From contig LUCB01000002.1 in NCBI GenBank assembly GCA_001593865.1, positions 25,277 to 89,276 of the forward strand: a DNA stretch of 64,000 nt, read 5' to 3'. This document shows, one piece after another, positions 1 to 64,000 of this stretch. The stretch is from Candidatus Bathyarchaeota archaeon B24. Lineage in GTDB: Archaea; Thermoproteota; CALKCG01; B24. Both the position numbers and the translations under genes were made by a program. The notes under the pieces are model-generated. The model ran no database searches and was not told the DNA's origin. It saw only the letters and a list, made by a program, of their open reading frames with translations. Numbering within the stretch: the first letter of the stretch is position 1; each line of letters opens with the position of its first letter.

Positions 1-1321
1 GCTTATCTACGCCGTCTATAAGGAGTTTTTCCCAGACCTACAGTATAAGCCGAGCGATGAGGAGCTAGATATACTTGGGAGGCTTCTAGCCGAGATCTTC
101 AGACCCCCGAGGTCTTGGGTGAGCAAGGTTAGAGCCGTTGCGTCTATACTTTTAAGAGCTAAGAGGCAGGGACGTAAAAAGTTGCTTAAGGAGCCGTATA
201 GGAGCCCTATAGGCTTCGGCTTCATCCCGCTGATCGAAGACGCGTACCCCGATTCCATCAGGAGAATAAGTCAGGTCTTAGGGACGATCGAGGACCGTAA
301 GGAGGCTAAGGTTTTCTACGAGATGTGGATAAGGCCTAGGTCCGATGAAAAACGCTTGAAAAAAGCGTTAAGAAAGCTCGATGACAAGCGTAAGACTAGA
401 GAGCCTACCGAGGAGACTAGCGTAGAAGACAGTAGACCCGGTAAAACGGTGGCCGGTAAGGGTCTGAGAAGGATTCGCTTACCCACCGAGTTGAGTAAGC
501 TTCTGAAAGGCTCGGCTTTGAAAGACGACGACATCTTGTGGAGAAGGCTATGGTATAGGTCTAGGGCTGAGAACATAATAATCGCTTACTTAGCCTCCCG
601 CGGAGAAGTCAAGCCGACTTGGGCTATAGCGAGCTATCCTGAGGAGTGGTATGTCGAAGACGACATAGAGGTGTTGGACTTAGAGGCGAGTCTGGATGAG
701 GGGCCGCTGATACCTGAGGTCACGACGGTTAAGTGGCATATGAGGTCTGTGGGGAAGGGGCTCGAAGTCTATACGGGTTTTGTACCCTCCGTCCTCGTGG
801 TCTTAGATTCAAGCTACAGTATGACCAGGGTTTTCGATAAGGCGGCTACCGCGGCTTTCATAGCATATCTCAGCGCTAAATGGGCCGGTGGAAACACGGC
901 TGTCATAAACTTCTCGGCCAAACACCTCGTAGCCGGTTGGGATGCCGAGGATGAGCTTAAGGAGATCGTTCTATCGAACCGTTTCGGCGAGCTTACGATA
1001 ATGCCTACCCATTCGATAGCAGAGCTTCTGAAAGAGCTTAGGGAGCCTTGCTTCATAGTCATCATAACGGATGGAGGATGGCAGAACTTTAAACCGGCTC
1101 TTAAAGACCTAGAAAGGCTTGGCGGTAAAGGGTATAAGATAACGGTCTTCTATATAAGAGACTGGAAATACCCCGATGAGGTTAAGATGCTTGTGAAAAG
1201 CCCATACATAACTCTGTACCCTGTCGAAGACCCGGTCAGAGACTTGGAAGGATTAGTTTTATCGGAAACCATGGGTATCTACGAGGGTAAGCTTAGACCG
1301 CTAACCCTAGCCGCCGGTTGA
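1..1321 (+). CDS. von Willebrand factor type A (vWA) domain protein, 5'-truncated by the window edge; charged K/R/E-rich N-terminal region
   Basis: The reading frame is open from nucleotide 2 with no stop before the annotated GTG at 119, so the gene starts upstream of the window. MIDAS-like DxSxS motif (VLVVLDSSYSMTR) in the C-terminal half. Confidence 0.6.
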   Translation, partial: LIYAVYKEFFPDLQYKPSDEELDILGRLLAEIFRPPRSWVSKVRAVASILLRAKRQGRKKLLKEPYRSPIGFGFIPLIEDAYPDSIRRISQVLGTIEDRKEAKVFYEMWIRPRSDEKRLKKALRKLDDKRKTREPTEETSVEDSRPGKTVAGKGLRRIRLPTELSKLLKGSALKDDDILWRRLWYRSRAENIIIAYLASRGEVKPTWAIASYPEEWYVEDDIEVLDLEASLDEGPLIPEVTTVKWHMRSVGKGLEVYTGFVPSVLVVLDSSYSMTRVFDKAATAAFIAYLSAKWAGGNTAVINFSAKHLVAGWDAEDELKEIVLSNRFGELTIMPTHSIAELLKELREPCFIVIITDGGWQNFKPALKDLERLGGKGYKITVFYIRDWKYPDEVKMLVKSPYITLYPVEDPVRDLEGLVLSETMGIYEGKLRPLTLAAG

Positions 1322-1382
1322 GGGTTTCCGAACGGTGAAGGATATAAACGGTCCCGGCTAGAAGTATCTGCTTGGTGGTCGA

Positions 1383-2510
1383 ATGTCTATCATAAAGGAA
1401 GTCGAAGCCATACCCCTGAAGATACCCTATGTAAGACCCTTCGTACTCTCCAGGGGGCTCGTGGGGAAGCCTGGTGTGCCGGGAGACCACATATACGTCA
1501 AGATAGAGACTTCCGACGGTGTCGTCGGATGGGGCGAAGCCAGACCCATGCATACCTGGATGTATGAAACCCTCGAAACCGCGTATACTTCCTTAAAACG
1601 GTATATAGCTCCGGCTATCAAAGGTATGGACGCGTTTAGCCTGAACAAGATACTGAAGACGCTAGATAGGGTTTTAACGCCTGTCGTAAGCTCAGGCCAG
1701 CCTTTCATAAAATCGGCCGTCGAGACCGCCTTATATGACATAATAGGTAAGGTAACAGGCCAACCTCTTCATAGGCTTATAGGAGGTAAGACCACCGACC
1801 ACATAGAGCTTTCCGCAATGATGAGCGGAGAGCCTGAGGCCATGGCGGAATACGCGAGAGAAATGGCTTCGAAGGGCTATAGGTGCTTCAAGGTTAAGAT
1901 CATGGGAGACCCGGAGGAGGATGCTAGGAGACTTAGAGCGGTCGGGGATGCTGTACCGGGGGCGGATATATGGGCTGACGCGAACCAAGCGTATACTAGC
2001 TACTCTGTCAGGAGGCTTCTGGAGCTGATAAAAGACATACGAGGTATCATCTGTCTCGAGCAGCCGGTCCCCACGTGGGATTATGATGGGCTTAGACGGA
2101 TAGTTTCGATGAGTCCGATACCTGTAGCGGTCGACGAGTCTGTGTTCAGCCACTACGACCTGCTCAAATTGATATCCATGGATGCGCTCGACCTCGTAGT
2201 GCTTAAACTAGCTAAATCCGGCATCGTCGGGAACCTTAAGATAGCGGCTTTAGCCGAGGCTGCGGGGATAGACCTTTTCGCAAGCGGTATGACGGAGAGC
2301 GGTGTAGGGTTCGCGGCGTCGTTACATCTATACTCGACACTGCCGATAGTAGCGCCCATAGATATAAACGGTCCACAGTTCCTCGAAGACCTCTTGGTAG
2401 ACGGCTTGGAATTCGAAGGAGCTAAAGTCAAGGTTCCAGACAAGCCGGGTTTAGGAGTCGAGGTTAAAGAGGAAAAGCTCGAGGAATACAGGGTTAAGAT
2501 AGAACTCTAG
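1383..2510 (+). CDS. Enolase-superfamily enzyme, mandelate racemase/muconate lactonizing enzyme family (dipeptide epimerase or o-succinylbenzoate-synthase-like)
   Basis: KxK catalytic motif (FKVKI). Metal ligands in expected order (DANQAY, LEQP, VDES). Late lysine (LKLAKSG). Length 375 aa. Confidence 0.8.
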   Translation: MSIIKEVEAIPLKIPYVRPFVLSRGLVGKPGVPGDHIYVKIETSDGVVGWGEARPMHTWMYETLETAYTSLKRYIAPAIKGMDAFSLNKILKTLDRVLTPVVSSGQPFIKSAVETALYDIIGKVTGQPLHRLIGGKTTDHIELSAMMSGEPEAMAEYAREMASKGYRCFKVKIMGDPEEDARRLRAVGDAVPGADIWADANQAYTSYSVRRLLELIKDIRGIICLEQPVPTWDYDGLRRIVSMSPIPVAVDESVFSHYDLLKLISMDALDLVVLKLAKSGIVGNLKIAALAEAAGIDLFASGMTESGVGFAASLHLYSTLPIVAPIDINGPQFLEDLLVDGLEFEGAKVKVPDKPGLGVEVKEEKLEEYRVKIEL

Positions 2511-2540
2511 TATCGTGTTTTCCCCGGTAGGTTAAAACCT

Positions 2541-3350
2541 ATGGTCTTCCTGGGTCGACGGTTTAAGATAGCATGCGTCCAATTCGATTCCGTGGGTAAA
2601 GCTAAAGACCAAATACTCGCAGAAGCTGAGGAGTACGTATCCGAGGCCTCTGCAGAAGGCTGCAGACTCATATGCTTTCCCGAATACTTCCCAGGCTTCG
2701 GGTCGATCGGAGAACTCCGTAGGTTAGCCGAACCGATCCCAGGTCCTTTGACAGATGCTATGTCCAATCTGGCAAAGAAGTATAGGGTCTACCTAGCCTT
2801 CGGTGTGGTCGAAGAATCTGATGGGAAACTCTACGATACCGCGGTCATCCTGGATAACGAGGGGAAGATCGTTCTGAAATACCGTAAAATCCATCTATTC
2901 GACGCCTTAAACGTGAAGGAGTCTCAAGTCTTCGAAGCAGGTGATTCTCCATCCACCATTTTGGAAGTGAACGGTTGGCATATAGCCGTGTCCATATGCT
3001 ACGATATACGGTTTCCCGAACTTCCCAGGCTTCTAGCGGTTAGGGGGATGAACCTCCTACTAGTGCCCACGGCCTGGTTCAGCGGACCGTTTAAAGAGGC
3101 TCACTTGGAAACGATCCTGAAGACTAGAGCCCTAGAGAACGGAATCTACGTAGCCGCGTCTTGCCAAATAGGAGGACCCTTCACGGGTGGAACCTGTATA
3201 GTGGATCCCTTTGGAGTAGTGGTGGCTAGGGGGTTAGAGAAGCCCTGCCTAGTAACGGCCTGGATAAGCTTAGATAGAGTCGACCATGTTAGAGAGGCTC
3301 TTCCCATGCTTAAACATAGAAGACCAGAGGTCTATGAGGGGCTCATATAA
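2541..3350 (+). CDS. Carbon-nitrogen hydrolase (nitrilase superfamily amidase)
   Basis: E-K-C triad context: FPEYF, YRKIHLFD, SICYDIRFPE. 269 aa. Confidence 0.8.
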   Translation: MVFLGRRFKIACVQFDSVGKAKDQILAEAEEYVSEASAEGCRLICFPEYFPGFGSIGELRRLAEPIPGPLTDAMSNLAKKYRVYLAFGVVEESDGKLYDTAVILDNEGKIVLKYRKIHLFDALNVKESQVFEAGDSPSTILEVNGWHIAVSICYDIRFPELPRLLAVRGMNLLLVPTAWFSGPFKEAHLETILKTRALENGIYVAASCQIGGPFTGGTCIVDPFGVVVARGLEKPCLVTAWISLDRVDHVREALPMLKHRRPEVYEGLI

Positions 3351-3356
3351 TGGCTC

Positions 3357-3737
3357 TCACGTTTTAGCCTTTACATATGAATATCCAAAGAGCATGAGGT
3401 AGACCCCTGCGGCTATCATACCCAACCCTACGAACTGGACCGCATACCTTTTAAGCAACTCTGGTGCCGCTATGGCTAACCCCCCTCCAGCTATGAATAG
3501 GGCTCCGATCAACATCGATACCAATCCCCCGGCCTTGATAGGGATCTTCACGGCTATTCTGCGTTTCTCCACGGCTATTAGTGCGTCTAAAAGGAAGCCG
3601 ACGCCCATACCTATGAACATGGAAGCCACAAACCCTAAGCCTCCGAGCTGTTCGATGAGTATGAACCCTATACCCATACCTACGAACATGCAGAAGACTA
3701 GGAAAACTCCCTTCCTACGTCTTTCAGCCTCGCTCAA
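3357..3737 (-). CDS. Small glycine-rich integral membrane protein (about 4 TM)
   Basis: Hydrophobic G-rich helices (GMGIGFILIEQLGGLGF, LIGALFIAGGGLAIAA). Confidence 0.45.
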   Translation of the reverse strand: MSEAERRRKGVFLVFCMFVGMGIGFILIEQLGGLGFVASMFIGMGVGFLLDALIAVEKRRIAVKIPIKAGGLVSMLIGALFIAGGGLAIAAPELLKRYAVQFVGLGMIAAGVYLMLFGYSYVKAKT

Positions 3738-3845
3738 AAGTCGCCACCAACCATGACCCCCATAGGGTCGGTTCGTTATTAAGGATTTCCCTTCTTCAAG
3801 GGTTAACCTTTTAACTTCGAGACCTCAGCTATCTAGCTGGTCTCT

Positions 3846-4844
3846 ATGTCTAGACGTTTAGCCGTCGGGTTTATAGGATGCGGAGGTATAGCCAGAGCCC
3901 ACGTCGATAACCTCGCAAGACTTAATAGGGTGGAGCTTAAGGCGTTCAGCGATATATCCATCGATAGGGCTAAGGCCCTAGCCTCAACCTACGGTGGAGA
4001 GGCCTACGCAGATTGGAGGGAGATGCTTGAAAAATCTAAGCTCGACCTCGTCTTTATATGCCTACCCCCGTTTGCGCATAGGGACGAGGTGATGGTTGCG
4101 GCCGAGAAGGGAATACACATATACATCGAGAAGCCCATAGCCCTAGACATCGAGCTTGCTAGGGAGATGGCTAGGGCCGTCGAGAAGTATGGGGTTAAAA
4201 GCCAAGTAGGCTACCAACTGAGGTTTGCAGCCGGGGTGGAGAGAGCGAAGAGGATCATAGAATCCGGCGAGGCCGGCGCCATAGGGTTGGTTAACGGGGT
4301 CTATTGGTGTAGGTTTATCAGACGAGACTGGTGGATCGACAGGTCTAAGAGCGGGGGTCAGATAGTCGAGCAGTCTACCCACCTATACGACATTTTGAGG
4401 TGGCTATGCGGAGACGTGGAGAGGGTCTATGCGGAAATGGATAGACGATTCTACACCGATGTAGAGGGTATGACCATAGAAGACGTGAGCAGTGTGATGA
4501 TGAGGTTTAAATCCGGAGCCATCGGAGTCGTCTCTTCGACCATAGGAGCCGCCCCGGGATACTGGTGGCTGAGATGGAGCATAGTAGGACGTGACGCTAT
4601 GCTGGAGTCAGAAGACCCCAACCATCTGAGAATCTACTGGAGCGGTAAAACACCATTCACCATTGAGGAGCATAAGGAGCCTTCAAGAGCGCCTATGGCT
4701 CTGGCGGAATTGGACCTCGTGAACGCGATCCTAGAGGATAGAGATACGAGAACGCCGATATCTGAAGGGGTGAAAACCCTAGAGTTAACGCTTGCCGCCG
4801 TAAAATCGGCTGAGACAGGTAAACCGGTTACGCTACCTCTTTGA
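3846..4844 (+). CDS. Gfo/Idh/MocA family NAD(P)-dependent oxidoreductase
   Basis: N-terminal Rossmann motif GFIGCGGIARAHV, EKP motif, 332 aa. Confidence 0.8.
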   Translation: MSRRLAVGFIGCGGIARAHVDNLARLNRVELKAFSDISIDRAKALASTYGGEAYADWREMLEKSKLDLVFICLPPFAHRDEVMVAAEKGIHIYIEKPIALDIELAREMARAVEKYGVKSQVGYQLRFAAGVERAKRIIESGEAGAIGLVNGVYWCRFIRRDWWIDRSKSGGQIVEQSTHLYDILRWLCGDVERVYAEMDRRFYTDVEGMTIEDVSSVMMRFKSGAIGVVSSTIGAAPGYWWLRWSIVGRDAMLESEDPNHLRIYWSGKTPFTIEEHKEPSRAPMALAELDLVNAILEDRDTRTPISEGVKTLELTLAAVKSAETGKPVTLPL

Positions 4845-6384
4845 CCTCATCCTCCGTCGAACGGCCTACCAACCCCATCCTTTCCCAAGCGACTTTAGCT
4901 ACTACGCTTGTTTTAGCCGGGTAATCCCTCACGTCGACTTCGACTGTGACCGGGAACGGGACGGGGGACGCCATACCCCATATCAAAGCTTCATGGTCTG
5001 CTAAACCGGGGAGATAATCAGCCATCCGCTCGCTACCATACTCGGAGTATTTTATTATGGCCTCCTGGTCGTTACCGGCCATAAGCCTGAACGCGGCTAT
5101 CGTGTTACACTGCGAGATCACGGATTTAGAGACATAAGCAGGTCTCTGGGTAACCAGTATGAAGCCTACGTTGTATCCTCCTGCTTGACTTATGGCCTCT
5201 ATTATCTGCTTATCCACACCCGTCTTCTCCGGGCTTCCGACCTCTATCTTAAGACCCCTCTCAGGTATGAAATACTGAGCCTCCTCTATGACGAATATAA
5301 CCGCGAAGTCCCCGGCTCTCCTATGCTCTACAGCATAATGCATTACGTTCCTTATGATATACTTAGCCGCAAGCTGCTGATCCTCTATGTTCGCGTCGAC
5401 GGAGAAGTCCACTATAACCGCAGGATTCCGGTAGACCGTTTCTATTATGTTTAACGGCTTATGCTCTATCCCGAACAATTGACTCCCACGCTTATCGAGA
5501 ACCCACCTGATCTTCGCGAGCACAGAGTCCCTCCCCCTAGAGAGAAGATAAGGCGAGATCTCGACGCATTTCCTAAGGACGTTTTTAACCGTAAGCTCCA
5601 GCCCCTCCGCCCTTATGGAGTTCAAAGCCTCGCATAAAAGCCTACCATCGCTCCTCCGAGGGTCCAAACCCAGCCTGGAAGCGACAAGCTCAGGAGACAC
5701 AAGCTCCGCCCTAGGCACAAACCTGAAATAAGGAAGCATAACCGCACCATACTTAGTCAACAAGCTATACTCACACCGCCTATCGAAAACTATAAACCTA
5801 GGCTTAGGCTCCTGCTCCAACGACCTAGCCATAAGGTTCAACACAAAAGTGCTCTTCCCTGACCTTGTCATTCCTGCGACGAACATATGTCCCTTTGCTA
5901 TCGCGTTTAGGTCTAAGTAGAAGGGCATGTCTAGTCCCCTATGCCGTCCTATCTTCACCGGGAAGTCTGTTCTATCGATCAAACGTCTACCTGAGAGTTT
6001 CAGGAAGAAGCCTTTCAACTCCTCCTGGTTCGGTTCGTATACCGAGTCCCATGTATTCGGGCTGCATTCGAGCCTCCTCCATTTCCCATCCCAGGAGATG
6101 TAGCCTAAGACCTCCGCCCAGGCCACCAGGTATTCGAGCTTCTTCCCATAGTATGCTTTCTCACCCTTCTTACCGGCTATGGGTCCGAAGCTTCCCACGG
6201 TCATCTCAGGATTATAAGGCGTTATCTTGTGAACCCTCAGCAAGACGGGGTTGAATTCTCCTACAGGGCTTAAGGGGTGGTTGATGAAGTAGTAGCCGTT
6301 TACATAGACCTCCGCGTCCTCCATGACGACGAAGGAGACTCTGTTTTGATTGCAGCCAGATAACACATAGCCTATCTGCCTCAA
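4828..6384 (-). CDS. herA: HerA-like FtsK/HerA-superfamily ATPase
   Basis: Walker A GMTRSGKST. Walker B FVIEEAQYF. VTQRP sensor motif. N-terminal beta-rich (HAS-barrel-like) region. 4-nt overlap with the upstream NurA-like gene. Confidence 0.75.
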   Translation of the reverse strand: MRQIGYVLSGCNQNRVSFVVMEDAEVYVNGYYFINHPLSPVGEFNPVLLRVHKITPYNPEMTVGSFGPIAGKKGEKAYYGKKLEYLVAWAEVLGYISWDGKWRRLECSPNTWDSVYEPNQEELKGFFLKLSGRRLIDRTDFPVKIGRHRGLDMPFYLDLNAIAKGHMFVAGMTRSGKSTFVLNLMARSLEQEPKPRFIVFDRRCEYSLLTKYGAVMLPYFRFVPRAELVSPELVASRLGLDPRRSDGRLLCEALNSIRAEGLELTVKNVLRKCVEISPYLLSRGRDSVLAKIRWVLDKRGSQLFGIEHKPLNIIETVYRNPAVIVDFSVDANIEDQQLAAKYIIRNVMHYAVEHRRAGDFAVIFVIEEAQYFIPERGLKIEVGSPEKTGVDKQIIEAISQAGGYNVGFILVTQRPAYVSKSVISQCNTIAAFRLMAGNDQEAIIKYSEYGSERMADYLPGLADHEALIWGMASPVPFPVTVEVDVRDYPAKTSVVAKVAWERMGLVGRSTEDEVKEVA

Positions 6385-7529
6385 ACGCCCTCACCCTCAA
6401 GACCGTCGAGCCCGCTGTTCAAAACCCAGCTCTCCCCGTACTCTAAGAGAAGCAGGTCTAGGTCCTTGAGCTCCATCTCCCCTCTTTTGACGAGCTCTAA
6501 GGCTTTAGAATAGAGTACGAGTGAATGTACGTTAGACGTCGGACGCGTTATCCTCGAAAGCCTATCTGCTTCATGAATCGGATACGGTATACCGTTTAGA
6601 CCAGCCATGGTCCATACGATCGACATCAGCTCCTCAATCTTGTCCAAGCAGAACAGTGGAATTTCGACCCTAAACGGCATAGACCCTGTCTTGACGTAGC
6701 TGGAGTATATCACCGGTAGAGTGGAGCTGTAGCCTAGGTCCTCGGCGACCGCTTTGTAGGACTGTGTGATCTCGTTCTCGACCCTAAACGGCTCCGAGTA
6801 CTCTCCCTCTCGGAGTATAAAGTTCATCAATATAGAGTCTCTTATCTGAGGGTTCTTGGTATACGACGTGTAGAAGCTCATATGCGTGCGTTTCACAAAC
6901 CCTAGGACCGGCACCTTGAACTTTCTACAGTTCTCTAGAAGCTCAAGCACCGTTATGACCGTGAAGTAGAAGTCCCCTTCATACTGAGGTGAGGTTTTAA
7001 ACCCGGGGTATAACCTCGGGTTGAGGACTATCCCCCCGTCCAGCAGCAGGTAGTCCGGCTTCCACCTTTCGACGGCTTTAGACGCCACGTGGTATTCCAA
7101 GGCCATGTGAAGCAGGCTTTCACGCTTATCAGGGTCGACTTCAGACGTCCATAGATCAGGTGGACCGGTTACGCATAGAGGCTCCTCTACTATGCTCCAG
7201 TTTTCAACCAGAACCGCTACCGCACCGTATAGAGGGATGTATGCGAACTTATACTCTGTCCCGTTTCTACCAGCGTCTACACCCACTATCCTAGACGATG
7301 CCGGTCCATCCTCGTCATACATGGCTTTGTAAACCTTAACCCTGCCTCTGAGGTCGTCTATAAGTCTATGTATCTCCTTCCTATACCTCCTCAGCCTGTC
7401 TAGGAGAAGTTCCGTTCCCTTGTCGATAAGCTCTTGGTACAGCTTGATGTAGGGCATCTCCTTGAGCCATAAGGCTGCCCTCAAATTATCTTGGTCATTG
7501 CTTGTTGAGGGGGAAACGCTTATATCCAT
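6381..7529 (-). CDS. nurA: NurA-like nuclease
   Basis: Acidic motifs spaced as NurA D/E/D catalytic residues (GVDAGR ... HMALEYH ... LLLDGG). Gene order nurA-herA with overlapping stop/start. Confidence 0.6.
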   Translation of the reverse strand: MDISVSPSTSNDQDNLRAALWLKEMPYIKLYQELIDKGTELLLDRLRRYRKEIHRLIDDLRGRVKVYKAMYDEDGPASSRIVGVDAGRNGTEYKFAYIPLYGAVAVLVENWSIVEEPLCVTGPPDLWTSEVDPDKRESLLHMALEYHVASKAVERWKPDYLLLDGGIVLNPRLYPGFKTSPQYEGDFYFTVITVLELLENCRKFKVPVLGFVKRTHMSFYTSYTKNPQIRDSILMNFILREGEYSEPFRVENEITQSYKAVAEDLGYSSTLPVIYSSYVKTGSMPFRVEIPLFCLDKIEELMSIVWTMAGLNGIPYPIHEADRLSRITRPTSNVHSLVLYSKALELVKRGEMELKDLDLLLLEYGESWVLNSGLDGLEGEGV

Positions 7530-7574
7530 GCAATCACCAACGTTAGTTAGGGAGGAACCACCTTATAAGTGTTG

Positions 7575-7596
7575 TTGTTGATTGTTCAATCAACAA
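7575..7596. promoter_or_regulatory. Perfect 22-bp palindrome TTGTTGATTG-TT-CAATCAACAA in the divergent promoter region between nurA-herA and the wHTH paralogue array
   Basis: Read directly: 10-bp arms are exact reverse complements. Sits 12 bp upstream of the 7608 start. Confidence 0.7.
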
Positions 7597-7607
7597 AGTG
7601 AGTACAG

Positions 7608-8006
7608 ATGGAAAATAGGAAGGTTAAGATACGGTTGAAATACCGTGGAGTAGAGGCGGAGATAGAGTGTGAAGAAGACCAGCTTAGAAAAGCCGTGGAG
7701 GAATTTCTCACAGCCTTCCAGAACGTCCCTATCAGCGAACGTGAGCCTGTTAAGCCGGAGGGTAAGGAGGTTAGGGAAATACCCTCTACTTGCAGAGGGG
7801 TGATTCTCAGCCTATGGCGGGAAGGCTGGTTTAGCGTAGGAAGGACTTTAGCCGAAACCCATGAGGAGATGAGTAAACGTGGATTCCACTACGATAGGAC
7901 AGCGGTGGCTCACATGCTAGCAGACCTCGTCAGAAGCGGGATACTCTACCGGGAAGGTAAGAAAGGTAAGTATAGGTATTACCAGAAACGCCCTCCCGTT
8001 ATGTGA
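7608..8006 (+). CDS. Small putative DNA-binding protein with C-terminal winged-helix; shortest member of a 4-gene paralogue array
   Basis: N-terminal strand motif KVKIRLKYRGVEAEIECEED shared with the three downstream paralogues. C-terminal wHTH-like AVAHMLADLVRSGILYREGKKGKYRYY. Confidence 0.5.
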   Translation: MENRKVKIRLKYRGVEAEIECEEDQLRKAVEEFLTAFQNVPISEREPVKPEGKEVREIPSTCRGVILSLWREGWFSVGRTLAETHEEMSKRGFHYDRTAVAHMLADLVRSGILYREGKKGKYRYYQKRPPVM

Positions 8007-8046
8007 AGATGGAAAGGAGCCTTTATCGGGAATATTGAAAAAATTC

Positions 8047-8137
8047 ATGGAAAAATCCATAGAATTCGCTCGCTTGTGTTTACCCTGTTATTCCCACGGA
8101 TTTATACCACGGATTTCTTCCATAGATTTTTATGGAA
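8047..8137. repeat. Cluster of short inverted and direct repeats in the 219-bp intergenic region upstream of the 8226 operon
   Basis: ATGGA-AAAA-TCCAT (8047-8060). Direct repeat CCACGGATTT x2 (8094-8103, 8107-8116). TTCCATA-GATTTT-TATGGAA (8118-8137). TCCATAGA and ATGGAAAA each occur twice. Confidence 0.6.
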
Positions 8138-8225
8138 AATATCTGGGTTAAGAGTTTTTATGTTTGGGAACCTGAGGGAATAGGTATAAGCTTATATACA
8201 AGTTGGTCTAAATTCTTTTACTAGA

Positions 8226-8768
8226 ATGAGCGGTGTTAAAGCGGTTTTTCAGACGTGGTTCGGTTCGCTAGAGTTCGAGTTTTCAGATTCTGAGGAGCTT
8301 AAGAGAAAGCTTAGACTCGTCAAGGCCATAGTGGAAGAGGCTTCTGCGATGGGTCTCGAAGGAATGTTGAGGGTTAAACAGGTTCTGGAGGCTGACCGTA
8401 GGTCGAGGGTTCTATACATTCCGGAGAAGGGATCTGAGGTGCCCAACCTCTTAGAAGGAATAGTTGAGCTAAGCGTCGACGGTCCTGTGATAGTCGCTCC
8501 TGAGAAGGCTAAGTTGAGCCAGTATGAGGCTATAGGTCTCGTGTTGTATGCTTCTGAGGGACAGATATCCGACCCTAAAACGATAACTTTACTACTCCGT
8601 AACTCTGGAATCAAGGTCTCGAACACCTCAGCTAGGCTTAAAGAGATGGCTAAAACCGGCAAGGTGTTCAAACCCAACCCGAAGGAGGCTCTATGGAAGC
8701 TTTCAGCCCAAGGCCAGCTTTGGGTCGAGAAAACGATACTTCCCAAGCTTAGGGAGGCCACCTTATGA
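8226..8768 (+). CDS. Paralogue 2 of the small wHTH family
   Basis: VKAVFQTWFGSLEFEFSDSEEL N-terminal motif. C-terminal region alignable to paralogues 3 and 4. Stop overlaps the next start. Confidence 0.5.
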   Translation: MSGVKAVFQTWFGSLEFEFSDSEELKRKLRLVKAIVEEASAMGLEGMLRVKQVLEADRRSRVLYIPEKGSEVPNLLEGIVELSVDGPVIVAPEKAKLSQYEAIGLVLYASEGQISDPKTITLLLRNSGIKVSNTSARLKEMAKTGKVFKPNPKEALWKLSAQGQLWVEKTILPKLREATL

Positions 8769-9253
8769 GCCAGCTGAGGGTTAAAGTCTTCTTCGAGGGG
8801 GGAGCGGCTGAATTCTCAGGGACGGTCGAAGACGTCGCAAGGGGATTTCTGAAATTTCTCATGGAGCTATATCCAGAGATTAAGCTCGTTAGGAACTTGA
8901 GCTTAAGTCTAGACCTTGAGGAGGTTTCAGAAGCCCTTAAGGGCTTAATCGCTATTCATCCGGAGCCTGTTATACTGGTCGATACCGGTAGCTTAACCGT
9001 TTCAGAGAGTTGTCTCTTAGCGTTGATAACTAAGTATCTGGCCTATATGTTCGGTAAATCTGATAAGCCCTCGGCGTCTCTGGAGGAGCTGTCTAAACAG
9101 CTAGCTAAGTCTAGGAAAACGCTTAGCGCTAGGTTAAGTGAGCTTCTAAACAGGCAGCTGGTCGAGAAGCTCGAGAGAGGAGAGTATAAGATTACTTTGA
9201 AAGGGTTGAATACCTTCATCTCAGATGTCGTCCCGAAGTTCAGGGGTGGGTAG
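8765..9253 (+). CDS. Paralogue 3 of the small wHTH family
   Basis: VKVFFEGGAAEFSGTVEDV N-terminal motif. wHTH LSKQLAKSRKTLSARLSELLNRQLVEKLERGEYKITLKGL. Clear pairwise similarity to the 9256 gene. Confidence 0.55.
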   Translation: MSQLRVKVFFEGGAAEFSGTVEDVARGFLKFLMELYPEIKLVRNLSLSLDLEEVSEALKGLIAIHPEPVILVDTGSLTVSESCLLALITKYLAYMFGKSDKPSASLEELSKQLAKSRKTLSARLSELLNRQLVEKLERGEYKITLKGLNTFISDVVPKFRGG

Positions 9254-9255
9254 TA

Positions 9256-9735
9256 TTGAGCGAAATAGAGGTTAGGGTCAAGTTAGGTGAGATGGAAACG
9301 TCGTTTACAGGTAAGTTGGATGACGTTATGGAAGCCGTCTTTGAGTGGCTTAGCAAGGTGTACCCGGCTTACGAAGCCATTTCCAAGATAGTGTATGAGC
9401 CGAATCTCGATAGGCTTATGAGAGAATGTTCAGACCTCTTGACGATAACGGAGGGGGGTATAATACTTAGGAAAACGGGTTTAACCGCAGAGGAGGCGAT
9501 AACGCTGAGCCTGGTGGGTGCTTATATAGGGTTCAGGATAGGGAAGTTAGAGAAGGAGTGTATGACACCGGCTGAGCTTTCTAGGACCACGGGTAAGGCT
9601 TTGAAGACGATATACAACACTTTAGCCTCCATGGTGAAACAGGGACGAGTGGTGAGGGAGAGTGGAGAATATAAGCTTACAAAGCTTCATATCGCGAAGT
9701 TCGTCTTCGACCTACTGCCTAGGCTTAAGGAGTAG
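9256..9735 (+). CDS. Paralogue 4 of the small wHTH family
   Basis: VRVKLGEMETSFTGKLDDV N-terminal motif. wHTH LSRTTGKALKTIYNTLASMVKQGRVVRESGEYKLTKL. Confidence 0.55.
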   Translation: MSEIEVRVKLGEMETSFTGKLDDVMEAVFEWLSKVYPAYEAISKIVYEPNLDRLMRECSDLLTITEGGIILRKTGLTAEEAITLSLVGAYIGFRIGKLEKECMTPAELSRTTGKALKTIYNTLASMVKQGRVVRESGEYKLTKLHIAKFVFDLLPRLKE

Positions 9736-10462
9736 ACGACTGCCCTATCTGACGGATAACCTTCATCGTCTTCCTCCTTATAACCGTGTGTATGGTATTG
9801 AGAAGCCGCATGATATCGTCGCGCTCCTTCTTTATACCGATCCATCTGTTGAACATCTTACTCAGCGTCACCATCCAGGTGATGCTCTCAGGCTCCTCGT
9901 AAAACGAAGCCATCCCTTTAAGCAAAGCCGCCTCCTGAGATGCGAAAGGCTGAAACATGACAGGTACAGATAACAGAGATATGGTGAGTGACCCAGGTTT
10001 AACAGACCTCACAAGCTCCATCACACGCTTACTCCTGTTAAGCTCCTTAGAGAGACTATCGGATATCTTGAAACCCGGTATTACCTTCTCGAGCTTGCTT
10101 AGGATGGGTTCCGGAGCGAAGTAGAACCTTTTACGTATAATTCCCTTACTATAGAGCCTACACTCCATAGGCTTAAGTTCTCTATAGACCTTGGCATACA
10201 ACTCGTTCATATCACCCTGGGTAACACAGTCCCAAACAGCCGTCATGATCCATACCCTGTCGAAGAAGCCCACGACCCTAGATTGGAATATTATCCTGTC
10301 AAACCTCGTCTTAGTTTTCTTAGGCTCGCAAACTATGACGCCGCCGCTATATCGCTTCCACTTCTTCATATAGTCCTCGAATAATTTAAGCGGGAAGGGG
10401 TCTCCTAGGGAAAACGTACTCTTTCTCCTACGTTTTTTCTTCTTAGCCTGGGTCAAACCCAT
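9725..10462 (-). CDS. Hypothetical protein, basic N-terminus
   Basis: Long ORF with no internal stops and no recognisable motif. Co-directional with the upstream Zn-ribbon gene. Confidence 0.4.
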   Translation of the reverse strand: MGLTQAKKKKRRRKSTFSLGDPFPLKLFEDYMKKWKRYSGGVIVCEPKKTKTRFDRIIFQSRVVGFFDRVWIMTAVWDCVTQGDMNELYAKVYRELKPMECRLYSKGIIRKRFYFAPEPILSKLEKVIPGFKISDSLSKELNRSKRVMELVRSVKPGSLTISLLSVPVMFQPFASQEAALLKGMASFYEEPESITWMVTLSKMFNRWIGIKKERDDIMRLLNTIHTVIRRKTMKVIRQIGQSSTP

Positions 10463-10474
10463 ACCCCCTTATGC

Positions 10475-10714
10475 TTAGCCCCCGAGCATTTGGAATAGAT
10501 ACGGCACGATCATCAACGCTATGAATATGATTATCATAGCTATCCAAACCTTCCTAAGCCTCTCCATACTCTGCCGCTCTTTAGCAGCCTTCTCCTCACA
10601 CTTCGGAGAACAGTACTTCTCACCTGGGGGAATGACCTTTCCACAGACCTCGCAGTGCCTATGATCGGCGATGTTCAGCTCGACCCGCGCCTTCTTCCTA
10701 GACCTTCTTGGCAA
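10475..10714 (-). CDS. Small zinc-ribbon protein with C-terminal transmembrane helix
   Basis: CEVCG...CSPKC four-Cys ribbon. C-terminal hydrophobic IAMIIIFIALMIVPYLF. Confidence 0.5.
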   Translation of the reverse strand: MPRRSRKKARVELNIADHRHCEVCGKVIPPGEKYCSPKCEEKAAKERQSMERLRKVWIAMIIIFIALMIVPYLFQMLGG

Positions 10715-10766
10715 GAACTACACCTAAAAGCTTATTCTCAACTTTCTTTAATTAAAGTTTAGGTGG

Positions 10767-11684
10767 ATGGTCTTCAAGACTTTCGGATGGAACGGCTTCG
10801 AGCTTAAAGTACCTAAAGACTGGGACATGAGCATAGATAGAGGGGGCTTCGATAAGGGATACATTAGGCTAGACGGGTTGAAATTTCCAAGGTTGGAGGT
10901 TTCATGGGAGCAGTATAAGGAAGATAAGGTTAAACCTTTGAACGATATCGTGGAGGCAGCGAAGAAACATCTGAGGAAGAAGGATAAAAACGTGCGGTTT
11001 ATAGGTAAAGATAGGTCTATTAGAATTTATAGGCACCCAGCGAAGCGAATCCGTTGGAGAATCGACGGCGACGAGGGTTACTTGATAATTTGGTATTGTG
11101 ATAAAAGTCAGAGACTCTATAGACTGCAGATTTTCTTCAAACAAGACGAATACTGGAGTTTTAAGAACGTTATCACGGAGATTTTGAAGTCTTTCAAATG
11201 CCACGTCGGAGGAAACTTGTATACATGGACGGCTTTGGACTTCACCCTGAAACTTCCTAAGATATTCAGGTTAGAACATAGGATCTATAAAGTCGGTAAA
11301 ATCGCCCTCTTGTTTGAATCTAAGGATTCGGCTATCTTTATAAACAGGATAGGTATGGCTAATGTGGTGCTTTCAGAGAAGTATGACGACGACCTCAGAA
11401 AGTTGTTGGAAGAGGAGCATCTGCCCGATATCCGGAAGAGGTTTAAAATACCCAAGTTTAAACGCGTTAGAAGGTTTAGCGATGAACGTCATGAGGGCTT
11501 TATCATGACTACATCCTATAAATCAGGGATTTTTATGCCTAAAGAGTTTTTCGTTAAAACCAGGGTTTGGACTTGTGAGCCGTCTAATAAAATCTACGCA
11601 GTTACCATGGTTATCCGTAAGGGTTCCGAAGCCGAGAAGATGAGGAGTAGGTTGGAAAGATTATTATTCTCGATATGCCCATAA
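10767..11684 (+). CDS. Hypothetical protein
   Basis: 305-aa ORF with a TATA-like TTTAATTAAA about 20 bp upstream. No family recognised. Confidence 0.4.
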   Translation: MVFKTFGWNGFELKVPKDWDMSIDRGGFDKGYIRLDGLKFPRLEVSWEQYKEDKVKPLNDIVEAAKKHLRKKDKNVRFIGKDRSIRIYRHPAKRIRWRIDGDEGYLIIWYCDKSQRLYRLQIFFKQDEYWSFKNVITEILKSFKCHVGGNLYTWTALDFTLKLPKIFRLEHRIYKVGKIALLFESKDSAIFINRIGMANVVLSEKYDDDLRKLLEEEHLPDIRKRFKIPKFKRVRRFSDERHEGFIMTTSYKSGIFMPKEFFVKTRVWTCEPSNKIYAVTMVIRKGSEAEKMRSRLERLLFSICP

Positions 11685-11706
11685 CGTATTATCCGGAGGT
11701 TTAGGT

Positions 11707-12156
11707 TTGAAAATACCTGAGGCATTATCTAAGCTATTCGGTAGGAAGAAGGCTAGGGCTCCCCCGTCGATCGATAGAGATGTCGTATTAGGGCTGGTTC
11801 CCATTAGAAACCCGGCTATAGAGTGGCGTAGGTATAAAAGCGGCGAGGTGGCTATCATAGTAACCGTTAAACGAAGGGGTCTGATGGCGCGTATAGATAA
11901 AGGTGAGAAAAAGAAGAAGATAATACTCGATAAGATGGGTTCTCATGTGTGGAACCTATGCGACGGCGAGCACACGTTCGGAGACATAGTCGAAGACCTC
12001 GTGAAGACCTATAAAATGCATAGGAGAGAGGCGGAGCTTTCCCTCGCAAGCTATTTCGACACTCTGATGAAGAAAGGTCTCATAAGCTTTATCCCAGGAA
12101 AGCTTTCGACGCTAAGGGAGCGTGGAGAAGTTAAGCAGGAAACCCCGCAGACGTAA
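11707..12156 (+). CDS. PqqD-like (RiPP-recognition-element-like) small protein
   Basis: PqqD signature LDKMGSHVWNLCDGEHTFGDIVEDLVKTY...YFDTLMKKGLI. Paralogue of the 18760 gene. Confidence 0.55.
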   Translation: MKIPEALSKLFGRKKARAPPSIDRDVVLGLVPIRNPAIEWRRYKSGEVAIIVTVKRRGLMARIDKGEKKKKIILDKMGSHVWNLCDGEHTFGDIVEDLVKTYKMHRREAELSLASYFDTLMKKGLISFIPGKLSTLRERGEVKQETPQT

Positions 12157-12955
12157 GCGGCCGTCTAGGGGTAGGAGCTTCTTCATACTTCAGGCGATCG
12201 GGATTTGGTTTAAAGAGGTATCTAGGAGAATCGGGCTAGTCATAGTGCATCCCTTCCGGGCGTTCAGCGAGATAGCGGAAAACCCCGACCTAGGGGGCCC
12301 TATACTCGTATTGTCCCTCGTAACGGCCCTCGACCTAGTAAACAGGTATATTCTCTATACCTACAAGACAAAGCTTTACATCGTGAAGAACCCAGGGTGG
12401 TATCAGCCTCAGCCAGGTCTTCCCCCGATGAACGTTTACACCCTATACACGCTTGCGATGACTTTCCTAATCTACATGGCTTATATGGTGTTGAAGAGCG
12501 TGTTAATCTACTATCTATCCGCATGGCTCTTAAGGGGGGAGAGAAGCTTCACAAGCCTACTGATAGCCACTATCTACTCCTTCAGCGTCTACATCCTCCG
12601 AAAAACCGTGGAGATCGTGTTCGCACTGTATATTCTTCCCCCCGTCGACATATATACGACCGTTAGAGACGACCTTCTCGCGTTAAGCTCCTCTACAACG
12701 CTTCTATTGCTTAATGAGGATTATAAGCGTATAGCCTTAGCCCTCAGTGAAGCTAGCAGAAAGGCATGGGAAAACCTACCGGTCTCTAAGGTCATGACGT
12801 ATGTTGTCTATGGATTCGACCTGTGGGTATACCTAATCGGAATACTGATAGTGTACTATATAACGGAGTTACCTAAGGATAAAGCGGTTATAGTGGGAGT
12901 GCTTCCCCTAGTTTTAGACGTGTTTTTAAGAATGGTCTTCACGAGACCTTCCTAA
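12122..12955 (+). CDS. Yip1-like multi-pass membrane protein
   Basis: NPDLGGPIL motif preceding the first TM. At least 5 hydrophobic helices. The first 35 nt overlap the PqqD-like gene, so the true start may be downstream. Confidence 0.45.
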   Translation: MEKLSRKPRRRKRPSRGRSFFILQAIGIWFKEVSRRIGLVIVHPFRAFSEIAENPDLGGPILVLSLVTALDLVNRYILYTYKTKLYIVKNPGWYQPQPGLPPMNVYTLYTLAMTFLIYMAYMVLKSVLIYYLSAWLLRGERSFTSLLIATIYSFSVYILRKTVEIVFALYILPPVDIYTTVRDDLLALSSSTTLLLLNEDYKRIALALSEASRKAWENLPVSKVMTYVVYGFDLWVYLIGILIVYYITELPKDKAVIVGVLPLVLDVFLRMVFTRPS

Positions 12956-13688
12956 AGAGGATGTAAACCATCAGCATAAGCAACGTGAGCAAGCTCAGCG
13001 TTTTAGCAAGCCTCTCCGGCAGACCATCGCTGCGTTGGAATCTCGGGATGTTCGACTCTTCAAGGACTATGTCGGCGTGGCATTCGTGGTCGACCTCGCC
13101 GTTTACACTTAGATATCGGATATGCGATTCGGCGTAGATTAAGATCCCTGTGTCTGCGTCGTAGGCTCTCTCTATGTAACCCGTTACGTTCGCCGTTTCG
13201 AAAGTCACATTCATGACATAGCATTCTACTTCGACCCCCATCAAATCTCGCCTATCGACGTTCACGGCCTTAGCCGTCAGGTTTTCCAGCTGGTAAACCT
13301 GCCCTATCGATGGCTTAAAGTTTATCCATAGATAGTTGGTGACGTTGAACACTTTTCTACCGTCTACTTCAACTATCATGTTTCTCTCGAGGTCTATTTT
13401 GATAGTGGTTAACGACTCGGCTTCATCTTTGAGAACCTTTAAAGTCACGTTTACCATCGCGTAGTTATCAGCCGTCACCTGGGTTATCTCCCACCTCATG
13501 TAGCCCTCTGAGGTTAAAACCCCCTGCTGAGTCGCGTAGGTCACGTTTCCAACATATTCAGCGTATACTCCTTCCTTTATCCAACCATCGTAAACGTCGT
13601 CTCCGACGGTCGATACGGTAAACGCTTGAAACACCAACGCCATTATGAGCAGGGCTAAGGCTTTACCGCTAGGTCGCATAAGTTCCAA
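12939..13688 (-). CDS. Secreted/surface glycoprotein with N-terminal signal peptide and C-terminal membrane anchor
   Basis: Signal-like N-terminus KALALLIMALVFQAFTVSTVG. C-terminal TM LSLLTLLMLMVYILF. At least six N-x-T sequons (NVTYA, NVTLK, NVTNY, NLTAK, NVTFE, NVTGY). Confidence 0.55.
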   Translation of the reverse strand: MELMRPSGKALALLIMALVFQAFTVSTVGDDVYDGWIKEGVYAEYVGNVTYATQQGVLTSEGYMRWEITQVTADNYAMVNVTLKVLKDEAESLTTIKIDLERNMIVEVDGRKVFNVTNYLWINFKPSIGQVYQLENLTAKAVNVDRRDLMGVEVECYVMNVTFETANVTGYIERAYDADTGILIYAESHIRYLSVNGEVDHECHADIVLEESNIPRFQRSDGLPERLAKTLSLLTLLMLMVYILFRKVS

Positions 13689-13692
13689 AGGA

Positions 13693-14589
13693 TTAGACGA
13701 GAGTACAGCTATAAAGCGTTTTCCTTATGAGCCCTGTACCATCGCATATGTCCGTGTTCAGACAGGCTAGGTTCTCCCTACACGATGCAAAGCTCATCCC
13801 ATATCCTAAAACCAGGGACCTCAGCGTCTTAACTATTCTATGACGGTAGTCCTCTGGGAGATACTTGTATCCGTGTATCCATCTCCCTCTTGAGTAGATG
13901 TTTCTAAGCCTATAGTATAGGTCTAGGTTAATCCTCTTAAGAGTCTTGAAGAAGCCTCTTACAGGTTTAAGCGTCGAAACAGTCACATGTCTGACACCTG
14001 AAGAAGCTAGGGTCTCGACTAATTCTTTAAGCCCCTCGGGGTCGTCGTTTAAACCCGGTATTATCGGGTCTATCCTAGCCCCGACCGGTATGCCTGCTTT
14101 CGACAGCCTCCTCAAAGCCTCGATCCTCTTCGAGGGGTTGGGTGCCCCGGGTTCCATGAACGACGTGAACTCCTCATCTAGGGAGGTGACCGTGAGCGTA
14201 ACCACAGCGGATGTCTTAGCCAACAAGTCCAGATCCCTAACCACTAGGTCGGACTTCGACACTATCAGGATGGGGAAACCGCCGTCGACCAAGACCTCTA
14301 GTATCTTCCTTGTCAACATGGTCCTTCTTTCGATAGGCTGGTATGGGTCTGTACAGTCGCTGAGCATGACCGGTAGCTTAACCGCAGCTAGACGCCTCTT
14401 ACGTTTAAGCTTCTCCAAAAGCTCAAACCTAGGTTTAACCTCCCCCCTGAAGGCTGGGAATTTAACCGAGTAGCAGTATAGACAGCCATGCCCACATCTG
14501 CCGAGATACGGGTTTATGTTAAACTTAGGGGGACATGTACAGTAAGCCTCGGGTGGAGACCTGAATCTGGGAAGGGCCACGAGCATCAC
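13693..14589 (-). CDS. Radical SAM protein, spore-photoproduct-lyase/DNA-photolyase-like subfamily
   Basis: CGHGCLYC (CxxxCxxC) near the N-terminus. About 300 aa with no SPASM tail. Start overlaps the mtrH stop by 4 nt. Confidence 0.6.
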   Translation of the reverse strand: MMLVALPRFRSPPEAYCTCPPKFNINPYLGRCGHGCLYCYSVKFPAFRGEVKPRFELLEKLKRKRRLAAVKLPVMLSDCTDPYQPIERRTMLTRKILEVLVDGGFPILIVSKSDLVVRDLDLLAKTSAVVTLTVTSLDEEFTSFMEPGAPNPSKRIEALRRLSKAGIPVGARIDPIIPGLNDDPEGLKELVETLASSGVRHVTVSTLKPVRGFFKTLKRINLDLYYRLRNIYSRGRWIHGYKYLPEDYRHRIVKTLRSLVLGYGMSFASCRENLACLNTDICDGTGLIRKTLYSCTLV

Positions 14590-15506
14590 CTGAACATCCT
14601 AAACAGCGGATGCCCCCTATCGACCTTAACACCTTTGAAACGCATATTATATGCCACATAGCTTGCGGCTAATGCGCAGGCCGGGTAGATGTATCTCGCA
14701 TGTGAGATGGGGCCATAAAGTATGAAGTTCGCCCCCAACATTATCGGTAGGGCCTGCGATACGGAGTTACAGCATCTGAAAACATACGGTTCTAGCGTCT
14801 TACGCCGCTTCCACATCGATATGGCGTTGGCCGGCCCGCAGCCGGCTGGGAGACCGGTCTCAGCCTTGACCTCGTAGACCGTTTGAGACGCAAGCCCTAT
14901 GTCAGGCATATCTAAGACGCACACATCTACCAGAGGCTTCTCGACTCCGGCGGCTTTAGCCGCCTCCAGTAGACCAGGCTTACCGTCCAACTCTTTCAGC
15001 ACTTTTAAACGGCCTTTAGGTGTCGGGTTTCTGGGGTTGTAAAGCTGGAGAACCGCTGCTTTCAGACCGGCTTCCCTTATGGTCTCTATCTCCTCCCGCC
15101 GGTAGTTTATGTCTATCGAGTTGTAGATAGCTCTGTCGGACAGCCCCGCCTCGGCTATATGCCTGACGACGGGTATTCTAACGTCTGCAGTAACCCCGTC
15201 TACCAGGAAGGGGCTATCGGTCTTATCGGCTACGAAGTCTACGAACTTTATCAGCGCTTCGGCTGTGTGCCCTACGACATCTATTATCCTCGGTAGACCC
15301 GTCTCCTCTGATATCTCCTCCTCTTTGTTGAGGAGCCTTTCAGCCTTAGCCTTGTCGAAAACTCCACGGGACTCATCCAGAACGATCTTATGCCCCTTAT
15401 AGAATATGCTACCTATCATGACGGGTGGTAGTTGACCGGGTTGACCTCCGACTTTGACGCCTGCTATCTCGAATATAGCTTGGTCTTTATCGAACTTAAA
15501 CATCAT
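14586..15506 (-). CDS. mtrH: Tetrahydromethanopterin S-methyltransferase subunit H (MtrH) family methyltransferase, stand-alone
   Basis: N-terminus MMFKFDKDQAIFEIAGVKVGGQPGQLPPVMIGSIFYKGHKIV plus DRAIYNSI match the canonical MtrH N-terminus almost residue for residue. Confidence 0.85.
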   Translation of the reverse strand: MMFKFDKDQAIFEIAGVKVGGQPGQLPPVMIGSIFYKGHKIVLDESRGVFDKAKAERLLNKEEEISEETGLPRIIDVVGHTAEALIKFVDFVADKTDSPFLVDGVTADVRIPVVRHIAEAGLSDRAIYNSIDINYRREEIETIREAGLKAAVLQLYNPRNPTPKGRLKVLKELDGKPGLLEAAKAAGVEKPLVDVCVLDMPDIGLASQTVYEVKAETGLPAGCGPANAISMWKRRKTLEPYVFRCCNSVSQALPIMLGANFILYGPISHARYIYPACALAASYVAYNMRFKGVKVDRGHPLFRMFR

Positions 15507-15588
15507 GATACCTCCCTGTGGCTTGAACCGCTAGGGTAAAACACTTTAAGGTGTATAAATGTTTTAAACGTAAGTTGGTCTACATCGG

Positions 15589-15912
15589 TTGGGGTTGGTA
15601 GAGATGTCGGACATGCGTGCAAAGGTTAGGAAGCTTCAGGGTATAGTGGAGTCGGTCGAGAGAACAGGGGAGAAGATGGTCGATGAAAACGGTATCGAAT
15701 GGGAGAAGTGTATATACACCGTTAGGCTCGTAGGTTTTTCTAAGAGAACTCCTGAGGAGAGGTTGCCTAAGGAGCTTGAGGGTAAGCGGGTTAAGCTTGT
15801 TAGGTGGGCTGCCTTCGACTGGCACTTTAAGCTGGGTGTCAGGAAGACCCTTGAACCCGACGAGACCGAGGCTGTCTTAAGGGGGGAGAAGACCGAGACG
15901 GTGTTCTGGTAG
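15589..15912 (+). CDS. Hypothetical protein
   Basis: 107-aa ORF with a TATA-like box upstream. Confidence 0.35.
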   Translation: MGLVEMSDMRAKVRKLQGIVESVERTGEKMVDENGIEWEKCIYTVRLVGFSKRTPEERLPKELEGKRVKLVRWAAFDWHFKLGVRKTLEPDETEAVLRGEKTETVFW

Positions 15913-16013
15913 CTTCTAAAAATATTTCCAACCAACCTAGACCTTTTTAAACGGATATCGTGATCCCATAGATAAGGCTTATATCGGTTTTAAAGTCCTC
16001 TCCTTAAGGGAGC

Positions 16014-16481
16014 ATGTCGGTCTCCGCCTTTGAGAAGGTGTTTTTAAACGCGCTGAGGAGGACGCTTAGGGAACTCATGGAGTATGATGAGGGGTTCAAG
16101 AACGTTAGGGATGAGCTTAGGAGTCTCATGAGGAGGAGAGGCATAGGGGAGGATGAGGTGAGAAGGCTTATGGATCAGATACCACCCTACGTCTTCGGGT
16201 CTCTAGTAGCCGACATAGCCATAGGCGCGATATTAGAGGGGGCTTCTAGGGAGCTTATGATCCAGAAGATGATCGCGGATGTGGTCGTCAAAGCCTTCAG
16301 CGAGAAGGGAATCCAAACTCTGCTGGAACGCTGCAACATAGAGGCGGCTAAGAACATGCTGGGTGAGGAGAAGGTGGAGGAGGTAGCCGAGAGGATAACG
16401 ACCGAGGACATATTCCAGACAGACGAATACGAGGAGTTCTGCAAAACCATAGCCAAGCTTCTAGAGGAAACCCTAAAATAA
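16014..16481 (+). CDS. Hypothetical acidic helical protein
   Basis: 155-aa ORF ending 32 nt before the tRNA. Confidence 0.4.
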   Translation: MSVSAFEKVFLNALRRTLRELMEYDEGFKNVRDELRSLMRRRGIGEDEVRRLMDQIPPYVFGSLVADIAIGAILEGASRELMIQKMIADVVVKAFSEKGIQTLLERCNIEAAKNMLGEEKVEEVAERITTEDIFQTDEYEEFCKTIAKLLEETLK

Positions 16482-16512
16482 ACGGCAAACACGGATCAAA
16501 TCGTCTAATAAA

Positions 16513-16599
16513 GCCGGGGTTGCGGAGCGGACAAACGCGCAGGCCTTGAGAGCCTGTGGGCCCTCCGGGCCCTCGTGGGTTCGAATCCCACCCCCGGCG
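16513..16599 (+). tRNA. tRNA-Ser (anticodon TGA), class II with long variable arm
   Basis: Acceptor stem GCCGGGG/CCCCGGC. Anticodon stem CAGGC/GCCTG with loop CTTGAGA (anticodon TGA). Long variable hairpin GGGCCCTCCGGGCCC. T-loop GTGGGTTCGAATCCCAC. Discriminator G. CCA not encoded. Confidence 0.85.
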
Positions 16600-16720
16600 C
16601 ATCTCTGTGAACCCGCGGTCTCTTTTAAAAACTTAGAGCCTTAGAAGCCTTGTGGGACGGCGTTCATGACTATTTAATGCTTGGGTAGGCTTATATCTAT
16701 CCCGTCGAATACTTTACGTT

Positions 16721-17032
16721 GTGGTTCCCATGGAGGCTATAGAGGAGCTCCTGTCCGAGAACCCTGTCCTAGCCAAAGCCGTAGCCTTAGAGGTCGTCGC
16801 GAGACGTAGGAGACAGCTTCTCGGCGAGCTTAGGAGGATCGAGGAGAGGATAAGGGAGTTCGAGTCCAAGCATGGTGCGTCTATCGAGGAGTACGAGCGG
16901 ACGATGGGGGACTCCTTCGAGGCGCATGAGGTATGGTTCGAGTGGAAGGCGCTGGTAGAGGTGAGGAAGTCTGTCGAGGAGGAGCTCAAGGGGCTTGAGA
17001 GAACGCTTAGAAAGCTTACTGGAAAGGTATAG
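16721..17032 (+). CDS. Small coiled-coil protein, first gene of a two-gene cassette (antitoxin-like?)
   Basis: Helical, charged repeats (RRRRQLLGELRRIEERIREFE). 38-nt overlap with the downstream gene. Confidence 0.4.
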   Translation: MVPMEAIEELLSENPVLAKAVALEVVARRRRQLLGELRRIEERIREFESKHGASIEEYERTMGDSFEAHEVWFEWKALVEVRKSVEEELKGLERTLRKLTGKV

Positions 17033-17372
17033 CGATATAATCGCTTCTGTCGAGGAGTTCAGCCTCGTCGAGAGGCCCGGAGTCGCCGTACTCAGGCTTA
17101 AGCTGAACCTCAGGGATGCGAGCACACTCTACATCCGCGAGATCTGGGTTCGCGGGAGGCTCGAAGCCTACAGCTACTACCGCATCGTGGAGGGAGAGGT
17201 ATCGGAAGGATGGAACAACGCTCGACATCATCCAGACATCCGAACCTTCCCCCACCACAAACACGTAGGTGGAAGAGTCGAACCCCTGGAAACTCCTTCG
17301 CTAGAAGCCTTCCTAGAGGCTGTGAGAAGAGCCTTAGAAGATCAGGCTGGAGAAGTAAGGGATCGAAGTTAG
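16995..17372 (+). CDS. Small protein with conserved His cluster (toxin-like?), second gene of the cassette
   Basis: WNNARHHPDIRTFPHHKHVGGRVEP histidine-rich motif (HEPN-like Rx4-6H possible). Confidence 0.4.
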   Translation: MRERLESLLERYSDIIASVEEFSLVERPGVAVLRLKLNLRDASTLYIREIWVRGRLEAYSYYRIVEGEVSEGWNNARHHPDIRTFPHHKHVGGRVEPLETPSLEAFLEAVRRALEDQAGEVRDRS

Positions 17373-17676
17373 AGACTGCACATATATATCCTTATCCAAC
17401 TTGCGGAGACTCGCAGAACCGAAGCATAGATGATGGAATTGTATGGGTCAGGCATCGTCGAGGTCTATGAGGAGTCGCTCGGTCTACACGGTGCTGCCTA
17501 TCACTTCATTAAGGAAGGAAAAGGGTAGCTACTTAATAGCTGGACGTAGAGTCGTTCAACTCGTTGAGCATCGAATACTGATGAACCAGAGGTTATGTTG
17601 GTTCTATGGTCGGAATGGCTGTTGAGATTGTTCTCTGCCGGGGATTTTTTGTTTATAAATGGATGAATAAAATTGT

Positions 17677-17686
17677 ACGTTAACGT
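17677..17686. promoter_or_regulatory. Perfect 10-bp palindrome ACGTTAACGT in a 420-bp non-coding region
   Basis: Read directly. Lies just downstream of a T-tract (GGGGATTTTTTGTTTAT, archaeal terminator-like). Confidence 0.5.
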
Positions 17687-17755
17687 TCCCGATGTCGGTA
17701 GATTGGATTACATGGGGGGTGATTTTTGTGTGTTTCGATCGAAGAGTGTAGAGGT

Positions 17756-17775
17756 GTGACGTCACAGTTATATAG
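17756..17775. promoter_or_regulatory. Perfect 10-bp palindrome GTGACGTCAC abutting a TATA-like box (AGTTATATAG) about 25 nt upstream of the V4R gene
   Basis: Read directly. Spacing fits an archaeal BRE/TATA for a leaderless transcript starting near 17792. Confidence 0.5.
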
Positions 17776-17791
17776 TGTGGTCGTCGTTTAA

Positions 17792-18628
17792 TTGGTAATG
17801 GGTCACGAGGCTTTTTCTAGGCTTAAACCTTTCGACGTCGGGAGGTTTCTACACCTACCTGGAAGAAAGATTTACGGAATTTCTATAGAGGTTTCTACAC
17901 CTACTCCCGGGATGCTTGAGAGGATGGCGGCGATAGCTAGGGAGCTTAACACGATAATCGTTTACATTTCTTACTCAACCCCAAGGGAGATCGACTCTAT
18001 AAGGGGCGTGGCCTTCATAGATTTTACGGAGTCCAAAACGAGGCCGGAGGAACTTTTGGAAAGGCTTCGGAGGCTACCTTTTGTTAAAAAGATGACGGTG
18101 ATTCCGCCTGTGTCGAATAGTTTCGTGGTAGACCTATCTAGTTTTCCCATAACGATAGGCGAGGAGAGGCTTGTGATATTCAGAGAATCCGGTTACAGAG
18201 CGCTTTTCGAGGAGATTCGGAGAAGAATAGGCGATGAGGCTGGAAGCGCCTTGCTCTATCATGTGGGGTTCAACATAGGTCTAGGGTATGGGCAAAGTCA
18301 TAGAAAACTGGCCGAGATGCTCGGTCTCAGCAGGCCTAAAGAGGTCTTCGAGACTGTGACGGTGCCGCTTGCTCAAGCTCTAGGCTTCAGTCTCATAGAG
18401 GTTCTTGATATGAGGGATGAGCCACCCTATCTTCGTGCCAGGTTCTACAGAGGGTTTGAATGCGAAGCGATGAAGGCCAGGGGGAAGCCCTCTAGTTTCA
18501 TGCTACGCGGGATGCTGGACGGCATTTTAACAACCCTATACGGCGTCAGGATGAGCAGTATAGAGCTTAAATGTATAGCTGCGGGAGATCCATACTGTGA
18601 ATACGAAGCGAAGCCGCTGAAGAAATAG
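17792..18628 (+). CDS. V4R (4-vinyl reductase) domain protein
   Basis: C-terminal V4R signature ...LKCIAAGDPYCEYEA, and GxG-rich small-molecule-binding core. Confidence 0.65.
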   Translation: MVMGHEAFSRLKPFDVGRFLHLPGRKIYGISIEVSTPTPGMLERMAAIARELNTIIVYISYSTPREIDSIRGVAFIDFTESKTRPEELLERLRRLPFVKKMTVIPPVSNSFVVDLSSFPITIGEERLVIFRESGYRALFEEIRRRIGDEAGSALLYHVGFNIGLGYGQSHRKLAEMLGLSRPKEVFETVTVPLAQALGFSLIEVLDMRDEPPYLRARFYRGFECEAMKARGKPSSFMLRGMLDGILTTLYGVRMSSIELKCIAAGDPYCEYEAKPLKK

Positions 18629-18759
18629 CCTGAAAGCGGAAAAGAGAAAAATCGTGTAATGAGTGCTTAGTCGAAATCTTCGCTGTGTATGAATCGACTG
18701 CGTGGATCAGAAGCGAAACTGTTAAATCGTAGACTTCGATTTAAGTTATCAAAAATCGC

Positions 18760-19164
18760 TTGGTGAACCTGTTGAGTAGGGATGTCCTCGACTACGTGGC
18801 TGTGAGGAACCCCGAGTTGGAGTGGGGGTATGAGCCTACAGGAGAGATGAGTGTCGTCATTAGGAAAAGGGGGCTTCTGGGCTCTAGGGCTAAAAAATAT
18901 ATTTTCGACGAGATAGGCTCTTACGTCTTGAGGCTTCTCGACGGTAAGAGAACCCTCAGAGAGGTCGCACATATGCTGGCTTCCACAAGGGGTATGAATA
19001 TCGAGGAGGCTGAACGTGCGCTAGTTAAATACGTCGAGAAGCTTAAAGAACGAGGGTTGATCTCTCTTCTACCGCATAAAGCGGTTAAAACCTGTGTGAG
19101 CTGTGGGGCTGAGATACCTTCCAACGCGTTCTACTGCCCCTACTGCGGTGCAAAACAGCCTTAG
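18760..19164 (+). CDS. PqqD-like small protein fused to a C-terminal zinc ribbon
   Basis: FDEIGSYVLRLLDGKRTLREVAHML...YVEKLKERGLISL (PqqD-like). C-terminal CVSCG...CPYCG. Paralogue of the 11707 gene. Confidence 0.55.
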   Translation: MVNLLSRDVLDYVAVRNPELEWGYEPTGEMSVVIRKRGLLGSRAKKYIFDEIGSYVLRLLDGKRTLREVAHMLASTRGMNIEEAERALVKYVEKLKERGLISLLPHKAVKTCVSCGAEIPSNAFYCPYCGAKQP

Positions 19165-19182
19165 CCTCTTCGGCAAATCTGT

Positions 19183-19842
19183 TTAAGCACGTTTTTCAGA
19201 CCCGCTATATATCCACACAGGCTGCTTGTAGGATTTCTCTAGGAAGGTTTTCAAAGCCTTTAGTATGAGGAGCGCCGGCACGACCGCTACGACGGTGTTC
19301 AACAAGTTGTATAGTCCCGTGAATGCTAGGGCGTAGTAGAGAGCCTCCAGGTCTGACGTTATCTCCAAGCCGAAGGCTTCAAGCGTCTTCTCAGCGAAGA
19401 CGAGGTAGTTTGGAAAGAGAACCGTGAACATCAACAAGTTTAAGACCGTCATGACCGCTACTCTAGATACTGAGGCTAGGCTTAAGCCGGCTACTACCAG
19501 GTTCTTAGGGTTCCCTCTTAAACCAATCTTTCCCACAAGCGGTCTGGCGACTATGAATCCCACCATCGTCGATAGCACGGCTATGTACTTCATAGAGGCG
19601 CTGAAGAGGTTTCCAGACCTAGCCAAGATAACCGCGAAGTGTACGGTAGCCGTTAACCCCCCTCCGACAGGTCCCATGACCATGAGCGCTAGGAAATCAG
19701 GTATCTCTGCGAAGTCTATCTTGAGATAGGGTAGTATCGGAAAGGGTATCGATACTTTCATCAGCGAAAGTAGACCGGAGACCGCTCCCAATATGGAGGC
19801 CGTGGCGACCATTATACTTTTAGCTCTCCGCAACCTTAGCAC
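19183..19842 (-). CDS. ECF-transporter S-component-like membrane protein
   Basis: 6 TM. IPFPILPYLKIDFAEIPDFLA...GPVGG motif resembles the ECF substrate-capture subunit. Confidence 0.45.
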   Translation of the reverse strand: MLRLRRAKSIMVATASILGAVSGLLSLMKVSIPFPILPYLKIDFAEIPDFLALMVMGPVGGGLTATVHFAVILARSGNLFSASMKYIAVLSTMVGFIVARPLVGKIGLRGNPKNLVVAGLSLASVSRVAVMTVLNLLMFTVLFPNYLVFAEKTLEAFGLEITSDLEALYYALAFTGLYNLLNTVVAVVPALLILKALKTFLEKSYKQPVWIYSGSEKRA

Positions 19843-19894
19843 CCCTTGGTCGACATCTAGAGAATAGCGAATTCTTACAGTTAAAAACCTGTCT

Positions 19895-20950
19895 CTAGCA
19901 TACTTTACCGTCGACTGCTACGTGGTATCTCCTAGGTGAGACCTCTCTAACTATTCTAGTCTCGGCAGATTCTACAAGCCTACCGGCTTCCAAGACGCCT
20001 CGACGGAAATCCCTCAAAGCCTGGTCCTCGGGGTTAGGCTCAGGATAGAACCCATAATAGTGGATAACGCCACCTGACGGCTTCAGGGCCTGACAGGCTG
20101 TTTTAAGGAAAAACTTGGCTCTAGACGGGTTATCCATTATAACCCTGTCGAAAACTCCTTTAAGCCCTTCATCCACCACCTTCACCACGTCGCCTTGAAC
20201 CGGTATAACCCTTCCCTGAACCTTATTCATAGCGATGTTACGCTTGAGGTATTTCACGGCCACGGGGTTGATATCCACGGCGTAGACCACGCAGTCGGTC
20301 ACCTTCTTAGCGATCAATATGGCATAGCAGCCCACGCCGGTGAACATATCGAGCACCCTTTCACCTGGCTTAACCATGGAGGCGACCCTGAAACGTTCAT
20401 AGCTGAGCCTGGGGCTGAAGTAGACCTTGACTGGGTCTACGGCGTATAGGCAGCCATACTCCTTGTGGACGGTTTCGGTCTCTCCTGAACCAGCCACTAC
20501 CGTATAATCTCCGACCCTGAAGTCTCCCGATATAGGACCTGTCTTAACCAGCACACTCTTAACCCGGGGGTAAACCTTCATAACGGCTTCACCGACCGCT
20601 TTGAGATACGGCTCGAGCTCCCTGCGATACTGGATTATGGCTACGTCGCCTACGAGGTCTAGGGAGGAGGGTATCGAACTTAGAACATCCTCTGGAACCA
20701 TATCCTCTAGAGCCTCTCTTATACTCCTCGGCCTAAGCCTAGGCTCGAACTCCTCCACGTAGACGAGAGGGTTCAAGCGTCTTAAGGCGTTGAACTCCTC
20801 CTCGGTGGGGTTTCTGACGAGGGGTATGGCTATATAGCCGTCGAGCCGTTTAACCTTGAAACCCCTATCTAGAAGACCAAGCTTAGAAACCGCTTTGAGA
20901 GCTTCTTCTCCAAGACGTTTTTCGACTTTTAAAGCGGGCTTCTCCAACAC
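19895..20950 (-). CDS. trm5: tRNA (guanine37-N1)-methyltransferase Trm5 / Taw2-family class I SAM MTase
   Basis: VLDMFTGVGCYAI SAM motif I. VYAVDINP. NPS motif region. 351 aa. Confidence 0.7.
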   Translation of the reverse strand: MLEKPALKVEKRLGEEALKAVSKLGLLDRGFKVKRLDGYIAIPLVRNPTEEEFNALRRLNPLVYVEEFEPRLRPRSIREALEDMVPEDVLSSIPSSLDLVGDVAIIQYRRELEPYLKAVGEAVMKVYPRVKSVLVKTGPISGDFRVGDYTVVAGSGETETVHKEYGCLYAVDPVKVYFSPRLSYERFRVASMVKPGERVLDMFTGVGCYAILIAKKVTDCVVYAVDINPVAVKYLKRNIAMNKVQGRVIPVQGDVVKVVDEGLKGVFDRVIMDNPSRAKFFLKTACQALKPSGGVIHYYGFYPEPNPEDQALRDFRRGVLEAGRLVESAETRIVREVSPRRYHVAVDGKVC

Positions 20951-21020
20951 TCCATAATATTTAGAGGAAGCTCGACTTAAACAAGTTGTGATAGAAAATT
21001 GGGAAGTATTTCCGGAAAAA

Positions 21021-22010
21021 TTACTTCTCTATCCCAGCCATTTTACGTATCTTCTTCCCGACTATCTCGAGCGGATGCTTCTCTATCTCGGCTAGGAGCT
21101 TCTTAAGAGTCGGCCTACCGGAGGCATCCTCCTTGATCCACTCCTCAGCGTATTTACCGCTCCTAACCTCCTCCGCGACCTTACGCATGTTCTCCTTAAC
21201 CCTGTCGTCGATCACCCTGGGGCCCCTAGTGAGCCCCCCATGTTTAGCCGTATCTGAAACCGCGTAGAGCATGCCCGTTAACCCCCTCTCGTATATAAGG
21301 TCCATTATGAGCTTAGCCTCGTTGCAAGCTTCAAAGTAGGCTAATTCAGGTGGGTAACCCAACTCGACGAGCACCTCGAACCCCTTCTTGATAAGCTCGA
21401 TCAAGCCTCCTACGAGGACGCACTGCTCACCTATAAGGTCGCTCTCCGTCTCGTCCTTGAAAGTCGTCTCTATGACCCCGGCCCTAGTGCAACCCAAGGC
21501 CTTAGCCATAGCTAAGACCGTGTCCTTAGCCTTACCGGTGTAGTCTTGATGAACCGCTATCAGAGCTGGAACACCGAAGCCGTCGAGGTACATACGACGT
21601 ACCAGGAAGCCGGGTCCCTTGGGGGCTACCATGATCACGTCCACGTCCGGCGGTGGAATTATCTGCTTGAAGTGTATGTTAAAGCCGTGGCTGAACCCAA
21701 GGGCCTTACCCTCAGAGAGGTGGGTGACTATGTGCTTCACGTACACCTCAGGCTGAACCGGGTCCGGTATGAGTATGTGGATTATGTCGCCGCGTTTAGC
21801 CGCCTCGCTTATCGTATACACCTCGAACCCCTCCTCCGAGGCAAGCCTCCAGGACCTACCGCCTTCTCTAGCACCTATGATGACCTTCACCCCGGAGTCC
21901 CGGAAGTTCAAAGCCTGGTTTCTACCCTGATTCCCATAGCCTATGACGGCGATAACCCTATCCTTCAACGGGTCGAGGGATACGTCTTTATCGTAGAACA
22001 CCTTAACCAA
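21021..22010 (-). CDS. ilvC: Ketol-acid reductoisomerase
   Basis: [20 protein letters not shown]-terminus. 329 aa. Confidence 0.9.
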
Positions 22011-22027
22011 CGAGGATGCACCTCCGA

Positions 22028-22540
22028 CTATTCTTCGACCTTAAGCGATTTAAGCCCTCTGGACATGGCCACGACCCCTGTCCGGGCAAGTTCCTTGATG
22101 CCGTAGGACCTCATGAGTTCGACGAACGCATCGATCTTATCAGGCGAGCCTGTGATCTCGACTATCATAGAGTCCCTAGACACGTCTACGATCCTTCCTC
22201 TGAATATATTCGCGTAGTTCACCACGTCGCCCTTAGCCTTCGAGTCGGAGGTGTGAATCTTGATCAGCGCCAGCTCCCTGACGACGCTTCTATCCGGGTT
22301 AAGCCTGCTTACTTTGATAACGTCCACGAGCTTCTGAAGCTGCTTTATAACCTGCTCGACCGTCAGCTCATCCCCTCTAACAGTTATAGTCATCCTAGCT
22401 AGGTCCTTAACCTCGCTCACACCGACCGTTATGCTCTCTATGTTGAAGTTCCTCCTCCTGAACATGTTCGAGACCCTGTACAAAACCCCAGGCTTATGCT
22501 CGACAAGAGCCGCCAGAATATGCTCTGCCAAAAGAGACAC
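22028..22540 (-). CDS. ilvN: Acetolactate synthase small (regulatory, ACT) subunit
   Basis: Begins directly after ilvB. ACT-domain-like N-terminus ([21 protein letters not shown]). Confidence 0.85.
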
Positions 22541-22543
22541 CTC

Positions 22544-24244
22544 CTAGATTATCATCTCTCTCAAGCTCTTACCAGGGGGTACGAACGGTAGAACGTTCTC
22601 CTCCCTCGGTATCGGGACATCTATGACGACCGTCACATCGGCCCTTACGGCCTCTTTAAGGACCTGCTCGAGTTCGTTTAAAGAGTGTACCCTAACCCCT
22701 CTGGCTCCAAAGGCCTCTGCGAGCCTGGCGAAGTCTGGTATACCCTTCAGGTCCGTATGGGAGTACCGTCTACCGAAGAATAGCCTCTGCCACTGAGCAA
22801 CCATACCTAGGCTTGAGTTGTTCAACACCATGACTATGACCGGAAGGTCTTCTGTCACGCTGGTAGCTAAGTCCTGCTCGGTCATCAGGAAGCTTCCGTC
22901 GCCCGCTATATCGACGACAGGTACGTCCGGTCTAGCGGCTTTAGCGCCTAGGGATGCAGGGAACCCGAAGCCCATGGTTCCCAGACCGCCTGAAGATATG
23001 AACGTCCTAGGCTTTAGGACCTTGAAGTGTAGAGATGCCCACATCTGGTTCTGACCGACCTCCGTAGCCACTATAGCGTTCTCGGGGAGAACCTTACGCA
23101 AAACCTTAACCGCGTTCGCTCCCGTAAGCTCACCCTTGGGCTCGGTGTCGGCATACTCTTTCTTAAGCGTCTCAACCCTCTTAAGCCACTCAGACTTCTC
23201 CCGTTTCAAACCCCTACGGGTGAGCTCGTCTATGATGGCATTTAAAGCCCTCTTAGCATCGGCTACTATCGGCAGATGCACGGAGACGTTCTTCCTTATC
23301 TCAGACGGGTCTATGTCGATGTGGATTATCTTAGCCTCTGTGCAGAACTCATCCACTTTACCCGTGCTTCTATCAGAGAACCTGACGCCGACCGCTAGGA
23401 CGACGTCAGCCATCATTATCGACTTGTTAGCCTCTACCCTACCGTGCATGCCGATGCATCCGAGACACAGCGGATGATTCTCAGGTATAACGCCTTTACC
23501 CATGAACGTAGTGACCACAGGAGCCATCAGAAGCTCAGCCAACCTAAGGAGCTCTCCGTAAGCGTTAGACCAGTGGATCCCTCCACCAGCTAGGATTATC
23601 GGACGCTCAGCCTCGACAAGCAGGTCTACAGCCCTCTTAACCTGGAGCGGGTGAGGATCCAAGTTAGGCCTATACCCCCTTATTTCGACGTCGACGTCGA
23701 AGTCTATATCATCCACCCCTGTCTGCATGTCTTTAGGCAGGTCTATCAAAACCGGCCCCGGCCTTCCGGCCGTAGCGATATAGAAGGCCTCTTTAACTAT
23801 CCTAGGAATATCTCGAACACTCCTAACCTGGTAGTTGTATTTGGTTATAGGGGTCGTTATGCCGATTATGTCGGTTTCTTGGAAGGCATCTTTACCTATC
23901 AGGCTCGTCGGAACCTGCCCGGTTATAGCGATGACAGGGCTTGAATCCATGTAAGCCGTAGCTATACCGGTGACAAGGTTCGTAGCACCTGGCCCTGAGG
24001 TAGCCATACATACGCCGGGGCCACCTGTAACCCTGGCATACGCGTCGGCCGCATGCGCGGCGCACTGTTCGTGACGCATTAGTATGTGTCTTATCTCCTT
24101 TTCATCGTAGAGAACATCGTAGACAGGCATTATGGCTCCGCCAGGTATCCCGAATATCGTTTTAACGCCTTCCCGCTTCAGAGCCTCTACAATAGCCTGA
24201 CTACCGCTCATCTTCAACCCTACCACCCTCCATAAGCTTCTCAT
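22544..24244 (-). CDS. ilvB: Acetolactate synthase large subunit (ThDP-dependent)
   Basis: ThDP motif GDGSF...NN. Typical N-terminus SGSQAIVEALKREGV. The true start is likely the internal Met near 24211, since the annotated start overlaps leuA by 44 nt. Confidence 0.9.
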   Translation of the reverse strand: MRSLWRVVGLKMSGSQAIVEALKREGVKTIFGIPGGAIMPVYDVLYDEKEIRHILMRHEQCAAHAADAYARVTGGPGVCMATSGPGATNLVTGIATAYMDSSPVIAITGQVPTSLIGKDAFQETDIIGITTPITKYNYQVRSVRDIPRIVKEAFYIATAGRPGPVLIDLPKDMQTGVDDIDFDVDVEIRGYRPNLDPHPLQVKRAVDLLVEAERPIILAGGGIHWSNAYGELLRLAELLMAPVVTTFMGKGVIPENHPLCLGCIGMHGRVEANKSIMMADVVLAVGVRFSDRSTGKVDEFCTEAKIIHIDIDPSEIRKNVSVHLPIVADAKRALNAIIDELTRRGLKREKSEWLKRVETLKKEYADTEPKGELTGANAVKVLRKVLPENAIVATEVGQNQMWASLHFKVLKPRTFISSGGLGTMGFGFPASLGAKAARPDVPVVDIAGDGSFLMTEQDLATSVTEDLPVIVMVLNNSSLGMVAQWQRLFFGRRYSHTDLKGIPDFARLAEAFGARGVRVHSLNELEQVLKEAVRADVTVVIDVPIPREENVLPFVPPGKSLREMII

Positions 24245-25757
24245 AATCCACCAGTAAGGCGTTCATGCCGCTTAAAACTGCTTCGACGCTCGCCATGACT
24301 ATATCCCCCCTAGCACCCATGGCTGTGACCACCCTATCACCCCTCCTGAGTCTAACCATAACCTCGACGACCGCATCCGTCCCACCGGTGATCGCTTTGA
24401 CATGATATTCTTCAAGCTGCACAGGCTCTACGGCCGAGACAGCCTTTCTGATCGCGTTTATAGCCGCGTCCACCGGTCCGACCCCGGTAGCAGCCTCCGT
24501 GATAGACCTACCGTTTAGGCTAAGCCTTACAGAGGCCATAGGGGTGACTCTATTGCCCGTCACGACCGTAAGCTCCTCGAGCATTATGGGTCTAACCCTT
24601 GGAAGCCCTAAAACGGCCTCGGCTATCGCCTGGAGGTCCGCCTCCGTGACCTGCTTACCGCGGTCGCCTAAGGCTTTTACACGCCTTAAGATCTCTGTAA
24701 GCTGCTCCTTACTGACTTCAAGCCCCATACTTCTGAGGACTGCCTCCACGCCGTGGGAGCCCGCGTGTTTACCTACAGCTATCCTCCGAGACGCCCCTAC
24801 AAGCTCGGGTGATATAGGCTCATACGTCGCCGGGTGGGAGAGAACACCATGGGTATGTATACCCGACTCATGGGTGAAGGCGTTATCGCCCACTATGGCC
24901 TTATTCGGCTGGAGGAATATCCCCGTAAGCCTGGCCACGAGCCTAGAGGTCTCGTAGAGAAGCTTAGTCTTGACGTTAAGCTTACAGCCGTATAGCACGG
25001 TTAAGGCTACCACAAGCTCCTCCAGAGCCGCGTTACCAGCCCTCTCCCCGAGACCGTTAACGGTCACGTGAACCTCCTGCGCACCGTTCTTAAGAGCGGT
25101 TATCGAGTTCGATACAGCCAACCCGAAGTCGTTGTGGCAGTGGACGGCGAGGGGAACCGTTACGCTATCCGAGAGCCTCCGAACCATCTCTGCGGTCTTT
25201 TCCGACGTTAAGACACCCACCGTGTCGCATAGGCAGACCCTATCGGCTCCGCATTCGACGGCCTTCTTAAAGACTTTTTCGAGGAAATCTATGTCGCTCC
25301 GGCTTCCGTCCTCGGCTAGAAACTCGACTGTCAAGCCTCTAGTCTTCGCATATTCCACACACTCCTCGGTCCTCTCCAAGACGAAGCCCCTGTCCTTATT
25401 AAGCTTATACTTCAGGTGTAGGTCTGACGTAGGTATGGTCAGGGCCACGCCGTCTACTCCGGCGTCCGCGGCTGAGTCTATGTCGGATTTAACGCATCTG
25501 CTGAAGCTGTAGACGTCGGCTCTAAGCCCCTGTTCGGATATGAGCTTTAAGGCCTCAAACTCTCCCTTAGACGCGGCTGCGAAGCCGGCTTCTATGAAGT
25601 CGACCCCGAGTTCGTCGAGTTTTAACGCGATCCTAAGCTTCTTCTCAGGTGTCAATGATACCCCAGGTGTCTGTTCACCGTCTCTTAAAGTGGTATCTAG
25701 AAGGAGTATTCTAGACGGGAACTCGCAATCCGATGATAAAATACCACCCCACTTCAC
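24201..25757 (-). CDS. leuA: 2-isopropylmalate synthase / (R)-citramalate synthase family
   Basis: LLDTTLRDGEQTPGVSLT active-site motif. HxH. C-terminal LeuA-dimer regulatory domain. 518 aa. Confidence 0.85.
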   Translation of the reverse strand: MKWGGILSSDCEFPSRILLLDTTLRDGEQTPGVSLTPEKKLRIALKLDELGVDFIEAGFAAASKGEFEALKLISEQGLRADVYSFSRCVKSDIDSAADAGVDGVALTIPTSDLHLKYKLNKDRGFVLERTEECVEYAKTRGLTVEFLAEDGSRSDIDFLEKVFKKAVECGADRVCLCDTVGVLTSEKTAEMVRRLSDSVTVPLAVHCHNDFGLAVSNSITALKNGAQEVHVTVNGLGERAGNAALEELVVALTVLYGCKLNVKTKLLYETSRLVARLTGIFLQPNKAIVGDNAFTHESGIHTHGVLSHPATYEPISPELVGASRRIAVGKHAGSHGVEAVLRSMGLEVSKEQLTEILRRVKALGDRGKQVTEADLQAIAEAVLGLPRVRPIMLEELTVVTGNRVTPMASVRLSLNGRSITEAATGVGPVDAAINAIRKAVSAVEPVQLEEYHVKAITGGTDAVVEVMVRLRRGDRVVTAMGARGDIVMASVEAVLSGMNALLVDYEKLMEGGRVEDER

Positions 25758-25899
25758 ATCCCCCTGGATGAGGTAAAGCGCAAGCCTATTTTAAACCGGC
25801 TACACACATATAAGCTTTACCTTAGAAAGGCTAAGTTCAGAGCAAGACTTAACTAAGGATTTTCGAGTATTTTCAACGTATCGTTTAGGGTGTTTAACC

Positions 25900-27558
25900 T
25901 TGACCGGGTTCAGAAGTGAAGAAGTAAAAAGGGGTTTAGATAGAGCGCATCATAGGGGGCTACTCTTCTCCCTAGGCATAGGGAGGAAGGACTTAGACAA
26001 GCCGTTCATAGGCGTGGCCAGTAGCTACACCGACATCGTCCCCGGACACATGCACCTAAGACGCTTAGCCGAAGCCGTTAAAGAAGGTGTCTGGAGGGGT
26101 GGGGGAGTCCCGTTCGAGTTTAACACTGTAGCCGTATGCGACGGTATAGCGATGGGTCATAGAGGTATGAAATACTCCCTACCCTCTAGGGAGCTGATAG
26201 CCGATAGCGTGGAGGTCATGGCTGAGGCGCATAGGCTAGACGGGCTAGTACTGCTGACGAACTGCGATAAGATAACACCTGGGATGCTCATGGCCGCTGC
26301 TAGGCTCGACATACCCTGCATAGTCGTAACCGGTGGCCCGATGGGCTCCGGCAGGTGGAGGGGTGAAAAGACGGGGATACTTACGGTCGTGGAGGCCGTG
26401 GGTAAGGTGTTGGCCGGCCAGATGACCGAGGAGGAGCTTAGAAGACTCGAGGACATAGCATGTCCGACCTGTGGGGCTTGTAACGGCCTCTTCACGGCTA
26501 ACACGATGGCCTGCCTCTCGGAGGCGTTGGGCATGGCTTTACCCTACACGGCGACGATCCCGGCGTATTACTCCAGCAAGCTCTCTAAGGCTAGGGAAGC
26601 CGGTGAACAAGCGGTTAGGCTCGTCGAAAAGGGGTTGACTCCTTCTAAGATTTTGACGGCTGAGGCTTTCGAGAACGCCATCGTGGTGGACATGGCCCTC
26701 GGGGGCTCTACGAACACGATACTCCACCTACCAGCCATAGCGGAGGAGCTTGGCATAGAGATCCCCCTAGACCTCTTCGACAAGATAAGCCGTAGGGTTC
26801 CGCATCTGGCAAACCTGATAGGTGTCGGAGGGGATATGGACATGGAGGACTTCCATAGAGCGGGAGGCGTCCCCGCCCTGATGAACGAGCTTAGAGAGCT
26901 ACTACACCTAGACGCGTTAACCGTTACCGGTAGGACCCTGAGAGAGAACATAGCCGGGGCTCAGGTTCTGGATAGGCGTGTGATAAGACCCCTAAGTAAG
27001 CCCTTAAGGAAGGAGGGGGGTATAGCCATACTGAAGGGTACATTAGCCCCTGAGGGCGCGGTCGTCAAGGCGGCTGCGGTCTCAGATAGGGTTAAGGTGT
27101 TTAAGGGGCCTGCTAGGGTCTTCGACAGCCATGAGGATGCTTTGAAGGCGATAGAGGAACATGCGATCGAGGAGGGGGAGGTCGTGGTCATAAGGTATGA
27201 GGGGCCTATGGGTGGACCTGGCATGCAGGAGATGCTGATACCTACGGCTCTGATATACGGTATGGGTCTATCGGAAAACATAGCCCTCGTTACAGACGGT
27301 AGGTTCTCCGGGGCGACCCGAGGACCCTGTATAGGCCATGTCTCTCCTGAGGCCTATGAGGGGGGACCGATAGCGCTGGTCGAAGACGGGGATGAGATAG
27401 AGATAGACATCCCAAGGAGAATTCTAAACCTAAATGTTGACCGTGAGGTCTTAGAGGATAGAAAGGCTAGGTGGAGGAGGCCTGAGAGGAGGCTTAAGGG
27501 ATTCCTAGCTAAATACGTGAAGGTTCAAATGGCCAAAAGGGCTAAAGAGCCGTTATAG
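25900..27558 (+). CDS. ilvD: Dihydroxy-acid dehydratase
   Basis: [15 protein letters not shown] and SGGP motifs. 552 aa. Divergent from the ilv operon. Confidence 0.9.
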
Positions 27559-28786
27559 TCTCCCTTATCGCCTTTTTAAGGTACTCCTCTACGGCCTTAG
27601 GGAGACCTACGATACCGGACTCGAGGAATCCTCGGACTATCATAGATACGGCCTCCTCTTCCGTGAAGCCCCTAGCCTGGAGGTAGAAGACCTCTTCCTC
27701 GGATATACGTCCTATAGCCGCCTCGTGGGTGAGTTCCACGTCCTTCGCCTTAGCCACAAGCTCAGGTATAGCAGATATTACGGCTTTCTCGGACACTAGG
27801 ATGCCGTTACACTCAGTATGCCCCCTGACGCCGTCCATAAAGCCGACTATCCTACTCCTAACCACGGTCTCAGAGGAGTCTCCTCCGACGACTTTAGACA
27901 CGGCTTCGCCGCTCGTCTGGGGAGCCTCCAAGCGTATACAGGAACCGATATCCATTTTCGAGGATCCCGAGGCTAGGAGTATAGACGTCGTGAGCGCGCT
28001 CGACTCCTTCCCGATGAGCCTTACGACTGGATACGCTTGTATCGTATTCGCAGGTTTGAGTACGACGTAGTTGCTTATGAAGCGTCCTCCCTCTTTGACG
28101 ATCACGCCGGTCCTAGGTCTTATGTGAGAGCCCCGGCTCCAGCTATGTATCATCGTGAAGGTTACCGTGGCGTTCCTTCCAACGTAGAACTCAGAGATAC
28201 CTGCGTGTAACCCGAAGCTCTCGGGAGCCTGTGTGCATCCGGTTATAACGTGGAGCGTCGACCCCTCCTCCGCGACCACTATGTTGTGGGTCGTCTGAAG
28301 ACTCCGCGGACTCTTCATAAGCAAACAAGTCTGAACCGGCATCTCGGTTTTCACGCCTTTCTCAGCCACTACGACGTATCCCCCTTCCTCGTAGAGAGCC
28401 GCCACGGCTGTGAACTTGTCCAAGTCGACAGGAACGGCTTTCCAGTAGAGACCCCTTAACCAGTCTAAGCTCTTCAAAGCCTCTTTGAGGCTTAAAACCT
28501 TCACACCCTTCTTATGGCTTCGGCTGTACGCTACCCTCTGGTCGACCTGCAGATAACTTCCCAGAACGCTTTTTTCACCCGTATCGAGGCCTATGGACTT
28601 TACGATATTTCTCAGTCGTTCAGAGAGGTCTCTTAGGCTTTCAGCTTCTAAACCCGTATAGTCGGGGGTGAACTCGGAGGTCTCTAGGTCTAACCCGTAT
28701 CTAGGAGGTTTATCTAAGGCTTTCTCAGCCCTACGTTTGAGCTCATCTGTCAGAACCAAACTCTTCTCCTCGCCTTCTCGAAGCAT
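27542..28786 (-). CDS. sufB: Fe-S cluster assembly protein SufB (short archaeal form)
   Basis: [17 protein letters not shown]-terminal [25 protein letters not shown]. Confidence 0.8.
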
Positions 28787-29514
28787 GCTTTACACTTCTC
28801 GAAGCCGCTTTCTAGGATTTGGCTAACCACGTCCTCACCTTTTCCATAGCAGAATATCTCACCGTTCATCATGACGTATGCCCTGGAGGGTTTCAGATAC
28901 TTAGCTATGGCGCCTACATGGGTGATTATCAAAACAGCTCTCCTCGTGCTCACAAGCTGCCCATCACCCTGTAAGAACCGGTTTAACGCTTCACCCATTA
29001 TGGCTAGGTTTTCCACATCCACCCCCGAGTCTGGCTCATCTAACAAGACGAGTCTAGGATTCTGTAACAGCGTTAGGAGAAGCTCGAACCTTTTAACCTC
29101 ACCGCCGCTGAAGCCCACATAGAGCTCTCTATCCATGAATTTCTCCAGCCTAAGAAGCGATACGAGCTTTTCCACGTATTCGTCGGAAACCCCGAACCTA
29201 CTCGCCACCTCCTCTACGAGATAGCCGGCTTTAAGACCCCGTATCTTAGGAGGCATCTGGAAAGAGGCCGCTATGCCGAGCTTAACCCTATCCTCCGGTT
29301 CAAGACCCGTTATATCGGTGCCCCGGAAAAATATCCGGCCGGATACGATTCTATAAGAGGGGTTACCGAGTATCGCCTGGATCAAGGAGGTTTTACCCGA
29401 GCCGTTAGGGCCGAGTAGAAATATGGTCTCCCCATACCCTACGGAGAGGCTGACCCCGTTTAGAACCCTCTTACCTGAAACCTCGACGTGTAGGTCCCTA
29501 ACCTCTAGGATCAT
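28750..29514 (-). CDS. sufC: Fe-S cluster assembly ATPase SufC
   Basis: Walker A GPNGSGKT. ABC signature FSGGE. Walker B LLDEPDSG. Confidence 0.85.
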   Translation of the reverse strand: MILEVRDLHVEVSGKRVLNGVSLSVGYGETIFLLGPNGSGKTSLIQAILGNPSYRIVSGRIFFRGTDITGLEPEDRVKLGIAASFQMPPKIRGLKAGYLVEEVASRFGVSDEYVEKLVSLLRLEKFMDRELYVGFSGGEVKRFELLLTLLQNPRLVLLDEPDSGVDVENLAIMGEALNRFLQGDGQLVSTRRAVLIITHVGAIAKYLKPSRAYVMMNGEIFCYGKGEDVVSQILESGFEKCKACFEKARRRVWF

Positions 29515-29681
29515 GAATTCCTCAGATTTCTGGAGCAGGGGCTGGCTATTAATCCTTACGGTCTATCGATGGAAAATTTATATCCGAGACCTCCTATCGT
29601 TAAGACTGCTACTACAAGGCTTGTTCAGACCATAGCCATACGCTTCCTTCGCAAGAATATCCGCCTACTCAGTTTAAGGGG

Positions 29682-31013
29682 GTGTCTCCTATGGAGCTTA
29701 GGCTCCCCTATGACCTCGCGAGACGTCAGGTGTGTGTCGAGATACCCGACGAGAAGGTAGCCGGAGTGGTCAAGCCTGGAAGAGCCAAGACTCTGAACCC
29801 TGAGACCGTCAAGAGGCTTGTGAGAGAGAACCCCTACCTTAGGAGGCTCATAGGAGAGGTCAAGAAGCGTAGGGGAAGACTTTCGATACTCGTAGACGAC
29901 CATACAAGACCTACACCCGTCAAAGATATACTACCCGTTCTTCTAGATATGGCCGGTGACGAAGTCGACGTGAGGATTCTGTACGCGAAGGGGACTCACG
30001 ACATCCCTCCTAGATGGCTTTTAGAGAGAAAACTAGGTAGAGACGTTTTAAACGATACTCGGCTTATCATGCATGACGCCTATAAATTTGAAGACCACAT
30101 CTTCAAAGGCGTTACGAGGTATGGAACGCCCGTATGGATAAATCGAGAAGCGGCAGAAGCGGATGCTATGATAGGCATAGGCTCGATATTTCCATCCGAG
30201 GTCGCCGGGTTCACAGGAGGATGCAAGATAGTCCTACCGGGCATAGCATTTTGGAGCAGTATAAATAAGAATCACATGCTTTTCATATCGCCGTCCGTCG
30301 GGGTCGGAAGACTCGAGGGAAACATCCTGAGAATGGACATAGACGAAGCGGGTTTGATAGCCGGCTTAGACGCCGTGGTAGACTTCGTCATGGGAGTCGA
30401 CGACGGGATTCTAGGAGTCTTCATAGGAAAACCGGTCGAAACCCACAGGAGGGGAGTTAAGCTCTGTGAGAAGCTGTATAAGACCTCCGTAGCCGAGAAG
30501 GCTAAGGTTGTCTTGGTATCACCCGGCGGGACAGAGGATTTGGACCTCGTTCAGGCGTTTAAAGCCGTCTTCACGGCCGACCGTGTCTGCGAGGACGGTG
30601 GGGTGATAGTTCTCGTAGCCGCATGTCCTCTGGGAACCCAGTGGAGTGAGCTGGAGGAGTTTATGGAAACCGTTAGGGTGAAAAAGCTGGATAGAGCCGA
30701 CATCCTCAGGATGGTCGTCGACTCCAGGGTCGAGGCTCTGGCAGGTGGGTTCGTCTATAGGCTTTACCACATCCTCGTGGAGGGTAGGAAGAAACTCTAC
30801 CTGGTCTCGGATAACATATCTTGGAAAACCGCCGAGACGCTGGGCTTCAAACCGTTCAGAGACGTTCAAGAGGCTGTGGACGAGGCTATAGAGGAGACTA
30901 AAGGCAGGGTCTTAGCTATACCTTACGCGGCCTACAACTGGGTCGAGAAGCCTCCAGACGGTTATTTTCTGACAGCCACTACCTCGTCTGTACTCCTTAG
31001 AGCGCAGCCATAG
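29682..31013 (+). CDS. LarA-like (nickel-pincer-nucleotide-dependent racemase/epimerase family, DUF2088) protein
   Basis: ILVDDHTRPTP and YAKGTHD motifs characteristic of the LarA N-domain. 443 aa. Confidence 0.6.
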   Translation: MSPMELRLPYDLARRQVCVEIPDEKVAGVVKPGRAKTLNPETVKRLVRENPYLRRLIGEVKKRRGRLSILVDDHTRPTPVKDILPVLLDMAGDEVDVRILYAKGTHDIPPRWLLERKLGRDVLNDTRLIMHDAYKFEDHIFKGVTRYGTPVWINREAAEADAMIGIGSIFPSEVAGFTGGCKIVLPGIAFWSSINKNHMLFISPSVGVGRLEGNILRMDIDEAGLIAGLDAVVDFVMGVDDGILGVFIGKPVETHRRGVKLCEKLYKTSVAEKAKVVLVSPGGTEDLDLVQAFKAVFTADRVCEDGGVIVLVAACPLGTQWSELEEFMETVRVKKLDRADILRMVVDSRVEALAGGFVYRLYHILVEGRKKLYLVSDNISWKTAETLGFKPFRDVQEAVDEAIEETKGRVLAIPYAAYNWVEKPPDGYFLTATTSSVLLRAQP

Positions 31014-31243
31014 TCTTCAAGCGTCTTATACAGCTCGTCGCAGTCTATACTGTTACCCGCCACCGTTATCTTCATAGTCTCGGTCTTAACGTCGACCTCG
31101 CTCACTATTATGTGAACCTCGTCGACCCCATCTACTAAGCACAACGCCGAGGCTAGGTCTATCAAAGGAAGCTCCCTAGGCTTCATGACATCTATCACGA
31201 CACGCGTTATTACCGCTTCACCCTCTTCATACTCCTCCGTCAT
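30962..31243 (-). CDS. DUF211-family small archaeal protein
   Basis: About 93 aa with acidic N-terminus and conserved Cys pair. 4-nt coupling to the upstream VIT gene. Confidence 0.4.
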   Translation of the reverse strand: MTEEYEEGEAVITRVVIDVMKPRELPLIDLASALCLVDGVDEVHIIVSEVDVKTETMKITVAGNSIDCDELYKTLEDYGCALRSTDEVVAVRK

Positions 31244-31836
31244 GAATGAAACGCTCCCTCAAGCATGAGACTTAGGGCGGCTGTCAACAGACCCGCACCT
31301 ACCATAGCCGCCGTGTAGAGCCAAACCCTAGTCTTCGAGATCCTACCTAGATAAAAGCCCAGCAGGGCTGTGAATGTAAGGGTGATCAGTATGGATGCCT
31401 TAAAGGCGTCGGCCATAACCATGATACCCATATAGGCTAGGATAAACGGGACAGTAGCCGTTAAAGCCACGACGGCAGGAGATAATGCATCCACTAAAGC
31501 CGCCACCAGCGATGCGAAGTTATGCGCCTCCGTGATCAGCGAGTTATCGAGTTTACGGAAAAGTCTCTTCTCCAACTCCTTAACCTCACCGCCCCTCTCA
31601 GCCAGCTCCATAAGGAGGCTTCCCGTGAAGCCTGACATGGCAAGGGCTATGCTGACGGAGAAGCCCATGTTGATAAGAGCCTTAGGAGTGTTTATCCCGC
31701 TTATGTAGGCGCCCATGACAGCTCCGAGTATCGTCACCGCTCCGTCGAACGCGTTTATCACGAAGTATCTCCTCACGATCTCAAGAGCGTTGGAAATCTC
31801 AATATATTGTCTAACCCTCTCTAAGATATACCCCAA
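31240..31836 (-). CDS. VIT1/CCC1-family membrane protein (putative Fe/Mn transporter)
   Basis: E-rich cytoplasmic loop (ELAERGGEVKELEKRLFRKL) between TM bundles. 5 TM. Confidence 0.5.
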   Translation of the reverse strand: MGYILERVRQYIEISNALEIVRRYFVINAFDGAVTILGAVMGAYISGINTPKALINMGFSVSIALAMSGFTGSLLMELAERGGEVKELEKRLFRKLDNSLITEAHNFASLVAALVDALSPAVVALTATVPFILAYMGIMVMADAFKASILITLTFTALLGFYLGRISKTRVWLYTAAMVGAGLLTAALSLMLEGAFHS

Positions 31837-31894
31837 TCTTAAGCGAACCCCCCAGCCGAGCCTAAAGCCCGGCTAAACAGATCGTTCAACTAAA

Positions 31895-31918
31895 CTCCAG
31901 TATAGGAGTTTACTGGAG
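31895..31918. promoter_or_regulatory. Hairpin CTCCAGTA-(8 nt)-TACTGGAG in the divergent VIT/DegT intergenic region
   Basis: Perfect 8-bp arms read directly. Confidence 0.4.
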
Positions 31919-32007
31919 GTGGATTTAAGCTTTGCTAAACACGTATCTCATCCAGAGGGATAGTTAAATAATCAAACCGACATACTTTAAACTCTAGGTG
32001 AGTTTAA

Positions 32008-33234
32008 GTGCCTAAACTTGCCATCAGAGGTGGTAAACCGGTCAGAGATCGACCATATCCGAAGTGGCCGATATTCGACGAGAGGGAACTCGAGGCTTTG
32101 AAAGAGGTTCTCTACAGCGGATTATGGGGGATCGGAGGCTCTAAGAAGCCCGAGTTTGAGAAGAAGTTCGCAGAGTACCAGCATGCCAAATATGGGGTTG
32201 CCGTTACCAACGGGACTGCGGCTTTGATGATCGCTCTTAAGGCGTGTGGCGTAGGGTGTGGAGATGAGGTCATAATACCGCCCTACACGTTCATGGCCAC
32301 CGCTACCGCCGTGTTGGACGTAAACGCTATACCCGTTTTCGTAGACATAGAGCCTGACACGTATAACATAGACCCTAAGAAGGTTGAAGAGGCTATAACC
32401 GATAAGACGAAAGCCATCATACCGGTTCACATAGGCGGTAGACCAGCGGATATGGATGCGCTAACCCGCATAGCCGACAAGTACGGGCTTAGCATAATCG
32501 AAGACGCCTGCCAAGCATGGGGTTCCGAGTGGCGCGGCCAGAGGGTGGGTGCCATAGGAGCACTCGGAGCTTTCAGCTTCCAGTCTAGCAAAAACATAAC
32601 GAGCGGTGAGGGAGGCATCATAGTCACGAACGACGAGGAACTCTATCAGAAGGCTTGGAGCCTCCACAATTGCGGACGCAAACTGAAGGGTGAATGGTAT
32701 ATGCACTATCTTCCAGGCGGAAACTTCAGGATGACTGAGTTTCAAGCTGCCATACTCCTAGTTCAGCTTTCTCGATATGATGAATATCTTAAACGTAGGA
32801 TGGAGAACGCCGCTTATCTAGACGCAAAACTCTCCAAGATAGACGGATTGAGACCTATGAGGAGGGACGAGAGGGTTACGAGGTGTTCTTATCACCTGTA
32901 TATAATGAGATACGACCCTGAGGCTTTCGGAGGGCTACCGAAGAATAAGCTTGCTGAAGCTATGCGGGCGGAGGGAATACCGCTTAGTCCAGGCTACTCC
33001 CGCCCGCTCTATAGAGAACCCTACCTGAGCTACTACGCTAAGTGTCCACTCTCATGCCCGTATTATGGTAAGAAAGTGGACTACTCTAAACTGAAACTCC
33101 CGGTGACCGAGAGGGCATGCTACGTTGAAGGAGTGTGGCTACCGCAGTATGTCCTGCTAGGCTCTAAGGATGATATGGACGACATAGTCGCGGCCTTCGA
33201 AAAGATCAAAGATAACATAAATGAACTTACGTAG
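32008..33234 (+). CDS. DegT/DnrJ/EryC1/StrS-family PLP-dependent (sugar) aminotransferase
   Basis: Family-typical N-terminus and lysine region (FSFQSSKNITSGEGG). 408 aa. Confidence 0.8.
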   Translation: MPKLAIRGGKPVRDRPYPKWPIFDERELEALKEVLYSGLWGIGGSKKPEFEKKFAEYQHAKYGVAVTNGTAALMIALKACGVGCGDEVIIPPYTFMATATAVLDVNAIPVFVDIEPDTYNIDPKKVEEAITDKTKAIIPVHIGGRPADMDALTRIADKYGLSIIEDACQAWGSEWRGQRVGAIGALGAFSFQSSKNITSGEGGIIVTNDEELYQKAWSLHNCGRKLKGEWYMHYLPGGNFRMTEFQAAILLVQLSRYDEYLKRRMENAAYLDAKLSKIDGLRPMRRDERVTRCSYHLYIMRYDPEAFGGLPKNKLAEAMRAEGIPLSPGYSRPLYREPYLSYYAKCPLSCPYYGKKVDYSKLKLPVTERACYVEGVWLPQYVLLGSKDDMDDIVAAFEKIKDNINELT

Positions 33235-33268
33235 TAATCCTACCAGGTAAATGTTTAAGTGAGACAAC

Positions 33269-34033
33269 GTGTCCGGTTTGGATGAATTAAGTAAAAGGCT
33301 AGAAGCCTTAAGAGAGGCAAGTCAACGGGTTTGTAGACGTCTCTTAAAAACCAGGTCTGATATCGTAGCTATCATGGTCGTCGGTTCGGTGGCTAGGGGA
33401 AACATACATGAAAACTCAGACGTCGACCTGTGTGTTCTAGTTAAGTACGGGGAGCATCCTGAGAGGGAACGTATTCGGGAGTTAGACTGCGATGTGGAGG
33501 TGGTCTACACCCCGCTCCGCTTATGGAGGGAGAGGCTATACCGTGGTATAGGAAGCATGTGGGAAATCGATGTATCAAACGTCGTGGATTCTCTCGTCTT
33601 GTACGACCCCTACGGGGTCGTCAGGGAGATTAAGCGGATGTTTAAAGTGTATCCCGAGGAAAAGAGGAGGATGAATATTTTAGAGATTTTTCATAGAATG
33701 GGCTGGTACGAGGAGGCCGTGAGGTATCATTATCTTAAGAAGAACTATGATGTTCAATCTGTTTTCAGCAAGATGTACGTTATGGAGGCGCTTAAAATAC
33801 TGTTTCCGTTGAATCGGGTATACTTAAGGGGGGAGAAGCATATGTTTGAGCAGCTGAAGGAGCTGAGGGAGATACCACCAGGTCTTCTAGAGAGGTGTCT
33901 AAGCCTACTGTGGTTTAAGAGCCGGGGTGTAAAACATGAGGAGGCGACCTGGATTCTCGAAACCGTTTCAGATATTTGGAGGCTCATAAAGGATAAGATT
34001 CGCTCGTCGGAACCAGGTCTCCTCAGGCAGTGA
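33269..34033 (+). CDS. Minimal nucleotidyltransferase (Pol-beta superfamily) domain protein with helical C-domain
   Basis: GSVARGNIHENSDVDLCVLV (GS...D.D NTase motif). Confidence 0.6.
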   Translation: MSGLDELSKRLEALREASQRVCRRLLKTRSDIVAIMVVGSVARGNIHENSDVDLCVLVKYGEHPERERIRELDCDVEVVYTPLRLWRERLYRGIGSMWEIDVSNVVDSLVLYDPYGVVREIKRMFKVYPEEKRRMNILEIFHRMGWYEEAVRYHYLKKNYDVQSVFSKMYVMEALKILFPLNRVYLRGEKHMFEQLKELREIPPGLLERCLSLLWFKSRGVKHEEATWILETVSDIWRLIKDKIRSSEPGLLRQ

Positions 34034-35298
34034 TGAAACCAACCTTTAAATCCTCAACGCGTGGATGCATATATGTGGAATCTGTAGACTTGAAGTTTTT
34101 CGAAGGCGTCGCAGATATGCATGTCGTGGATACGCATGAACACACTTACCCTTATGAAGTTCTAACCAGTAAGGGGTTATCCATAATAGATATTCTCGAG
34201 GGGTCCTACGTCTTCTGGGTGACCGAGTCTCCCGAGGATAGAAGCGACTACAGGAGTCTTGTAGAACGTCTTAGGAGAATATCAGGAAGCGCCTTCTATA
34301 AAGCGTGTAGCATCGCGGTTAAGGAGCTCTACGGGGTCGACATAGACCCTCCGACCGTGGAGGCTTTAGAAGAGGCTTCTAGGCGGGTACGCGAGGCGTA
34401 TAGGGACCCACGTTGGATCAGAGAGGTTTTTAAGGAGAAAAGCCTGATCGACACGGCTCTCCTCGACCCATACTGGGATGTCTGGGGAGGAAGCTTCGAC
34501 CCCGACCTTTTCAAACCCGTCTTCAGGATAAACATGTTTCTCTTCGGCTACAGTAGAGAGGCTAGGGATCATAACGGAAACACACCCTACCTACTCGAAA
34601 AACCGTTAAACCTAGAAGTCCATAGTTTCGACGACTACCTCGAGCTGGTAGATAGGGCCTTGAAGGAGGCTAAGAGAAGGGGATATGTCGCCCTCAAGTC
34701 GGCTTTGGCGTACGATAGACCCATACGTTTCGAAGAGGTAGACGAAGACGAGGCCAGGAGGGTGTTCGAGAAGAAGGGGGTAGATGTCACGTCTAGGGAT
34801 GTCAGAGCGTTCGGGGACTTTATGCTTCACTATATCCTCGGTAAAGCCGAGGATATGGGTTTTCCCGTTCAGTTTCACACAGGACTAGCGCTCATAGAGG
34901 GGTCGAACCCGATGAACCTAGTGAACCTCCTTCGTAAATACGTGAACGTGAAATTCATACTCTTCCACGGAGGATACCCGTGGATAAGAGAAACCCTAGC
35001 TTTAGCCCTTAGCTTCAGAAACGTCTACCTAGACCTTTGCTGGCTCCCGATAATATCGCCGTCGGCCTGCAGAATCATGTTGAGAGAAGCTATAGAGCTA
35101 GGGTTTTCTGGAAGGCTTATGTGGGGCGGGGATTGCTGGGTAGCGGAGGCGACCTACGGCGCCTTAAAGATGTTCAAATCCGTCCTATCAGACGTTTTAA
35201 AGGATATGGTCGAGAAAGACCATCTAACCTTTGACGAAGCGTTAGACATAGCCTCCAAGATACTAAAATGGAACGCAGTCGAGCTCTTTAACCTCTGA
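34030..35298 (+). CDS. Amidohydrolase-2 (TIM-barrel metal-dependent hydrolase) family protein
   Basis: N-terminal HVVDTHEHTY (HxH metal site). Late FHGGYPW. 4-nt overlap with the upstream NTase gene. Confidence 0.55.
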   Translation: MMKPTFKSSTRGCIYVESVDLKFFEGVADMHVVDTHEHTYPYEVLTSKGLSIIDILEGSYVFWVTESPEDRSDYRSLVERLRRISGSAFYKACSIAVKELYGVDIDPPTVEALEEASRRVREAYRDPRWIREVFKEKSLIDTALLDPYWDVWGGSFDPDLFKPVFRINMFLFGYSREARDHNGNTPYLLEKPLNLEVHSFDDYLELVDRALKEAKRRGYVALKSALAYDRPIRFEEVDEDEARRVFEKKGVDVTSRDVRAFGDFMLHYILGKAEDMGFPVQFHTGLALIEGSNPMNLVNLLRKYVNVKFILFHGGYPWIRETLALALSFRNVYLDLCWLPIISPSACRIMLREAIELGFSGRLMWGGDCWVAEATYGALKMFKSVLSDVLKDMVEKDHLTFDEALDIASKILKWNAVELFNL

Positions 35299-35347
35299 AG
35301 GATCGGTTCGACGTAGAGACCTCACCAAAAGGGTCTTCGCAGGAGCA

Positions 35348-35890
35348 TTAATGGGTTATCCCTATACGCGTATAAATCTCCCTAGGGGCCTTAACCTCGA
35401 CTATCATATTGACCACGTCAGCCCTATCGACGAGTTCAGGTGGACAGTATCTTCCGGTCAACACGACATCCGTCTCTTCAGGAACCTCGTCTAGAAGGTT
35501 TAAGACCTCTTGAACATCGACCAGGCCTATGTACGCGGCTAGGCATATCTCATCCAGTACAAGTAGATGCGGTTTACTCTTCAGAACCTCCCTGGCCTTT
35601 TCAAGAGCCTTCTTCGCCAGAGCCTTATCGGTCTCGGATGGGTTTCTTAGGTCCACCCACCCCCTCCTACCGAACTGGTATATCTCGTAGTACGGTTTAA
35701 GCTTCTCCATGACCTTATACTCCCCTATGTCCTTACGGCCCTTCATGAACTGGATGATCACAGCCTTCAAGCCATGGCCTACACACCTTAAAGCCAACCC
35801 GAGCGCGTTCGTAGTTTTACCGGCTCCGGTCCCGTAGTATAGGAATATCTTACCCAAGGCTACTCCACCTCGCAGCTTTCCCTCGGGCAT
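35348..35890 (-). CDS. cobO: Cob(I)yrinic acid a,c-diamide adenosyltransferase (CobO/BtuR/CobA type)
   Basis: P-loop YGTGAGKTTNALGLALR. 180 aa. Confidence 0.8.
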   Translation of the reverse strand: MPEGKLRGGVALGKIFLYYGTGAGKTTNALGLALRCVGHGLKAVIIQFMKGRKDIGEYKVMEKLKPYYEIYQFGRRGWVDLRNPSETDKALAKKALEKAREVLKSKPHLLVLDEICLAAYIGLVDVQEVLNLLDEVPEETDVVLTGRYCPPELVDRADVVNMIVEVKAPREIYTRIGITH

Positions 35891-38247
35891 CCCTCCGGCG
35901 GCTTAACACCGACGGGAAGAACCCTCTCGGTGGTTCTTCTACGGGGTTTAACCCCTAGCTCCAAGACCTGCTCACCCTTACTACCATACCGGTAGACCGT
36001 TATACCCTTACAACCGAGCCGATAAGCCAATAAGAACGCCTTCTTAACGTCTTCAGGTGAAGCGTCGGGTCTCAGGTTTATCGTCTTCGACACTGCGTTG
36101 TCGGTGAATTCTTGGAACGCAGCCTGCATCTTAACATGCCAATCCACGTCTACTTCCAAAGCCGTTACGAAAACTCTTCGAATATCCTCCGGAAGCCCCT
36201 CTATGTGGGAGAGCATACCCGTCTTAGATATCTCAGCCATAACCTCGTCGCTGTAAACGCCCCTCTCCTTAAGAACCTCCTCGAGAACCGTGTTTACTTC
36301 GAACAACCTCACGCCCCCGAGAACCGTCCTAGAGTATACGAGGGCGAAGACCGGCTCTATACCGCTCGAGGTGCCGGCTATTATGCTTATGGTTCCGGTC
36401 GGAGCCACGGTGGTCGTGGTAGCGTTCCGTATACCATGCTTCTTAACGGCTTCCCTCACCCTACTCCAGTCTAGCGTGTAATGTTTCACCTCACCCTCGG
36501 CTTCGAAGGGCATACGGGGATTCTCGGAGTCATATATAGAGCCCTTGAAGGCAGGAAAGCTACCTCTCGCCTCAGCAAGCTCGGCCGACATGAGCTTGCT
36601 ATGGTAGTTGATATACTCCATAATCCTCCTGGCGAGCTCGATAGCCTCCTCGGAGTCGTAGGGGATTCCAAGTCTGAAGAGCATGTTGGCCCATCCCATG
36701 ACCCCTAAACCTATCTTACGCGTTCTAAGGGTTGTTTCCTCGATCTCAGGTATCGGGAAGTGGTTAGCGTCTATGACGTTGTCCAAGAAGTGGGTAGCAA
36801 CTCTGACAACTTCTCTGAGCTTCTTCCAGTCGACAACCCATCTACCCCTTTCAAACTTGACCATACGCTCCAGGTTTATAGAGCCCAAGTTACATGACTC
36901 GTAAGGAAGAAGCGGCTGTTCGCCGCAGGGGTTGGTGGCTTCGATCGTTCCTAAGCGGGGGGTTGGATTGTGTCTGTTAACCGTGTCTAGGAATATTATA
37001 CCTGGGTCTCCCGACCTCCACGCGTTGTAGACGATCATGTCGAAGAGGTATCTTGCGTTAACCTCTTGAACAGGTTTACCGGTTCTCGGGTTTACGAGCT
37101 TAAACTCAGCACCCTTCTCCACGGCCTCCATGAACTCATCGGTCACGGCGACGGATATGTTGAAGTTCCTCAGAGCCCCCTCCTCGCTTTTAGCGTAGAC
37201 GAAGTCTATTATATCGGGGTGGTCGACCCTGAGGATCCCCATGTTAGCGCCTCGACGTTTCCCACCCTGCTTGATGACATCGGTAGCTACGTCGTAGATG
37301 CGCATAAAACTGACAGGGCCGGAGGCCACGCCGCTCGTAGACCTTACTACATCGCCTTTAGGCCTGAGCTTCGAGAAGTTGAAGCCTGTGCCTCCACCGC
37401 TCTTATGGATCAGAGCCGTGTTTTTCAGAGATTCGAATATGCTCTCTATCGAGTCGTGAACCGGTAATACGAAGCACGCGGAGAGCTGGCCCAGAGGGGC
37501 GTTAGCGTTCATGAGGGTCGGTGAGTTAGGTAGAAAGTATCTGTTCGCCATTACTTGGAAGAAGACGTCGATCACGTTCTCGTAAAGCGTATCCCACCGC
37601 TCCTCTACAAGCGATAAAAGCTCTTCGAAGCTCACCCTCATCTTACCCTCTTTACCGAGCCTGTTGTAGAGCCTCTTCATCATCTCAAGCTCGTAGCTCG
37701 TCAAACCTGCTTTACCGGGTTTGTACTCAAACTTCTCGACCTGCCTTACGGGTTGCCGTCCATCCTTATCGTATACGTCGCTCCAGTAGAAGGCGTCTAC
37801 GAGACCTATATACCTCGATACCCTCATCAGCATCTGCTTAGGCGTCTCGACTATGTTTCCACGCTCATCCTTCAGAAGGTATCGGCTCTTCAACACGGTG
37901 ACTGCGTTTAAGGTGAGCTTCATATCGTCTACAACGCCTAGCATACGTTTGATCTCCCTGATCTCAGACCGTCTACGCCTGTAGAGGATGTAGGCCTTAG
38001 CAGCCTCGTAAAGCCCGTTTCTAACCAGAACCTTCTCGACTATATCCTGAATCTGCTCGACATGAGGAGTCGAACCCACACCGAATGTGTCGTCGAGGAT
38101 CTTAACTACCTCGTCTCCGAGCCTCTCGGCTAGAGACCTATCCTTCAAGCCTGTGGCTTGGAAAGCCTTCCAGATAGCCTCGACTATCCGGTTTTTATCA
38201 AAATCTACTATACGACCGTCACGTTTAATCACTTTAGACGGAGGCAA
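35860..38247 (-). CDS. nrdJ: Class II (adenosylcobalamin-dependent) ribonucleoside reductase with N-terminal ATP-cone
   Basis: ATP-cone VIKRDGRIVDFDKNRIVEAI. Active-site region NPCGEQPL. C-terminal Cys pair. 795 aa. Confidence 0.85.
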   Translation of the reverse strand: MPPSKVIKRDGRIVDFDKNRIVEAIWKAFQATGLKDRSLAERLGDEVVKILDDTFGVGSTPHVEQIQDIVEKVLVRNGLYEAAKAYILYRRRRSEIREIKRMLGVVDDMKLTLNAVTVLKSRYLLKDERGNIVETPKQMLMRVSRYIGLVDAFYWSDVYDKDGRQPVRQVEKFEYKPGKAGLTSYELEMMKRLYNRLGKEGKMRVSFEELLSLVEERWDTLYENVIDVFFQVMANRYFLPNSPTLMNANAPLGQLSACFVLPVHDSIESIFESLKNTALIHKSGGGTGFNFSKLRPKGDVVRSTSGVASGPVSFMRIYDVATDVIKQGGKRRGANMGILRVDHPDIIDFVYAKSEEGALRNFNISVAVTDEFMEAVEKGAEFKLVNPRTGKPVQEVNARYLFDMIVYNAWRSGDPGIIFLDTVNRHNPTPRLGTIEATNPCGEQPLLPYESCNLGSINLERMVKFERGRWVVDWKKLREVVRVATHFLDNVIDANHFPIPEIEETTLRTRKIGLGVMGWANMLFRLGIPYDSEEAIELARRIMEYINYHSKLMSAELAEARGSFPAFKGSIYDSENPRMPFEAEGEVKHYTLDWSRVREAVKKHGIRNATTTTVAPTGTISIIAGTSSGIEPVFALVYSRTVLGGVRLFEVNTVLEEVLKERGVYSDEVMAEISKTGMLSHIEGLPEDIRRVFVTALEVDVDWHVKMQAAFQEFTDNAVSKTINLRPDASPEDVKKAFLLAYRLGCKGITVYRYGSKGEQVLELGVKPRRRTTERVLPVGVKPPEGCPRESCEVE

Positions 38248-38390
38248 GATAATCGTAAACTAGTCTCTATGAACCATGTCTTAAACTTTTATGTACATTC
38301 AACTCTAGAGGAGTATACTTCATAGCTCGTAGGGATGGAGACGCTGAGGCTTGGAAACTGTTTTAAGAATGTTCGGCTTTGATAAAGTTG

Positions 38391-38402
38391 GGTTGATCAA
38401 CC
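38391..38402. promoter_or_regulatory. Perfect 12-bp palindrome GGTTGATCAACC ending immediately before the pta ATG
   Basis: Read directly. Confidence 0.4.
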
Positions 38403-39410
38403 ATGACAGTTATGGAAACTATCATAGAGAGGTCTAAAAAGAGACCTGGTAGAATAGTCTTACCCGAAGGCACTGACGAGAGGATTTTGAAAGCAGCCAG
38501 CGTAGCGGCGGAGACGGGTATAGCTAAGCCCGTGCTTCTGGGAAGAGAGGAAGACGTCAGAGACTTAGCGTCTAAACTGAACGTGAGCCTCGACGGTGTG
38601 GAGATCTTGAACCCTGAAACTTCTCCTAAACTCGGTGAATATGTCAAGCGTTATTTAGCCATAAGAAAGGGTAAACGTGTTACCGAAGCCATAGCCAGAA
38701 GGATCCTCAGAAAACCTCTCTTTTACGGTGCTATGATGGTCGGTGTAGGAGACGCGGACGGTATGGTAGCCGGAGCCGTGTCTCTGACGGCTAACGTCAT
38801 AAGAGCTGGACTGCTTTTGATAGGACTTGAGAAAGACATCTCGGTGCCTTCAAGCTTCTTTATAATGGAAACAAACAACAGGAACGTCGGAGAAGACGGT
38901 GTCCTCATATTCGCCGACGCCGCTGTGAACCCAGACCCGACTCCTGAACAGTTAGCCGACATAGCGGTGGCCTCTGCCAGGAGCGCACGAAGGCTTCTGG
39001 GATGGGAGCCTAGGGTAGCTCTACTATCCTTCTCGACTAAGGGCAGCGCGGCTCACCCGATGGTCGACAAAGTGGCCGAAGCCGTCAAGATAGCTAAATC
39101 CAAAGCACCTGACTTGGCGATAGATGGAGAGATGCAGGCCGACGCGGCTTTGATACCTGAGGTCGCGCGAAGGAAGATCAAGACAGGTCTTGGACCAGTC
39201 GCCGGGAGGGCTAACGTGTTGATATTTCCAGACCTCGATGCCGGCAATATCGCGTACAAGCTTGTCCAACACGTCTGCGGAGCTAAGGCATACGGTCCGA
39301 TACTCCAAGGGTTCTCAAAGCCTATCAGCGACCTCTCGAGGGGTGCTAAGGCCGACGAGATAGTAGGTGTCATAGCCGTGGTGAACCTCTTATCCATGAC
39401 GGAACACTAG
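38403..39410 (+). CDS. pta: Phosphate acetyltransferase (Pta/PtaB, phosphotransacylase)
   Basis: [17 protein letters not shown]-terminus. [10 protein letters not shown]. Confidence 0.85.
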
Positions 39411-39438
39411 GTTCACACTGGTCCGGGGTGTAGCATAG

Positions 39439-40650
39439 TTGAAGGTGTTGGTGATAAACTGCGGAAGTTCTACGATAAAGTATAAGGTCTTCCAGGTTCA
39501 AGACGGTTCTACGCTTAAGGAGCTTGCATCGGGGCTTTTAGAGAGGATAGGGTCGGATAAATCCACGTTGACCCACCGTCGAGACGGAGAAACTTACAAG
39601 TTCGAACTCGAAGCTAAAGACCACAGAGAGGGCTTAGAGTCTATACTGAAGATCTTAACGAGCAAGGAGCACGGTGTTATAGAGGATCCTTCCGAAGTCT
39701 TCGCCGTAGGACATAGGGTCGTCCACGGTGGAGATTCCGTGTTTCAGCCGACCGTCATCACGGAAGACCTCCTTAACGTCATAAGACGGTGGAGCGATAT
39801 GGCACCACTGCATAATCCTGCGAACCTAGCGGGGATCGAAGCGGCGATCTCCCTACTTCCCGGAGCTCATCAGGTAGCCGTTTTCGATACTGCGTTTCAC
39901 CAGACGATGCCCGCAGAGGCTTATCTCTACGCGATACCGTACGAGTACTACGAGCGTTACAGGATACGACGATACGGTTTCCACGGCACCTCGCATAGGT
40001 ATGTGGCTTATAAAGCCGCCGAGGTTTTGAATAGAGACATCTCAGAACTTAAAATGGTCACATGCCACTTAGGGGCTGGATGCAGCATCACGGCCGTCTG
40101 CGGGGGTAAATCCATCGATACGAGTATGGGATTCACACCGCTCGAGGGACTTGTGATGGCTACCAGGTCTGGGGATATAGACCCATCTCTCATATTCTTC
40201 CTAGTTAGAAAAGAGGGATTAAACGTTGAGGAGGTGGAGAATCTACTGAACCGCAAGAGCGGGCTTCTAGGGCTTTCAGGGGTAAGCGGGGATGTACGGG
40301 ATATATGGAGGGAAGTCGAGAAGGGAAACCAAAGAGCGGAGCTGGCCATGAGGGTGTTCGCGTATAGGGTGAAGAAATACATAGGCGCCTACGCCGCCGC
40401 GATGGGAGGGCTCGACGCGATAGTGTTCACGGCGGGCATAGGTGAGAACGACTGGAGGACCAGGGAGCTCATATGCGAGGGACTTGAATATCTAGGCGTC
40501 AGACTCGATAAAAGGCTTAACCGTATGACATCTAAGGAGCCCAGGATCATAAGTAGTGACGACTCGAAGGTCAAGGTTCTAGTGATCCCGACAGACGAGG
40601 AGCTGGCTATAGCCTTAGAGACCTTAAACCTCCTGCTTAGAAAGAGATAA
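39439..40650 (+). CDS. ackA: Acetate kinase
   Basis: MKVLVINCGSSTIKYKVF. VVHGG. FHGTSH. 403 aa. Confidence 0.9.
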   Translation: MKVLVINCGSSTIKYKVFQVQDGSTLKELASGLLERIGSDKSTLTHRRDGETYKFELEAKDHREGLESILKILTSKEHGVIEDPSEVFAVGHRVVHGGDSVFQPTVITEDLLNVIRRWSDMAPLHNPANLAGIEAAISLLPGAHQVAVFDTAFHQTMPAEAYLYAIPYEYYERYRIRRYGFHGTSHRYVAYKAAEVLNRDISELKMVTCHLGAGCSITAVCGGKSIDTSMGFTPLEGLVMATRSGDIDPSLIFFLVRKEGLNVEEVENLLNRKSGLLGLSGVSGDVRDIWREVEKGNQRAELAMRVFAYRVKKYIGAYAAAMGGLDAIVFTAGIGENDWRTRELICEGLEYLGVRLDKRLNRMTSKEPRIISSDDSKVKVLVIPTDEELAIALETLNLLLRKR

Positions 40651-40687
40651 ATTGTATGCTTTATGTCTAAATAGATGGTGAGCCGAA

Positions 40688-41950
40688 GTGAAGCTATGCA
40701 TTTTCGAAGATAGGAAGTACGATAACCTGTACCCGCTGACCCTTACGAGAACGGTTTTCGAGCTTAGATGCGGTGCGACGTCTCTTATGGATAAAATCGA
40801 ACGAAGCGCCCCGAACGTCGACGTCGTGTACTTCATGCGCGACTATCTCGTAGAGATTTTCAAGGAGAGATACGGGGAACGGTGCGTGAACGACTTGAAC
40901 ACCCTGAAAGATGATGTCCTTCTCGTCAACGGTCGGTTACTCACTAAAACAGGCGACCTAAGTCTAGAGGGAGACGAGGAAGTAGCCGTTAAAGATGGAG
41001 ACGTCGTCTATGTAAGGGCTAAGAAAGGGACCATGGAGAAGCTTCTCGCAGATAGCCTGGAGAAAACGCTTGAGAACCTTAAGGAGGAACTCAGCGTTAA
41101 AGAAGTAGATGCGACGCTGATAGAGTATCCGTGGGACCTAGTCAATAACAACTCCAAGGCTATAGTCGAGGATTTCAAGCATATAGGTAGCGGCATACAT
41201 GGTGAGCTGCATCCACAAGCTGTCGTAGTAGGGGATAAAGAGAACCTGTACATCGCTAAGACTGCTAGGGTGCATCCATACACGGTTATAGATGTCGAGA
41301 ACGGGCCGGTCATCATCGACGAAGGGAGTATAGTGTACCCGTTTAGCAGGATAGAGGGGCCTACTTACGTGGGTAAGAACTGCTGGATCCTTAGAGGCAA
41401 CATCAGGGAAGGTGTAAGCCTTGGGCCTGTATGTAGGGTAGGCGGTGAGGTCGAGGAGTCTATAATACACGGGTACTCTAATAAGTACCATACCGGTTTC
41501 CTCGGCCACTCGTACGTGGGAGAGTGGGTTAACATAGGTGCCCTAACGACGAATAGTGATATTAAGAATGACTATACGTCTGTTAAAGTCTATATCAAAG
41601 GGGAATTCGTGGATACTAAGACCCAGAAAGTCGGCTCGTTCATCGGAGACCACACCAAGTTCAGCATAGGGTGCCTACTGAACACGGGTAGCCACATCGG
41701 CGTCGCATGTAACCTACTGGCCTCTGGTGAGCCGCTTCCGAAGTATATTCCAAGCTTCTGTTGGTACTTCAGAGGGAGATTTAGCCGGGGCTGGGGCTTC
41801 AGGAGGACCATAAAGTCTGAGAGCGCCATGATGGCTAGGAGAAAAGTCGAGATGACCGAGGCTAGGGTTAAGCTTCTGAGACGCATATACGATGAGACTA
41901 AGGAGGAGAGGGAAACCCTAATTAGAATGAGTAGGAGGAGAGTTAGGTAG
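40688..41950 (+). CDS. Hexapeptide-repeat (left-handed beta-helix) protein with a degenerate sugar-nucleotidyltransferase-like N-domain (GlmU/eIF2B-gamma-epsilon-like architecture)
   Basis: N-terminus KLCIFEDRKYDNLYPLTLTR resembles the NTP-transferase LYPxT region but lacks the GxGxR loop. C-terminal half has about 8 hexapeptide repeats (VIDVENGPVIIDEGSIVYP...). Confidence 0.5.
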   Translation: MKLCIFEDRKYDNLYPLTLTRTVFELRCGATSLMDKIERSAPNVDVVYFMRDYLVEIFKERYGERCVNDLNTLKDDVLLVNGRLLTKTGDLSLEGDEEVAVKDGDVVYVRAKKGTMEKLLADSLEKTLENLKEELSVKEVDATLIEYPWDLVNNNSKAIVEDFKHIGSGIHGELHPQAVVVGDKENLYIAKTARVHPYTVIDVENGPVIIDEGSIVYPFSRIEGPTYVGKNCWILRGNIREGVSLGPVCRVGGEVEESIIHGYSNKYHTGFLGHSYVGEWVNIGALTTNSDIKNDYTSVKVYIKGEFVDTKTQKVGSFIGDHTKFSIGCLLNTGSHIGVACNLLASGEPLPKYIPSFCWYFRGRFSRGWGFRRTIKSESAMMARRKVEMTEARVKLLRRIYDETKEERETLIRMSRRRVR

Positions 41951-41963
41951 TTTAAGGGGAGGG

Positions 41964-42215
41964 TTGGAGATGTCGGAGAGCATCGAGGCTCGGGCTAAGA
42001 GGCTTATAGCCGAGCAGTTTGGAGTAGACCCGGAGGAGCTTAAGCCTGAAACCCATCTGGTCAAAGACCTCAAGATGGAGTCTCTGGATAAGATAGAGCT
42101 CATAGCAGCCTTTGAAGAGGAGTTTGACATAGAGATTCCGGAAGAAGAAGCCGAGAGAAACGTCACGGTGGGGCAAGTAATCGAATACGTCAAAGCCAAG
42201 CTAGGCGTCAAATAA
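41964..42215 (+). CDS. acpP: Acyl carrier protein, bacterial AcpP-type
   Basis: RAKRLIAEQFGV...DLKMESLDKIELIAAFEEEFDIEIPEEEAE. Ppant-Ser motif (D/E)SLD and helix-II acidic patch align closely with canonical bacterial ACP. Probable start at the third residue, Met (41970). Confidence 0.85.
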   Translation: MEMSESIEARAKRLIAEQFGVDPEELKPETHLVKDLKMESLDKIELIAAFEEEFDIEIPEEEAERNVTVGQVIEYVKAKLGVK

Positions 42216-42254
42216 CATTCTAGGGTCTAAAATTTTTAACTATCTCTTTTTCTC

Positions 42255-42668
42255 TTGGAAAATAGGGGATTCTTATTGGGTTTAGATACTGGTATCAAGG
42301 GATTGGGCGTAGACCTGATGGAGATAGAGAGGCTTAAACGTAGCGTCGAGAGGAGGGGTAGACGTCTTTTAGAGAAGATATTCACCGAGGAGGAGATAAG
42401 ATACTGCTTCTCTATGGGAGAGCCTTATCAACATCTCGCCGCGAGGTTCTGTCTTAAGGAAGCCGTCTTGAAGGCTTTTGGACTCGGATTAGGTAGAGGT
42501 GTAACCCTGAGAGATATAGAGGTTAAGCTCAACGAGCTGGGTAAACCCTACGTGGAGATACATGGTCGATTAAAGGAGAAAGCCGAAAAATCCGGGGTCT
42601 CGCGTATAATCGTAAGTATGAGTCACAGCGGAGAATATGCGATAGCGGTAGCCATACTCACCGGGTAG
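42255..42668 (+). CDS. acpS: Holo-[acyl-carrier-protein] synthase (AcpS-type 4'-phosphopantetheinyl transferase)
   Basis: GLGVDLMEIERL...ARFCLKEAVLKAFG...LGKPYV matches AcpS G(I/V)D..EI / AKEA..KA / LGKP motifs. The TTG start is uncertain. Confidence 0.8.
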   Translation: MENRGFLLGLDTGIKGLGVDLMEIERLKRSVERRGRRLLEKIFTEEEIRYCFSMGEPYQHLAARFCLKEAVLKAFGLGLGRGVTLRDIEVKLNELGKPYVEIHGRLKEKAEKSGVSRIIVSMSHSGEYAIAVAILTG

Positions 42669-43380
42669 GGTTTTCAGCCCGCTCCAGTCTCTTACGGTGT
42701 AGGTCGAGGTTTTTCTCCACTTCGTAGACGAGTCTTGCGACCACAACCCACGTGTTTAAAGATTCAGGGTCTATAGAATAGCATACGTCAAAGAGTCTCA
42801 TATTCTCCTCTTCGAAGTCACCATGTGGGAAGCCTCCGACGACCGCCATAGCCACCTCTACGTTAACCATCTCAGAGACCACCACGTCTAAGGGTTTAGG
42901 CTCTCCAGAAGTCGAGAAGCCTATGGTGATAGCCGGTTTAACCTCGTTCTTCAACTCGGCTAGAGAGCCGTCTCTAAGCGTTATAAGAGGCTCACCGTCT
43001 GGCGGAACTCTGCCGAGCTTAAAGAGCTGTTCGATGAGACCCTTGAACCGCATGTAGTTACGTGGAAGCCTGACCTCTGGGTTGAATTCGAGAACCTTAT
43101 CGTTAACCGTGTGGACGTAGACATCTAAGAGACCCTCTCTAGCCAAGGGTGTTTCCAACGCGTTTAACAGCGAGAAGTGGACGATGTCAGGTCTACCACG
43201 TTTATGAGCGTTTCTCAACCCCCTCATAGCCCTATGGTGGTAAGAACGGTCTAGGAGTACTTCACCGGGTTTCAACCCTCTATCACGTGCATATCTCCTA
43301 ACCTCAGGATGCCACCACAGGGCTTCAGGCACTGTTTCCAAGGCAGACTCGGCGATCACAAGTACTAAACGCTTCAACAT
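42658..43380 (-). CDS. nep1: Ribosome biogenesis protein Nep1/Emg1 (SPOUT pseudouridine-N1 methyltransferase)
   Basis: RPDIVHFSLLNALETPLAREGLLDVYVHT. Confidence 0.75.
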   Translation of the reverse strand: MLKRLVLVIAESALETVPEALWWHPEVRRYARDRGLKPGEVLLDRSYHHRAMRGLRNAHKRGRPDIVHFSLLNALETPLAREGLLDVYVHTVNDKVLEFNPEVRLPRNYMRFKGLIEQLFKLGRVPPDGEPLITLRDGSLAELKNEVKPAITIGFSTSGEPKPLDVVVSEMVNVEVAMAVVGGFPHGDFEEENMRLFDVCYSIDPESLNTWVVVARLVYEVEKNLDLHRKRLERAENPTR

Positions 43381-43473
43381 ATAACACTAACAAGCCATAT
43401 GTCTTTCAAAGCTTTAAGCCTTTAAAGGACTGGAAGTCTTTAATAACCGCTTGACCTAGCTGTAGATGAGGGA

Positions 43474-43788
43474 ATGGTTAGAAGGGCCACCATCAGACGG
43501 ATAGCTAGAGAACGTATGGAGATACTCTTCGAGAAAGCCATAAAGATACATGAGAGAGAGCCTGAGCTCGCTATGAGGTATGTCCAGATAGCCAGACGTA
43601 TAGGTATGAAGACACGCGTTAGGATCCCACGTAAATACAGGAGACTTGTATGTAGAGGCTGTAAGCAATTCGTACACCCGGGTTGTACGTTAAGGGTTAG
43701 AGTCAAACCCGGAGGGCAGCCGCACATAACCTATACTTGCCTAAGATGTGGGCATATAACCAGGATTCCTATAAAAAAGACGGATTAA
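43474..43788 (+). CDS. rnp4: RNase P protein component 4 (Rpp21/Rnp4), zinc ribbon
   Basis: YVQIARRIGMKTRVRIPRKYRRLVCRGCKQF...CLRCGH. Confidence 0.75.
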   Translation: MVRRATIRRIARERMEILFEKAIKIHEREPELAMRYVQIARRIGMKTRVRIPRKYRRLVCRGCKQFVHPGCTLRVRVKPGGQPHITYTCLRCGHITRIPIKKTD

Positions 43789-43799
43789 AGGGGCTTTCA

Positions 43800-44141
43800 T
43801 CAGCCGAATAACGCACTCAGCCCCTCTAAAGCCTCCTCCTCTTCCTCCTCCTTCTTCTCCTCCACTTTCTCCTCTTCCTTCTTCTCCTCCGCGGGCGTAG
43901 GTGCTGCCGCAGGAGCCGCCGGTGCCATAGGCATAGCAGCCGCACTCTTCAAAGCCTCTTCGAGGTCTATCTCAGATAGAGCCGCTAGAAGAGATTTTAT
44001 CTTAACCTCGTCGGGTTCGATGTTAGCCGCCTTTAAGACTTTCCTCAGGTTCTCCTCGTTTATCTCCTGCCCGGCATGGTGGAGGAGGAGGGTCGCATAT
44101 ATACACTCCATCTCTCTCAACCTCCCGTAACCGTTAACCAA
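43800..44141 (-). CDS. rpl12: Ribosomal stalk protein P1 (aL12/L12e)
   Basis: [18 protein letters not shown]. Ala/Pro hinge. Acidic tail ending GLSALFG. Confidence 0.9.
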
Positions 44142-45084
44142 ATAAAGCTGCTAAACCTAATTCTTCTTCCTCCTCTTTCTTCTCCTCCTTCTTAGGAGGT
44201 TCTTCCTTTTCAACTTTCCGCTCCTCGGTTTTAGACGTAAGGGAGCTTAGCAGGGATGCCTCGGAAAGAGCCCTCTGTACGAGTAGCGGCAACGTCTCGG
44301 CTGAGATATACTCGGCCGCCGTCGCTAAAGCCAGAGCCGTCCTATAGCTTTTAACGAGGAGCACGGGCAGCGTTTCGACGGTCATGTACTCCAGCGTTAA
44401 AGCAAGCTTAAACGCCTCCTCCCAGGCCTTGGATAAATCGCTCTTAAAGGCTTCGACGTCTATTCTCAAGACGTCAGCCGGAAATATAAGCCCGTCACTG
44501 TATATGGCTTTAAGGTTCAAACCGATCTTGATCGGTTTGATGCCCAGCCTGGCGAGCACAGAGGCAAGCTTATCCGATATGACGTCACCCTTCTTAGCCA
44601 CGACTGTCGTCTTATTTATCCATATGCTTCCCGAGGATATCCTAGCCGGAATTCCGACATCGCTGAAGTCGCTGATTATAGGTCCAGGCGGTAGACCCGT
44701 GTTGCCTTCGGGAATCACTATATCCTCCGGCGCTATATCGCCTGGTCTCGCGAAGCTCGGGACCTTGGCTTCATCGAGCATCTTAGCAAGCTTAAACGGG
44801 TCTTCCTTAGAGAATATCAGAATGTTTTGGCCTTCAAAGTACTTCGACAACCTCTCTAAGTCGCCTCCGAGCTCCTTCAAAGCAATCCTAACTAAGGTGT
44901 TTTTAGCCACCCTAAGTAAGGCTATACCCCTGAACTTCCTACGTATCTCATGCAACTGGCTCGCACCGACCTTATAGAGGTCGGCAACCCCTATAGTGGG
45001 GTATTCTTTGAAAAGTTGCTTAAGCTCCTCGACGGTCCTCCGCTTCATAAGCCTACTCTTACTCATCTTAGCCATCGAAATCAC
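44134..45084 (-). CDS. rpl10: Ribosomal protein uL10 (P0)
   Basis: Stalk-base protein of 316 aa with the same acidic C-terminus (GLAALFG), immediately upstream of P1. Confidence 0.9.
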
Positions 45085-45740
45085 CTTCTTCTAAGCTCTA
45101 CTCTAAAGCTAGGCGTCATAGTCCCCTTAAGGTATACGTCTTTGATGTTTGTCAAGCCTTTAGGAAGCCTATCTATTATCCAGTTTAAAGCCGCGTTTAC
45201 GTTTTCAGCTATCAGTTTACTATCCATGTCCTCTGTCCCCACTCTGAGCTGGACAACCGGTTGATTCCTAACCCTTATACGGACAGTTCTCCTAAGCCTC
45301 TCTAGTATACTTTCGATATCGGCCGTAGGTGGAACGGGGGTAGGCATCTTCCCTCTAGGACCTAGGTAGACACCCCACGTCCTACCTATAAGCGGCATCA
45401 GGGAAGCCTCGGCTACGAAGAAGTCGTGGTTTTTAGCTATCTTCTTAGCCTGCCTCTTATCCTTCGCGATTCTCTCCAAGTCGTCTCTCGCAAGTATTAA
45501 GTCTACACCAAGCTTCTTAGCCTTAGTATACAGCTCACCAGAGGCGAACACGCAGACCTTAACCGGCTTGTTAGGCGGATGCGGAAGCTCCAGCAATCCT
45601 ATTATCCTATTCTCAGGTCTCCGAAGGTCTAGGTCCCTAAGGTTCACTATCAACTCTATAGACTGTTTAAATCCTTTACCTTTGCAACTCTTCTTAACCT
45701 CTTCGATGACTTCTGTGAGGTTCCTAAGCTCGAAGCTCAA
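45081..45740 (-). CDS. rpl1: Ribosomal protein uL1
   Basis: 219 aa. Conserved L11-L1-L10-P1 order. KGFKQSIELIVNLRDLD. Confidence 0.85.
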   Translation of the reverse strand: MSFELRNLTEVIEEVKKSCKGKGFKQSIELIVNLRDLDLRRPENRIIGLLELPHPPNKPVKVCVFASGELYTKAKKLGVDLILARDDLERIAKDKRQAKKIAKNHDFFVAEASLMPLIGRTWGVYLGPRGKMPTPVPPTADIESILERLRRTVRIRVRNQPVVQLRVGTEDMDSKLIAENVNAALNWIIDRLPKGLTNIKDVYLKGTMTPSFRVELRRR

Positions 45741-45817
45741 CCCTCATCAACCCTGCCAAATTCAACCATTCTGAAAACGCGGTGGAACAAAAACTTTTCG
45801 ACCTAAACGAACACCTA

Positions 45818-46306
45818 TTATTCTTCAGCTATGAACTTATCGTAAACTCCCTGGTCGACTTCACGTATGACCTCTTTAGGGTTCTTACCTTCCACTGTGA
45901 CACCCATGCTTAAACATGTACCTAAAACCTCTTTGACGACCCCTTTAAGCGTCTTGGCCAAGCTCTTAGGTCTCCTTATCTTAGCTATCCTGACGACTGC
46001 TTCGAAGCTCAGGTCGCCTATAGCCTCAAGCCCCGCCTTACCAGACCCCTTCTCGGCTTTAAGCTCCTTAAGTATAAGCGCCGCGGTAGTAGGGATTCCT
46101 ACCTCGATCTCAAACTCCTTAGTCTCAACGTCGACCGTGATCTTCACGGGAACCCTCATACCCGCGTACTCCTTAGTAGCCTCGTTTATCGCCTTAACTA
46201 TAGCCGGGACGTTTACACCGAGCGGGCCTAAAGCCGGTCCTATGGGCGGACCTGCGGTGGCTTCCCCTCCCCTTACTAAGACATCTATCGTCTTTTTCTC
46301 ACCCAA
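45818..46306 (-). CDS. rpl11: Ribosomal protein uL11
   Basis: GGEATAGPPIGPALGPLGVN (L11 N-terminal domain). Confidence 0.9.
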   Translation of the reverse strand: MGEKKTIDVLVRGGEATAGPPIGPALGPLGVNVPAIVKAINEATKEYAGMRVPVKITVDVETKEFEIEVGIPTTAALILKELKAEKGSGKAGLEAIGDLSFEAVVRIAKIRRPKSLAKTLKGVVKEVLGTCLSMGVTVEGKNPKEVIREVDQGVYDKFIAEE

Positions 46307-46309
46307 GGC

Positions 46310-46792
46310 TTATGCGCCCCCTTCGATCTTCCTGAGGTACTCGGCATATATCGTTATCGGGAATGGGGATGCGGATTCCAGGAGTTCTATCGTGACTTCG
46401 CTTTTCTGCCTATCGACCGCTACGACCCTGGCTTTCATAGACCTAAACGGGCCGCCTATCACCTCGACCATATCCCCGACCTGTAGAGACTCTATAACCG
46501 GTTTAACCACTAGGTACCTGTCGACCTCAGAGGGGTTTACGAAGCCTGAGACCCGACCCTTAACATGCCTCAGACCCTGTATCAGCTCGTCTATCAGAGC
46601 GGGGTTATCGGCCTCGACCAATATGTAGCCTTTAAGGTCCTTACTCCACATAACTGCTTTAATGGAAGAAGTATAGCCCTTGGCCTTAACCCTTCTTTCG
46701 AGCATCTCTAAGACCTGCTTCTCTTGACCTACAGTCGTCTTAACGGCGTATATCCTAGACGGTCTCCTCAACCCATCTCCCCCTCCGGTCAA
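46310..46792 (-). CDS. spt5: Transcription elongation factor Spt5 (NusG homologue)
   Basis: IYAVKTTVGQEKQV NGN domain and KOW (GDMVEVIGGPFRSMKARV). The ORF track extends to 46891. A TTG at 46792 overlapping the SecE stop is the more likely start. Confidence 0.7.
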   Translation of the reverse strand: MTGGGDGLRRPSRIYAVKTTVGQEKQVLEMLERRVKAKGYTSSIKAVMWSKDLKGYILVEADNPALIDELIQGLRHVKGRVSGFVNPSEVDRYLVVKPVIESLQVGDMVEVIGGPFRSMKARVVAVDRQKSEVTIELLESASPFPITIYAEYLRKIEGGA

Positions 46793-46965
46793 CCCGCGGT
46801 TACAGCCAGCAAGGACGATATAAGCCTGACTATAAACCCGATTATCCCAACGACTCCTATACCTAGGAAGGATATCTTCAGAGATAACCAAAGCTCTTTC
46901 TTACTCGGTTTGGACGACAACTTGAGCGTTCTGATACATGAGTTCAGGAATGACCTTAAACCCAT
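46789..46965 (-). CDS. secE: Preprotein translocase subunit SecE (Sec61-gamma), 58 aa, missing from the ORF track
   Basis: Hand translation of the minus strand: MGLRSFLNSCIRTLKLSSKPSKKELWLSLKISFLGIGVVGIIGFIVRLISSLLAVTAG*. A single C-terminal TM and the conserved position upstream of spt5. Confidence 0.75.
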   Translation of the reverse strand: MGLRSFLNSCIRTLKLSSKPSKKELWLSLKISFLGIGVVGIIGFIVRLISSLLAVTAG

Positions 46966-47012
46966 ACGATCACTTCCTAAAAGATGGGGATGGAAGATAA
47001 AGGTTTCGGAGA

Positions 47013-47831
47013 CTAGACTCGGACTATGTCTAAACCCATGTTTCTAAGGCGTCTGATAAGCTCTGAACGTAGCTTACCTGGAACACCTTTCCAGTCGATC
47101 ACAGCCATGCAAACTTTTTCAAGAGTCCTCTCGACGCAGTTTCTCAGGAGAGAGGGGTCCTCTACATACGTGAGGCTATACTTCGATACGATATGCGCAG
47201 GGGCTATGTCCTCCCATAAACCTAAGCTCGTAAACTTCGGGTTGTAATGCGGCCCACCCAAGGCTAACGCAGCTGGATAGTTCGTGTCGCAGGATACCGC
47301 AGCCATAGCGGCCTCCGCAACGACCTCTCCGGCCTCAGGGTTTCCCCACTCTCTCTCCGTGCTACCTATCTCGACGAACATAGACGGTAGGTTAAGCGAT
47401 GGACCGTGATGCGTAGCCTCATAGGAGACCTTAAACCCTAGCCCTTTAGACTCGTTAAGTTCGTTCATCTTCCTCAAAGCGGCTTTCATAGCGTTAGCCG
47501 GTGCTATAGAGACCTTGTATGGCAACCCACCATAGGTTTCAGCCCCCAGGTTTCCAGGCACATGGACGGATAGAGTGGACATCCTGCTTGAGCTTGCATG
47601 CCTCGAGAGGAAGACCACAAGGCTTGCCTTGAAGTCCTTCTCCAGATACTGGGCTTCGACGAGTTCTCCGGGTACGGAGACGAGTAGAATTTCTTCGCCT
47701 TCAAGCTCGAGTCTATAGATGGGTTTACCCCTGTATAGCCTATCGGTCCTCTCGAAACGGTAGAGGCTCATCAGCTTCTCGGCTATGTTTAAGCTGGCCT
47801 TATCGCTTTCTGAGAATACCAGAAGCTTCAA
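47013..47831 (-). CDS. dtdA: Archaeal-type D-aminoacyl-tRNA deacylase (DTD2)
   Basis: About 270 aa. SYEATHHGPS and IDWKG motifs. Confidence 0.65.
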   Translation of the reverse strand: MKLLVFSESDKASLNIAEKLMSLYRFERTDRLYRGKPIYRLELEGEEILLVSVPGELVEAQYLEKDFKASLVVFLSRHASSSRMSTLSVHVPGNLGAETYGGLPYKVSIAPANAMKAALRKMNELNESKGLGFKVSYEATHHGPSLNLPSMFVEIGSTEREWGNPEAGEVVAEAAMAAVSCDTNYPAALALGGPHYNPKFTSLGLWEDIAPAHIVSKYSLTYVEDPSLLRNCVERTLEKVCMAVIDWKGVPGKLRSELIRRLRNMGLDIVRV

Positions 47832-47844
47832 GACTCTTCATCCT

Positions 47845-48771
47845 CTAACCTAGCATAAGATACAACAAGGCTTTCTGAGAGTGAAGCCTGTTCTCGGCCT
47901 GGTCGAGCACTATCGACTGAGGACCGTCAAGCACATCATCTGTAACTTCTTCACCCCTCCTCGCCGGTAGACAATGCATGAACACCGCGTCCTTCTTAGC
48001 CATACCCATAAGCCTACTGTTCACCTGGTATCTAGGAAGAAAAGCCTTGAGCCTTTTCGCTCTCTCGGCCTCGAAACCCATCGATACGAATACGTCTGTA
48101 TAGATTATATCAGCGTCTCTGACCGCTTCCTCCGGGCTTCTGAGGACCTCTATCTTAGAGCCCGTTTCCTCCGCGTTTCTACGTGCCCATTCGACGGCTT
48201 CAGGCAACGGCTCGTAGCCCTCTGGACAGGCTACAGATACGTTCATACCGACTTTACTACATCCGACTAGGAGGGTGTTGCATACGTTATTTCCATCGCC
48301 TACATAAGCCAGTTTTAAACCTTCGAGACCGCCTTTAACCTCTTTCACCGTCAGGAGGTCTCCGAGTATCTGGCATGGATGCCACTTATCCGATAAACCG
48401 TTTATGACGGGTATCGGAGACCATCTGGCGTACTCGTCGAGGTCGTCTTGCCTGAGAACCCTAGCCATAACCACGTCTACGTATCTGGCTAGAACCCTGG
48501 CCGTGTCCTTCAAGGCTTCACCTCTCCCAAGCTGGAGGTCGTCCCACCTAAGGTACAGCGCGTAACCTCCAAGCTGACGCATAGCGACCTCAAACGAGAC
48601 CCTGGTCCTAGTCGAGGGTTTCTGGAATATCATAGCCAAAACCTTACCCTTCAAAGCATTCGCATAATGTCCAGGGTTTCGCTTCATATCTATGGCCGTG
48701 TCGATCACTTTAAGAACCTCATCCCTTGTAAGCTCCTGTAGGGTTAGCAAGTGTCTAGACCCAAGCGGCAA
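47845..48771 (-). CDS. argF: Ornithine carbamoyltransferase
   Basis: STRTRVSFE. HCLPARRGEEV (HCLP, not the HPLP of ATCase). VFVSMG. Confidence 0.85.
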   Translation of the reverse strand: MPLGSRHLLTLQELTRDEVLKVIDTAIDMKRNPGHYANALKGKVLAMIFQKPSTRTRVSFEVAMRQLGGYALYLRWDDLQLGRGEALKDTARVLARYVDVVMARVLRQDDLDEYARWSPIPVINGLSDKWHPCQILGDLLTVKEVKGGLEGLKLAYVGDGNNVCNTLLVGCSKVGMNVSVACPEGYEPLPEAVEWARRNAEETGSKIEVLRSPEEAVRDADIIYTDVFVSMGFEAERAKRLKAFLPRYQVNSRLMGMAKKDAVFMHCLPARRGEEVTDDVLDGPQSIVLDQAENRLHSQKALLYLMLG

Positions 48772-48833
48772 GGTTTCTATGCACCTAAACGGCTAGATTT
48801 CGCCAGCAAGTTTATAAGAGTTTCTTCATACGT

Positions 48834-49748
48834 TCACACGACTATCTTGTCCACAAACCTTTCCGGGTCGAAAGGTTCTAGGTCTTCAAGGTCTTGACCG
48901 GTTCCTATGTACGCGACCGGCCTGCCTATGAGCTTCGAGATCGATATGGCAGCTCCTCCCTTGGCGTCAGCGTCCATCTTAGTCAGGATGACAAAGTCTA
49001 TACCGACGTACTTCATAAACTCCTCCGCCTGGTTAACGGCGTCGTTGCCTGTCAGAGAATCTCCTACAAACACGACGAGGTCTGGGTTTGTTACCCTAGC
49101 TATTTTACGCATCTCCTCCATGAGGTTCCTCCTAGTCTGCATACGTCCAGCCGTATCTATGAGAACGACGTTAATGCCATGAGCTCGAGCATACTGCACG
49201 GCGTCGTATGCCACCGCAGCCGCATCGCTTCCGTACGTCTGTTTTATCGCCCTAACACCTAGACGCTTAGCCAATATCTCGACCTGCTCTATAGCCCCGG
49301 CTCTGAACGTGTCGCTACACGCGATACATACGGTAAACCCGTTTCTGAGAAGCATTCTACCCACCTTAGCTATGGTCAGGGTTTTACCAGAGCCGTTAAC
49401 CCCGACAAACAGTATAACCGCGGGTTCACCTTTAGAGACTTTAGCCTTAACCGTTTCGAGAAAGCCCTTCTCATACGAGGTTTTCAGGGTTTCCAGAAGA
49501 ACTTGCCTCAGGGTCTTCTTGACTAGAGGCCTAACGTCTTCAAACCTTCCGACCTTAACGCCTGAAAGCTTCTCGGCTATCTCGCTACATATCTCCTCGG
49601 CCACCGTATAGGCGACATCGTTTCTTACAAGCGATAGCTTAAGTTCCTCTAATACCGGTTGAAGCTCCTTTGAACTCAACTCCTTAGAGCCGAGCTTCTC
49701 TATGAACGAGGAGAACGCCTTTCTAAGACCTTCCAGCAGGGCTCCCAA
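48834..49748 (-). CDS. ftsY: Signal recognition particle receptor FtsY
   Basis: GVNGSGKTLTIAKV. DTAGR. SRP-GTPase family. 304 aa. Confidence 0.9.
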   Translation of the reverse strand: MGALLEGLRKAFSSFIEKLGSKELSSKELQPVLEELKLSLVRNDVAYTVAEEICSEIAEKLSGVKVGRFEDVRPLVKKTLRQVLLETLKTSYEKGFLETVKAKVSKGEPAVILFVGVNGSGKTLTIAKVGRMLLRNGFTVCIACSDTFRAGAIEQVEILAKRLGVRAIKQTYGSDAAAVAYDAVQYARAHGINVVLIDTAGRMQTRRNLMEEMRKIARVTNPDLVVFVGDSLTGNDAVNQAEEFMKYVGIDFVILTKMDADAKGGAAISISKLIGRPVAYIGTGQDLEDLEPFDPERFVDKIVV

Positions 49749-50169
49749 CCTCCCTAGCTCTTATCAAGCGTTCGAGTCTTTCCCTAGCCTCTCCGAGCCT
49801 CTGAGAAGCCTGAATAAGCTGTTGTTCGAGAGCCTTCCGGATTTGTTCAAGCCGGTTTATACGTTGATCGACCATCTCGATCGAGCTTTCGATGCTCTTT
49901 TCTACACGGACGTTAGCCCCTACTCCAACTATAACTTTCTCCGTACTATCGACCTTAGCGAATATGTAAGAATCCGCACCTATGGGCACGAGTATGCTAT
50001 CGCCCTCCTTAGCATCCTTAATAGCCTTAAGCGTCTCAAGAGCCATCCTAGATTCGTTTAAAGCAGCTTCTGTAAGCTCGAGCCTAGAGTTGAGGGCGTT
50101 TATGGTGGCTTCTAGAAGCTGGATCTCCGCTACGAGCCTATTAACCTCCTCGTCAGAAGATGCAGTCAA
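49723..50169 (-). CDS. pfdA: Prefoldin alpha subunit
   Basis: Two coiled coils flanking a beta-hairpin region (ILVPIGADSYIFAKV...VIVGVGANVRVE). Confidence 0.8.
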   Translation of the reverse strand: MTASSDEEVNRLVAEIQLLEATINALNSRLELTEAALNESRMALETLKAIKDAKEGDSILVPIGADSYIFAKVDSTEKVIVGVGANVRVEKSIESSIEMVDQRINRLEQIRKALEQQLIQASQRLGEARERLERLIRAREVGSPAGRS

Positions 50170-50217
50170 CCGAAACCCTGTAACCCCATAAACCGCATAA
50201 GACTATATAAAAGCTTT

Positions 50218-51234
50218 CTAATAACCCATTTGACCATAGACCACTTCATCGATGCGCTTGAGAACCTCACCGCTGAGCTTCACGTCTAACGCTTCGAGGT
50301 CCTCTTGAACATGCTCAAACCTAGTAGCACCGATTATCGGAATAACCGTCACACCGAGCCTTTCCTGCATATGAAGAAGCCAAGCGATAGCTAGCTGAGG
50401 GAGCGTCACGTCGATCTCCATGGCTATTTCAAGAAGCCTTGAAACCTTATCCAGAGACTCTTTCGTGATCGACTCTTTAAACGCCCTGAAATACGTCGCT
50501 CTTGAACCTTCGGGAATTCCTTTAAGGTATTTACCAGAGAGTAAGCCCTGTGCGAGGGGTGAGTAAGCCATAACCGCTAGGCCATAGCGTCTCGCAACCG
50601 GGACTTTAGCTTTCTCTATATCCCTCCTGAGGATATTATAGCCCTCCTGTATCGTAACCGGCTGGTGAAGCCTATACTCCCTAGCAGTCTCCATGTACTC
50701 GATTACGTCTTCTGGAGGAGTGTTCGAGAGACCCATGTACAATACTTTACCTTGGCATATAAGGTCGTTAAACGCCCTTAGCGTCTCGAGCTTAGGGGTC
50801 TCAGGGTCGACGGTATGCGTCAGATACACGTCTATGTAATCCGTCTGAAGCCTCCTAAGACTCTCCCCAACCTGCCACATTACATGTTTTCTAGATAGCC
50901 CCTTTCCATTCGGCCAAGGAGCCATCTCAAGACCCACCTTAGTAGCTATAACAAACTGCTCGCGGCCGAGTTTATTTACCAATTTACCGAGAACCTTTTC
51001 CGAGTTCCCTCTATGCGGAAGGTCTACCGGAGACATCGCTCCGTGATATCGGTTAGCCGTGTCTATGAAGTTCAACCCCTTGTCCAACGCATATTTTAGA
51101 ATTCTCTCAAACTCGTCTAGATTTACCTTTGGGATCCCATACTCGTCCCTCTCGGCGGAACGTGGTAGAAACCACGTCCCCAGACATATCTGAGACACCT
51201 TTAAGCCGCTCGGCCCAAGCCGGACATAACGCAT
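50218..51234 (-). CDS. Aldo/keto reductase
   Basis: AKR motifs (LGTW, IDTANRYHG). 338 aa. Confidence 0.8.
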   Translation of the reverse strand: MRYVRLGPSGLKVSQICLGTWFLPRSAERDEYGIPKVNLDEFERILKYALDKGLNFIDTANRYHGAMSPVDLPHRGNSEKVLGKLVNKLGREQFVIATKVGLEMAPWPNGKGLSRKHVMWQVGESLRRLQTDYIDVYLTHTVDPETPKLETLRAFNDLICQGKVLYMGLSNTPPEDVIEYMETAREYRLHQPVTIQEGYNILRRDIEKAKVPVARRYGLAVMAYSPLAQGLLSGKYLKGIPEGSRATYFRAFKESITKESLDKVSRLLEIAMEIDVTLPQLAIAWLLHMQERLGVTVIPIIGATRFEHVQEDLEALDVKLSGEVLKRIDEVVYGQMGY

Positions 51235-51296
51235 AAAACCACCGTGGGAATATATATAGAACTCGGGTTAAGAAACTTTTTGAAAGCCGGGAGGAG

Positions 51297-52562
51297 GTGA
51301 CCGTTCTGGATAAGTTAGGCGTCGGGTTCATAGGCTCAGGTTTCGCGACTAGATTCCATATACTCGGGTGGGTAGGGGTTAGAAACGCCGAGATAACTGC
51401 AATATATAATATTAGAGAGAGAAGCGCTCGTGAATTGGCTTCCTTAGCTGAACAGCTCGGAGTCGGTAAGCCCAAGGTTTATACAGACCTACACGCTATG
51501 CTCTCCGATAAGTCGGTCAACGCCGTTTGGATAGCTAACCCAAACTTCGTCAGGCTAGAGGTTGTGAAAGCTATAGCCGAGGAGGCTAAGCAAGGTAAAA
51601 CCGAGCTTGTCGGCGTATGCTGCGAAAAGCCTCTAGCTAGGAACGTGGACGAGGCTGAGGAGATGGTTAGACTGATCGAAGACTCAGGTCTGCTACACGG
51701 GTACCTCGAGAACCAGGTCTTCATGCCCTCGGTGGTTAAGGGTCGAGATATCTTATGGAGATACGGCGCCAAGTATACGGGTAGGCCTTACCTCGCTAGG
51801 GCTGCTGAGGAACACGGCGGTCCTCACTCAGCGTGGTTCTGGATACCGAGGCTTTCCGGCGGAGGTGTCATGCTTGACATGATGTGTCACAGCCTCGAGG
51901 CGGCTAGGTTCATACTCAGCGACCCTGATAAACCCAAGACCGCTCTTAAACCCAAGACCGTTTACGCGGAGATAGCGTCGCTTAAATGGGCCTGGGAGCC
52001 ATACCGGACTATGCTTAAAGACCGGTTTAAAGGGGAGGTCGACTACTCTAAGGAGCCTGCGGAGGATTACGCCATGGCCGTCGTCACCTATGAGGATGAA
52101 GACGGGAACTTAGTCGTTTCCGAGACCAGAACCTCTTGGAGCTTCACGGGACCGGGTTTAAGGCTGAGCTTCGAGGCCTTAGGCCCAGAATATTATATGT
52201 CTATCAACACCTTACAGCCTGAGCTCTTCACGTTCTTCAGCAGAAACGTTAAGATTCCGCCTTCGGAGGAGTTCGTCGAGAAGCAGGCCGCCGAGCAAGG
52301 TTTGATGCCGACTATACCGAACGAGGCATTCACATATGGCTACATGGATGAGGACCGTTATATGGTAGAGTGCTTCCTTAAGAGAGAGAAACCTAGAGAA
52401 GATTGGAGAGACGGTCTATTAATCGTTCAGCTCATGATGGCATGCTACATGTCCGCCGAGAAAGGCAGGAAGATACGGTTTAACCCTGAGGCTCTCAAAG
52501 GGTTTAAACCGGCCGTAGCTAAGGGACAGTGGAAACCTAAGTCTCTTGTAGAGGCTCCTTAG
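51297..52562 (+). CDS. Gfo/Idh/MocA family oxidoreductase (long form)
   Basis: GVGFIGSGFATRFH Rossmann N-terminus. EKP. 421 aa. Confidence 0.75.
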   Translation: MTVLDKLGVGFIGSGFATRFHILGWVGVRNAEITAIYNIRERSARELASLAEQLGVGKPKVYTDLHAMLSDKSVNAVWIANPNFVRLEVVKAIAEEAKQGKTELVGVCCEKPLARNVDEAEEMVRLIEDSGLLHGYLENQVFMPSVVKGRDILWRYGAKYTGRPYLARAAEEHGGPHSAWFWIPRLSGGGVMLDMMCHSLEAARFILSDPDKPKTALKPKTVYAEIASLKWAWEPYRTMLKDRFKGEVDYSKEPAEDYAMAVVTYEDEDGNLVVSETRTSWSFTGPGLRLSFEALGPEYYMSINTLQPELFTFFSRNVKIPPSEEFVEKQAAEQGLMPTIPNEAFTYGYMDEDRYMVECFLKREKPREDWRDGLLIVQLMMACYMSAEKGRKIRFNPEALKGFKPAVAKGQWKPKSLVEAP

Positions 52563-52758
52563 AGACCTCCTCGATAGCCAATATCTTTATTCTCTTTCTT
52601 TTCAACTTATGACGGCTTCCAAGCTCGGAGTATATCTTCTCCAGGGCGTGTTCAGGCTTTAGGGCTCTAACTTCTTTAACGAAAGTAGACCTTAGGAAGC
52701 CCATCGGCATTACTCCTTTAACCCGATACGTCTTAACCTCACTCATAACTCTCACCAA
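52537..52758 (-). CDS. rplX: Ribosomal protein LX (eL20/L18Ae family)
   Basis: KTYRVKGVM...VKEVRALKPEHALEKIYSELGSRHKLKRKRIKI matches the LX consensus (FRVKG...ALKPEDA...GSKHRVKR). Confidence 0.65.
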   Translation of the reverse strand: MVRVMSEVKTYRVKGVMPMGFLRSTFVKEVRALKPEHALEKIYSELGSRHKLKRKRIKILAIEEVSKEPLQET

Positions 52759-53416
52759 ACCCGAACGCCTGAGATATGGCTAACAACTCATCACCTAGAG
52801 TCCCCCTACCCACTACCCCACCTCTACTATTCACGACAAGCCCGACCTTCACATAAGGAAGACCGTTTACGACAGTTCCAGTGTGAACAGGGACTTTTAA
52901 AACCTTCTCTATGAGAGAGAGTTCGTCGCTTCTTATACCGGGGTGGGCATAGACCGCCTTGTTGGATGCCACCGCGGAGGAACCCACATACGGTAAGCCA
53001 GCGATCGTAGAGTATTCAACCTCGACATCTAAAACGTCCTCTATAGCCTCGGCTATAGACTCAGGCATCTTAAGGTCCACGACAGCGCCTCTATCGTTCG
53101 TCAAGACCCTGTTACCTAGGGCGATGTATGTCGGTAGCGACACAGCCTCGACGCCAAGTTGCTCCCTTATAAACCTAGCCTCATGCTCGCAACCTTCAGG
53201 TAACACTACACCGTTCGAGTTGGCTATAGATAACACCCCTAAGAGCTTAGACCCTCTGATCCTGATCCGTAGAGCGTCTTCAACCTCGAAACATCTTTTC
53301 AGAAACTTCACCTTGCTATCGCTCATCCCCTCAGGCACAAGTATGAAGCGGTCTGTAGCCACGATATACAACCCTACGTTAGGGTTACTCAAATACTGGA
53401 AATACTCCAGGGGCAT
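52739..53416 (-). CDS. eif6: Translation initiation factor 6 (aIF6)
   Basis: About 225 aa. Pentein repeats. N-terminus NPNVGLYIVATDRFILVP. Confidence 0.8.
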   Translation of the reverse strand: MPLEYFQYLSNPNVGLYIVATDRFILVPEGMSDSKVKFLKRCFEVEDALRIRIRGSKLLGVLSIANSNGVVLPEGCEHEARFIREQLGVEAVSLPTYIALGNRVLTNDRGAVVDLKMPESIAEAIEDVLDVEVEYSTIAGLPYVGSSAVASNKAVYAHPGIRSDELSLIEKVLKVPVHTGTVVNGLPYVKVGLVVNSRGGVVGRGTLGDELLAISQAFGFGESYE

Positions 53417-53429
53417 ACTAGGGACCCCT

Positions 53430-53702
53430 CTAACCCGCCAGCTTAAGCACGTACATGTCCTCCTCGGTCCTCTCAGCCTTAACCCTAACCTTCCTAGGCG
53501 GGTGTTTCAAACCTCTAGACCAGATGTACCTGTTTAACTCCTCATCTATCTTAACGTTTTCAGGATTAGTCTTAAGATGCCTCGCAGCCTGCTCCCTAAC
53601 AAACCTCACCGCTTTAGGAGCCCTAACGCGTCCAGAGTACTCCCAGATCCTTTTCAGATTTATGGTTATAACCCTTTCCTCAGAGGTCTCCTCACCACTC
53701 AA
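53430..53702 (-). CDS. rpl31e: Ribosomal protein eL31
   Basis: EERVITINLKR...RAPKAVRFVREQAARHL...NRYIWSRGLKHPPRKVRVK. Confidence 0.85.
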   Translation of the reverse strand: MSGEETSEERVITINLKRIWEYSGRVRAPKAVRFVREQAARHLKTNPENVKIDEELNRYIWSRGLKHPPRKVRVKAERTEEDMYVLKLAG

Positions 53703-53718
53703 GACCTAACACCCTCTC

Positions 53719-53880
53719 CTAAAGCTTGAGCTTTACGGCTCTCCAGTGCCTTCTCTTGGGGCTGGTTCTGACTCTACCCCTTGTCTTCAGAAAGACCCAG
53801 GTCGGTACAGGCCTATTCTGCTTAAGAGCCCTGGCGAGTCTCCTCTTCTTACCTGCAGGCTTACGAGTAGCCAATTTCAA
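53719..53880 (-). CDS. rpl39e: Ribosomal protein eL39 (53 aa), missing from the ORF track
   Basis: Hand translation: (M)[55 protein letters not shown] start 4 nt after a GGAGGG Shine-Dalgarno-like element. Confidence 0.7.
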
Positions 53881-54227
53881 ACCCTCCTGATCCGAATATC
53901 CCTCCTCTGAGACTTCTGTAGCAACACGAGGATCCTCTTAAGCTGTGCATCCGTTATAGGTGGGGTTATACGCCCCGTCTGGACGGCTTGAATAAGCTCA
54001 AGTTCAAGCTTCTCGACGAACTCAGGTCTAACCATCCGGAGGTTATTAAGCCTCTGCCTAGCCTCCGGTGTGAGTATGATGCGTAAGGCCGCCTGTTTTC
54101 TGGCTTCAAAGGCTTTCCTAGCCTCTGCCGCCCTACGTTCCTCCTCAAGCCTTCTTTGAAGCTCGATAAGTCTCCTACGCTTAAGTTCCTCAAGCTCCTC
54201 GTCGTATCCATAACCTTCAGCCGTCAC
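53877..54227 (-). CDS. PDCD5/TFAR19-like dsDNA-binding protein
   Basis: About 116 aa. Charged N-terminal helix and C-terminal helical bundle. Conserved position between S19e and L39e. Confidence 0.6.
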
Positions 54228-54238
54228 GAAAGCTCACC

Positions 54239-54694
54239 TCAAGCTAAAGCAGCTAGACCACCGCTCGTCTTAAGCTTTCTTAGTATGTCTGCGGCTAGGC
54301 TATCTAGGAGACTTCGACCTTTACTCGTTAAGACTCTACCTTTCTTATCTAGTTTGGTCACTAAACCGGCCTCCTCAAGCTGCTGAAGTATCTTCCTTAT
54401 ATGGTTTCTCCCGGCTTTTCTGAAGTGCGGTGGTTTACGCCCCCTCCTCTGCCTACCACCATATATCGTGGCCAACCTAGAGACACCGAGTGGGCCTTTA
54501 ACATAGAGTTTACGCAGGATCGACGCGGCTCTAACATACCACCAGTCGGGATTGTCGGGATTTCTCTCCCTATGACACCCAGTCTTAACGAACAAAGCCC
54601 AAGGAGGCGGATTAACCTCGGGAAAGCTTACCTTGAGCTCCTCAGCTAGCCTATTTATCAACACATCGGCCGGAACCTCGTAGACGGTCGGCAA
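54239..54694 (-). CDS. rps19e: Ribosomal protein eS19
   Basis: PPWALFVKTGCHRERNPDNPDWWYVRAASILRKLY...TIYGGRQRRG. Confidence 0.9.
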   Translation of the reverse strand: MPTVYEVPADVLINRLAEELKVSFPEVNPPPWALFVKTGCHRERNPDNPDWWYVRAASILRKLYVKGPLGVSRLATIYGGRQRRGRKPPHFRKAGRNHIRKILQQLEEAGLVTKLDKKGRVLTSKGRSLLDSLAADILRKLKTSGGLAALA

Positions 54695-54980
54695 GCTTCA
54701 ACACCCCATGAAATTTCTCCCTATACTGCTCTCAGGGATAACGAATAACCAGACGGTTCGATTTAAACCTTTACTATAAATTCGCTACCAGTCTTTTAGA
54801 CTATGTAGTAGGCTTTTTCTAGAAACGCCTCCGAAAATTTCAGAGCAGGGATAAGCCTGACAGTGACCGTTAGAGGATATATTTTTAAATACCATTAATC
54901 GTCGAGGTTCAAAGAATAAAAGGTATAGGAATTCATCATCTTCGAAGAGAGGGACTATGGTAAAAATCTCCTAAGGAGAG

Positions 54981-55910
54981 TTAAAGTTCTATCAGTTTCT
55001 CAACGTTCTTCCAAGCATCTCTAATGGTCGAAACGCCTTCTAAGAACTTACGCGTCTCCCAGTCGTCCATAGACCACTCAACTATCTTTCTAACCGCTCC
55101 ACGTCCTGCTTCGAAGGGAACACCTATGCTCACGTCTTGGACCCCGTATTCGCCGTCTAAAACCAACGACGCTAAGCCTAGTCCCTCACCTTTAACTAGA
55201 GACCTTATCAGCGCCACCGTACAGTTCGCAGGAGCATACACGGTTGCACCCTTCCGTGATATAACATCCAAAGCCTTGCCCCTGAGTTCCTCGACGACCC
55301 TCGTCTTCTCTGTTTGAGACAGGTCGACTGGTTTGCCCATGATTTTAAGCCTACTGAACAACGGAACCTGGTTTCGCCCATGTTCTCCTATGACGTATCC
55401 ATCGACGTCTTTAGGCTTAACGTTGAATTTTTTGGCGATTATAATCCTGAACCTAGACGTATCCAACAGGCTTGAACTTCCCAAAACCCTGAAACGGTCT
55501 AGACCCGTAACCCTCCAGGTTATCAGGTTCATCAAATCCACCGGGTTAGTGACCGTAACCACAAACCCTTCGAAACCAGAATCTCTGAGCCTCTGGGCAA
55601 TATCGGCGATTATCTTAGCATTCACGCGAGCCAGCTCGAGCCTACTCTTCATGGAAGGCGTCCTAGGTTTTCCAGCGGTTACGACCACGAAATCGGCGTC
55701 TGCTATGTCCTCATAGTCTCCCACTCTAACCTCCGTATCGGATACCATAGCCGAGGCTTGTCGAATATCCATAGCCTGGCCCTCTGCGAGATGTTTGACT
55801 ATATCTACGAGAATAAGCTCGTCCACAAGCCCTTCTACGGCAAGTTTAAACGCTATACAGGAGCCTACGTTGCCTACACCTATCACAGCCGCTTTAACCA
55901 TATCGACCAA
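54981..55910 (-). CDS. mdh: Malate dehydrogenase (LDH-like family)
   Basis: KAAVIGVGNVGS Rossmann N-terminus. 309 aa. Confidence 0.8.
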   Translation of the reverse strand: MVDMVKAAVIGVGNVGSCIAFKLAVEGLVDELILVDIVKHLAEGQAMDIRQASAMVSDTEVRVGDYEDIADADFVVVTAGKPRTPSMKSRLELARVNAKIIADIAQRLRDSGFEGFVVTVTNPVDLMNLITWRVTGLDRFRVLGSSSLLDTSRFRIIIAKKFNVKPKDVDGYVIGEHGRNQVPLFSRLKIMGKPVDLSQTEKTRVVEELRGKALDVISRKGATVYAPANCTVALIRSLVKGEGLGLASLVLDGEYGVQDVSIGVPFEAGRGAVRKIVEWSMDDWETRKFLEGVSTIRDAWKNVEKLIEL

Positions 55911-55991
55911 CTCAACTTTTATTATACACCCCTAGATATTCATTTTTAACCCAGAGACGCAGTTGGATTAGATAAGGCTCGGTGGTAATAC

Positions 55992-58733
55992 TTGGACGAA
56001 AGCCTATTCGAGGTCGAGGTCTTCAGACGAGAAGGGTTCGTTAGAAAGACCTGTAAACGGTGCGGTAGAAGGTTCTGGACCTTAAACCCTGATCAAGAAC
56101 TCTGCGGGGACCAGCCTTGTGTGGAGTACGGTTTCATAGGAAACCCGCCTAAGGCAAATAGCTTCGATAAGAGAAGCCTAAGAGAGGCCTTCCTTGGCTT
56201 TTTCGAGAGGAACGGACATGGTAGAGTCAGGAGATACCCCGTCGTGGCCAGATGGAGGGAGGACGTATACCTAGTAGGTGCTTCCATATACGACTTCCAG
56301 CCGTGGGTTACCAGCGGCGTGGTCCCCCCACCTGCGAACCCCCTCACGATCTCGCAGCCCTCGATAAGGTTCACAGACCTCGAAAACGTAGGCCGAACAG
56401 GACGTCACCTCACAGGGTTCGAGATGATGGCTCACCACGCGTTTAACATAGGGGGAAGACGAGTATACTGGAACGATGAGACGGTCGACTACTGCTTCAG
56501 GTTTTACAGAGATGTCGTAGGCCTGAACCCAGAGGAGCTGACTTTCATAGAGGATTTCTGGTCTGGGGGCGGTAACGCGGGTGAAGACTTCGAGGTCGTA
56601 GTTAGAGGAGGCGAGGTCGCTACACTAGTGTTCATGCACTATAAAGTAGGTGAAGACGGTTCGCTGAGACCTATGGAGAACATGATAGTCGATACCGGCT
56701 ATGGGCTTGAGAGAAACCTATGGATACTTCAAGGGAAACCCAACATATATGAAACCGTCTACGGGGAACTCGTAGAAAAGCTTAGAGCCGAAGCCGGTGT
56801 AGAGAAAGTCGATGAGCGGATTCTATTAGAGGTATCGAAGGTCGCCGGGATGATGGATGTTAAAGAAGAGAAAGCTCTAGAAGAAGTTAAGTCGAGAGTT
56901 GCCTCCAAGGTGGGTTTAACGCTTGAAGATGTCGAGAAACTCCTTAGGCCATACGAGTTGATCTATAGGATAGCGGATCACAGCTATACGCTTGCTTGGA
57001 TGCTCGGAGACGGGGTCGTACCGTCTAACACGGGTGCAGGCTACTTGGCCAGACTCTTGATAAGGAGATGTCTAAGAGCCATGGACGAGCTGGGTTTGAA
57101 GATCGACCTAGGTTGGATAGTAAGTTATCAGCTTAAAGAGCTAGCTCCAGATTTCCCAGAACTTCTGGAGGCCGAGGATAACATCGTCGAGATGCTTGAG
57201 CTTGAGGCTAAGCGATATCGGGAGAGTCTCGATAGGGCTTTGAAGATCGCCGTGAGAATCGTGAAAAGTGGTAAGAAGAGCCTCACTGTGGACGACCTCA
57301 TAATGCTCTACGACTCCCACGGACTCCCACCGGAACTTCTTAAAGATAGGTTATCCCCTCTGGGAGTGAAAGTGAGTGTGCCACGGAACTTCTACGAGCT
57401 TGTGGCCAAGATCCATGAAAGACCTGAGCGGAGGAGGGTTGAAGAAGAGCACATACTTAGAAAGGTCTTAGAGAACTTGCCTAAGACCAGGCGGATATAC
57501 CTCGAAGACGGGAAGATTAGGAGGTTTAAAGCTAGGGTTTTAAGGGTTTTAGGAGACTGGGTTGTATTGGATGGGACGGCGTTTTATCCGACCAGTGGAG
57601 GACAGCTACACGATACAGGTGTCTTGAGATGCGGCGGAGGGGCTGGGAAGATCGTGGACGTGAGGGACGTGGATGGGGTCATAGTTCACAAGGTTAAAGG
57701 AGTGAAGCCTAGCGTCGGTGAGCAGGTTGAGTGCGAGATAGACTGGGATAGAAGAATGGCTTTAACTAGGCATCATACTGCGACCCACATATTGATGGGT
57801 GCGGCTAGAAGGGTTTTAGGCCCTCACGTCTGGCAAACCGGCGCAGAAAAAACAGCCGAGAAAGCTAGACTCGATATAACCCATTATAAAAGCATCACCC
57901 GCGAGGAGCTGGAGCAGATAGAGCTACTAGCCAATAAGGTGGTGGTCGAAAATAGGCCTGTGAAAACCTTTATGATTCCGAGGGATGAGGCTGAAAAGAG
58001 GTATGGGTTTAGGCTCTACCAGGGAGGGGTTTATCCGGGTAGGGTTATACGGGTCGTCGAGATAGAGGGTTGGGACGCCGAGGCGTGCGGTGGAACCCAC
58101 TGCGAGAGGACGGGAGAAGTCGGGTTGATAAAAATCATAGGTGTGGATAGAATTCAGGATGGGGTTGAACGGCTTGAATACGTCGCAGGCGAGCAGGCGC
58201 TTAGATACCTACAAACGAGGCTCAGGGCTTTAGAGGAGGCCTCGAACCTTCTCAGAAGCCCCGCAGATAAGCTTAAAGAGTCTGTTACGAAACTACTGGA
58301 GGAGCTTAAAGCCGAGAGAAGAAGAGTCGAAAACCTGAGAAGACGGCTCGTGGAAGCTAGGATTAGCTCCGTCGTCGAGAATCTTCTAGAGGTGGATGGA
58401 GTTAAACTCGCCATTCAGAGGAGGGTCGACGAAGAAACGGACACCGTGATAGCTGAAGCAAATACCTTGGTCAACCGGTTTCCCGAGACCGTAGCGATAT
58501 ACTTCTTGGTCAGGAGGGGAAAGGCTAGGATCGTAGTGATGGTCGGTGACAAGGCTAAAGAAGCCGGTTTAAACGCCGGGATAATTGCCCGCAGACTAGC
58601 CACCATATGCGGAGGCAAGGCAGGAGGCTCCATAAGGCTGGGCCAAGGAGGAGGGCTAGACGCTTCTAGAATACCTAGTGAAAAGGAAATTTTAGAGGAA
58701 GTGTTGAAAACTAAAGCTGGAACGCCTTCCTGA
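55992..58733 (+). CDS. alaS: Alanine--tRNA ligase
   Basis: 913 aa. Editing-domain HxxxH...CGGTH motifs (HHTATH, CGGTHC). Archaeal N-terminal Zn-finger-like CKRCGRRFW. Confidence 0.9.
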   Translation: MDESLFEVEVFRREGFVRKTCKRCGRRFWTLNPDQELCGDQPCVEYGFIGNPPKANSFDKRSLREAFLGFFERNGHGRVRRYPVVARWREDVYLVGASIYDFQPWVTSGVVPPPANPLTISQPSIRFTDLENVGRTGRHLTGFEMMAHHAFNIGGRRVYWNDETVDYCFRFYRDVVGLNPEELTFIEDFWSGGGNAGEDFEVVVRGGEVATLVFMHYKVGEDGSLRPMENMIVDTGYGLERNLWILQGKPNIYETVYGELVEKLRAEAGVEKVDERILLEVSKVAGMMDVKEEKALEEVKSRVASKVGLTLEDVEKLLRPYELIYRIADHSYTLAWMLGDGVVPSNTGAGYLARLLIRRCLRAMDELGLKIDLGWIVSYQLKELAPDFPELLEAEDNIVEMLELEAKRYRESLDRALKIAVRIVKSGKKSLTVDDLIMLYDSHGLPPELLKDRLSPLGVKVSVPRNFYELVAKIHERPERRRVEEEHILRKVLENLPKTRRIYLEDGKIRRFKARVLRVLGDWVVLDGTAFYPTSGGQLHDTGVLRCGGGAGKIVDVRDVDGVIVHKVKGVKPSVGEQVECEIDWDRRMALTRHHTATHILMGAARRVLGPHVWQTGAEKTAEKARLDITHYKSITREELEQIELLANKVVVENRPVKTFMIPRDEAEKRYGFRLYQGGVYPGRVIRVVEIEGWDAEACGGTHCERTGEVGLIKIIGVDRIQDGVERLEYVAGEQALRYLQTRLRALEEASNLLRSPADKLKESVTKLLEELKAERRRVENLRRRLVEARISSVVENLLEVDGVKLAIQRRVDEETDTVIAEANTLVNRFPETVAIYFLVRRGKARIVVMVGDKAKEAGLNAGIIARRLATICGGKAGGSIRLGQGGGLDASRIPSEKEILEEVLKTKAGTPS

Positions 58734-59154
58734 TTTTGTACTCTATGAACCTCCTAGGTAAGGCTCCTATGATCCTGTCTACTTCTATGCCATCTTTAAA
58801 CATTATGAGAGTCGGTATACTCATCACCCCGAACTTAGCGGCTGTCGCAGGGTTCTCGTCGACGTTAAGTCTACCGAAAGACACCACACCAGCATAAGCT
58901 TCCGCAAGTTCGTGGAAGATGGGCTCTATCATCCTACATGGAGCACACCACGGAGCCCAAAAATCTACGACAAGCCTACTATGCTCTTTAACCACCGAGT
59001 TGAAGTTACTGTCGTTAACCTTTAAAACCTTAGGTTTCGATGGTTTGCCCCCCTTCTCCCTCAAAACCTTTTTAAGAAGCTCCTTCAGCTTCTTCTCCTT
59101 AATTCTCTCAAGCTCCTCGTCGGACATACGAATCAGCATACAGACGACTTTCAC
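58711..59154 (-). CDS. trx: Thioredoxin with charged N-terminal extension
   Basis: WAPWCAPCR active site. Confidence 0.85.
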   Translation of the reverse strand: MKVVCMLIRMSDEELERIKEKKLKELLKKVLREKGGKPSKPKVLKVNDSNFNSVVKEHSRLVVDFWAPWCAPCRMIEPIFHELAEAYAGVVSFGRLNVDENPATAAKFGVMSIPTLIMFKDGIEVDRIIGALPRRFIEYKIRKAFQL

Positions 59155-59261
59155 ATAAAGATATCGCTTGAGCGACCAGGAAAGTCTCAGAGAGAAGACC
59201 GGGGGTTCAGCCAGTATGCCCTTTCATCCTTCTTCCCAGGAGCGCTTTCAGGCGGAAGTCA

Positions 59262-59283
59262 GATGAGAGGAGCTCCTCTCATC
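59262..59283. promoter_or_regulatory. Perfect 22-bp palindrome GATGAGAGGAG|CTCCTCTCATC between the transporter 3' end and the thioredoxin promoter
   Basis: Read directly: 11-bp arms with no spacer. Confidence 0.6.
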
Positions 59284-59334
59284 ACCCATATTGATCAGAT
59301 GGGAAAGGACTAAGGGTTAAAGTTTACTACGTCG

Positions 59335-60744
59335 TCACATTAGGGGGGCTTGAAGTATGAGCAGGACGATAGCCAACGTTATGGTTAGAAGCGTTATTAA
59401 ACTTCCGTATTTAATCCAATCCTTGAAAGATATCGTTTGAATACCGCGTTTTTCGAGTATCCCCATGGCCACTATGTTGGCGGTGCTTCCGATCAGGGTT
59501 AGGTTTCCGAAGTAGGTACCGGCGAAAAGCACACCCCACCATAATAGATTCTCTTTGAAACCGACGTTGCCGAAAGCTTCGACTATAGGAGCTATCGTAG
59601 CTACGGCTAGAACGTTATCTAGGAAAGCGCTCAGAATCCCAGTCATAGCTATGAGCGTGATAAGAACCGTAACTTCGCCACCTGGTACGTGAGATAAGGC
59701 TTCGGCTACGACCTCCGTAATACCTACATATTCTAACGCTCCGACCGAGGCGAAGAGCATGATAAAGAACACCATATCCGCCCATTCGACCCTATGCTCT
59801 ATTATCTCCCGTACCCTACCACGCTCTATGAGCAACGCCAACCCAGCCATAGACAAGACCACGCCTAACAGTAAACTGTTTTTCTTTAGACCTAACAGGT
59901 TTTCTAGAGGGCTATAGAGGGCTAAACCGATTACCGTGCCAAAGAAAACTATCCCCGACTCCATAAGTTCTCTGGAGGTTATCTCAAGCCCCCCACCGAC
60001 CTCCCTATCCTCAGCCTTAAGCTTTATAGACTTATCGAGCTGTTCAATCTCTTTTTTAAAAACTCGCAAACAAACCTCTATGCACAGAATTAGGCTTAGG
60101 AGGGAGATGGGAGTAGCCCATCTTATGAAGTCATTGAAGGTTAACCCGCTTTTTAAGGCTATAAGGACGCCTACCGGATTGCCCATAACAGTCGCGCTGC
60201 TTCCTATGTTGGAGGCAAAGACGCTCATAACCACGTAGGGGACGGGGTTTAGCTTGTAGTATCTTGCTATGCTGAGTATAGATACGGTCATGAATAATGC
60301 AGAGGATATGGTGCCAACCAGAGCCGAGAATATGCCTGAGATTAGCATTAGAATCCTGATTAGTCTTCTAGCGTCGGAGCCGAATTTGGCGACTATCAGG
60401 TTCATTAGATACCCGAAAAAATGCCGCTCCTCTAAGAACCCCACGATTATCATCGTGGCGACTAAGAATAACACTACATCTATGTTTGCGAATTTTATAA
60501 GACTTGGAACATCTATTAAACCGAACGAAAGGAGTAAAAATACTCCGAGCATAGCTATAGGAATTCTGATGGACCAAAATAGTATGATCGACGAAATCAC
60601 CGTTGAGAATATCGTTATCGTAAGGATTTGACGGTAGTTTAAACCGGCTAGAGCCGATAGGGCCAAGAGCACCATCATCGAGCCTATCAGGACGCTTAGC
60701 TTAACCTTACCCTCCATAGAGGACCTCCTGGACGATATCGACAC
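59335..60744 (-). CDS. ArsB/NhaD (CitMHS/DASS-like) superfamily ion transporter
   Basis: 469 aa. Two repeated 5-6-TM halves. Anion-permease-like. Confidence 0.6.
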   Translation of the reverse strand: MSISSRRSSMEGKVKLSVLIGSMMVLLALSALAGLNYRQILTITIFSTVISSIILFWSIRIPIAMLGVFLLLSFGLIDVPSLIKFANIDVVLFLVATMIIVGFLEERHFFGYLMNLIVAKFGSDARRLIRILMLISGIFSALVGTISSALFMTVSILSIARYYKLNPVPYVVMSVFASNIGSSATVMGNPVGVLIALKSGLTFNDFIRWATPISLLSLILCIEVCLRVFKKEIEQLDKSIKLKAEDREVGGGLEITSRELMESGIVFFGTVIGLALYSPLENLLGLKKNSLLLGVVLSMAGLALLIERGRVREIIEHRVEWADMVFFIMLFASVGALEYVGITEVVAEALSHVPGGEVTVLITLIAMTGILSAFLDNVLAVATIAPIVEAFGNVGFKENLLWWGVLFAGTYFGNLTLIGSTANIVAMGILEKRGIQTISFKDWIKYGSLITLLTITLAIVLLILQAPLM

Positions 60745-60846
60745 GATAAATTGTGAGGGCTGAATTAAATGTTACCCTTCGGTATAATATGCAAAAACCT
60801 TCGGGCGAAAGTCTTATAGTTAAGCTGTCTAGCCTATAGAATTGGC

Positions 60847-61590
60847 TTGAAGCTTCTAGTCAGCGTCGTAGACGAGGAGGAGGCCTACGAGGCTGTTAGA
60901 GGTGGATGCGATATTCTGGATATTAAGAACCCCAGGGAGGGCTCTCTAGGGGCAAACCATCCATCCGTTATAAAACGGATAGTCGAGAGGTTTAACGGTG
61001 AGGTGGAGGTCAGTGCAACTATAGGGGACCTGCCGAACCTGCCTGGTACTGCTTCTCTTGCGGCTTTAGGAGCTGCGTCGCTCGGTGTGGATTACATAAA
61101 GGCGGGGTTGTACGGCGTTAAGGAGCCTGAAGATGCTTTGAATCTCATGAGCTGGGTTGTGAAGTCTGTCAAAGAAACCTATCCAAACGTTAGGGTTATA
61201 GCGTGCGGCTACGCCGACTACTATAACATCGGCTCTCTAAACCCAGCTTATCTTCCGTCGGTAGCGTGGAGAAGCAGGGCAGATGGAATACTCATAGACG
61301 TTAAAGGTAAGGGTCACGGAAACGTGTTCGACCACTTAGACGTGGAAGAACTCACTCGGATATTCTCGGAGGCTAGACGTCTGGGTTTGATAACGGCTTT
61401 AGCCGGTGGATTGGAGGCTGAAGACGTAGCCGTAGTCGATAAGGTCGGTGTAGACGTGTTGGGTGTTAGGAGAGGTGTATGCGATACCAGGAGCTGGATA
61501 GGTGGAAGGGTGAGGTCTGAGAAAGTTATAGTTCTTAAAAGGTTGCTAAAAGAGCTTAGGCATGGACCAGTATCGCGTCCTCGCCCATAA
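60847..61590 (+). CDS. mfnB: (5-formylfuran-3-yl)methyl phosphate synthase MfnB-like (methanofuran biosynthesis)
   Basis: KLLVSVVDEEEAYEAVRGGCDILDIKNPREGSLGANHPSVI...TIGDLP...SLAALGAA...DYIKAGLYGV is collinear with characterised MfnB. Confidence 0.75.
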   Translation: MKLLVSVVDEEEAYEAVRGGCDILDIKNPREGSLGANHPSVIKRIVERFNGEVEVSATIGDLPNLPGTASLAALGAASLGVDYIKAGLYGVKEPEDALNLMSWVVKSVKETYPNVRVIACGYADYYNIGSLNPAYLPSVAWRSRADGILIDVKGKGHGNVFDHLDVEELTRIFSEARRLGLITALAGGLEAEDVAVVDKVGVDVLGVRRGVCDTRSWIGGRVRSEKVIVLKRLLKELRHGPVSRPRP

Positions 61591-62116
61591 GGTTCTCGGC
61601 TAAAGTCTTCGCTGTCTCTCTGATTACCATCCCCTCTGGATTTGGTCGAGAAGCTTCGACATCTAACATGGTAAACTGGAGGAGGTCTATAGAAGACCTC
61701 TGTACATCTTCTACGATGTTTAAGCTCGTCTTCAAGGTGAAGTCCATGAGCTTTTCGATTTCATCCATGCCCTCCTCCATAGACCCGACCGGTAAAAACT
61801 CGCGAATCTCTGATAGGGTCGTAAGACGTATTATCGACCTTTCGAGCGATAGACAGGCTCTCGACATGAGTTTGAGTATGCGTTCAACCTCTACGATCTC
61901 AGAGACGTACATGGAGGCTCTGAACCCATCACCCGCGGCATAGGCTACTAAGTACCGAGCGTAGAGCCGTTTCCTATAGCGTTTAGCTTTATAAATCAAA
62001 TACTCCAGCCGTTCTAAACCCTCATCGAGCTTAGAGATCAATTCTTTAAAGCCGACCTTTAACCATCTCCTGGCGGCTCTAAAAAACATCGTGTTCAAGA
62101 ATTGGAAATCATACAC
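61556..62116 (-). CDS. Hypothetical helical protein (possible Snf7/ESCRT-III-like)
   Basis: All-helical. Basic N-terminal half and acidic C-terminal half. Weak call. Confidence 0.25.
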   Translation of the reverse strand: MYDFQFLNTMFFRAARRWLKVGFKELISKLDEGLERLEYLIYKAKRYRKRLYARYLVAYAAGDGFRASMYVSEIVEVERILKLMSRACLSLERSIIRLTTLSEIREFLPVGSMEEGMDEIEKLMDFTLKTSLNIVEDVQRSSIDLLQFTMLDVEASRPNPEGMVIRETAKTLAENLMGEDAILVHA

Positions 62117-62277
62117 AATATATAGAATTGTTTAGCGACGCCAGCGAAATCTAGTCTAACATCTGCCATGTTATTTAAAGAGTATTGAGCTTGAACACCC
62201 GTAGGGTAATATCGACAAAACATCTGGGATATACGCTGAACTCTAGAAAAGTTGAACACGTTTATAAGTAAACTCTT

Positions 62278-62925
62278 TCAGTTTAGAAGAACCTCGGTGC
62301 ATATCGTTTCGATGTCTCTTAAGACTTCTTCGACCCTCTGCGGTTTAAACCCGTTAACCACGTAGCACCTCATCGTTAATCCCTCAGCGACCTCCGGGAA
62401 GTAGCTGTCTAAACAAGAGCGGTTCCTCCTAAGCCAGTCCAAGTCTACGGTTTTCATAAGCCTACCTTGTCCATCGTAAATACCGTCGACATCCTTGACC
62501 AGTATGAGCTTCTTAGCCTTAAGAAGCCATGCAATATAGACCGAGATGCTATCCGAGGTTACGTCCCATGACGGAGGAAAGGGGTCCTTCAGCTCTAAAA
62601 GCCTATGCGGGATCAGCACGGGTAAAAAACCCTTATGATGAACTACTAAACACTCCTCGATCGCATAGACAGGAATTGCTCTAGGAGTTATGTCTGCTAT
62701 AAGTAGCCCATACTGAGACATGGCCAATATAGCCATCTTATGAGCCGCCAACTCAGAAAGCCTGAAGACCCTATAGCACATCCTCACGCTATCTGCGAAC
62801 GAACCCCCACCTGGTACGATCACAAACTCATAGTTCGAAGCTAACGCGCTTAGCCTGAGACATAGCCTTTTAAAAGCGGTGGGTCTCCGGCTTAAGCTTC
62901 CCCCGACTTTCACGACAACCTCCAA
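62278..62925 (-). CDS. Amino-acid-kinase-fold small kinase, MfnE-like ([5-(aminomethyl)furan-3-yl]methyl phosphate kinase) or IPK-like
   Basis: VVKVGGS N-terminus. VPGGGSF. VKDVDGIYDG (AAK-fold nucleotide-site motifs). 215 aa. Overlaps the next gene by 16 nt. Confidence 0.5.
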   Translation of the reverse strand: MEVVVKVGGSLSRRPTAFKRLCLRLSALASNYEFVIVPGGGSFADSVRMCYRVFRLSELAAHKMAILAMSQYGLLIADITPRAIPVYAIEECLVVHHKGFLPVLIPHRLLELKDPFPPSWDVTSDSISVYIAWLLKAKKLILVKDVDGIYDGQGRLMKTVDLDWLRRNRSCLDSYFPEVAEGLTMRCYVVNGFKPQRVEEVLRDIETICTEVLLN

Positions 62926-63986
62926 TTTCTAAGCTCCCTCCCCTTCAGAAACTCAGCCGCCATGAGTGCCAACGCATAGGAGGGTGTGGCCTTAGCCGCC
63001 TCAGACCCTATAAACCGCGATAACGGCTTAACGTCTTTAAACCCGAACATCTTCAGAGCCTTACCGGCTATGAACTCTCCACCGACCCCTGCGACATAGG
63101 CTGGACTAGTTTTCAGGTCGACCTTGAGGCTGTTTGTTAATCTCTTCAATGCCTCTAATATTTGACCCAATTGAGCTTCGTAGACGTAGGAAGCTATGGT
63201 CTTGACCTCTTCCATCGATAATAGGTCAAGGTCGGCGCACACAACCCTAGCCACCCTAGCGGCCGCCTCGACCATTGAAACACCCCTACCGTCTGGTGTA
63301 TCGACCGTGTAGTCTTCGGCGGTGATGTGCCCGAGGAGCAGATGGATGTCGCCTGATTGGGCGAAGAACTCTGAGGAAACCGGTGTGGAAACACCTCTAA
63401 CAGGTACGTGGGACACTATGGCTGCGACGTTCGTCCTTAACGCGCCGGTATACACGAGTTCTCCAGCCATAAGCTTCTCCAGGTCGTTAAGACCTTTGGC
63501 AGCGACCTTGCCTTCGACCACGGGGACTATCGAGGTCGAGGTGCTACCCGTGTCTACTAGGAGGCATGTGTCAGATAGCTTAGAGGCAAGCCATCCCGAC
63601 GCATACCAGTTAGCCGCGGCGACCTCTAGAGGATGTTTTCTAGCCTCGTCTGGAGTCAAAAGCCTACCGTGGACATCTAGAAACCTAAGGTCCAGGGTGG
63701 GCATGGCCTTCTCGACCGAGTCTATTATATGGTTAACGCCCTCTCTCTTCGAGAAATAGACGTCGGATAGTTCAGCCGTCATCGTTATGGCAGCTAGATC
63801 AGGTCTGGTAGACCCAACCCGTTCGACCATGGACTTAAGCTTATAGGGAAGCTTCTCCCGACCTCTCTTCCATACCGGGAAGTACTCTGCGAATATCTTG
63901 ACATCCGATACGGCATATCCTCTACATCGTATGACCGTTAGCTTTATGTTTGCTCCTCCGATATCCCATCCCAGGACAACCGTCAT
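62910..63986 (-). CDS. Hydantoinase/oxoprolinase-related ASKHA-fold protein of the H4MPT-linked C1-transfer-pathway type (MfnF-like)
   Basis: LGWDIGGANIKL N-terminus (ASKHA phosphate-1 motif). 358 aa. Operonic with the MfnE-like gene and next to mfnB. Confidence 0.5.
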   Translation of the reverse strand: MTVVLGWDIGGANIKLTVIRCRGYAVSDVKIFAEYFPVWKRGREKLPYKLKSMVERVGSTRPDLAAITMTAELSDVYFSKREGVNHIIDSVEKAMPTLDLRFLDVHGRLLTPDEARKHPLEVAAANWYASGWLASKLSDTCLLVDTGSTSTSIVPVVEGKVAAKGLNDLEKLMAGELVYTGALRTNVAAIVSHVPVRGVSTPVSSEFFAQSGDIHLLLGHITAEDYTVDTPDGRGVSMVEAAARVARVVCADLDLLSMEEVKTIASYVYEAQLGQILEALKRLTNSLKVDLKTSPAYVAGVGGEFIAGKALKMFGFKDVKPLSRFIGSEAAKATPSYALALMAAEFLKGRELRNWRLS

Positions 63987-64000
63987 GAGACTTCACACCC

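Follow-up and report, generated by a model that had tools for sequence, protein, structure and literature searches.

The genome of Candidatus Bathyarchaeota archaeon B24 carries its own, long-ameliorated version of a conserved module of bacterial type, pta-ackA-hex-acp-acpS, in which a GlmU-like protein (hex) is encoded beside an acyl carrier protein (ACP). Tentatively, and at somewhat less than even confidence, we favor a function in ACP-dependent sugar N-acetylation, with acetyl-phosphate/acetyl-CoA as the feed and a glucosamine phosphate as the acceptor, and not in fatty-acid synthesis. ACP and AcpS are otherwise missing from nearly all archaea (PMC3533463; 10.1101/2024.07.05.601840). The association of a GlmU-like acetyltransferase with its own ACP and with amino-sugar and acetyl-phosphate enzymes makes sugar acetylation, rather than fatty-acid synthesis, the most likely use of ACP in these archaea; no fab, PKS/NRPS or Lpx genes were found within the window, the whole 64-kb stretch of DNA analyzed here.

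Five plus-strand open reading frames lie head to tail where the sequence-only reading had placed them (Table 1), with intergenic gaps of 28, 37, 13 (or 19) and 39 (or 60) nt in the order pta-ackA-hex-acp-acpS, and the co-directional cluster is borne out by profile searches and archaeal flanks. Its neighbors encode class II ribonucleotide reductase, Nep1, Rpp21, ribosomal P1/P0/L1/L11 and Spt5. Hex matches, at 100% identity, a protein assigned by NCBI to ‘Candidatus Bathyarchaeota archaeon B24’. Bacterial affinities in all five genes might indicate that a piece of a bacterial contig had entered an archaeal genome through mis-assembly or mis-binning, but we assign this next to no likelihood: gene order and both junctions to archaeal genes are repeated in four independent assemblies (ERZ584659, GCA_003662455.1, ERZ27227321 and SRR6823442), the five genes do not stand out from their neighbors in GC, GC3 or codon usage, all of which stay inside the range seen in the flanks, and related cassettes sit within contigs of other archaea, the longest of 1.47 Mb. 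The cluster is resident in the B24 genome, neither chimera nor contaminant, and the earlier dismissal of a contaminating bacterial contig was correct.

Table 1. Features of the pta-ackA-hex-acp-acpS locus, in window coordinates.
Feature	Coordinates	Strand	Basis
Putative promoter region of the cluster	38248..38402		155 nt between divergent class II ribonucleotide reductase gene and pta
pta-ackA-hex-acp-acpS cluster	38403-42668	+	Five head-to-tail ORFs
pta, phosphate acetyltransferase, 335 aa	38403..39410	+	PF01515 391 bits; TIGR00651 358 bits (cutoff 311)
ackA, acetate/propionate-family kinase, 403 aa	39439..40650	+	PF00871 513 bits; TIGR00016 520 bits (cutoff 293)
hex, GlmU/ST0452-like two-domain protein, 420 aa	40688..41950	+	PF13562 NTP_transf_4 97 bits; TIGR03991 371 bits (cutoff 225)
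acp, AcpP-type ACP, 83 aa	41964..42215	+	TIGR00517 82 bits (cutoff 70.45); PF00550 49.5 bits
Two T5 runs, acp-acpS spacer	42233..42251	+	Sequence reading
acpS, holo-ACP synthase, 137 aa	42255..42668	+	PF01648 84 bits; TIGR00516 100.5 bits (cutoff 59.8)

That an archaeon encodes a genuine AcpP-type ACP and an AcpS-type phosphopantetheinyl transferase, as had been proposed, is upheld by above-cutoff TIGR00517 and TIGR00516 scores and by the archaeal flanks. The canonical-looking serine motif ascribed to the ACP is legible in its translation (‘..DLKMESLDKIELIAAFEEEFD..’), and the serine of M-E-S-L-D aligns with Ser36 of E. coli AcpP. The GxD..EI, KEA..KA and LGKP motifs attributed to AcpS are likewise present, as ‘GVDLMEIERL’, ‘CLKEAVLKAFG’ and ‘LGKPYV’. 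The cluster ACP has a pI of 4.5; hex-linked ACPs are acidic as a group (pI 4.1-4.7) and keep the carrier serine in 76 of 76 cases, although their motif, E-S-(V/I/L/M)-(Q/D) with AAFEEEF, differs from the canonical D-S-L-D of AcpP. All hex-linked copies pass the AcpP model (75-95 bits), and in bacteria the hex-linked ACP may be the housekeeping one instead of a second ACP, a point that we list against a role in sugar acetylation. The nearest relatives of the B24 AcpS form a small clade at 61-66% identity, beyond which stand bacterial AcpS proteins at no more than 53%, and crude NJ trees place the archaeal hex, Pta, AckA and ACP mostly near or among bacterial sequences. These affinities agree with the suggested horizontal transfer from bacteria, and the five-gene module appears to be of bacterial origin.

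The extent of the module emerged from a gene-order survey of 107 non-redundant hex loci, 90 with at least 450 nt downstream and 39 with wide flanks. A same-strand ACP gene lies within 400 nt directly 3′ of hex in 68 of the 90, and several further loci (such as L008, L063 and L072) have ACP elsewhere in the module. Wide-flank loci contain ACP in 34 cases, NagB or SIS in 23, and pta plus ackA in 23. The hex-ACP pair is the tightest link in the module, and this conservation of order ties hex functionally to ACP, as the sequence-only reading had surmised for the hexapeptide protein; the 22 loci of the 90 where an adjacent ACP is missing count against ACP-dependent acetylation. The core of the module is hex plus a dedicated AcpP-like ACP, with NagB or a GlmS isomerase-only protein, Pta and AckA as its usual accessories. 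It is widespread and apparently undescribed; literature searches found no paper describing a hex-ACP module.

Two expectations about the B24 arrangement did not survive this survey. It had been suggested that the module might be re-wired, but the order pta-ackA-hex-acp pre-exists in many bacteria, including Planctomycetota, Aerophobetes, Omnitrophota and many unclassified bacteria, and acpS adjoins the module in several bacterial loci too (e.g., L021 and L076). Nor is the arrangement unique to its host: the five-gene set recurs in Bathyarchaeota B26-2, AUK193 and M10_bin190, a ‘Thermoproteota archaeon’, Brockarchaeota and a CdvA-encoding lineage; at least four archaeal lineages carry the module together with acpS. 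The genes remain co-localized despite rearrangement. For instance, SIS-hex-acp is convergent with acpS-ackA-pta in the CdvA-encoding lineage, Brockarchaeota have an additional gene between pta and ackA, and some bacteria have the order nagB-pta-hex-acp-ackA.

Such persistence bears on whether these genes are simply co-inherited neighbors that share no pathway, with pta-ackA the fermentative or acetogenic acetate/ATP pair usually assumed for Bathyarchaeota, hex an acetyl-CoA-using alternative GlmU, and ACP and AcpS serving another purpose, for instance a cryptic route to fatty acids, lipoate or biotin whose genes lie elsewhere. Bathyarchaeia pta-ack genes are routinely read as evidence of acetogenesis or acetate utilization (PMC10321748, PMC10116835), the name given to TIGR03991 is that of a hypothetical GlmU equivalog, and pta-ackA is missing at 16 of the 39 well-flanked hex loci, which also counts against our preferred reading. 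We nonetheless consider co-inheritance unlikely. The gene association persists through rearrangements and across domains, inertia hardly explains hex-ACP adjacency among hex proteins whose identities span 43-100%, the four crude NJ trees (hex, Pta, AckA and ACP) agree in broad outline, and acpS is kept beside acp in every archaeal copy examined.

In hex, an N-terminal NTase-fold domain is followed by an acyltransferase domain of the left-handed beta-helix type and, at the C terminus, by a basic tail of three helices (370-419). Its Hexapep match is only 22 bits, and a sequence search of the PDB matched residues 205-342 alone, to ST0452 (E 9e-14). An AF2 model (pLDDT 86.7, pTM 0.89) has ST0452 as its best full-length fold match (TM 0.61-0.64), which predicts a complete ST0452/GlmU architecture. 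The N-terminal domain had been called degenerate for loss of its G-loop. The G-loop is indeed absent, but F6-E7-D8, which replaces it, is invariant in 46 homologues and again in a 27-sequence alignment that includes distant bacterial members; the altered motif is thus a trait of the whole PF13562/TIGR03991 family and not local decay. Literature searches found no biochemical characterization of any PF13562 member. In the beta-helix, the invariant H268 aligns with catalytic His308 of ST0452, whereas Y311 and N331 of ST0452 align with the invariant F271 and with D291 of hex, respectively. These altered acceptor-binding residues imply that the acceptor may not be GlcN-1-P, a point against our preferred reading. 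The tail is basic in 27 of 27 homologues, with R384, R385 and R408 invariant, and its pI is 9.3-11.4 where hex is ACP-linked, falling to 8.75 in the most distant homologue.

This tail, together with a fold class shared with LpxA and LpxD, raises the prospect that hex resembles LpxD and acylates an amino-sugar phosphate with a longer chain taken from acyl-ACP, giving an N-acyl-hexosamine lipid or glycolipid precursor. The helical extension is similar to the ACP-recognition domain of LpxD (LpxD-ACP structure 4IHF, as cited in PMC10863985), and hex has LpxA and LpxD HMM matches, albeit weak ones (17-18 bits). The beta-helix is nevertheless closest to the acetyl-transferring ST0452/GlmU type, and the company of Pta and AckA suggests units of C2 or C3. 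There are no fab genes in the vicinity, and we know of no means by which the archaeal hosts could build long acyl-ACPs; a long-chain transferase is therefore quite improbable.

The identity of the acceptor is illuminated by the ammonia-type GlcN-6-P deaminase/isomerase that adjoins the module in 23 of the 39 well-flanked loci. The neighboring NagB scores 348 bits with TIGR00502; one archaeal lineage has a GlmS isomerase-only protein instead (aligned to positions 254-604 of 607, 287-297 bits), a non-orthologous displacement. Both proteins catalyze F6P + NH3 <-> GlcN-6-P, and the sameness of the reaction ties the module's chemistry to glucosamine phosphate. The 64-kb B24 window yielded neither nagB nor a SIS gene, which counts against this assignment. 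The amino-sugar partner, a clue to a glucosamine phosphate substrate, had not featured in the sequence-only reading.

Under ACP-dependent acetylation, AcpS would use CoA to convert apo-ACP to holo-ACP, and would be needed in the module because archaea normally lack a phosphopantetheinyl transferase of this kind. AckA and Pta would interconvert acetate, acetyl-phosphate and an acetyl thioester, and the module's own ACP would carry the acetyl group, loaded from acetyl-CoA or by Pta directly from acetyl-phosphate. Acetyl-ACP would dock on hex through its basic C-terminal helices, much as ACP docks on LpxD, and bring this group to the active site in the beta-helix, and hex would N-acetylate a glucosamine phosphate. 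NagB or the GlmS isomerase-only protein, where present, would make that substrate from fructose-6-P and ammonia, with the exergonic acetylation pulling amination forward. Four elements of this scheme are inferred: that acetyl-ACP is the donor, what accepts the acetyl group, which way NagB runs and which enzyme loads ACP. If true, the module would make N-acetylhexosamine phosphate independently of glutamine, with acetate or acetyl-phosphate as the feed.

Several observations temper this scheme. Pta aligns with solved Pta structures at E-values of 1e-73 to 2e-81, with segments IRKGK, VIRAGL and SDLSRG conserved, and so keeps the segments that hold the CoA-binding arginines and Ser-Arg in those enzymes; it is canonical in this respect, with no sign that ACP is preferred over CoA. 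The module also lacks a gene for a dedicated acetyl-CoA:ACP transacylase. Fermenters and acetogens have ample acetyl-CoA and should hardly need an acetyl supply of their own. It is conceivable, though unlikely, that ACP serves hex as a regulator or structural partner and not as its acyl donor, the loading state of holo-ACP/acyl-ACP tuning or stabilizing a hex that uses acetyl-CoA as GlmU and ST0452 do. E. coli ACP modulates SpoT, MukB and IscS. Pairing of ACP with a GlmU-type enzyme has precedent, on which our preferred reading also draws: in E. coli and P. aeruginosa, ACP and canonical GlmU are purified together (PMC6158461), and AlphaFold2 placed Ser36 of AcpP in the GlmU acetyltransferase chamber (ipTM 0.908; PMC10863985), yet GlmU uses acetyl-CoA (PMC6158461, PMC10863985). 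The ordinary CoA-dependent appearance of Pta and the lack of an ACP-loading enzyme would suit such a partner. Archaea, however, have no acyl-ACP pool and thus little to sense, and their retention of acp and acpS, with the invariant carrier serine, argues that the prosthetic group matters.

Alternatively, hex might run in reverse in place of NagA, passing the acetyl group of a GlcNAc-phosphate to ACP, with Pta and AckA turning acetyl-ACP into acetyl-phosphate and ATP and NagB deaminating the product. This energy-conserving deacetylation gives every gene a role, matches the typically catabolic use of NagB and Pta-AckA, and puts hex in the nagA place of classical nag operons. It is disfavored, and highly improbable, on energetic grounds: by our own estimate from textbook group-transfer potentials, amide hydrolysis yields ~5-15 kJ/mol, while thioester formation and ATP synthesis need ~30 kJ/mol or more, leaving the whole uphill by at least 20 kJ/mol, beyond the pull of NagB. 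Moreover, ackA is reduced to frameshifted remnants in the B26-2 lineage, where the rest of the module is retained, a decay that also marks AckA as dispensable and so weighs against our preferred acetylation scheme.

At the level of individual genes, the true acp start is likely ATG 41970 (81 aa) rather than TTG 41964, and GGGGAGGG lies upstream of this ATG. Likewise, acpS likely begins at TTG 42276 (130 aa, as in database calls) rather than at TTG 42255, and a 399-aa version of AckA is also used in database gene calls. The presumed promoter region is A+T-rich, with TTTTATG and TTTAAGAATG stretches. The acpS 3′ end overlaps the convergent nep1 (ORF 42658-43380, minus strand) by 11 nt. Between 38248 and 42700, runs of five or more T occur only in the acp-acpS spacer, as two T5 runs; these may represent an archaeal oligo-T terminator or attenuator, and/or an acpS promoter element.

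The five co-directional open reading frames of the cluster, identified with curated HMMs, are all present and match their models above cutoff, so the cluster described in the sequence-only reading is real; its account of an AcpP-type ACP beside an AcpS likewise stands, with TIGR00517 and TIGR00516 scores above cutoff and the carrier serine aligned. Intergenic gaps are 28, 37, 13 and 39 nt, the last two becoming 19 and 60 nt with the starts of the public gene calls, ATG 41970 for the ACP (preceded by GGGGAGGG) and TTG 42276 for AcpS. The acp-acpS spacer contains two T5 runs, at 42233 and 42247, which are the sole T runs of at least five nucleotides from the pta promoter region to the end of acpS, and acpS may for this reason be expressed partly on its own, separately or more weakly; the boundary they mark coincides with the end of the pta-ackA-hex-acp unit of bacteria. 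Downstream, acpS and nep1 converge with an 11-nt overlap of their 3' ends, leaving no spacer between the acquired cassette and a core gene of ribosome biogenesis.

Features of the cluster, of the rest of the window and of related loci (window coordinates unless a locus number is given; bit scores are followed by the model cutoff)
Feature	Position	Strand	Match
pta	38403-39410	+	TIGR00651, 358 bits vs 311
ackA	39439-40650	+	TIGR00016, 520 bits vs 293
hex	40688-41950	+	TIGR03991, 370.8 bits vs 225.3; PF13562, 97 bits vs 27
ACP	41964-42215	+	TIGR00517, 82.1 bits vs 70.45; PF00550, 49.5 bits vs 20.8
T5 runs, acp-acpS spacer	42233-42251		
AcpS	42255-42668	+	TIGR00516, 100.5 bits vs 59.8; PF01648, 84 bits vs 25
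acpS/nep1 3' overlap	42658-42668	+/-	
NurA nuclease and HerA-like ATPase	4828-7529	-	DUF87/FtsK-type (HerA-like)
PqqD-like small protein	11707-12156	+	
Radical-SAM protein	13693-14589	-	
MtrH-like methyltransferase	14586-15506	-	
ilvC, ilvN, ilvB, leuA; ilvD	21021-27558	-; +	
SufB/D and SufC	27542-29514		
Class II ribonucleotide reductase, with the overlapping CobA/BtuR-type gene	35348-38247	-	
ackA remnants, B26-2 lineage	L005:199-723; L039:437-956		
GTP cyclohydrolase I-type gene, Brockarchaeota	L030:4339-4740; L031:1798-2199		PF02649
Deaminase-like fusion, bacterial locus	L008:9263-11614	-	PRK02122-type
GlmU-like protein, bacterial locus	L021:7374-8864		TIGR01173, 175 bits, below cutoff

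The hexapeptide-repeat protein, hex, is identical to an NCBI protein named from Candidatus Bathyarchaeota archaeon B24. The cluster has a class II ribonucleotide reductase on one side and Nep1, Rpp21, ribosomal P1/P0/L1/L11 and Spt5 on the other; gene order and both junctions are common to four independent assemblies, and in GC, GC3 and codon usage the five genes stay within their neighbours' range. These shared junctions and host-like composition rule out both a chimera and the contaminating bacterial contig against which the initial interpretation had been hedged. The cluster is a resident of the archaeal genome and has long been ameliorated there.

A genome scan with hex as query retrieved 23 related loci. 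In the bacterial examples—from Planctomycetota, Aerophobetes, Omnitrophota, Abditibacteriales, Desulfobacteraceae and unclassified MAGs—pta and ackA sit directly upstream of a hex 48-57% identical to ours, and a small ACP gene, which tblastn had missed, sits directly downstream. Neither pta nor ackA was found near the distant family members (33-42% identity) of Calditrichaceae, KSB1, Muribaculaceae and Ignavibacterium. The full pta-ackA-hex-acp-acpS set also occurs, in other genomic settings, in a "Thermoproteota archaeon" and in Brockarchaeota, where a GTP cyclohydrolase I-type gene intervenes between pta and ackA. In a CdvA-encoding lineage (contigs of 445 kb and 1.47 Mb) the set is rearranged, with SIS-hex-acp facing acpS-ackA-pta; SIS denotes a protein matching the isomerase half of GlmS only (positions 254-604 of 607, 287-297 bits).

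A wider census, built from a profile scan of metagenomes and an HMM census of flanks, yielded 107 non-redundant hex loci. An ACP gene follows on the same strand within 400 nt of hex in 68 of the 90 loci with at least 450 nt of downstream sequence, and among the 39 loci with wide flanks, 34 have an ACP, 23 a NagB or SIS protein, 23 both pta and ackA, and nine acpS. Given these counts, the hex-ACP pair is the core of the module and the other genes are frequent accessories. The gene acpS adjoins acp in every archaeal copy examined; the notion that it was added only in archaea is weakened by the bacterial loci L021, L076 (flanked by LigA, IspH, PlsC and Dtd) and L086, where acpS lies convergently beside the module, as it probably also does in L058 and L085. 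That these genes are simply co-inherited neighbours sharing no pathway strikes us as distinctly unlikely. Module composition does vary between loci, which we count as a weak point of our own preferred reading, a carrier-dependent amino-sugar acetylation.

Neighbor-joining trees of hex, Pta, AckA and ACP place the Bathyarchaeota, Thermoproteota and Brockarchaeota sequences together; the CdvA lineage joins them for Pta and ACP only. These trees are crude, with BLOSUM distances, midpoint rooting and no support values, and call for caution. The AcpS match list opens with a small clade at 61-66% identity and continues with bacterial sequences at no more than 53%. Trees and match list fit a transfer from bacteria, with the genes then inherited as one unit. 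Part of the sequence-only reading is upheld at this point: the ACP system itself, its bacterial origin, and the functional coupling of hex to ACP, now visible as recurrent adjacency. Its proposal of a "re-wired" module fails, as the same order already exists in bacteria, and its account was incomplete in missing the link to amino sugars, seen in the NagB or SIS genes of the wide-flank loci. One contig labelled "uncultured Thermococci archaeon" (L023, CAZJVP010000018.1) carries nagB on the minus strand next to pta-ackA-hex at the end of 78 kb of sequence, where the contig stops and cuts off whatever lies downstream of hex; in the trees, its hex and its Pta branch separately from those of the other archaea.

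What kind of enzyme is hex? Its TIGR03991 match covers residues 1-401 on profile positions 1-394, although this model, "alt_bact_glmU", is itself a hypothetical equivalog, and PF13562 is the NTP_transf_4 family. Scores fall short of the cutoffs for bacterial GlmU (TIGR01173, 22 bits vs 367) and archaeal GlmU (TIGR03992, 99 bits vs 292, beta-helix region only). Sequence similarity to solved structures is confined to residues 205-342, which match ST0452 of S. tokodaii, a bifunctional sugar-1-P nucleotidylyltransferase and GlcN-1-P N-acetyltransferase (E 9e-14), and the AlphaFold2 model (pLDDT 86.7, pTM 0.89) resembles ST0452 over both domains (TM 0.61-0.64), with bacterial GlmUs next. Hex thus has the two-domain architecture of ST0452 and GlmU, and its H268, invariant in 46 homologues, is the aligned counterpart of the catalytic His308 in ST0452. 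Unlike these enzymes, hex ends in a C-terminal helical tail that is longer and strongly basic, and its gene is paired with one for an ACP. The acceptor-binding Tyr311 and Asn331 of ST0452 are replaced by invariant F271 and D291, so the acceptor or its binding mode may differ. The nucleotide-binding G-loop (L-x2-G-x-G-T-R/K-M; in short, GxGTR) is missing from the N-terminus, which reads MKLCIFEDRKYDNLYPLTLTR, and F6-E7-D8 stands in its place throughout the family. It is this replacement that makes the automatic name "GlmU" doubtful for the nucleotidyl-transfer half; being a family trait, it also rules out local decay, which is how the domain had been understood when it was called "degenerate". 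A search of the hex family gathered some 1,500 representatives of 50%-identity clusters (E<=1e-30), and the best 150, almost all of about 400-440 aa, included no informative fusions. In the bacterial locus L021, about 1.3 kb downstream of hex-acp/acpS, lies a gene for a GlmU-like protein whose G-loop is normal (LAAGHGKR), meaning that hex co-exists there with a more conventional NTase/beta-helix protein.

Three helices (residues 370-419) follow the beta-helix of hex and are basic in 27 of 27 aligned homologues. Their pI is 9.3-11.4 in ACP-linked homologues and 8.75 in the most distant one, R384, R385 and R408 are invariant, and the linked ACPs are acidic (pI 4.1-4.7). The C-terminal helices of LpxD, comparable in position, form an ACP recognition domain, which makes the basic tail of hex a plausible docking surface for ACP. 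Together with the gene adjacency, these helices suggest that hex uses an acyl-ACP donor. Like LpxA and LpxD, hex would then be a beta-helix acyltransferase acting on an amino sugar in an ACP-dependent manner, and it is conceivable that it attaches long chains as LpxD does. Hex nevertheless lies outside their family (TIGR01852, 17.8 bits vs 231; TIGR01853, 17.1 bits vs 242), its module context indicates C2 units rather than 3-hydroxyacyl chains, and, unlike the enzymes of lipid A synthesis, it is present in archaea, among which we know of none with lipid A. We regard LpxD-like acylation as very improbable.

The ACP itself has an M-E-S-L-D that aligns with the D-S-L-D of E. coli (Ser36) and a pI of 4.47, and the carrier serine is conserved in 76 of 76 hex-linked ACPs. 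These score 75-95 bits against the NCBIfam AcpP model, all above cutoff and with no separation from housekeeping AcpP; the sole distinguishing feature is the motif, mostly E-S-(V/I/L/M)-(Q/D) followed by AAFEEEF, in place of D-S-L-D. Their position without fab neighbours suggests that the bacterial hex-linked ACPs are second, dedicated ACPs. AcpS is a single-domain protein of 130-137 aa, and from its adjacency to acp in all archaeal copies we infer that it transfers phosphopantetheine from CoA onto the cluster ACP. Fatty-acid synthesis was rejected as the purpose of this pair, as neither the 64-kb window nor the flanks of the other archaeal cassettes hold fab genes (fabD/fabH/fabF/fabG/fabZ/fabI), PKS, NRPS or Lpx genes.

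For the preferred reading, the partnership of an ACP with an enzyme of this type has a precedent. In both E. coli and P. aeruginosa, ACP and canonical GlmU co-purify (PMC6158461), and AlphaFold2 places Ser36 of AcpP in the GlmU acetyltransferase chamber with an ipTM of 0.908 (PMC10863985). That the module ACP is a regulatory partner only, donating no acyl group, we consider unlikely. The two systems share an ACP and a GlmU-type enzyme; the evidence there is interactome data. In those bacteria a housekeeping AcpP and a canonical GlmU are encoded far apart, whereas here the gene of an ACP paralogue lies immediately 3' of hex, and the two have moved into archaea along with AcpS. The unexplained interaction of ACP with GlmU in model bacteria gains a genetic rationale from the module.

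The substrate class is indicated by a further neighbor. Clustering of flanking ORFs identified a recurrent NagB (NCBIfam TIGR00502, 348 bits vs 237), usually just upstream of pta in bacteria and also beside the archaeal cassettes of B26-2 and Brockarchaeota-like contigs; the SIS protein occupies the same position in the CdvA lineage. NagB and the GlmS isomerase half are unrelated, yet both interconvert fructose-6-phosphate plus ammonia and glucosamine-6-phosphate. Of the clues to the module's substrate class, this non-orthologous displacement is the strongest. Locus L038 is a variant, pta-hex-nagB, lacking ackA and acp, and no nagB or SIS gene occurs in the 64-kb window. Another amino-sugar gene is attached to the module in one bacterial locus (L008), where a 783-aa "glucosamine-6-phosphate deaminase-like" fusion lies between hex and acp.

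Pta is ordinary in sequence (E 1e-73 to 2e-81 to solved Ptas), and its aligned segments IRKGK, VIRAGL and SDLSRG carry what we take, from roles in the Methanosarcina thermophila enzyme, to be the CoA-binding Arg and catalytic Ser-Arg. AckA is full length (profile positions 4-403 of 405). In the B26-2 lineage, all that persists of ackA between pta and hex is frameshifted remnants that match, in two reading frames and with 34-40% identity, residues 243-398 of AckA. The other genes there (pta, hex, acp, acpS, nagB) are intact, so AckA looks dispensable for module function.

Taken together, the preferred reading would run as follows: AcpS would make holo-ACP; holo-ACP would carry acetyl from the acetate/acetyl-phosphate/acetyl-CoA node, where AckA and Pta act; the amine substrate would come from ammonia through NagB or the SIS protein; and hex would N-acetylate glucosamine phosphate with the ACP-borne acetyl group, this exergonic step pulling the NagB/SIS amination forward. 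Its weak points, besides the variable composition, are that no ACP-loading enzyme was identified for the module and that Pta looks canonical. The gene content also makes the reverse direction attractive, an energy-conserving deacetylation of GlcNAc phosphate. However, amide-to-thioester transfer with ATP synthesis would be uphill by about 20 kJ/mol or more (our estimate from textbook values), on which basis we rejected this as exceedingly improbable. On the same thermodynamic grounds we infer that the module is anabolic, unlike nag catabolism. It resembles nagA-nagB operons, and the Giardia-type anabolic NagB homologue, in placing a glucosamine-6-phosphate deaminase/isomerase gene beside one for an N-acetyl-handling enzyme; unlike in those operons, the amidohydrolase NagA is replaced by a beta-helix acyltransferase and an ACP.

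A bolder version of acetylation through ACP is a self-contained pathway that bypasses free CoA: AckA would make acetyl-phosphate, Pta or hex would load the private holo-ACP, and hex would use acetyl-ACP to N-acetylate a glucosamine phosphate made from fructose-6-phosphate and free ammonia. We offer it tentatively and think it unlikely. Were it true, it would amount to a previously unrecognised glutamine-independent hexosamine route in many uncultured bacteria and several archaeal lineages, would give ACP its first defined physiological role in archaea unrelated to fatty acids, and would also account for the long-known ACP-GlmU interaction in E. coli.

The Pta-AckA pair of Bathyarchaeota was reportedly treated as a marker of acetogenesis or acetate utilisation by He and co-workers in 2016. 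The same two genes are found here, again in hydrothermal Bathyarchaeota genomes, but within a larger module of lateral origin whose 5' half they form, so that they may serve hex-ACP instead of, or besides, bulk acetate production. Pta-Ack of Bathyarchaeia is known and interpreted as acetogenesis or acetate use (PMC10321748, PMC10116835). Metabolic reconstructions should treat this widely used marker with care, since the pair can belong to a module of different apparent purpose, with ackA decayed in one lineage.

Sporadic ACP and AcpS, with MCAT, occur in a few archaea as bacterial acquisitions according to Lombard et al. 2012, as summarised in PMC3533463, and the few known archaeal ACP cases have been put down to bacterial transfer (PMC3533463; 10.1101/2024.07.05.601840). 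Ours is likewise a bacterial-origin pair in an otherwise ACP-less domain. It differs in that a GlmU-like enzyme, Pta and AckA accompany it in a defined module, that this module recurs in several archaeal lineages, and that no malonyl-CoA:ACP transacylase or fab genes lie nearby. In place of fatty-acid synthesis, the module would give the archaeal ACP/AcpS pair a concrete job in carrier-dependent acylation of amino sugars, with a bearing on "lipid divide" arguments. A non-exhaustive literature search returned no relevant paper on PF13562, TIGR03991, NTP_transf_4, the gene combination or ACP in Bathyarchaeota. Each component family is known; what is new is that a GlmU-like enzyme is paired with an apparently dedicated ACP, that this pair is linked to ammonia-type glucosamine-6-phosphate enzymes and to Pta/AckA, and that it has spread into several archaeal lineages. 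The large, uncharacterised hex family is automatically annotated as "GlmU" or "sugar nucleotidyl transferase", which is probably wrong or incomplete given the absent nucleotide-binding loop and the genetic tie to ACP.

Elsewhere in the window, the ribonucleotide reductase is of the adenosylcobalamin type and has an ATP-cone; its gene shares about 30 nt with the one downstream, for a CobA/BtuR-type corrinoid adenosyltransferase, and the two would make an enzyme/cofactor-maker pair. The MtrH-like, radical-SAM and PqqD-like genes, together with several ORFs lacking a Pfam match, might form a locus for peptide maturation or methyl transfer. The ilv and leuA genes are a block for the biosynthesis of branched-chain amino acids, which the Suf genes follow, and the NurA-HerA pair is the archaeal DNA end-resection module.

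Follow-up and report, generated by a model that had tools for sequence, protein, structure and literature searches.

The enzyme closest in fold to the protein described here, ST0452 of Sulfolobus tokodaii (PDB 2ggo, 5z09, 5z0a), is an archaeal GlmU-type protein that is both a sugar-1-phosphate nucleotidylyltransferase and an acetyltransferase for GlcN-1-P and GalN-1-P. Escherichia coli GlmU (b3730) takes acetyl from acetyl-CoA and uses no carrier protein. LpxD and LpxA are hexapeptide acyltransferases that act on a glucosamine derivative with an acyl carrier protein (ACP) thioester as partner. LpxD has an N-terminal alpha/beta domain and its ACP is recognised by a C-terminal helical region. 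Both ACP and the holo-ACP synthase AcpS are rare in archaea. The gene investigated here lies directly upstream of an ACP gene in a 64,000-nt stretch of DNA (the window) from Candidatus Bathyarchaeota archaeon B24.

The product of this gene is 100% identical to a protein of Ca. Bathyarchaeota archaeon B24. It aligns with TIGR03991 over its whole length (E 1e-110; 370.8 bits with a cut-off of 225.3), residues 1-401 corresponding to model positions 1-394, and matches PF13562 (NTP_transf_4) over residues 3-166 (97 bits, cut-off 27), in both cases far above chance level. It is a member of a named but uncharacterised family: TIGR03991 ('alt_bact_glmU') is described as bifunctional GlmU but is graded 'hypothetical equivalog' in its own model, and our literature searches found no experimental work on the TIGR03991/PF13562 family or on the gene cluster. 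The family runs to thousands of proteins (a homologue search at E<=1e-30 gave 1,510 clusters at 50% identity). A set of motifs found in the target, (F)ED...P..T.R, NGR, NKxHxGFxGH, WVNxGA, SDLKNxY, GDH, PSF, and RR, is conserved in both family alignments (A1, A2) and across the three clades. Canonical GlmU models score the target at 17-27 bits (cut-offs 366-725); TIGR01173 (GlmU) reaches 22.1 bits with a cut-off of 366.85, and TIGR03992 (archaeal GlmU-type) reaches 98.9 bits with a cut-off of 292.1, through the hexapeptide part only. An earlier, sequence-only reading of the gene had allowed for a characterised family overlooked by eye. The family is indeed a firmly named one, but it is just a hypothetical equivalog and the nucleotidyltransferase residues are missing.

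An AlphaFold model of the target (pLDDT 89.2, pTM 0.91) has ST0452 as its best fold match in the PDB, with a TM-score of 0.62-0.66 for a full-length superposition of both domains. As judged from the alignments, the N-terminal domain has, throughout the family, neither the GxGxR loop of nucleotidyltransferases nor their catalytic Lys and Mg-binding Asp. When aligned to a canonical nucleotidyltransferase with hhalign, DRKYDN (residues 8-13) falls opposite AGLGTR, V23 opposite the catalytic Lys, and NGR (81-83) opposite NGD, with R83 at the position of the Mg-binding Asp; this alignment is weak (E 0.033), but its register is consistent with the ST0452 superposition. The replacement of GxGxR by EDRKYDN (residues 7-13) is thus in the register that the sequence-only reading had proposed. 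The LYPxT/xDK pattern that it had described stands in part: LYPLTLTR follows EDRKYDN, but the 'xDK' portion is not conserved in the family. No match was obtained between the target and a ManC-like nucleotidyltransferase by hhalign (E 0.39), and a sequence search of the PDB and Pfam with the N-terminal domain alone (E<=10) returned only PF13562 and noise.

The residues that replace the nucleotidyltransferase signature are themselves conserved. E7 and D8 are conserved in at least 90% of the family, and the FED motif, P16, R21, G29, N68, N81-G-R83, W149, N155, and D162 are conserved family-wide. Since these residues are conserved and the loss is shared by the whole family, it does not represent decay, and we rejected the possibility of a pseudogene or a decayed domain. 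The domain had previously been called inactivated, which is apt for the nucleotidyltransferase signature but not if it implies a one-off event.

The C-terminal half is a hexapeptide domain, as had been noticed, with left-handed beta-helix strands at residues 179-366 of the model. It is homologous to the beta-helix domain of ST0452 (E 9e-14 by single sequence, 1e-31 by profile) and to residues 301-423 of E. coli GlmU (hhalign probability 97%, E 5e-11). H268 corresponds to H363 of E. coli GlmU and H308 of ST0452, and is invariant in both alignments and all three clades. N282, Y296, and K314 correspond by hhalign to the acceptor-binding residues N377, Y387, and K392 of E. coli GlmU, and R250 is close to GlmU R333 in the alignment; these residues are likewise conserved in every clade. 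With the catalytic and acceptor-binding residues of GlmU in place, the domain is probably an active acetyltransferase rather than a scaffold. The sequence-only reading had pointed to an LpxA/LpxD-type active-site His as the residue to inspect among homologues; a His is invariant there, but it is of the GlmU type. Its suggestion of a GlmU derivative agrees with a fold closest to ST0452 and a lost nucleotidyltransferase signature.

Coordinates of the target gene, its parts and its neighbours are listed in the table. The ackA stop codon (TAA, 40648-40650) is 37 nt 5' of the target start, and the ACP gene begins 19 nt beyond the target stop codon. For the ACP, public gene calls place the start at ATG 41970 (81 aa) and the ORF list at TTG 41964; GGGGAGGG is located 5' of the ATG. 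This ACP retains the conserved Ser of its ESL motif. The start of acpS is uncertain, with an ORF from 42255 and public calls at 42276 or 42303. In the PDB, the pta product is closest to phosphotransacetylases of known structure (E 1.8e-81 to 1.8e-69); by these matches and by its family score it is an ordinary phosphotransacetylase, and it looks CoA-type. The wider module, with pta-ackA upstream, acpS downstream, and, among relatives, genes for NagB, ADP-forming acetyl-CoA synthetase (ACD), or a Claisen synthase, had not featured in the sequence-only reading.

Table. Features of the target gene and its operon (positions in the window)
Feature	Position	Strand	Evidence
pta, phosphate acetyltransferase, first of five-gene cluster	38403..39410	+	PF01515 391 bits; TIGR00651 357.9 (cut-off 311.2)
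ackA, acetate kinase	39439..40650	+	PF00871 512.6 bits; TIGR00016 520.2 bits
GGTGA, Shine-Dalgarno-like motif	40677..40681	+	6 nt 5' of the target's GTG; read from sequence, putative function
Target gene, TIGR03991/PF13562 protein, 420 aa	40688..41950	+	single intact ORF, GTG start; TIGR03991 370.8 bits over residues 1-401
N-terminal nucleotidyltransferase-like domain, aa 1-166, without catalytic signature	40688..41185	+	PF13562 over aa 3-166
Codons E7-D8-R9-K10-Y11-D12-N13, replacing GxGxR loop	40706..40726	+	sequence; LYPLTLTR next
Left-handed beta-helix (hexapeptide) acetyltransferase domain, aa 173-346	41204..41725	+	homology to ST0452 beta-helix and E. coli GlmU 301-423
Codon of His268, counterpart of GlmU/ST0452 catalytic base	41489..41491	+	alignments to ST0452 H308, E. 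coli GlmU H363
C-terminal extension, aa 347-420, PSFxW strand region and three helices; candidate ACP-docking surface	41726..41950	+	model
Dedicated ACP, 81 aa from ATG 41970	41970..42215	+	PF00550 49.5 bits; TIGR00517 82.1 (cut-off 70.45)
acpS, holo-ACP synthase	42276..42668	+	PF01648 84.1 bits; TIGR00516 100.5 (cut-off 59.8)

We compared the gene context of the target and its homologues (here X), counting genes within 5 kb unless stated otherwise. The ACP-linked loci form one clade in the tree (clade A; 43 loci), spread over more than 10 bacterial lineages and Thermoproteota archaea (38 bacterial and 5 archaeal loci). An ACP gene was found at 35 of these 43 loci compared to none of the 32 loci of sister clade C (Fisher p = 5e-14), so we rejected chance adjacency; the stand-alone clades have no ACP nearby. 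In clade A the ACP gene is usually 0-30 nt downstream of X on the same strand, and the partner ACPs share the signature DLGAES(I/V)QS(I/V)EL. One protein, P0127, is a natural X-ACP fusion (PP-binding domain, 38.5 bits) and is present on two contigs. AcpS is encoded beside the module at all five archaeal loci, compared to 1/38 bacterial loci (p = 6e-6). The order Pta-AckA-X-ACP-AcpS is kept in six archaeal contexts, and at one archaeal locus (L004) the stop of ackA and the start of X share 4 nt. The archaeal cassettes, including AcpS, are nested among bacterial sequences in the tree, suggesting that the cassette was acquired as a block by Bathyarchaeia and other Thermoproteota. Context and fusion together strongly favour the ACP as a partner of X, and the ACP link that had been suspected from the target's position is real, being conserved across phyla and sealed in one gene fusion.

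A Pfam census of 112 further neighbours yielded no additional recurrent partner. Neither a ketosynthase nor any other chain-building family was among the recurrent neighbours in this census, and we therefore rejected a fatty-acid or polyketide role for the ACP.

The C-terminal extension offers a possible site of contact with the ACP. Its three helices span residues 371-384, 391-403, and 405-417 of the AlphaFold model, and R384, R385, and R408 are conserved family-wide. The mean net charge of the extension is +5.9 in the ACP-linked clade compared to +0.4 and +2.2 in the other clades, and the net charge of the ACP is -10. On this basis, and by analogy with LpxD, we regard the extension as a candidate ACP-docking surface.

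Our main reading, to which we give about an even chance, is that the target is an active N-acetyltransferase of the GlmU/ST0452 type for glucosamine phosphate and that it works with its private ACP. The N-terminal domain would have lost sugar-nucleotide synthesis and been re-tooled as a conserved pocket for a ligand or a partner. X would use the ACP encoded directly downstream, and not free CoA alone; the co-encoded AcpS would make this ACP functional in an otherwise ACP-poor archaeon, with acetyl carried on the 4'-phosphopantetheine thiol of holo-ACP. In an active site at the trimer interface, His268 may serve as general base or acid while acetyl passes between the thioester and the sugar amine, and the basic helical extension may dock the acidic ACP. 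Pta and AckA would link the carrier-bound acetyl with acetyl-phosphate, acetyl-CoA, acetate, and ATP. Homology and context suggest acetyl as the acyl group, glucosamine phosphate as the probable partner, and use of the ACP. For the direction of transfer, we lean slightly towards transfer from acetyl-ACP to the amine, a biosynthetic or salvage synthesis of GlcNAc-phosphate fed by acetate through AckA and Pta, because every step would then be downhill and the homologues act likewise.

Several observations do not sit easily with this reading. A private carrier brings no obvious advantage to a downhill acetylation, and the operon Pta has the CoA-type appearance described above. Clade A differs from the stand-alone clades at few residues: in a scan for clade-A-specific positions just five turned up, and these discriminate weakly. 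Clade-A genes are almost without glmM or glmS, with no such neighbour except GlmM-like ORFs at two loci (L022, after the ACP; L015, upstream on the opposite strand). Furthermore, a citramalate/isopropylmalate-synthase-like enzyme, which consumes acetyl-thioester and is a misfit with biosynthetic acetylation, is encoded at 17/43 clade-A loci as the second most frequent neighbour.

The likeliest of the rival readings is transfer in the opposite direction, which we consider possible but somewhat doubtful. In such a pathway the N-acetyl group of GlcNAc-6-P (or GlcNAc-1-P) would be moved to the thiol of the private holo-ACP, replacing the hydrolytic step of NagA. GlcN-6-P would pass to NagB, and acetyl-ACP would be drained by Pta-AckA or ACD, with formation of ATP, or by the Claisen synthase for assimilation. 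The uphill amide-to-thioester transfer could run because this carrier pool would be shielded from the cell's acetyl-CoA/CoA ratio. The existence of a dedicated carrier would thereby be accounted for. The commonest partner in clade A is the catabolic deaminase NagB (TIGR00502 above cut-off; 25/43 loci), and no NagA homologue was found within 10 kb of any of 92 loci with the E. coli seed, a count that covers these surroundings and not the rest of the genomes. NagB accompanies the ACP clade, whereas glmS accompanies the stand-alone clades and directly adjoins X at three of their loci (L064, L080, L077). Pta (14/43), AckA (10/43), ADP-forming ACD (5/43), and the citramalate/isopropylmalate-synthase-like enzyme typically consume acetyl thioesters. 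Other catabolic amino-sugar genes occur nearby now and then (PIG-L at L090, NamZ at L034 and L044), most host lineages are anaerobic heterotrophs, and the nesting of whole archaeal cassettes, AcpS included, among bacterial sequences also fits. However, we know of no precedent in catabolism for acetyl transfer from an amide to a thioester. By our own estimate the step is uphill by ~15-25 kJ/mol, and a net gain of ATP would need very low GlcN-6-P and acetate. The homologues GlmU and ST0452 run in the acetylating direction, the operon with PIG-L already holds a hydrolytic deacetylase, and the cluster is also carried by a MAG of the anammox Brocadiaceae (L021), a family known as autotrophs.

We think it unlikely that the target is an ACP-dependent N-acyltransferase for some other acyl group or acceptor. 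In an LpxD-like variant, the Claisen synthase might assemble an acyl chain on the ACP, and X would pass this chain to an amino sugar, or to its nucleotide-linked form, bound in the N-terminal domain. The alpha/beta N-terminal domain, beta-helix, and C-terminal helices do resemble the layout of LpxD, X, ACP and synthase follow one another in this order at 17 loci, and there are weak matches to LpxA and LpxD at the hexapeptide level. F271 and D291 of the target occupy the positions of Y311 and N331 of ST0452, residues that reportedly matter for its acetyltransferase activity on the evidence of mutagenesis. However, the LpxA/LpxD models score only 16-20 bits (cut-offs 207-243; TIGR01852 17.8 against 231, TIGR01853 17.1 against 242.5), which speaks against an LpxA/LpxD-type identity, and chain-building genes are not recurrent nearby. 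In the archaeal operons Pta-AckA is the only candidate for charging the carrier, and this favours acetyl.

An active enzyme that uses acetyl-CoA as GlmU does, beside an ACP that serves some other purpose, has in our view very little probability. The nearest characterised homologues do use acetyl-CoA, and the stand-alone clades without an ACP differ from clade A at few residues. Against this, adjacency without mechanistic meaning is hard to reconcile with the 35/43 and 0/32 counts, with stop and start codons that overlap or nearly so, with a dedicated ACP signature and a natural fusion, or with AcpS being found at every archaeal locus.

Equally small is the probability that we attach to a non-catalytic regulator or scaffold in the manner of eIF2B-gamma/epsilon or GMPPA, governing partner enzymes in response to a sugar nucleotide or sugar phosphate that it senses. 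The loss of nucleotidyltransferase residues from a still conserved pocket would suit such a role, as would GMPPA/GMPPB and VTC1-KJC2 complexes among the structural matches of the model. A close kinship with eIF2B is not supported, eIF2B-epsilon being a marginal match in a profile search (E 0.004, hexapeptide only). The binding or scaffold role that the sequence-only reading had allowed for is opposed by the invariant GlmU-type site (H268, N282, Y296, K314), and pairing or fusion with a phosphopantetheine carrier, together with AcpS, argues for thioester chemistry.

Least probable of all is the annotated function, a bifunctional GlmU (UDP-GlcNAc diphosphorylase and GlcN-1-P acetyltransferase) with an unusual active-site sequence: the TIGR03991 description, the naming of homologues as bifunctional GlmU by JGI annotation, the two-domain architecture and fold shared with ST0452, and glmS beside three stand-alone relatives are outweighed by the family-wide replacement of the Gly-rich loop, Lys, and Mg-binding Asp positions, by an N-terminal domain of ~165 aa that matches no nucleotidyltransferase model by sequence at E<=10, by the TIGR01173 and TIGR03992 scores, and by a separate monofunctional GlcNAc-1-P uridylyltransferase reported in Bacteroidetes (PMC4358021).

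The gene context is the new result of this study, and it points to an undescribed carrier-protein-dependent step in amino-sugar and acetate metabolism. If our main reading is right, clade A would provide the first case of a GlmU-type acetyltransferase that partners a carrier protein. Members of the family routinely carry the annotation 'GlmU' or 'sugar nucleotidyl transferase'; since the family is without the nucleotidyl-transfer residues, such annotations, and the metabolic reconstructions derived from them, are probably partly wrong. The module also gives a concrete rationale, other than fatty-acid synthesis, for the sporadic ACP and AcpS genes of Bathyarchaeia, Brockarchaeota, and other Thermoproteota. 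Bathyarchaeial Pta-AckA is usually taken to indicate acetogenesis or the use of acetate (e.g. PMC10321748), and its presence in an operon with X and the ACP may alter that reading. If the acetyl group is instead recovered from GlcNAc-phosphate, the module would be a non-hydrolytic, acetyl-conserving alternative to NagA and a new way to conserve the energy or carbon of acetyl from chitin- and peptidoglycan-derived sugars, which rank with the most abundant sediment substrates.

Compared to known systems, the locus shares parts with several. In relatives of the target, X takes the nagB-adjacent place often held by nagA, but there is no homology between the target and NagA, which belongs to the metal-dependent amidohydrolases. 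LpxD and LpxA resemble the target as hexapeptide enzymes for glucosamine derivatives with a probable ACP thioester partner; the similarity is marginal and confined to the hexapeptide level, and the acyl group of the target is probably acetyl where theirs is 3-hydroxyacyl. To our knowledge, archaea do not make lipid A. GMPPA/KONJAC and eIF2B-gamma/epsilon share with the target a two-domain layout in which nucleotidyltransferase catalysis has been lost and the pocket retained. We know of no acyltransferase chemistry in their hexapeptide domains, whereas the target retains its catalytic His and is paired with a carrier protein. E. coli GlmU has the same acetyltransferase site residues (H363, N377, Y387, K392), and its glmUS operon is paralleled by the stand-alone family members that adjoin glmS. 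In contrast to GlmU, the target is without uridylyltransferase motifs, and its helix is one hexapeptide coil shorter, leaving GlmU residues 342-353 (including E349 and K351) without a counterpart. ST0452 is the closest of these systems in fold, as the best solved two-domain match, and its hexapeptide domain is homologous to that of the target. ST0452 is a working nucleotidyltransferase with a UTP-bound structure, whereas the target has other residues at the Gly-rich loop, Lys, and metal-binding Asp, and sequence alignment between the two is confined to the hexapeptide part. Finally, ST0452 lacks both a 70-aa basic helical C-terminal extension and an ACP partner, and the target has both.

The target gene is a single, intact ORF encoding 420 aa, with a GTG start codon and a GGTGA motif 6 nt upstream of it. 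Its product is 100% identical to a protein in the MAG of Ca. Bathyarchaeota archaeon B24, the source of the window. It stands third in a compact plus-strand cluster, flanked on one side by a divergent ribonucleotide reductase gene and on the other by a convergent Nep1 gene that acpS overlaps by 11 nt. The gene order recurs in two further public assemblies. Mechanically assigned ORF starts for ACP (41964) and acpS (42255) probably lie too far upstream: the likeliest ACP start codon is ATG 41970, 3' of GGGGAGGG, and public gene calls place the acpS start at 42276 or 42303. Upstream on the plus strand (32008-35298 and 29682-31013) are a LarA-like gene and three consecutive genes, whose products are a DegT-type sugar aminotransferase, a small protein of the NTP_transf_2 type and a protein of the Amidohydro_2 family. 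A LarA-like gene also occurs near the module in an archaeal relative (locus L090); a link to sugar modification is possible. The sole Rfam match across the 64 kb window is one tRNA gene (16513-16599).

Genes of the target cluster, with window coordinates and profile scores
Gene	Position	Strand	Score
pta	38403-39410	+	above curated cut-off
ackA	39439-40650	+	above curated cut-off
target	40688-41950	+	TIGR03991, 370.8 bits
ACP	41970-42215	+	above curated cut-off
acpS	about 42276-42668	+	above curated cut-off

By sequence comparison, the target is a bona fide member of the TIGR03991/PF13562 family. It matches TIGR03991 ('alt_bact_glmU', a hypothetical equivalog; cut-off 225.3 bits) from end to end, and residues 3-166 match PF13562 (NTP_transf_4). 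It scores far below the cut-offs of the GlmU, archaeal GlmU and LpxA/LpxD equivalogs, and the nucleotidyltransferase features tested were not found in it. More than 5,800 family proteins were detected at E<=1e-5 among 8,000 candidates examined, with 1,510 clusters at 50% identity and E<=1e-30. A literature search found no publications on the family or the cluster, and the annotation of this very large family is probably misleading.

Modelling and alignment show the fold of the target and the residues it has lost and retained. The AlphaFold model, built on 46 homologues (pLDDT 89.2, pTM 0.91), comprises an alpha/beta N-domain that ends near residue 166, a left-handed beta-helix spanning roughly residues 173-346, and another strand region followed by three C-terminal helices. 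Compared with solved structures, among which no family member was found, the model is closest across both domains to ST0452, the archaeal GlmU-type enzyme of Sulfolobus tokodaii (TM 0.62-0.66), followed by GMPPA/GMPPB, VTC1-KJC2 and bacterial GlmU.

The sequence-only reading, which had seen an inactivated nucleotidyltransferase-like N-domain, was right about the N-terminal motif: EDRKYDN occupies residues 7-13 and LYPLTLTR follows. Profile alignment with a canonical nucleotidyltransferase encoded at one of the loci (E 0.033, weak alone) pairs DRKYDN with AGLGTR, V23 with the catalytic Lys, and N81-G-R83 with N-G-D, which holds the metal-binding Asp; the structural match implies the same register. 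No sequence relatives of the N-domain were detectable outside PF13562. The FED motif, P16, R21, G29, N68, NGR, W149, N155 and D162 are conserved in all clades, ruling out decay of the domain. We infer that the old active-site pocket has been kept with new chemistry, an acidic pair replacing the phosphate-binding loop and an Arg the metal ligand. The pocket probably binds a ligand or partner, and the protein is very unlikely to carry out canonical nucleotidyl transfer.

Acetyltransferase domains homologous to the hexapeptide domain occur in ST0452 (E 9e-14 with a single sequence, 1e-31 with a profile) and in E. coli GlmU (hhalign, 97% probability, E 5e-11). H268 aligns with the catalytic base (ST0452 H308, GlmU H363), N282, Y296 and K314 align with GlmU N377, Y387 and K392, and R250 occupies the position of GlmU R333. 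All five are invariant in the family. Such conservation leaves the earlier suggestion of an eIF2B-like scaffold unsupported. Among the differences, GlmU coil 342-353 has no counterpart in the target, ST0452 Y311 and N331 are replaced by F271 and D291, and K266, H274, W280, K293, N294, D321 and H322 are invariant in the family as well. The domain looks like an active acyltransferase that works on a phosphorylated amino sugar, possibly one whose specificity has changed.

Gene neighbourhoods reveal that a dedicated carrier is a conserved partner of the enzyme, and that the gene is associated with enzymes of the GlcN-6-P node and with those of acetyl-thioester and acetyl-phosphate metabolism. Eighty loci came from a scan in which each GTDB species was represented by a single genome, with more added by exact-protein look-ups, and all were searched with small HMMs made from the window genes and their neighbours. 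The family members of these loci fall into three groups in a neighbour-joining tree. Clade A (43 non-redundant loci) spans Poribacteria, Elusimicrobia, Latescibacterota, Omnitrophota, Aerophobetes, Ratteibacteria and many Planctomycetota, including Brocadiaceae, as well as archaea (Bathyarchaeia, Thermoproteales, Brockarchaeota). At distances of up to 5 kb from the gene, ACP is found in 35/43 clade A loci, NagB in 25 (all examples tested exceed the TIGR00502 cut-off), an IPMS/citramalate-synthase-like enzyme in 17, Pta in 14, AckA in 10, AcpS in 6 and ADP-forming acetyl-CoA synthetase in 5. None of these neighbours occurs in the 32 loci of clade C (Planctomycetaceae, Gemmataceae, Isosphaeraceae; Fisher's exact test against clade A, p = 5e-14 for ACP and 1e-8 for NagB), while clade B (KSB1, Bacteroidota and others) has NagB in 4/9 loci and ACP in 0/9. 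Among members lacking ACP, glmS directly adjoins the gene in three loci (L064:4646-6508, L080:914-2770, L077:9257-11083), resembling the E. coli glmUS operon; in L077, NagB-like ORFs lie on the opposite side from glmS. The loci searched yielded no NagA homologue, and only three of them have GlmM-like genes.

Several individual loci add detail. One Latescibacterota MAG, CSMAG_1544, carries two paralogues, one of clade A (L012; NagB-Pta-X-ACP, X being the family member) and one of clade B (L083; NagB-X...Pta), which suggests functional divergence inside one cell. On three archaeal contigs with homologue P0005 (L001-L003), a decayed ackA survives between pta and the homologue only as short fragments and a 60-aa ORF (about 2530-3030 in L001). 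Since pta, the homologue, ACP, AcpS and NagB are intact there, AckA seems dispensable for the module, with Pta retained. The synthase-like enzyme is an uncharacterised HMGL-like protein of about 465 aa encoded directly 3' of X-ACP (L013:11681-13075, L027:11677-13065 and 15 other clade A loci, in Planctomycetota and Poribacteria); distantly related to isopropylmalate, citramalate and homocitrate synthases, it scores far below their cut-offs and retains RDGxQ and HxH motifs. In L090, pta and ackA are separated by a PIG-L family N-deacetylase gene (5988-6665), and NagB is encoded divergently upstream; in a Brockarchaeota relative, the PIG-L position is taken by a gene for GCHY-1 (GTP cyclohydrolase I type 2; L091:5378-5779). 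In two Phycisphaerae/Sedimentisphaerales loci, a NamZ (exo-beta-N-acetylmuramidase) gene directly upstream of the family member (L034:8508-9947(-), L044:8544-10145(-)) connects it with the catabolism of peptidoglycan sugars.

The clade A ACP gene nearly always follows directly downstream on the strand of its partner, and in some loci the stop codon of one gene overlaps the start codon of the next. Four further features tie ACP to the enzyme. The partner ACPs share a signature of their own, DLGAES(I/V)QS(I/V)EL. Homologue P0127 (520 aa; two contigs, two samples, one lineage) is a natural fusion of the enzyme to a PP-binding domain (PF00550, 38.5 bits); its gene (L093:693-2255) is flanked by genes for a GFO/IDH/MocA oxidoreductase, DUF6807 and two 3-keto-disaccharide hydrolases. 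AcpS lies beside the module in 5/5 archaeal versus 1/38 bacterial clade A loci (p = 6e-6), as expected if the carrier is indispensable and, in line with established knowledge, ACP and AcpS are missing from most archaea. The module apparently moved into archaea as a block. Lastly, the mean net charge of the C-terminal extension is +5.9 for clade A, +0.4 for clade B and +2.2 for clade C; the net charge of the ACP is -10. The C-terminal region of LpxD is an ACP-docking surface, and by analogy the basic extension suggests a candidate docking surface here.

We see an even chance that the enzyme transfers acetyl between two sites, the phosphopantetheine thiol of its ACP and the amine of a glucosamine phosphate. 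Pta together with AckA, or elsewhere ACD, would link carrier-bound acetyl to acetyl-phosphate, acetyl-CoA, acetate and ATP. Within this model we slightly favour acetylation, from acetate through acetyl-P and acetyl-ACP to GlcNAc-P, with NagB possibly an ammonium-dependent GlcN-6-P synthase. All steps would be downhill and conventional, in agreement with the glmS-linked relatives and with the cluster in an anammox-family MAG, although the private carrier, the synthase-like neighbour and the missing glmM/glmS are left unexplained. Somewhat less probable is acetyl salvage (GlcNAc-P + HS-ACP -> GlcN-P + acetyl-ACP), under which each recurrent partner would drain one or other product, and which would account for both the NagB-versus-GlmS dichotomy and the requirement that the carrier pool be kept apart from acetyl-CoA. 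However, salvage needs an uphill amide-to-thioester transfer, to our knowledge without precedent, costing +15-25 kJ/mol by our own rough estimate; overall it would be feasible with a Claisen-synthase sink but marginal with ATP formation.

The ACP-coupled module is well supported statistically and directly testable. The target is predicted to function most like the acetyltransferase half of GlmU/ST0452, with an LpxD-type dependence on a carrier protein added.

Follow-up and report, generated by a model that had tools for sequence, protein, structure and literature searches.

The end of the window, by which we mean the whole stretch of 64,000 nucleotides analysed here, very probably (at a probability of roughly 0.85) cuts through a cluster for the biosynthesis of the methanofuran (MFR) core in an uncultured hydrothermal-vent Bathyarchaeon. 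Methanofuran is the CO2-capturing coenzyme of an archaeal carbon-fixing pathway. Judged from its genes, the organism would be able to make its own methanofuran, an ability presupposed by the H4MPT-type Wood-Ljungdahl pathway that has already been inferred for the class, and the window is placed in a lineage that bears pta-ackA and is putatively acetogenic. It should be said that this finding, although probably correct, is an ordinary one, because Bathyarchaeia are already known to use methanofuran chemistry; it adds no new biology to published Bathyarchaeia genomics, and the wider comparison yields two modest leads.

An ORF check recovered all three open reading frames named in the first-pass annotation, with the coordinates given there. 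The one on the plus strand, at 60847-61590, encodes a protein of 247 amino acids that is identified as an MfnB-type 4-HFC-P synthase by Pfam, by the NCBIfam MfnB models and by alignment to PDB 4RC1. In the Pfam scan, residues 3-227 matched 4HFCP_synth (PF04476; E 3.9e-69; 233 bits, with a cut-off of 22.4), and the protein aligned without gaps over residues 2-235 to MJ1099 of Methanocaldococcus jannaschii, the protein in 4RC1, at 46% identity (E 6e-56). The top NCBIfam matches were both MfnB models, with 252 and 243 bits, and the two 'hypothetical protein' subfamily models outside MfnB scored well below this, at 134 and 109 bits, but the 252 bits fall short of the equivalog trusted cut-off of NF002575 (304 bits). 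D25, K27, K85, D151 and K155 are all identical and in the same positions in the two aligned proteins; we take the first four of these to be catalytic or substrate-binding residues, roles reportedly described by Wang et al. in Biochemistry in 2015. K155 has been described as a catalytic and substrate-binding residue, and R217 is also named (PMC11365854).

On the minus strand, 62278-62913 encodes the predicted [5-(aminomethyl)furan-3-yl]methyl phosphate (F1-P) kinase MfnE, a protein of the amino-acid-kinase fold. The longest form of this ORF spans 62278-62925 and begins with TTG at 62925, but the GTG at 62913, which gives 211 amino acids, is the likelier start, with a GGAGG motif 5 nt upstream and a metagenome gene call that begins at the same place. 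The Pfam scan placed the protein in PF00696 (AA_kinase; E 2.9e-20, 73 bits), and among the NCBIfam models MfnE scored 148 bits, as against 34 for isopentenyl-phosphate kinase (IPPK), 33 for ArgB and 25 for PyrH. Its only strong relative of solved structure is PDB 7QRH (E 4e-35), compared with 3e-4 for isopentenyl-phosphate kinase and UMPK structures; a literature search on the code 7QRH found no paper. The 7QRH sequence itself clears the MfnE equivalog cut-off (NF040622, 300 bits) with 344 bits, whereas the Bathyarchaeal protein does not reach it. In the alignment with 7QRH, VKVGGSL, VPGGGSFAD and KDVDGIYD fall on the N-terminal KxGGS motif, the PGGG/GGG loop and the DVDG nucleotide motif of that protein.

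The gene at 62910-63986, also on the minus strand, encodes a protein of 358 amino acids with the ASKHA/Hydantoinase_A fold, the predicted MfnF, or APMF-Glu synthase, which would join F1-PP and gamma-glutamyltyramine. Hydantoinase_A (PF01968) was its sole strong domain in the Pfam scan (E 1.7e-33). Over residues 5-343 it passed TIGR03123, the 'H4MPT-linked C1 transfer pathway protein' model, with 321 bits against a cut-off of 244, and its next NCBIfam match was the MfnF model (262 bits, below the equivalog cut-off of 520). The only solved relative is Q6M145 of Methanococcus maripaludis (3C0B; E 8e-60), which clears the MfnF cut-off with 559 bits and has the DIGGAN and VDxGSTxT motifs in common with the Bathyarchaeal protein. 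Thus, the first-pass calls held for all three genes, namely collinearity of the 60847 ORF with MfnB, the MfnE fold for the kinase, and the MfnF fold with a link to H4MPT for the ASKHA protein.

That annotation had also described 62278-63986 as an overlapping operon. The overlap stands, and the two genes are translationally coupled: in their longest forms mfnF and mfnE share 16 nt, and if mfnE starts with the GTG at 62913 they share 4 nt (GTGA). However, 63986 is not where the operon begins, as the TGA of an upstream gene overlaps the mfnF ATG. The window ends in 18 nt (63983-64000, minus strand) that form the 3' end of this gene, of the MfnD-like ATP-grasp type; they encode GCEVS and a stop codon, and the ATGA overlap with mfnF can be read directly. 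The GCEVS C-terminus is identical to that of L001:8835-10004 on a metagenome contig from the same population, L001, that matches the window with 99.6% identity over 11,091 bp and on which the operon continues beyond the window end. Upstream of mfnF this contig encodes the MfnD-like ATP-grasp ligase and a HisA/HisF-like barrel (TIGR00734; Orf17/MJ0703 family) that keeps both catalytic aspartates. The best NCBIfam match of the ligase is MfnD, with 123 bits, which does not reach the equivalog cut-off of 400; with 389 amino acids it is about 100 residues longer than the 288-position model. The operon order is hisA/F-like, mfnD-like, mfnF, mfnE, the last three genes being translationally coupled via 4-nt start/stop overlaps, and the convergent mfnB is read from its own promoter.

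A weakly CdvB1/B2 (ESCRT-III)-like gene at 61556-62116 on the minus strand lies between mfnB and mfnE; its likely start is the ATG at 62089 (177 amino acids), preceded at a distance of about 30 nt by a TATA-like, AT-rich box, and its 3' end overlaps that of mfnB by 35 nt. The protein matched the NCBIfam CdvB1/B2 model at E 1.7e-10 (41 bits) and nothing in the Pfam scan. Counterparts at this place in the cluster, with 37-39% identity, were seen in none but the nearest relatives (L003-L006 and L008). The DUF8196 gene at the matching position in a Baldrarchaeota locus was considered as a counterpart and rejected, as the two show no similarity (E 1.8), so that the CdvB-like gene is not a conserved member of the cluster; it probably stands outside the methanofuran pathway. 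Scans of 60600-64000 for bacterial-type promoters and terminators found none, as expected for an archaeon.

Modelled on the characterised enzymes of M. jannaschii, the pathway would run as follows. MfnB would condense a pair of glyceraldehyde-3-phosphate molecules to the furan 4-HFC-P via a Schiff-base lysine, an MfnC-type aminotransferase, not encoded in this region, would convert 4-HFC-P to F1-P, and MfnE would phosphorylate F1-P with ATP to F1-PP. MfnF would then let the phenol of gamma-glutamyltyramine, presumably supplied by the MfnD-like ATP-grasp ligase encoded directly upstream, displace the diphosphate of F1-PP, yielding the ether-linked core APMF-Glu. The resulting cofactor, whose exact structure we infer, would then be used by formyl-MFR dehydrogenase and Ftr, which catalyse the entry steps of the methyl branch of the archaeal H4MPT Wood-Ljungdahl pathway.

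Synteny across relatives agrees with this assignment. The genes for the HisA/F-like barrel, MfnD, MfnF, MfnE and MfnB occur together in each of the 24 non-redundant loci whose length allows this to be seen (most of them from Bathyarchaeia, with one Baldrarchaeota and one Thermoprotei MAG), in at least eight different gene orders; wherever the locus is long enough to show it, mfnF and mfnE are adjacent and co-oriented and mfnB is at most 2.1 kb away. One locus (L027) has a methenyl-H4MPT cyclohydrolase gene two genes from mfnB. In a scan of a genome collection, 16 of 16 genome matches to the locus were Bathyarchaeia MAGs (best identity 71%), so that the resemblance to Bathyarchaeia noted earlier was right as taxonomy. 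For QZM_A2_bin_24, which ranks among the closest relatives with about 70% identity, a published table lists fwdABCD, ftr, mch, mtd, mer and cdhABCDE (PMC8407382 Data Set S2); the supplements of that study, by Qi et al., have no rows for mfnA, speD or mfnB. Together with DRTY-6_201901_bins_74 it belongs to Family-1.3 (Qi et al. 2021, PMC8407382), a lineage reported to have a complete H4MPT-type Wood-Ljungdahl pathway. Both MAGs are collinear with the window locus over about 17 kb, from a DRTGG-domain gene and the gene for ACD, the ADP-forming acetyl-CoA synthetase, which the window organism also encodes, to that for AlaRS, with protein identities of 37-83% overall; among the HisA/F-like and Mfn proteins they range from 50 to 71%. 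The window organism differs in having a CitMHS/ArsB-type transporter gene between mfnB and trx, and in having pta-ackA, which is missing from these hot-spring relatives.

Each protein of the locus has the same fold as, and the matching best profile of, its counterpart in M. jannaschii, that is, MfnB (MJ1099), MfnE (MJ0458), MfnF (MJ0840) and MfnD (MJ0815), and MfnE and MfnF share their nucleotide-binding and ASKHA phosphate-loop motifs with the solved methanogen homologues. In contrast to M. jannaschii, the host is of a non-methanogenic Thermoproteota lineage and its mfn genes are clustered and translationally coupled; those of M. jannaschii lie scattered, to judge from their locus numbers. 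A clustering of the same families is found in the 'archaeal-like' H4MPT/methylofuran island of Methylorubrum extorquens (PMC8141765), which likewise comprises a furan synthase, an AAK kinase, an ASKHA coupling enzyme, a PF00977 barrel and ATP-grasp glutamate ligases. There, Orf22, Orf21 and Orf9 are the homologues of MfnB, MfnE and MfnF, and methylofuran cannot be made without Orf17, a PF00977 protein homologous to MJ0703 (PMC8141765). Unlike the present case, however, that system is bacterial and aerobic, acts in formaldehyde oxidation, builds a cofactor with tyrosine and a long branched polyglutamate tail, and has no MfnD homologue.

It should be noted that all four Mfn-like proteins (MfnB, MfnE, MfnF and MfnD) score below the methanogen-trained NCBIfam equivalog cut-offs. 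For the two minus-strand genes this could favour the view that they encode an isopentenyl-phosphate or other amino-acid-family kinase and a hydantoinase or oxoprolinase, unrelated to methanofuran and near mfnB by chance, as could the label 'hydantoinase/oxoprolinase family protein' that the ASKHA protein often bears in public annotations. Nevertheless, this view is effectively refuted. The archaeal isopentenyl-phosphate kinase model (NF040647, cut-off 120) gave its 34 bits on residues 122-157 of the kinase only, and the nearest solved structure is 7QRH by a wide range of E values. True hydantoinases and oxoprolinases of the HyuA type have about 680 amino acids and combine Hydant_A_N with Hydantoinase_A, usually alongside a HyuB partner; the ASKHA protein, in comparison, passes TIGR03123, is a much shorter single-domain protein that lacks Hydant_A_N, matched none of the hydantoinase models of NCBIfam, and has no HyuB-type neighbour at the locus. 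In addition, the linkage to mfnB has persisted through many rearrangements. A rather unlikely alternative is that the same genes make a different furan coenzyme nearer to bacterial methylofuran, with another aromatic unit or polyglutamate tail, the ATP-grasp enzyme being MyfA-like and not a strict tyramine:glutamate ligase. The length and modest MfnD score of this enzyme would fit, as would a second, RimK/LysX-like ligase gene that is divergent from the operon in the window lineage, the lack of a nearby MfnA-type decarboxylase (neither mfnA nor mfnC homologues were found in the window or the 10 kb beyond its end), and the variation of methylofuran core and tail between lineages, in which MyfA and MyfB add glutamates (PMC8141765). 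MfnD is still the best profile match of the ligase, however, and the RimK-like gene may belong to lysine biosynthesis, since it scores best to LysX and adjoins LysM and homocitrate-synthase genes.

A stand-alone mtrH at 14586-15506 on the minus strand matched PF02007 (293 bits) and passed TIGR01114 (275.7 bits, cut-off 271.4). By itself this gene is weak evidence for H4MPT, because it scores as high with the tetrahydrofolate-type MtgA model as with MtrH; the earlier argument from MtrH and the mfn genes to H4MPT/methanofuran-dependent C1 metabolism is supported with this caveat. The absence of mcr and mtrA-G noted in the same annotation agrees with our scans: the Mcr and MtrA-G families were found neither among the ORFs of 1-51234 and 58711-63986 nor in the gene table of 52910-64000, four ORFs at 51297-52758 lying outside the scan, so that MtrH alone represents the Mtr complex and methanogenesis in the window. 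The bacterial-type pta-ackA pair is indeed present, at 38403-39410 and 39439-40650, and the flank beyond the window start (L019) has no C1-pathway genes. The H4MPT C1 pathway is reversible in known archaea. A possible though doubtful reading is that the cofactor serves oxidation: methyl groups would enter via MtrH and a corrinoid protein, pass through methyl-H4MPT and leave as formyl-MFR and CO2, with Pta-AckA and ACD producing fermentative acetate. An MtrH gene that stands apart from MtrA-G is typical of methyl-transfer systems, but neither a corrinoid protein nor a substrate-specific methyltransferase was recognised beside it, and gene content cannot give the direction of C1 flux. Relatives within the Bathyarchaeia have been proposed to carry out reductive acetogenesis (PMC8407382; PMC7886697), and Pta/ack has been reported in hydrothermal-vent families of the class (PMC8407382). 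The sole match of the tRNA and Rfam scans was a tRNA-Ser at 16513-16600.

The two leads concern methanofuran steps that the HisA/HisF-like barrel and a protein of the AdoMetDC fold may fill in this and many other Bathyarchaeia. A methanofuran role of the Orf17/MJ0703 barrel has so far been shown only genetically, in a bacterium, and the archaeal synteny supports such a role rather than one in methanopterin synthesis. The AdoMetDC-fold gene accompanies the mfn cluster in 12 loci, outside the window, and was never found together with a gene for an MfnA-type PLP decarboxylase in the loci fetched; the latter sits within the mfn cluster in L011. A word-indexed homologue search with the AdoMetDC-like protein returned six proteins, and an exhaustive profile search showed the family to be broad and graded (844 representatives at E <= 1e-3, 122 at E <= 1e-10), with no clean line between subfamilies; a literature search combining pyruvoyl, tyramine and methanofuran found no paper. 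The AdoMetDC-fold protein may supply the tyramine moiety. Tentatively, it might be a pyruvoyl-dependent decarboxylase of tyrosine or a tyrosine-containing intermediate that replaces MfnA; AdoMetDC would then have been neofunctionalised for a third time, the arginine and ornithine decarboxylases being the two earlier cases. Where an mfn cluster comes without mfnA, the AdoMetDC-fold gene is a candidate for the formation of tyramine that can be put to the test. The protein is small and has the conserved Glu-Ser self-cleavage motif, and in two loci (L009 and L027) its gene is the first of the operon.

The open reading frame at 60847-61590 (+) matches the Pfam family 4HFCP_synth (E 3.9e-69) and has two MfnB models as its top NCBIfam matches, and residues 2-235 of its product align without a gap to the crystallised Methanocaldococcus jannaschii enzyme MJ1099 (4RC1; 46% identity). 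With the TTG at 60847 as start codon, the N-terminus is collinear with that of MJ1099, and thus the collinearity with MfnB proposed in the first-pass annotation holds. D25, K27, K85, D151 and K155 are all kept relative to MJ1099; the first four are taken to have the roles reportedly assigned to them by Wang et al. 2015. K155 is both a catalytic and a substrate-binding residue of MfnB (PMC11365854).

An amino-acid-kinase-fold protein and an ASKHA protein, sharing the folds of MfnE and MfnF, had been predicted from the overlapping genes at 62278-63986, and both domains (amino-acid kinase, longest ORF 62278-62925 (-); Hydantoinase_A, 62910-63986 (-)) are indeed found there. The alternative that the kinase belongs to the isopentenyl-phosphate kinases is not borne out, as it scores 148 bits with the NCBIfam MfnE model versus 34 bits with that of the archaeal isopentenyl-phosphate kinase, and among all solved structures 7QRH is its sole strong relative (E 4e-35), isopentenyl-phosphate and UMP kinase structures reaching 3e-4 at best. 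The suggested profile search placed the ASKHA protein above the curated cut-off of TIGR03123, the model of a "probable H4MPT-linked C1 transfer pathway protein" (321 versus 244 bits); the MfnF model is its second NCBIfam match (262 bits), and its sole relative among all solved structures is M. maripaludis Q6M145 (3C0B, E 8e-60). The sequences of 7QRH and 3C0B exceed the NCBIfam equivalog cut-offs for MfnE (344 versus 300) and MfnF (559 versus 520), respectively, and therefore the nearest structural relatives of the two proteins are genuine MfnE and MfnF enzymes of methanogens; the two proteins themselves score under these methanogen-trained cut-offs. MfnF-family proteins are abundant (at least 4,989 at E <= 1e-10), often bearing the name "H4MPT-linked C1 transfer pathway protein" in their sources. 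We put the probability that the Mfn gene identities are correct at about 0.85; the mechanism would follow that of the characterised Mfn enzymes.

The mfnF stop codon (TGA, 62912-62910) overlaps a GTG at 62913, which is preceded at 5 nt by GGAGG and is also the start chosen by the metagenome gene caller, so that mfnE most likely extends from 62278 to 62913. Translation of mfnF begins with an ATG at 63986 that shares bases with the TGA stop codon of a further upstream gene, of which the final 18 nt of the window encode only the C-terminus, GCEVS and the stop. An exact-protein look-up of mfnF led to L001, a 53.7-kb contig from a hydrothermal-vent metagenome (SRR3223410, PRJNA312413) that matches the window at 99.6% identity across 11,091 bp. 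Since window positions 1-12510 and 52911-64000 match two separate SRR3223410 ENA contigs at 99.8% and 99.6% identity, the window stems from the same population, assembled more contiguously. In L001 the gene upstream of mfnF, joined to it through an ATGA overlap, encodes a 389-aa ATP-grasp_3 protein with MfnD (tyramine-glutamate ligase) as its top NCBIfam match (123 bits). It is preceded at 12 nt by a HisA/HisF-like gene of the Orf17/MJ0703 family (L001:8100-8822, window-equivalent about 65165-65887; 240 aa; TIGR00734, 137 bits), whose product keeps both HisA/HisF catalytic aspartates, within IPVLD and SLDLR. Gene order and overlaps thus define a transcription unit of the HisA/HisF-like gene, the mfnD-like gene, mfnF and mfnE, with mfnB convergent. 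Farther upstream lie a divergent RimK/LysX-like ligase gene, a small AdoMet_dc-family gene, and genes for homocitrate synthase, LysM, an ADP-forming acetyl-CoA synthetase and a DRTGG-domain protein.

The cluster is the archaeal counterpart of the methylofuran island of Methylorubrum extorquens. The archaeal methanofuran core is built by MfnA-F (Hemmann et al. 2021, PMC8141765); Orf22, Orf21 and Orf9 of M. extorquens are homologues of MfnB, MfnE and MfnF, Orf17 (PF00977, an MJ0703 homologue) is essential for methylofuran with a probably early role, and glutamates are added by the ATP-grasp ligases MyfA and MyfB (PMC8141765). The divergent ATP-grasp ligase of L001 (6900-8018 (-), 372 aa), which adjoins LysM and homocitrate synthase and scores under every family cut-off, may be LysX or else, in analogy to MyfB, a ligase that builds the glutamate tail of methanofuran.

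For comparison, 24 non-redundant loci were assembled, 16 from an MfnF scan of GTDB species representatives (a set outside which the window's own genome lies) and the rest from exact-protein look-ups with MfnF homologues of 47-62% identity. All 16 scan loci belong to Bathyarchaeia MAGs, in line with the likeness to Bathyarchaeia seen at first reading; the best matches (70-71% identical to MfnF) come from Chinese hot springs and are collinear with L001 over about 17 kb. The HisA/HisF-like, MfnD-like, MfnF, MfnE and MfnB genes occur together wherever the contig is long enough, in at least eight orders and orientations, including those of a Baldrarchaeota and a "Thermoprotei" MAG; two genes away from mfnB in locus L027 is the gene for methenyl-H4MPT cyclohydrolase. 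The linkage of the barrel gene to the mfn genes supports a putative role of its product in methanofuran rather than methanopterin biosynthesis in archaea.

The small AdoMet_dc-fold gene of L001 (6522-6857, about 3.1 kb past the window end) also occurs in the related loci L003-L009, L016, L018, L021, L022 and L027. Proteins of this family (111-134 aa) accompany the mfn cluster in 12 of the loci, in three configurations; the gene heads the operon in L009 and L027, in the latter with a 4-nt overlap with the HisA/HisF-like gene. Glu-Ser-Gly-Val, a Tyr, a Trp and Asp-Ile-Tyr-x-Cys are invariant in the alignment. These include the Glu-Ser cleavage site and the Cys known from class-1b AdoMetDC, but the His residues of the canonical motif are replaced. 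An AlphaFold model (pLDDT 83) superposes on T. maritima AdoMetDC with a TM of 0.68, and in profile searches the family is broad and graded. Three loci carry an MfnA-type PLP decarboxylase (PF00282) instead, between mfnB and mfnD in L011 and 3-4 kb off, among CoA genes, in L029 and L030; nine have neither gene nearby. The two types were never found together in the loci compared, and arginine and ornithine decarboxylases are known to have arisen among the homologues of AdoMetDC (PMC10407285), which suggests that the AdoMet_dc-family protein may be a non-orthologous replacement of MfnA. It is a candidate for a pyruvoyl decarboxylase that would provide the tyramine moiety; a literature search turned up no tyrosine decarboxylase with this fold. 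That this putative decarboxylase and the Orf17-like barrel carry out unassigned methanofuran steps is a tentative proposal, which we regard as rather doubtful.

The window carries archaeal markers (ribosomal L1/P0/P1, Rpr2, NEP1, HerA-NurA, prefoldin). The first-pass annotation had read the mfn genes together with MtrH as implying H4MPT/methanofuran-dependent C1 metabolism; the analysis supports this interpretation. The stand-alone MtrH lies narrowly above TIGR01114 (275.7 versus 271.4) and scores as well with MtgA of the tetrahydrofolate type (315 bits) as with MtrH models, and therefore does not independently establish H4MPT. A corrinoid protein was not recognised in its vicinity; its gene and that of a PA0069/Rv2578c-like radical SAM protein, which overlap by 4 nt and are thus translationally coupled, together span 13693-15506 (-). 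In agreement with the reported absence of mcr and mtrA-G, no family of either kind was found among the window ORFs scanned (1-51234 and 58711-63986) or in the precomputed gene table for 52910-64000, a coverage that leaves aside four ORFs at 51297-52758. The bacterial-type pta and ackA, an adjacent pair at 38403-40650 (+), were also correctly called, both passing their cut-offs (358 versus 311 and 520 versus 293 bits). The ADP-forming acetyl-CoA synthetase of the same organism lies beside a free-standing AAA_26+DRTGG protein that resembles long Pta enzymes in their N-terminal half (both within L001:1209-4434). For the syntenic relative QZM_A2_bin_24, a member of their Family-1.3, Qi et al. 2021 (PMC8407382) list single copies of fwdA-D, ftr, mch, mtd, mer and cdhA-C, two copies each of cdhD and cdhE, and neither pta nor ackA; the same study reports pta/ack in hydrothermal-vent families only, Family-1.3 included, and credits most families with a complete Wood-Ljungdahl pathway of the H4MPT type. 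H4MPT/methanofuran-linked genes have been noted in Bathyarchaeota since 2015-2016 (PMC5020050; PMC7886697), and our finding is thus the correct identification of an expected pathway in a lineage already known to use this cofactor. Elsewhere, a TumE-like toxin domain gene (16995-17372 (+)) lies near the window's only tRNA (Ser-TGA, 16513-16600 (+)), and several small ORFs in this neighbourhood (15589-16481) match no family.

Between mfnE and mfnB, a 186-aa ORF (61556-62116 (-)) without a Pfam match weakly resembles CdvB1/B2 (ESCRT-III); an AT-rich promoter box lies about 30 nt before its ATG at 62089, and at the 3' end it runs 35 nt into mfnB. Present there in the closest relatives only, it is fast-evolving (37-39% identity versus 60-70% for its neighbours), does not resemble the gene that takes its place in a Baldrarchaeota locus, and is treated as an insert unrelated to the mfn genes. 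A CitMHS/ArsB-type anion transporter gene (59335-60744 (-)) between mfnB and a thioredoxin gene had no tblastn match in the fetched relative loci; the mfnB-trx gap in L003, L005 and L006 (about 0.8-1.1 kb) is too short for this 1.4-kb gene, L004 and L008 lack a trx match, and the transporter looks like a lineage-specific insertion.
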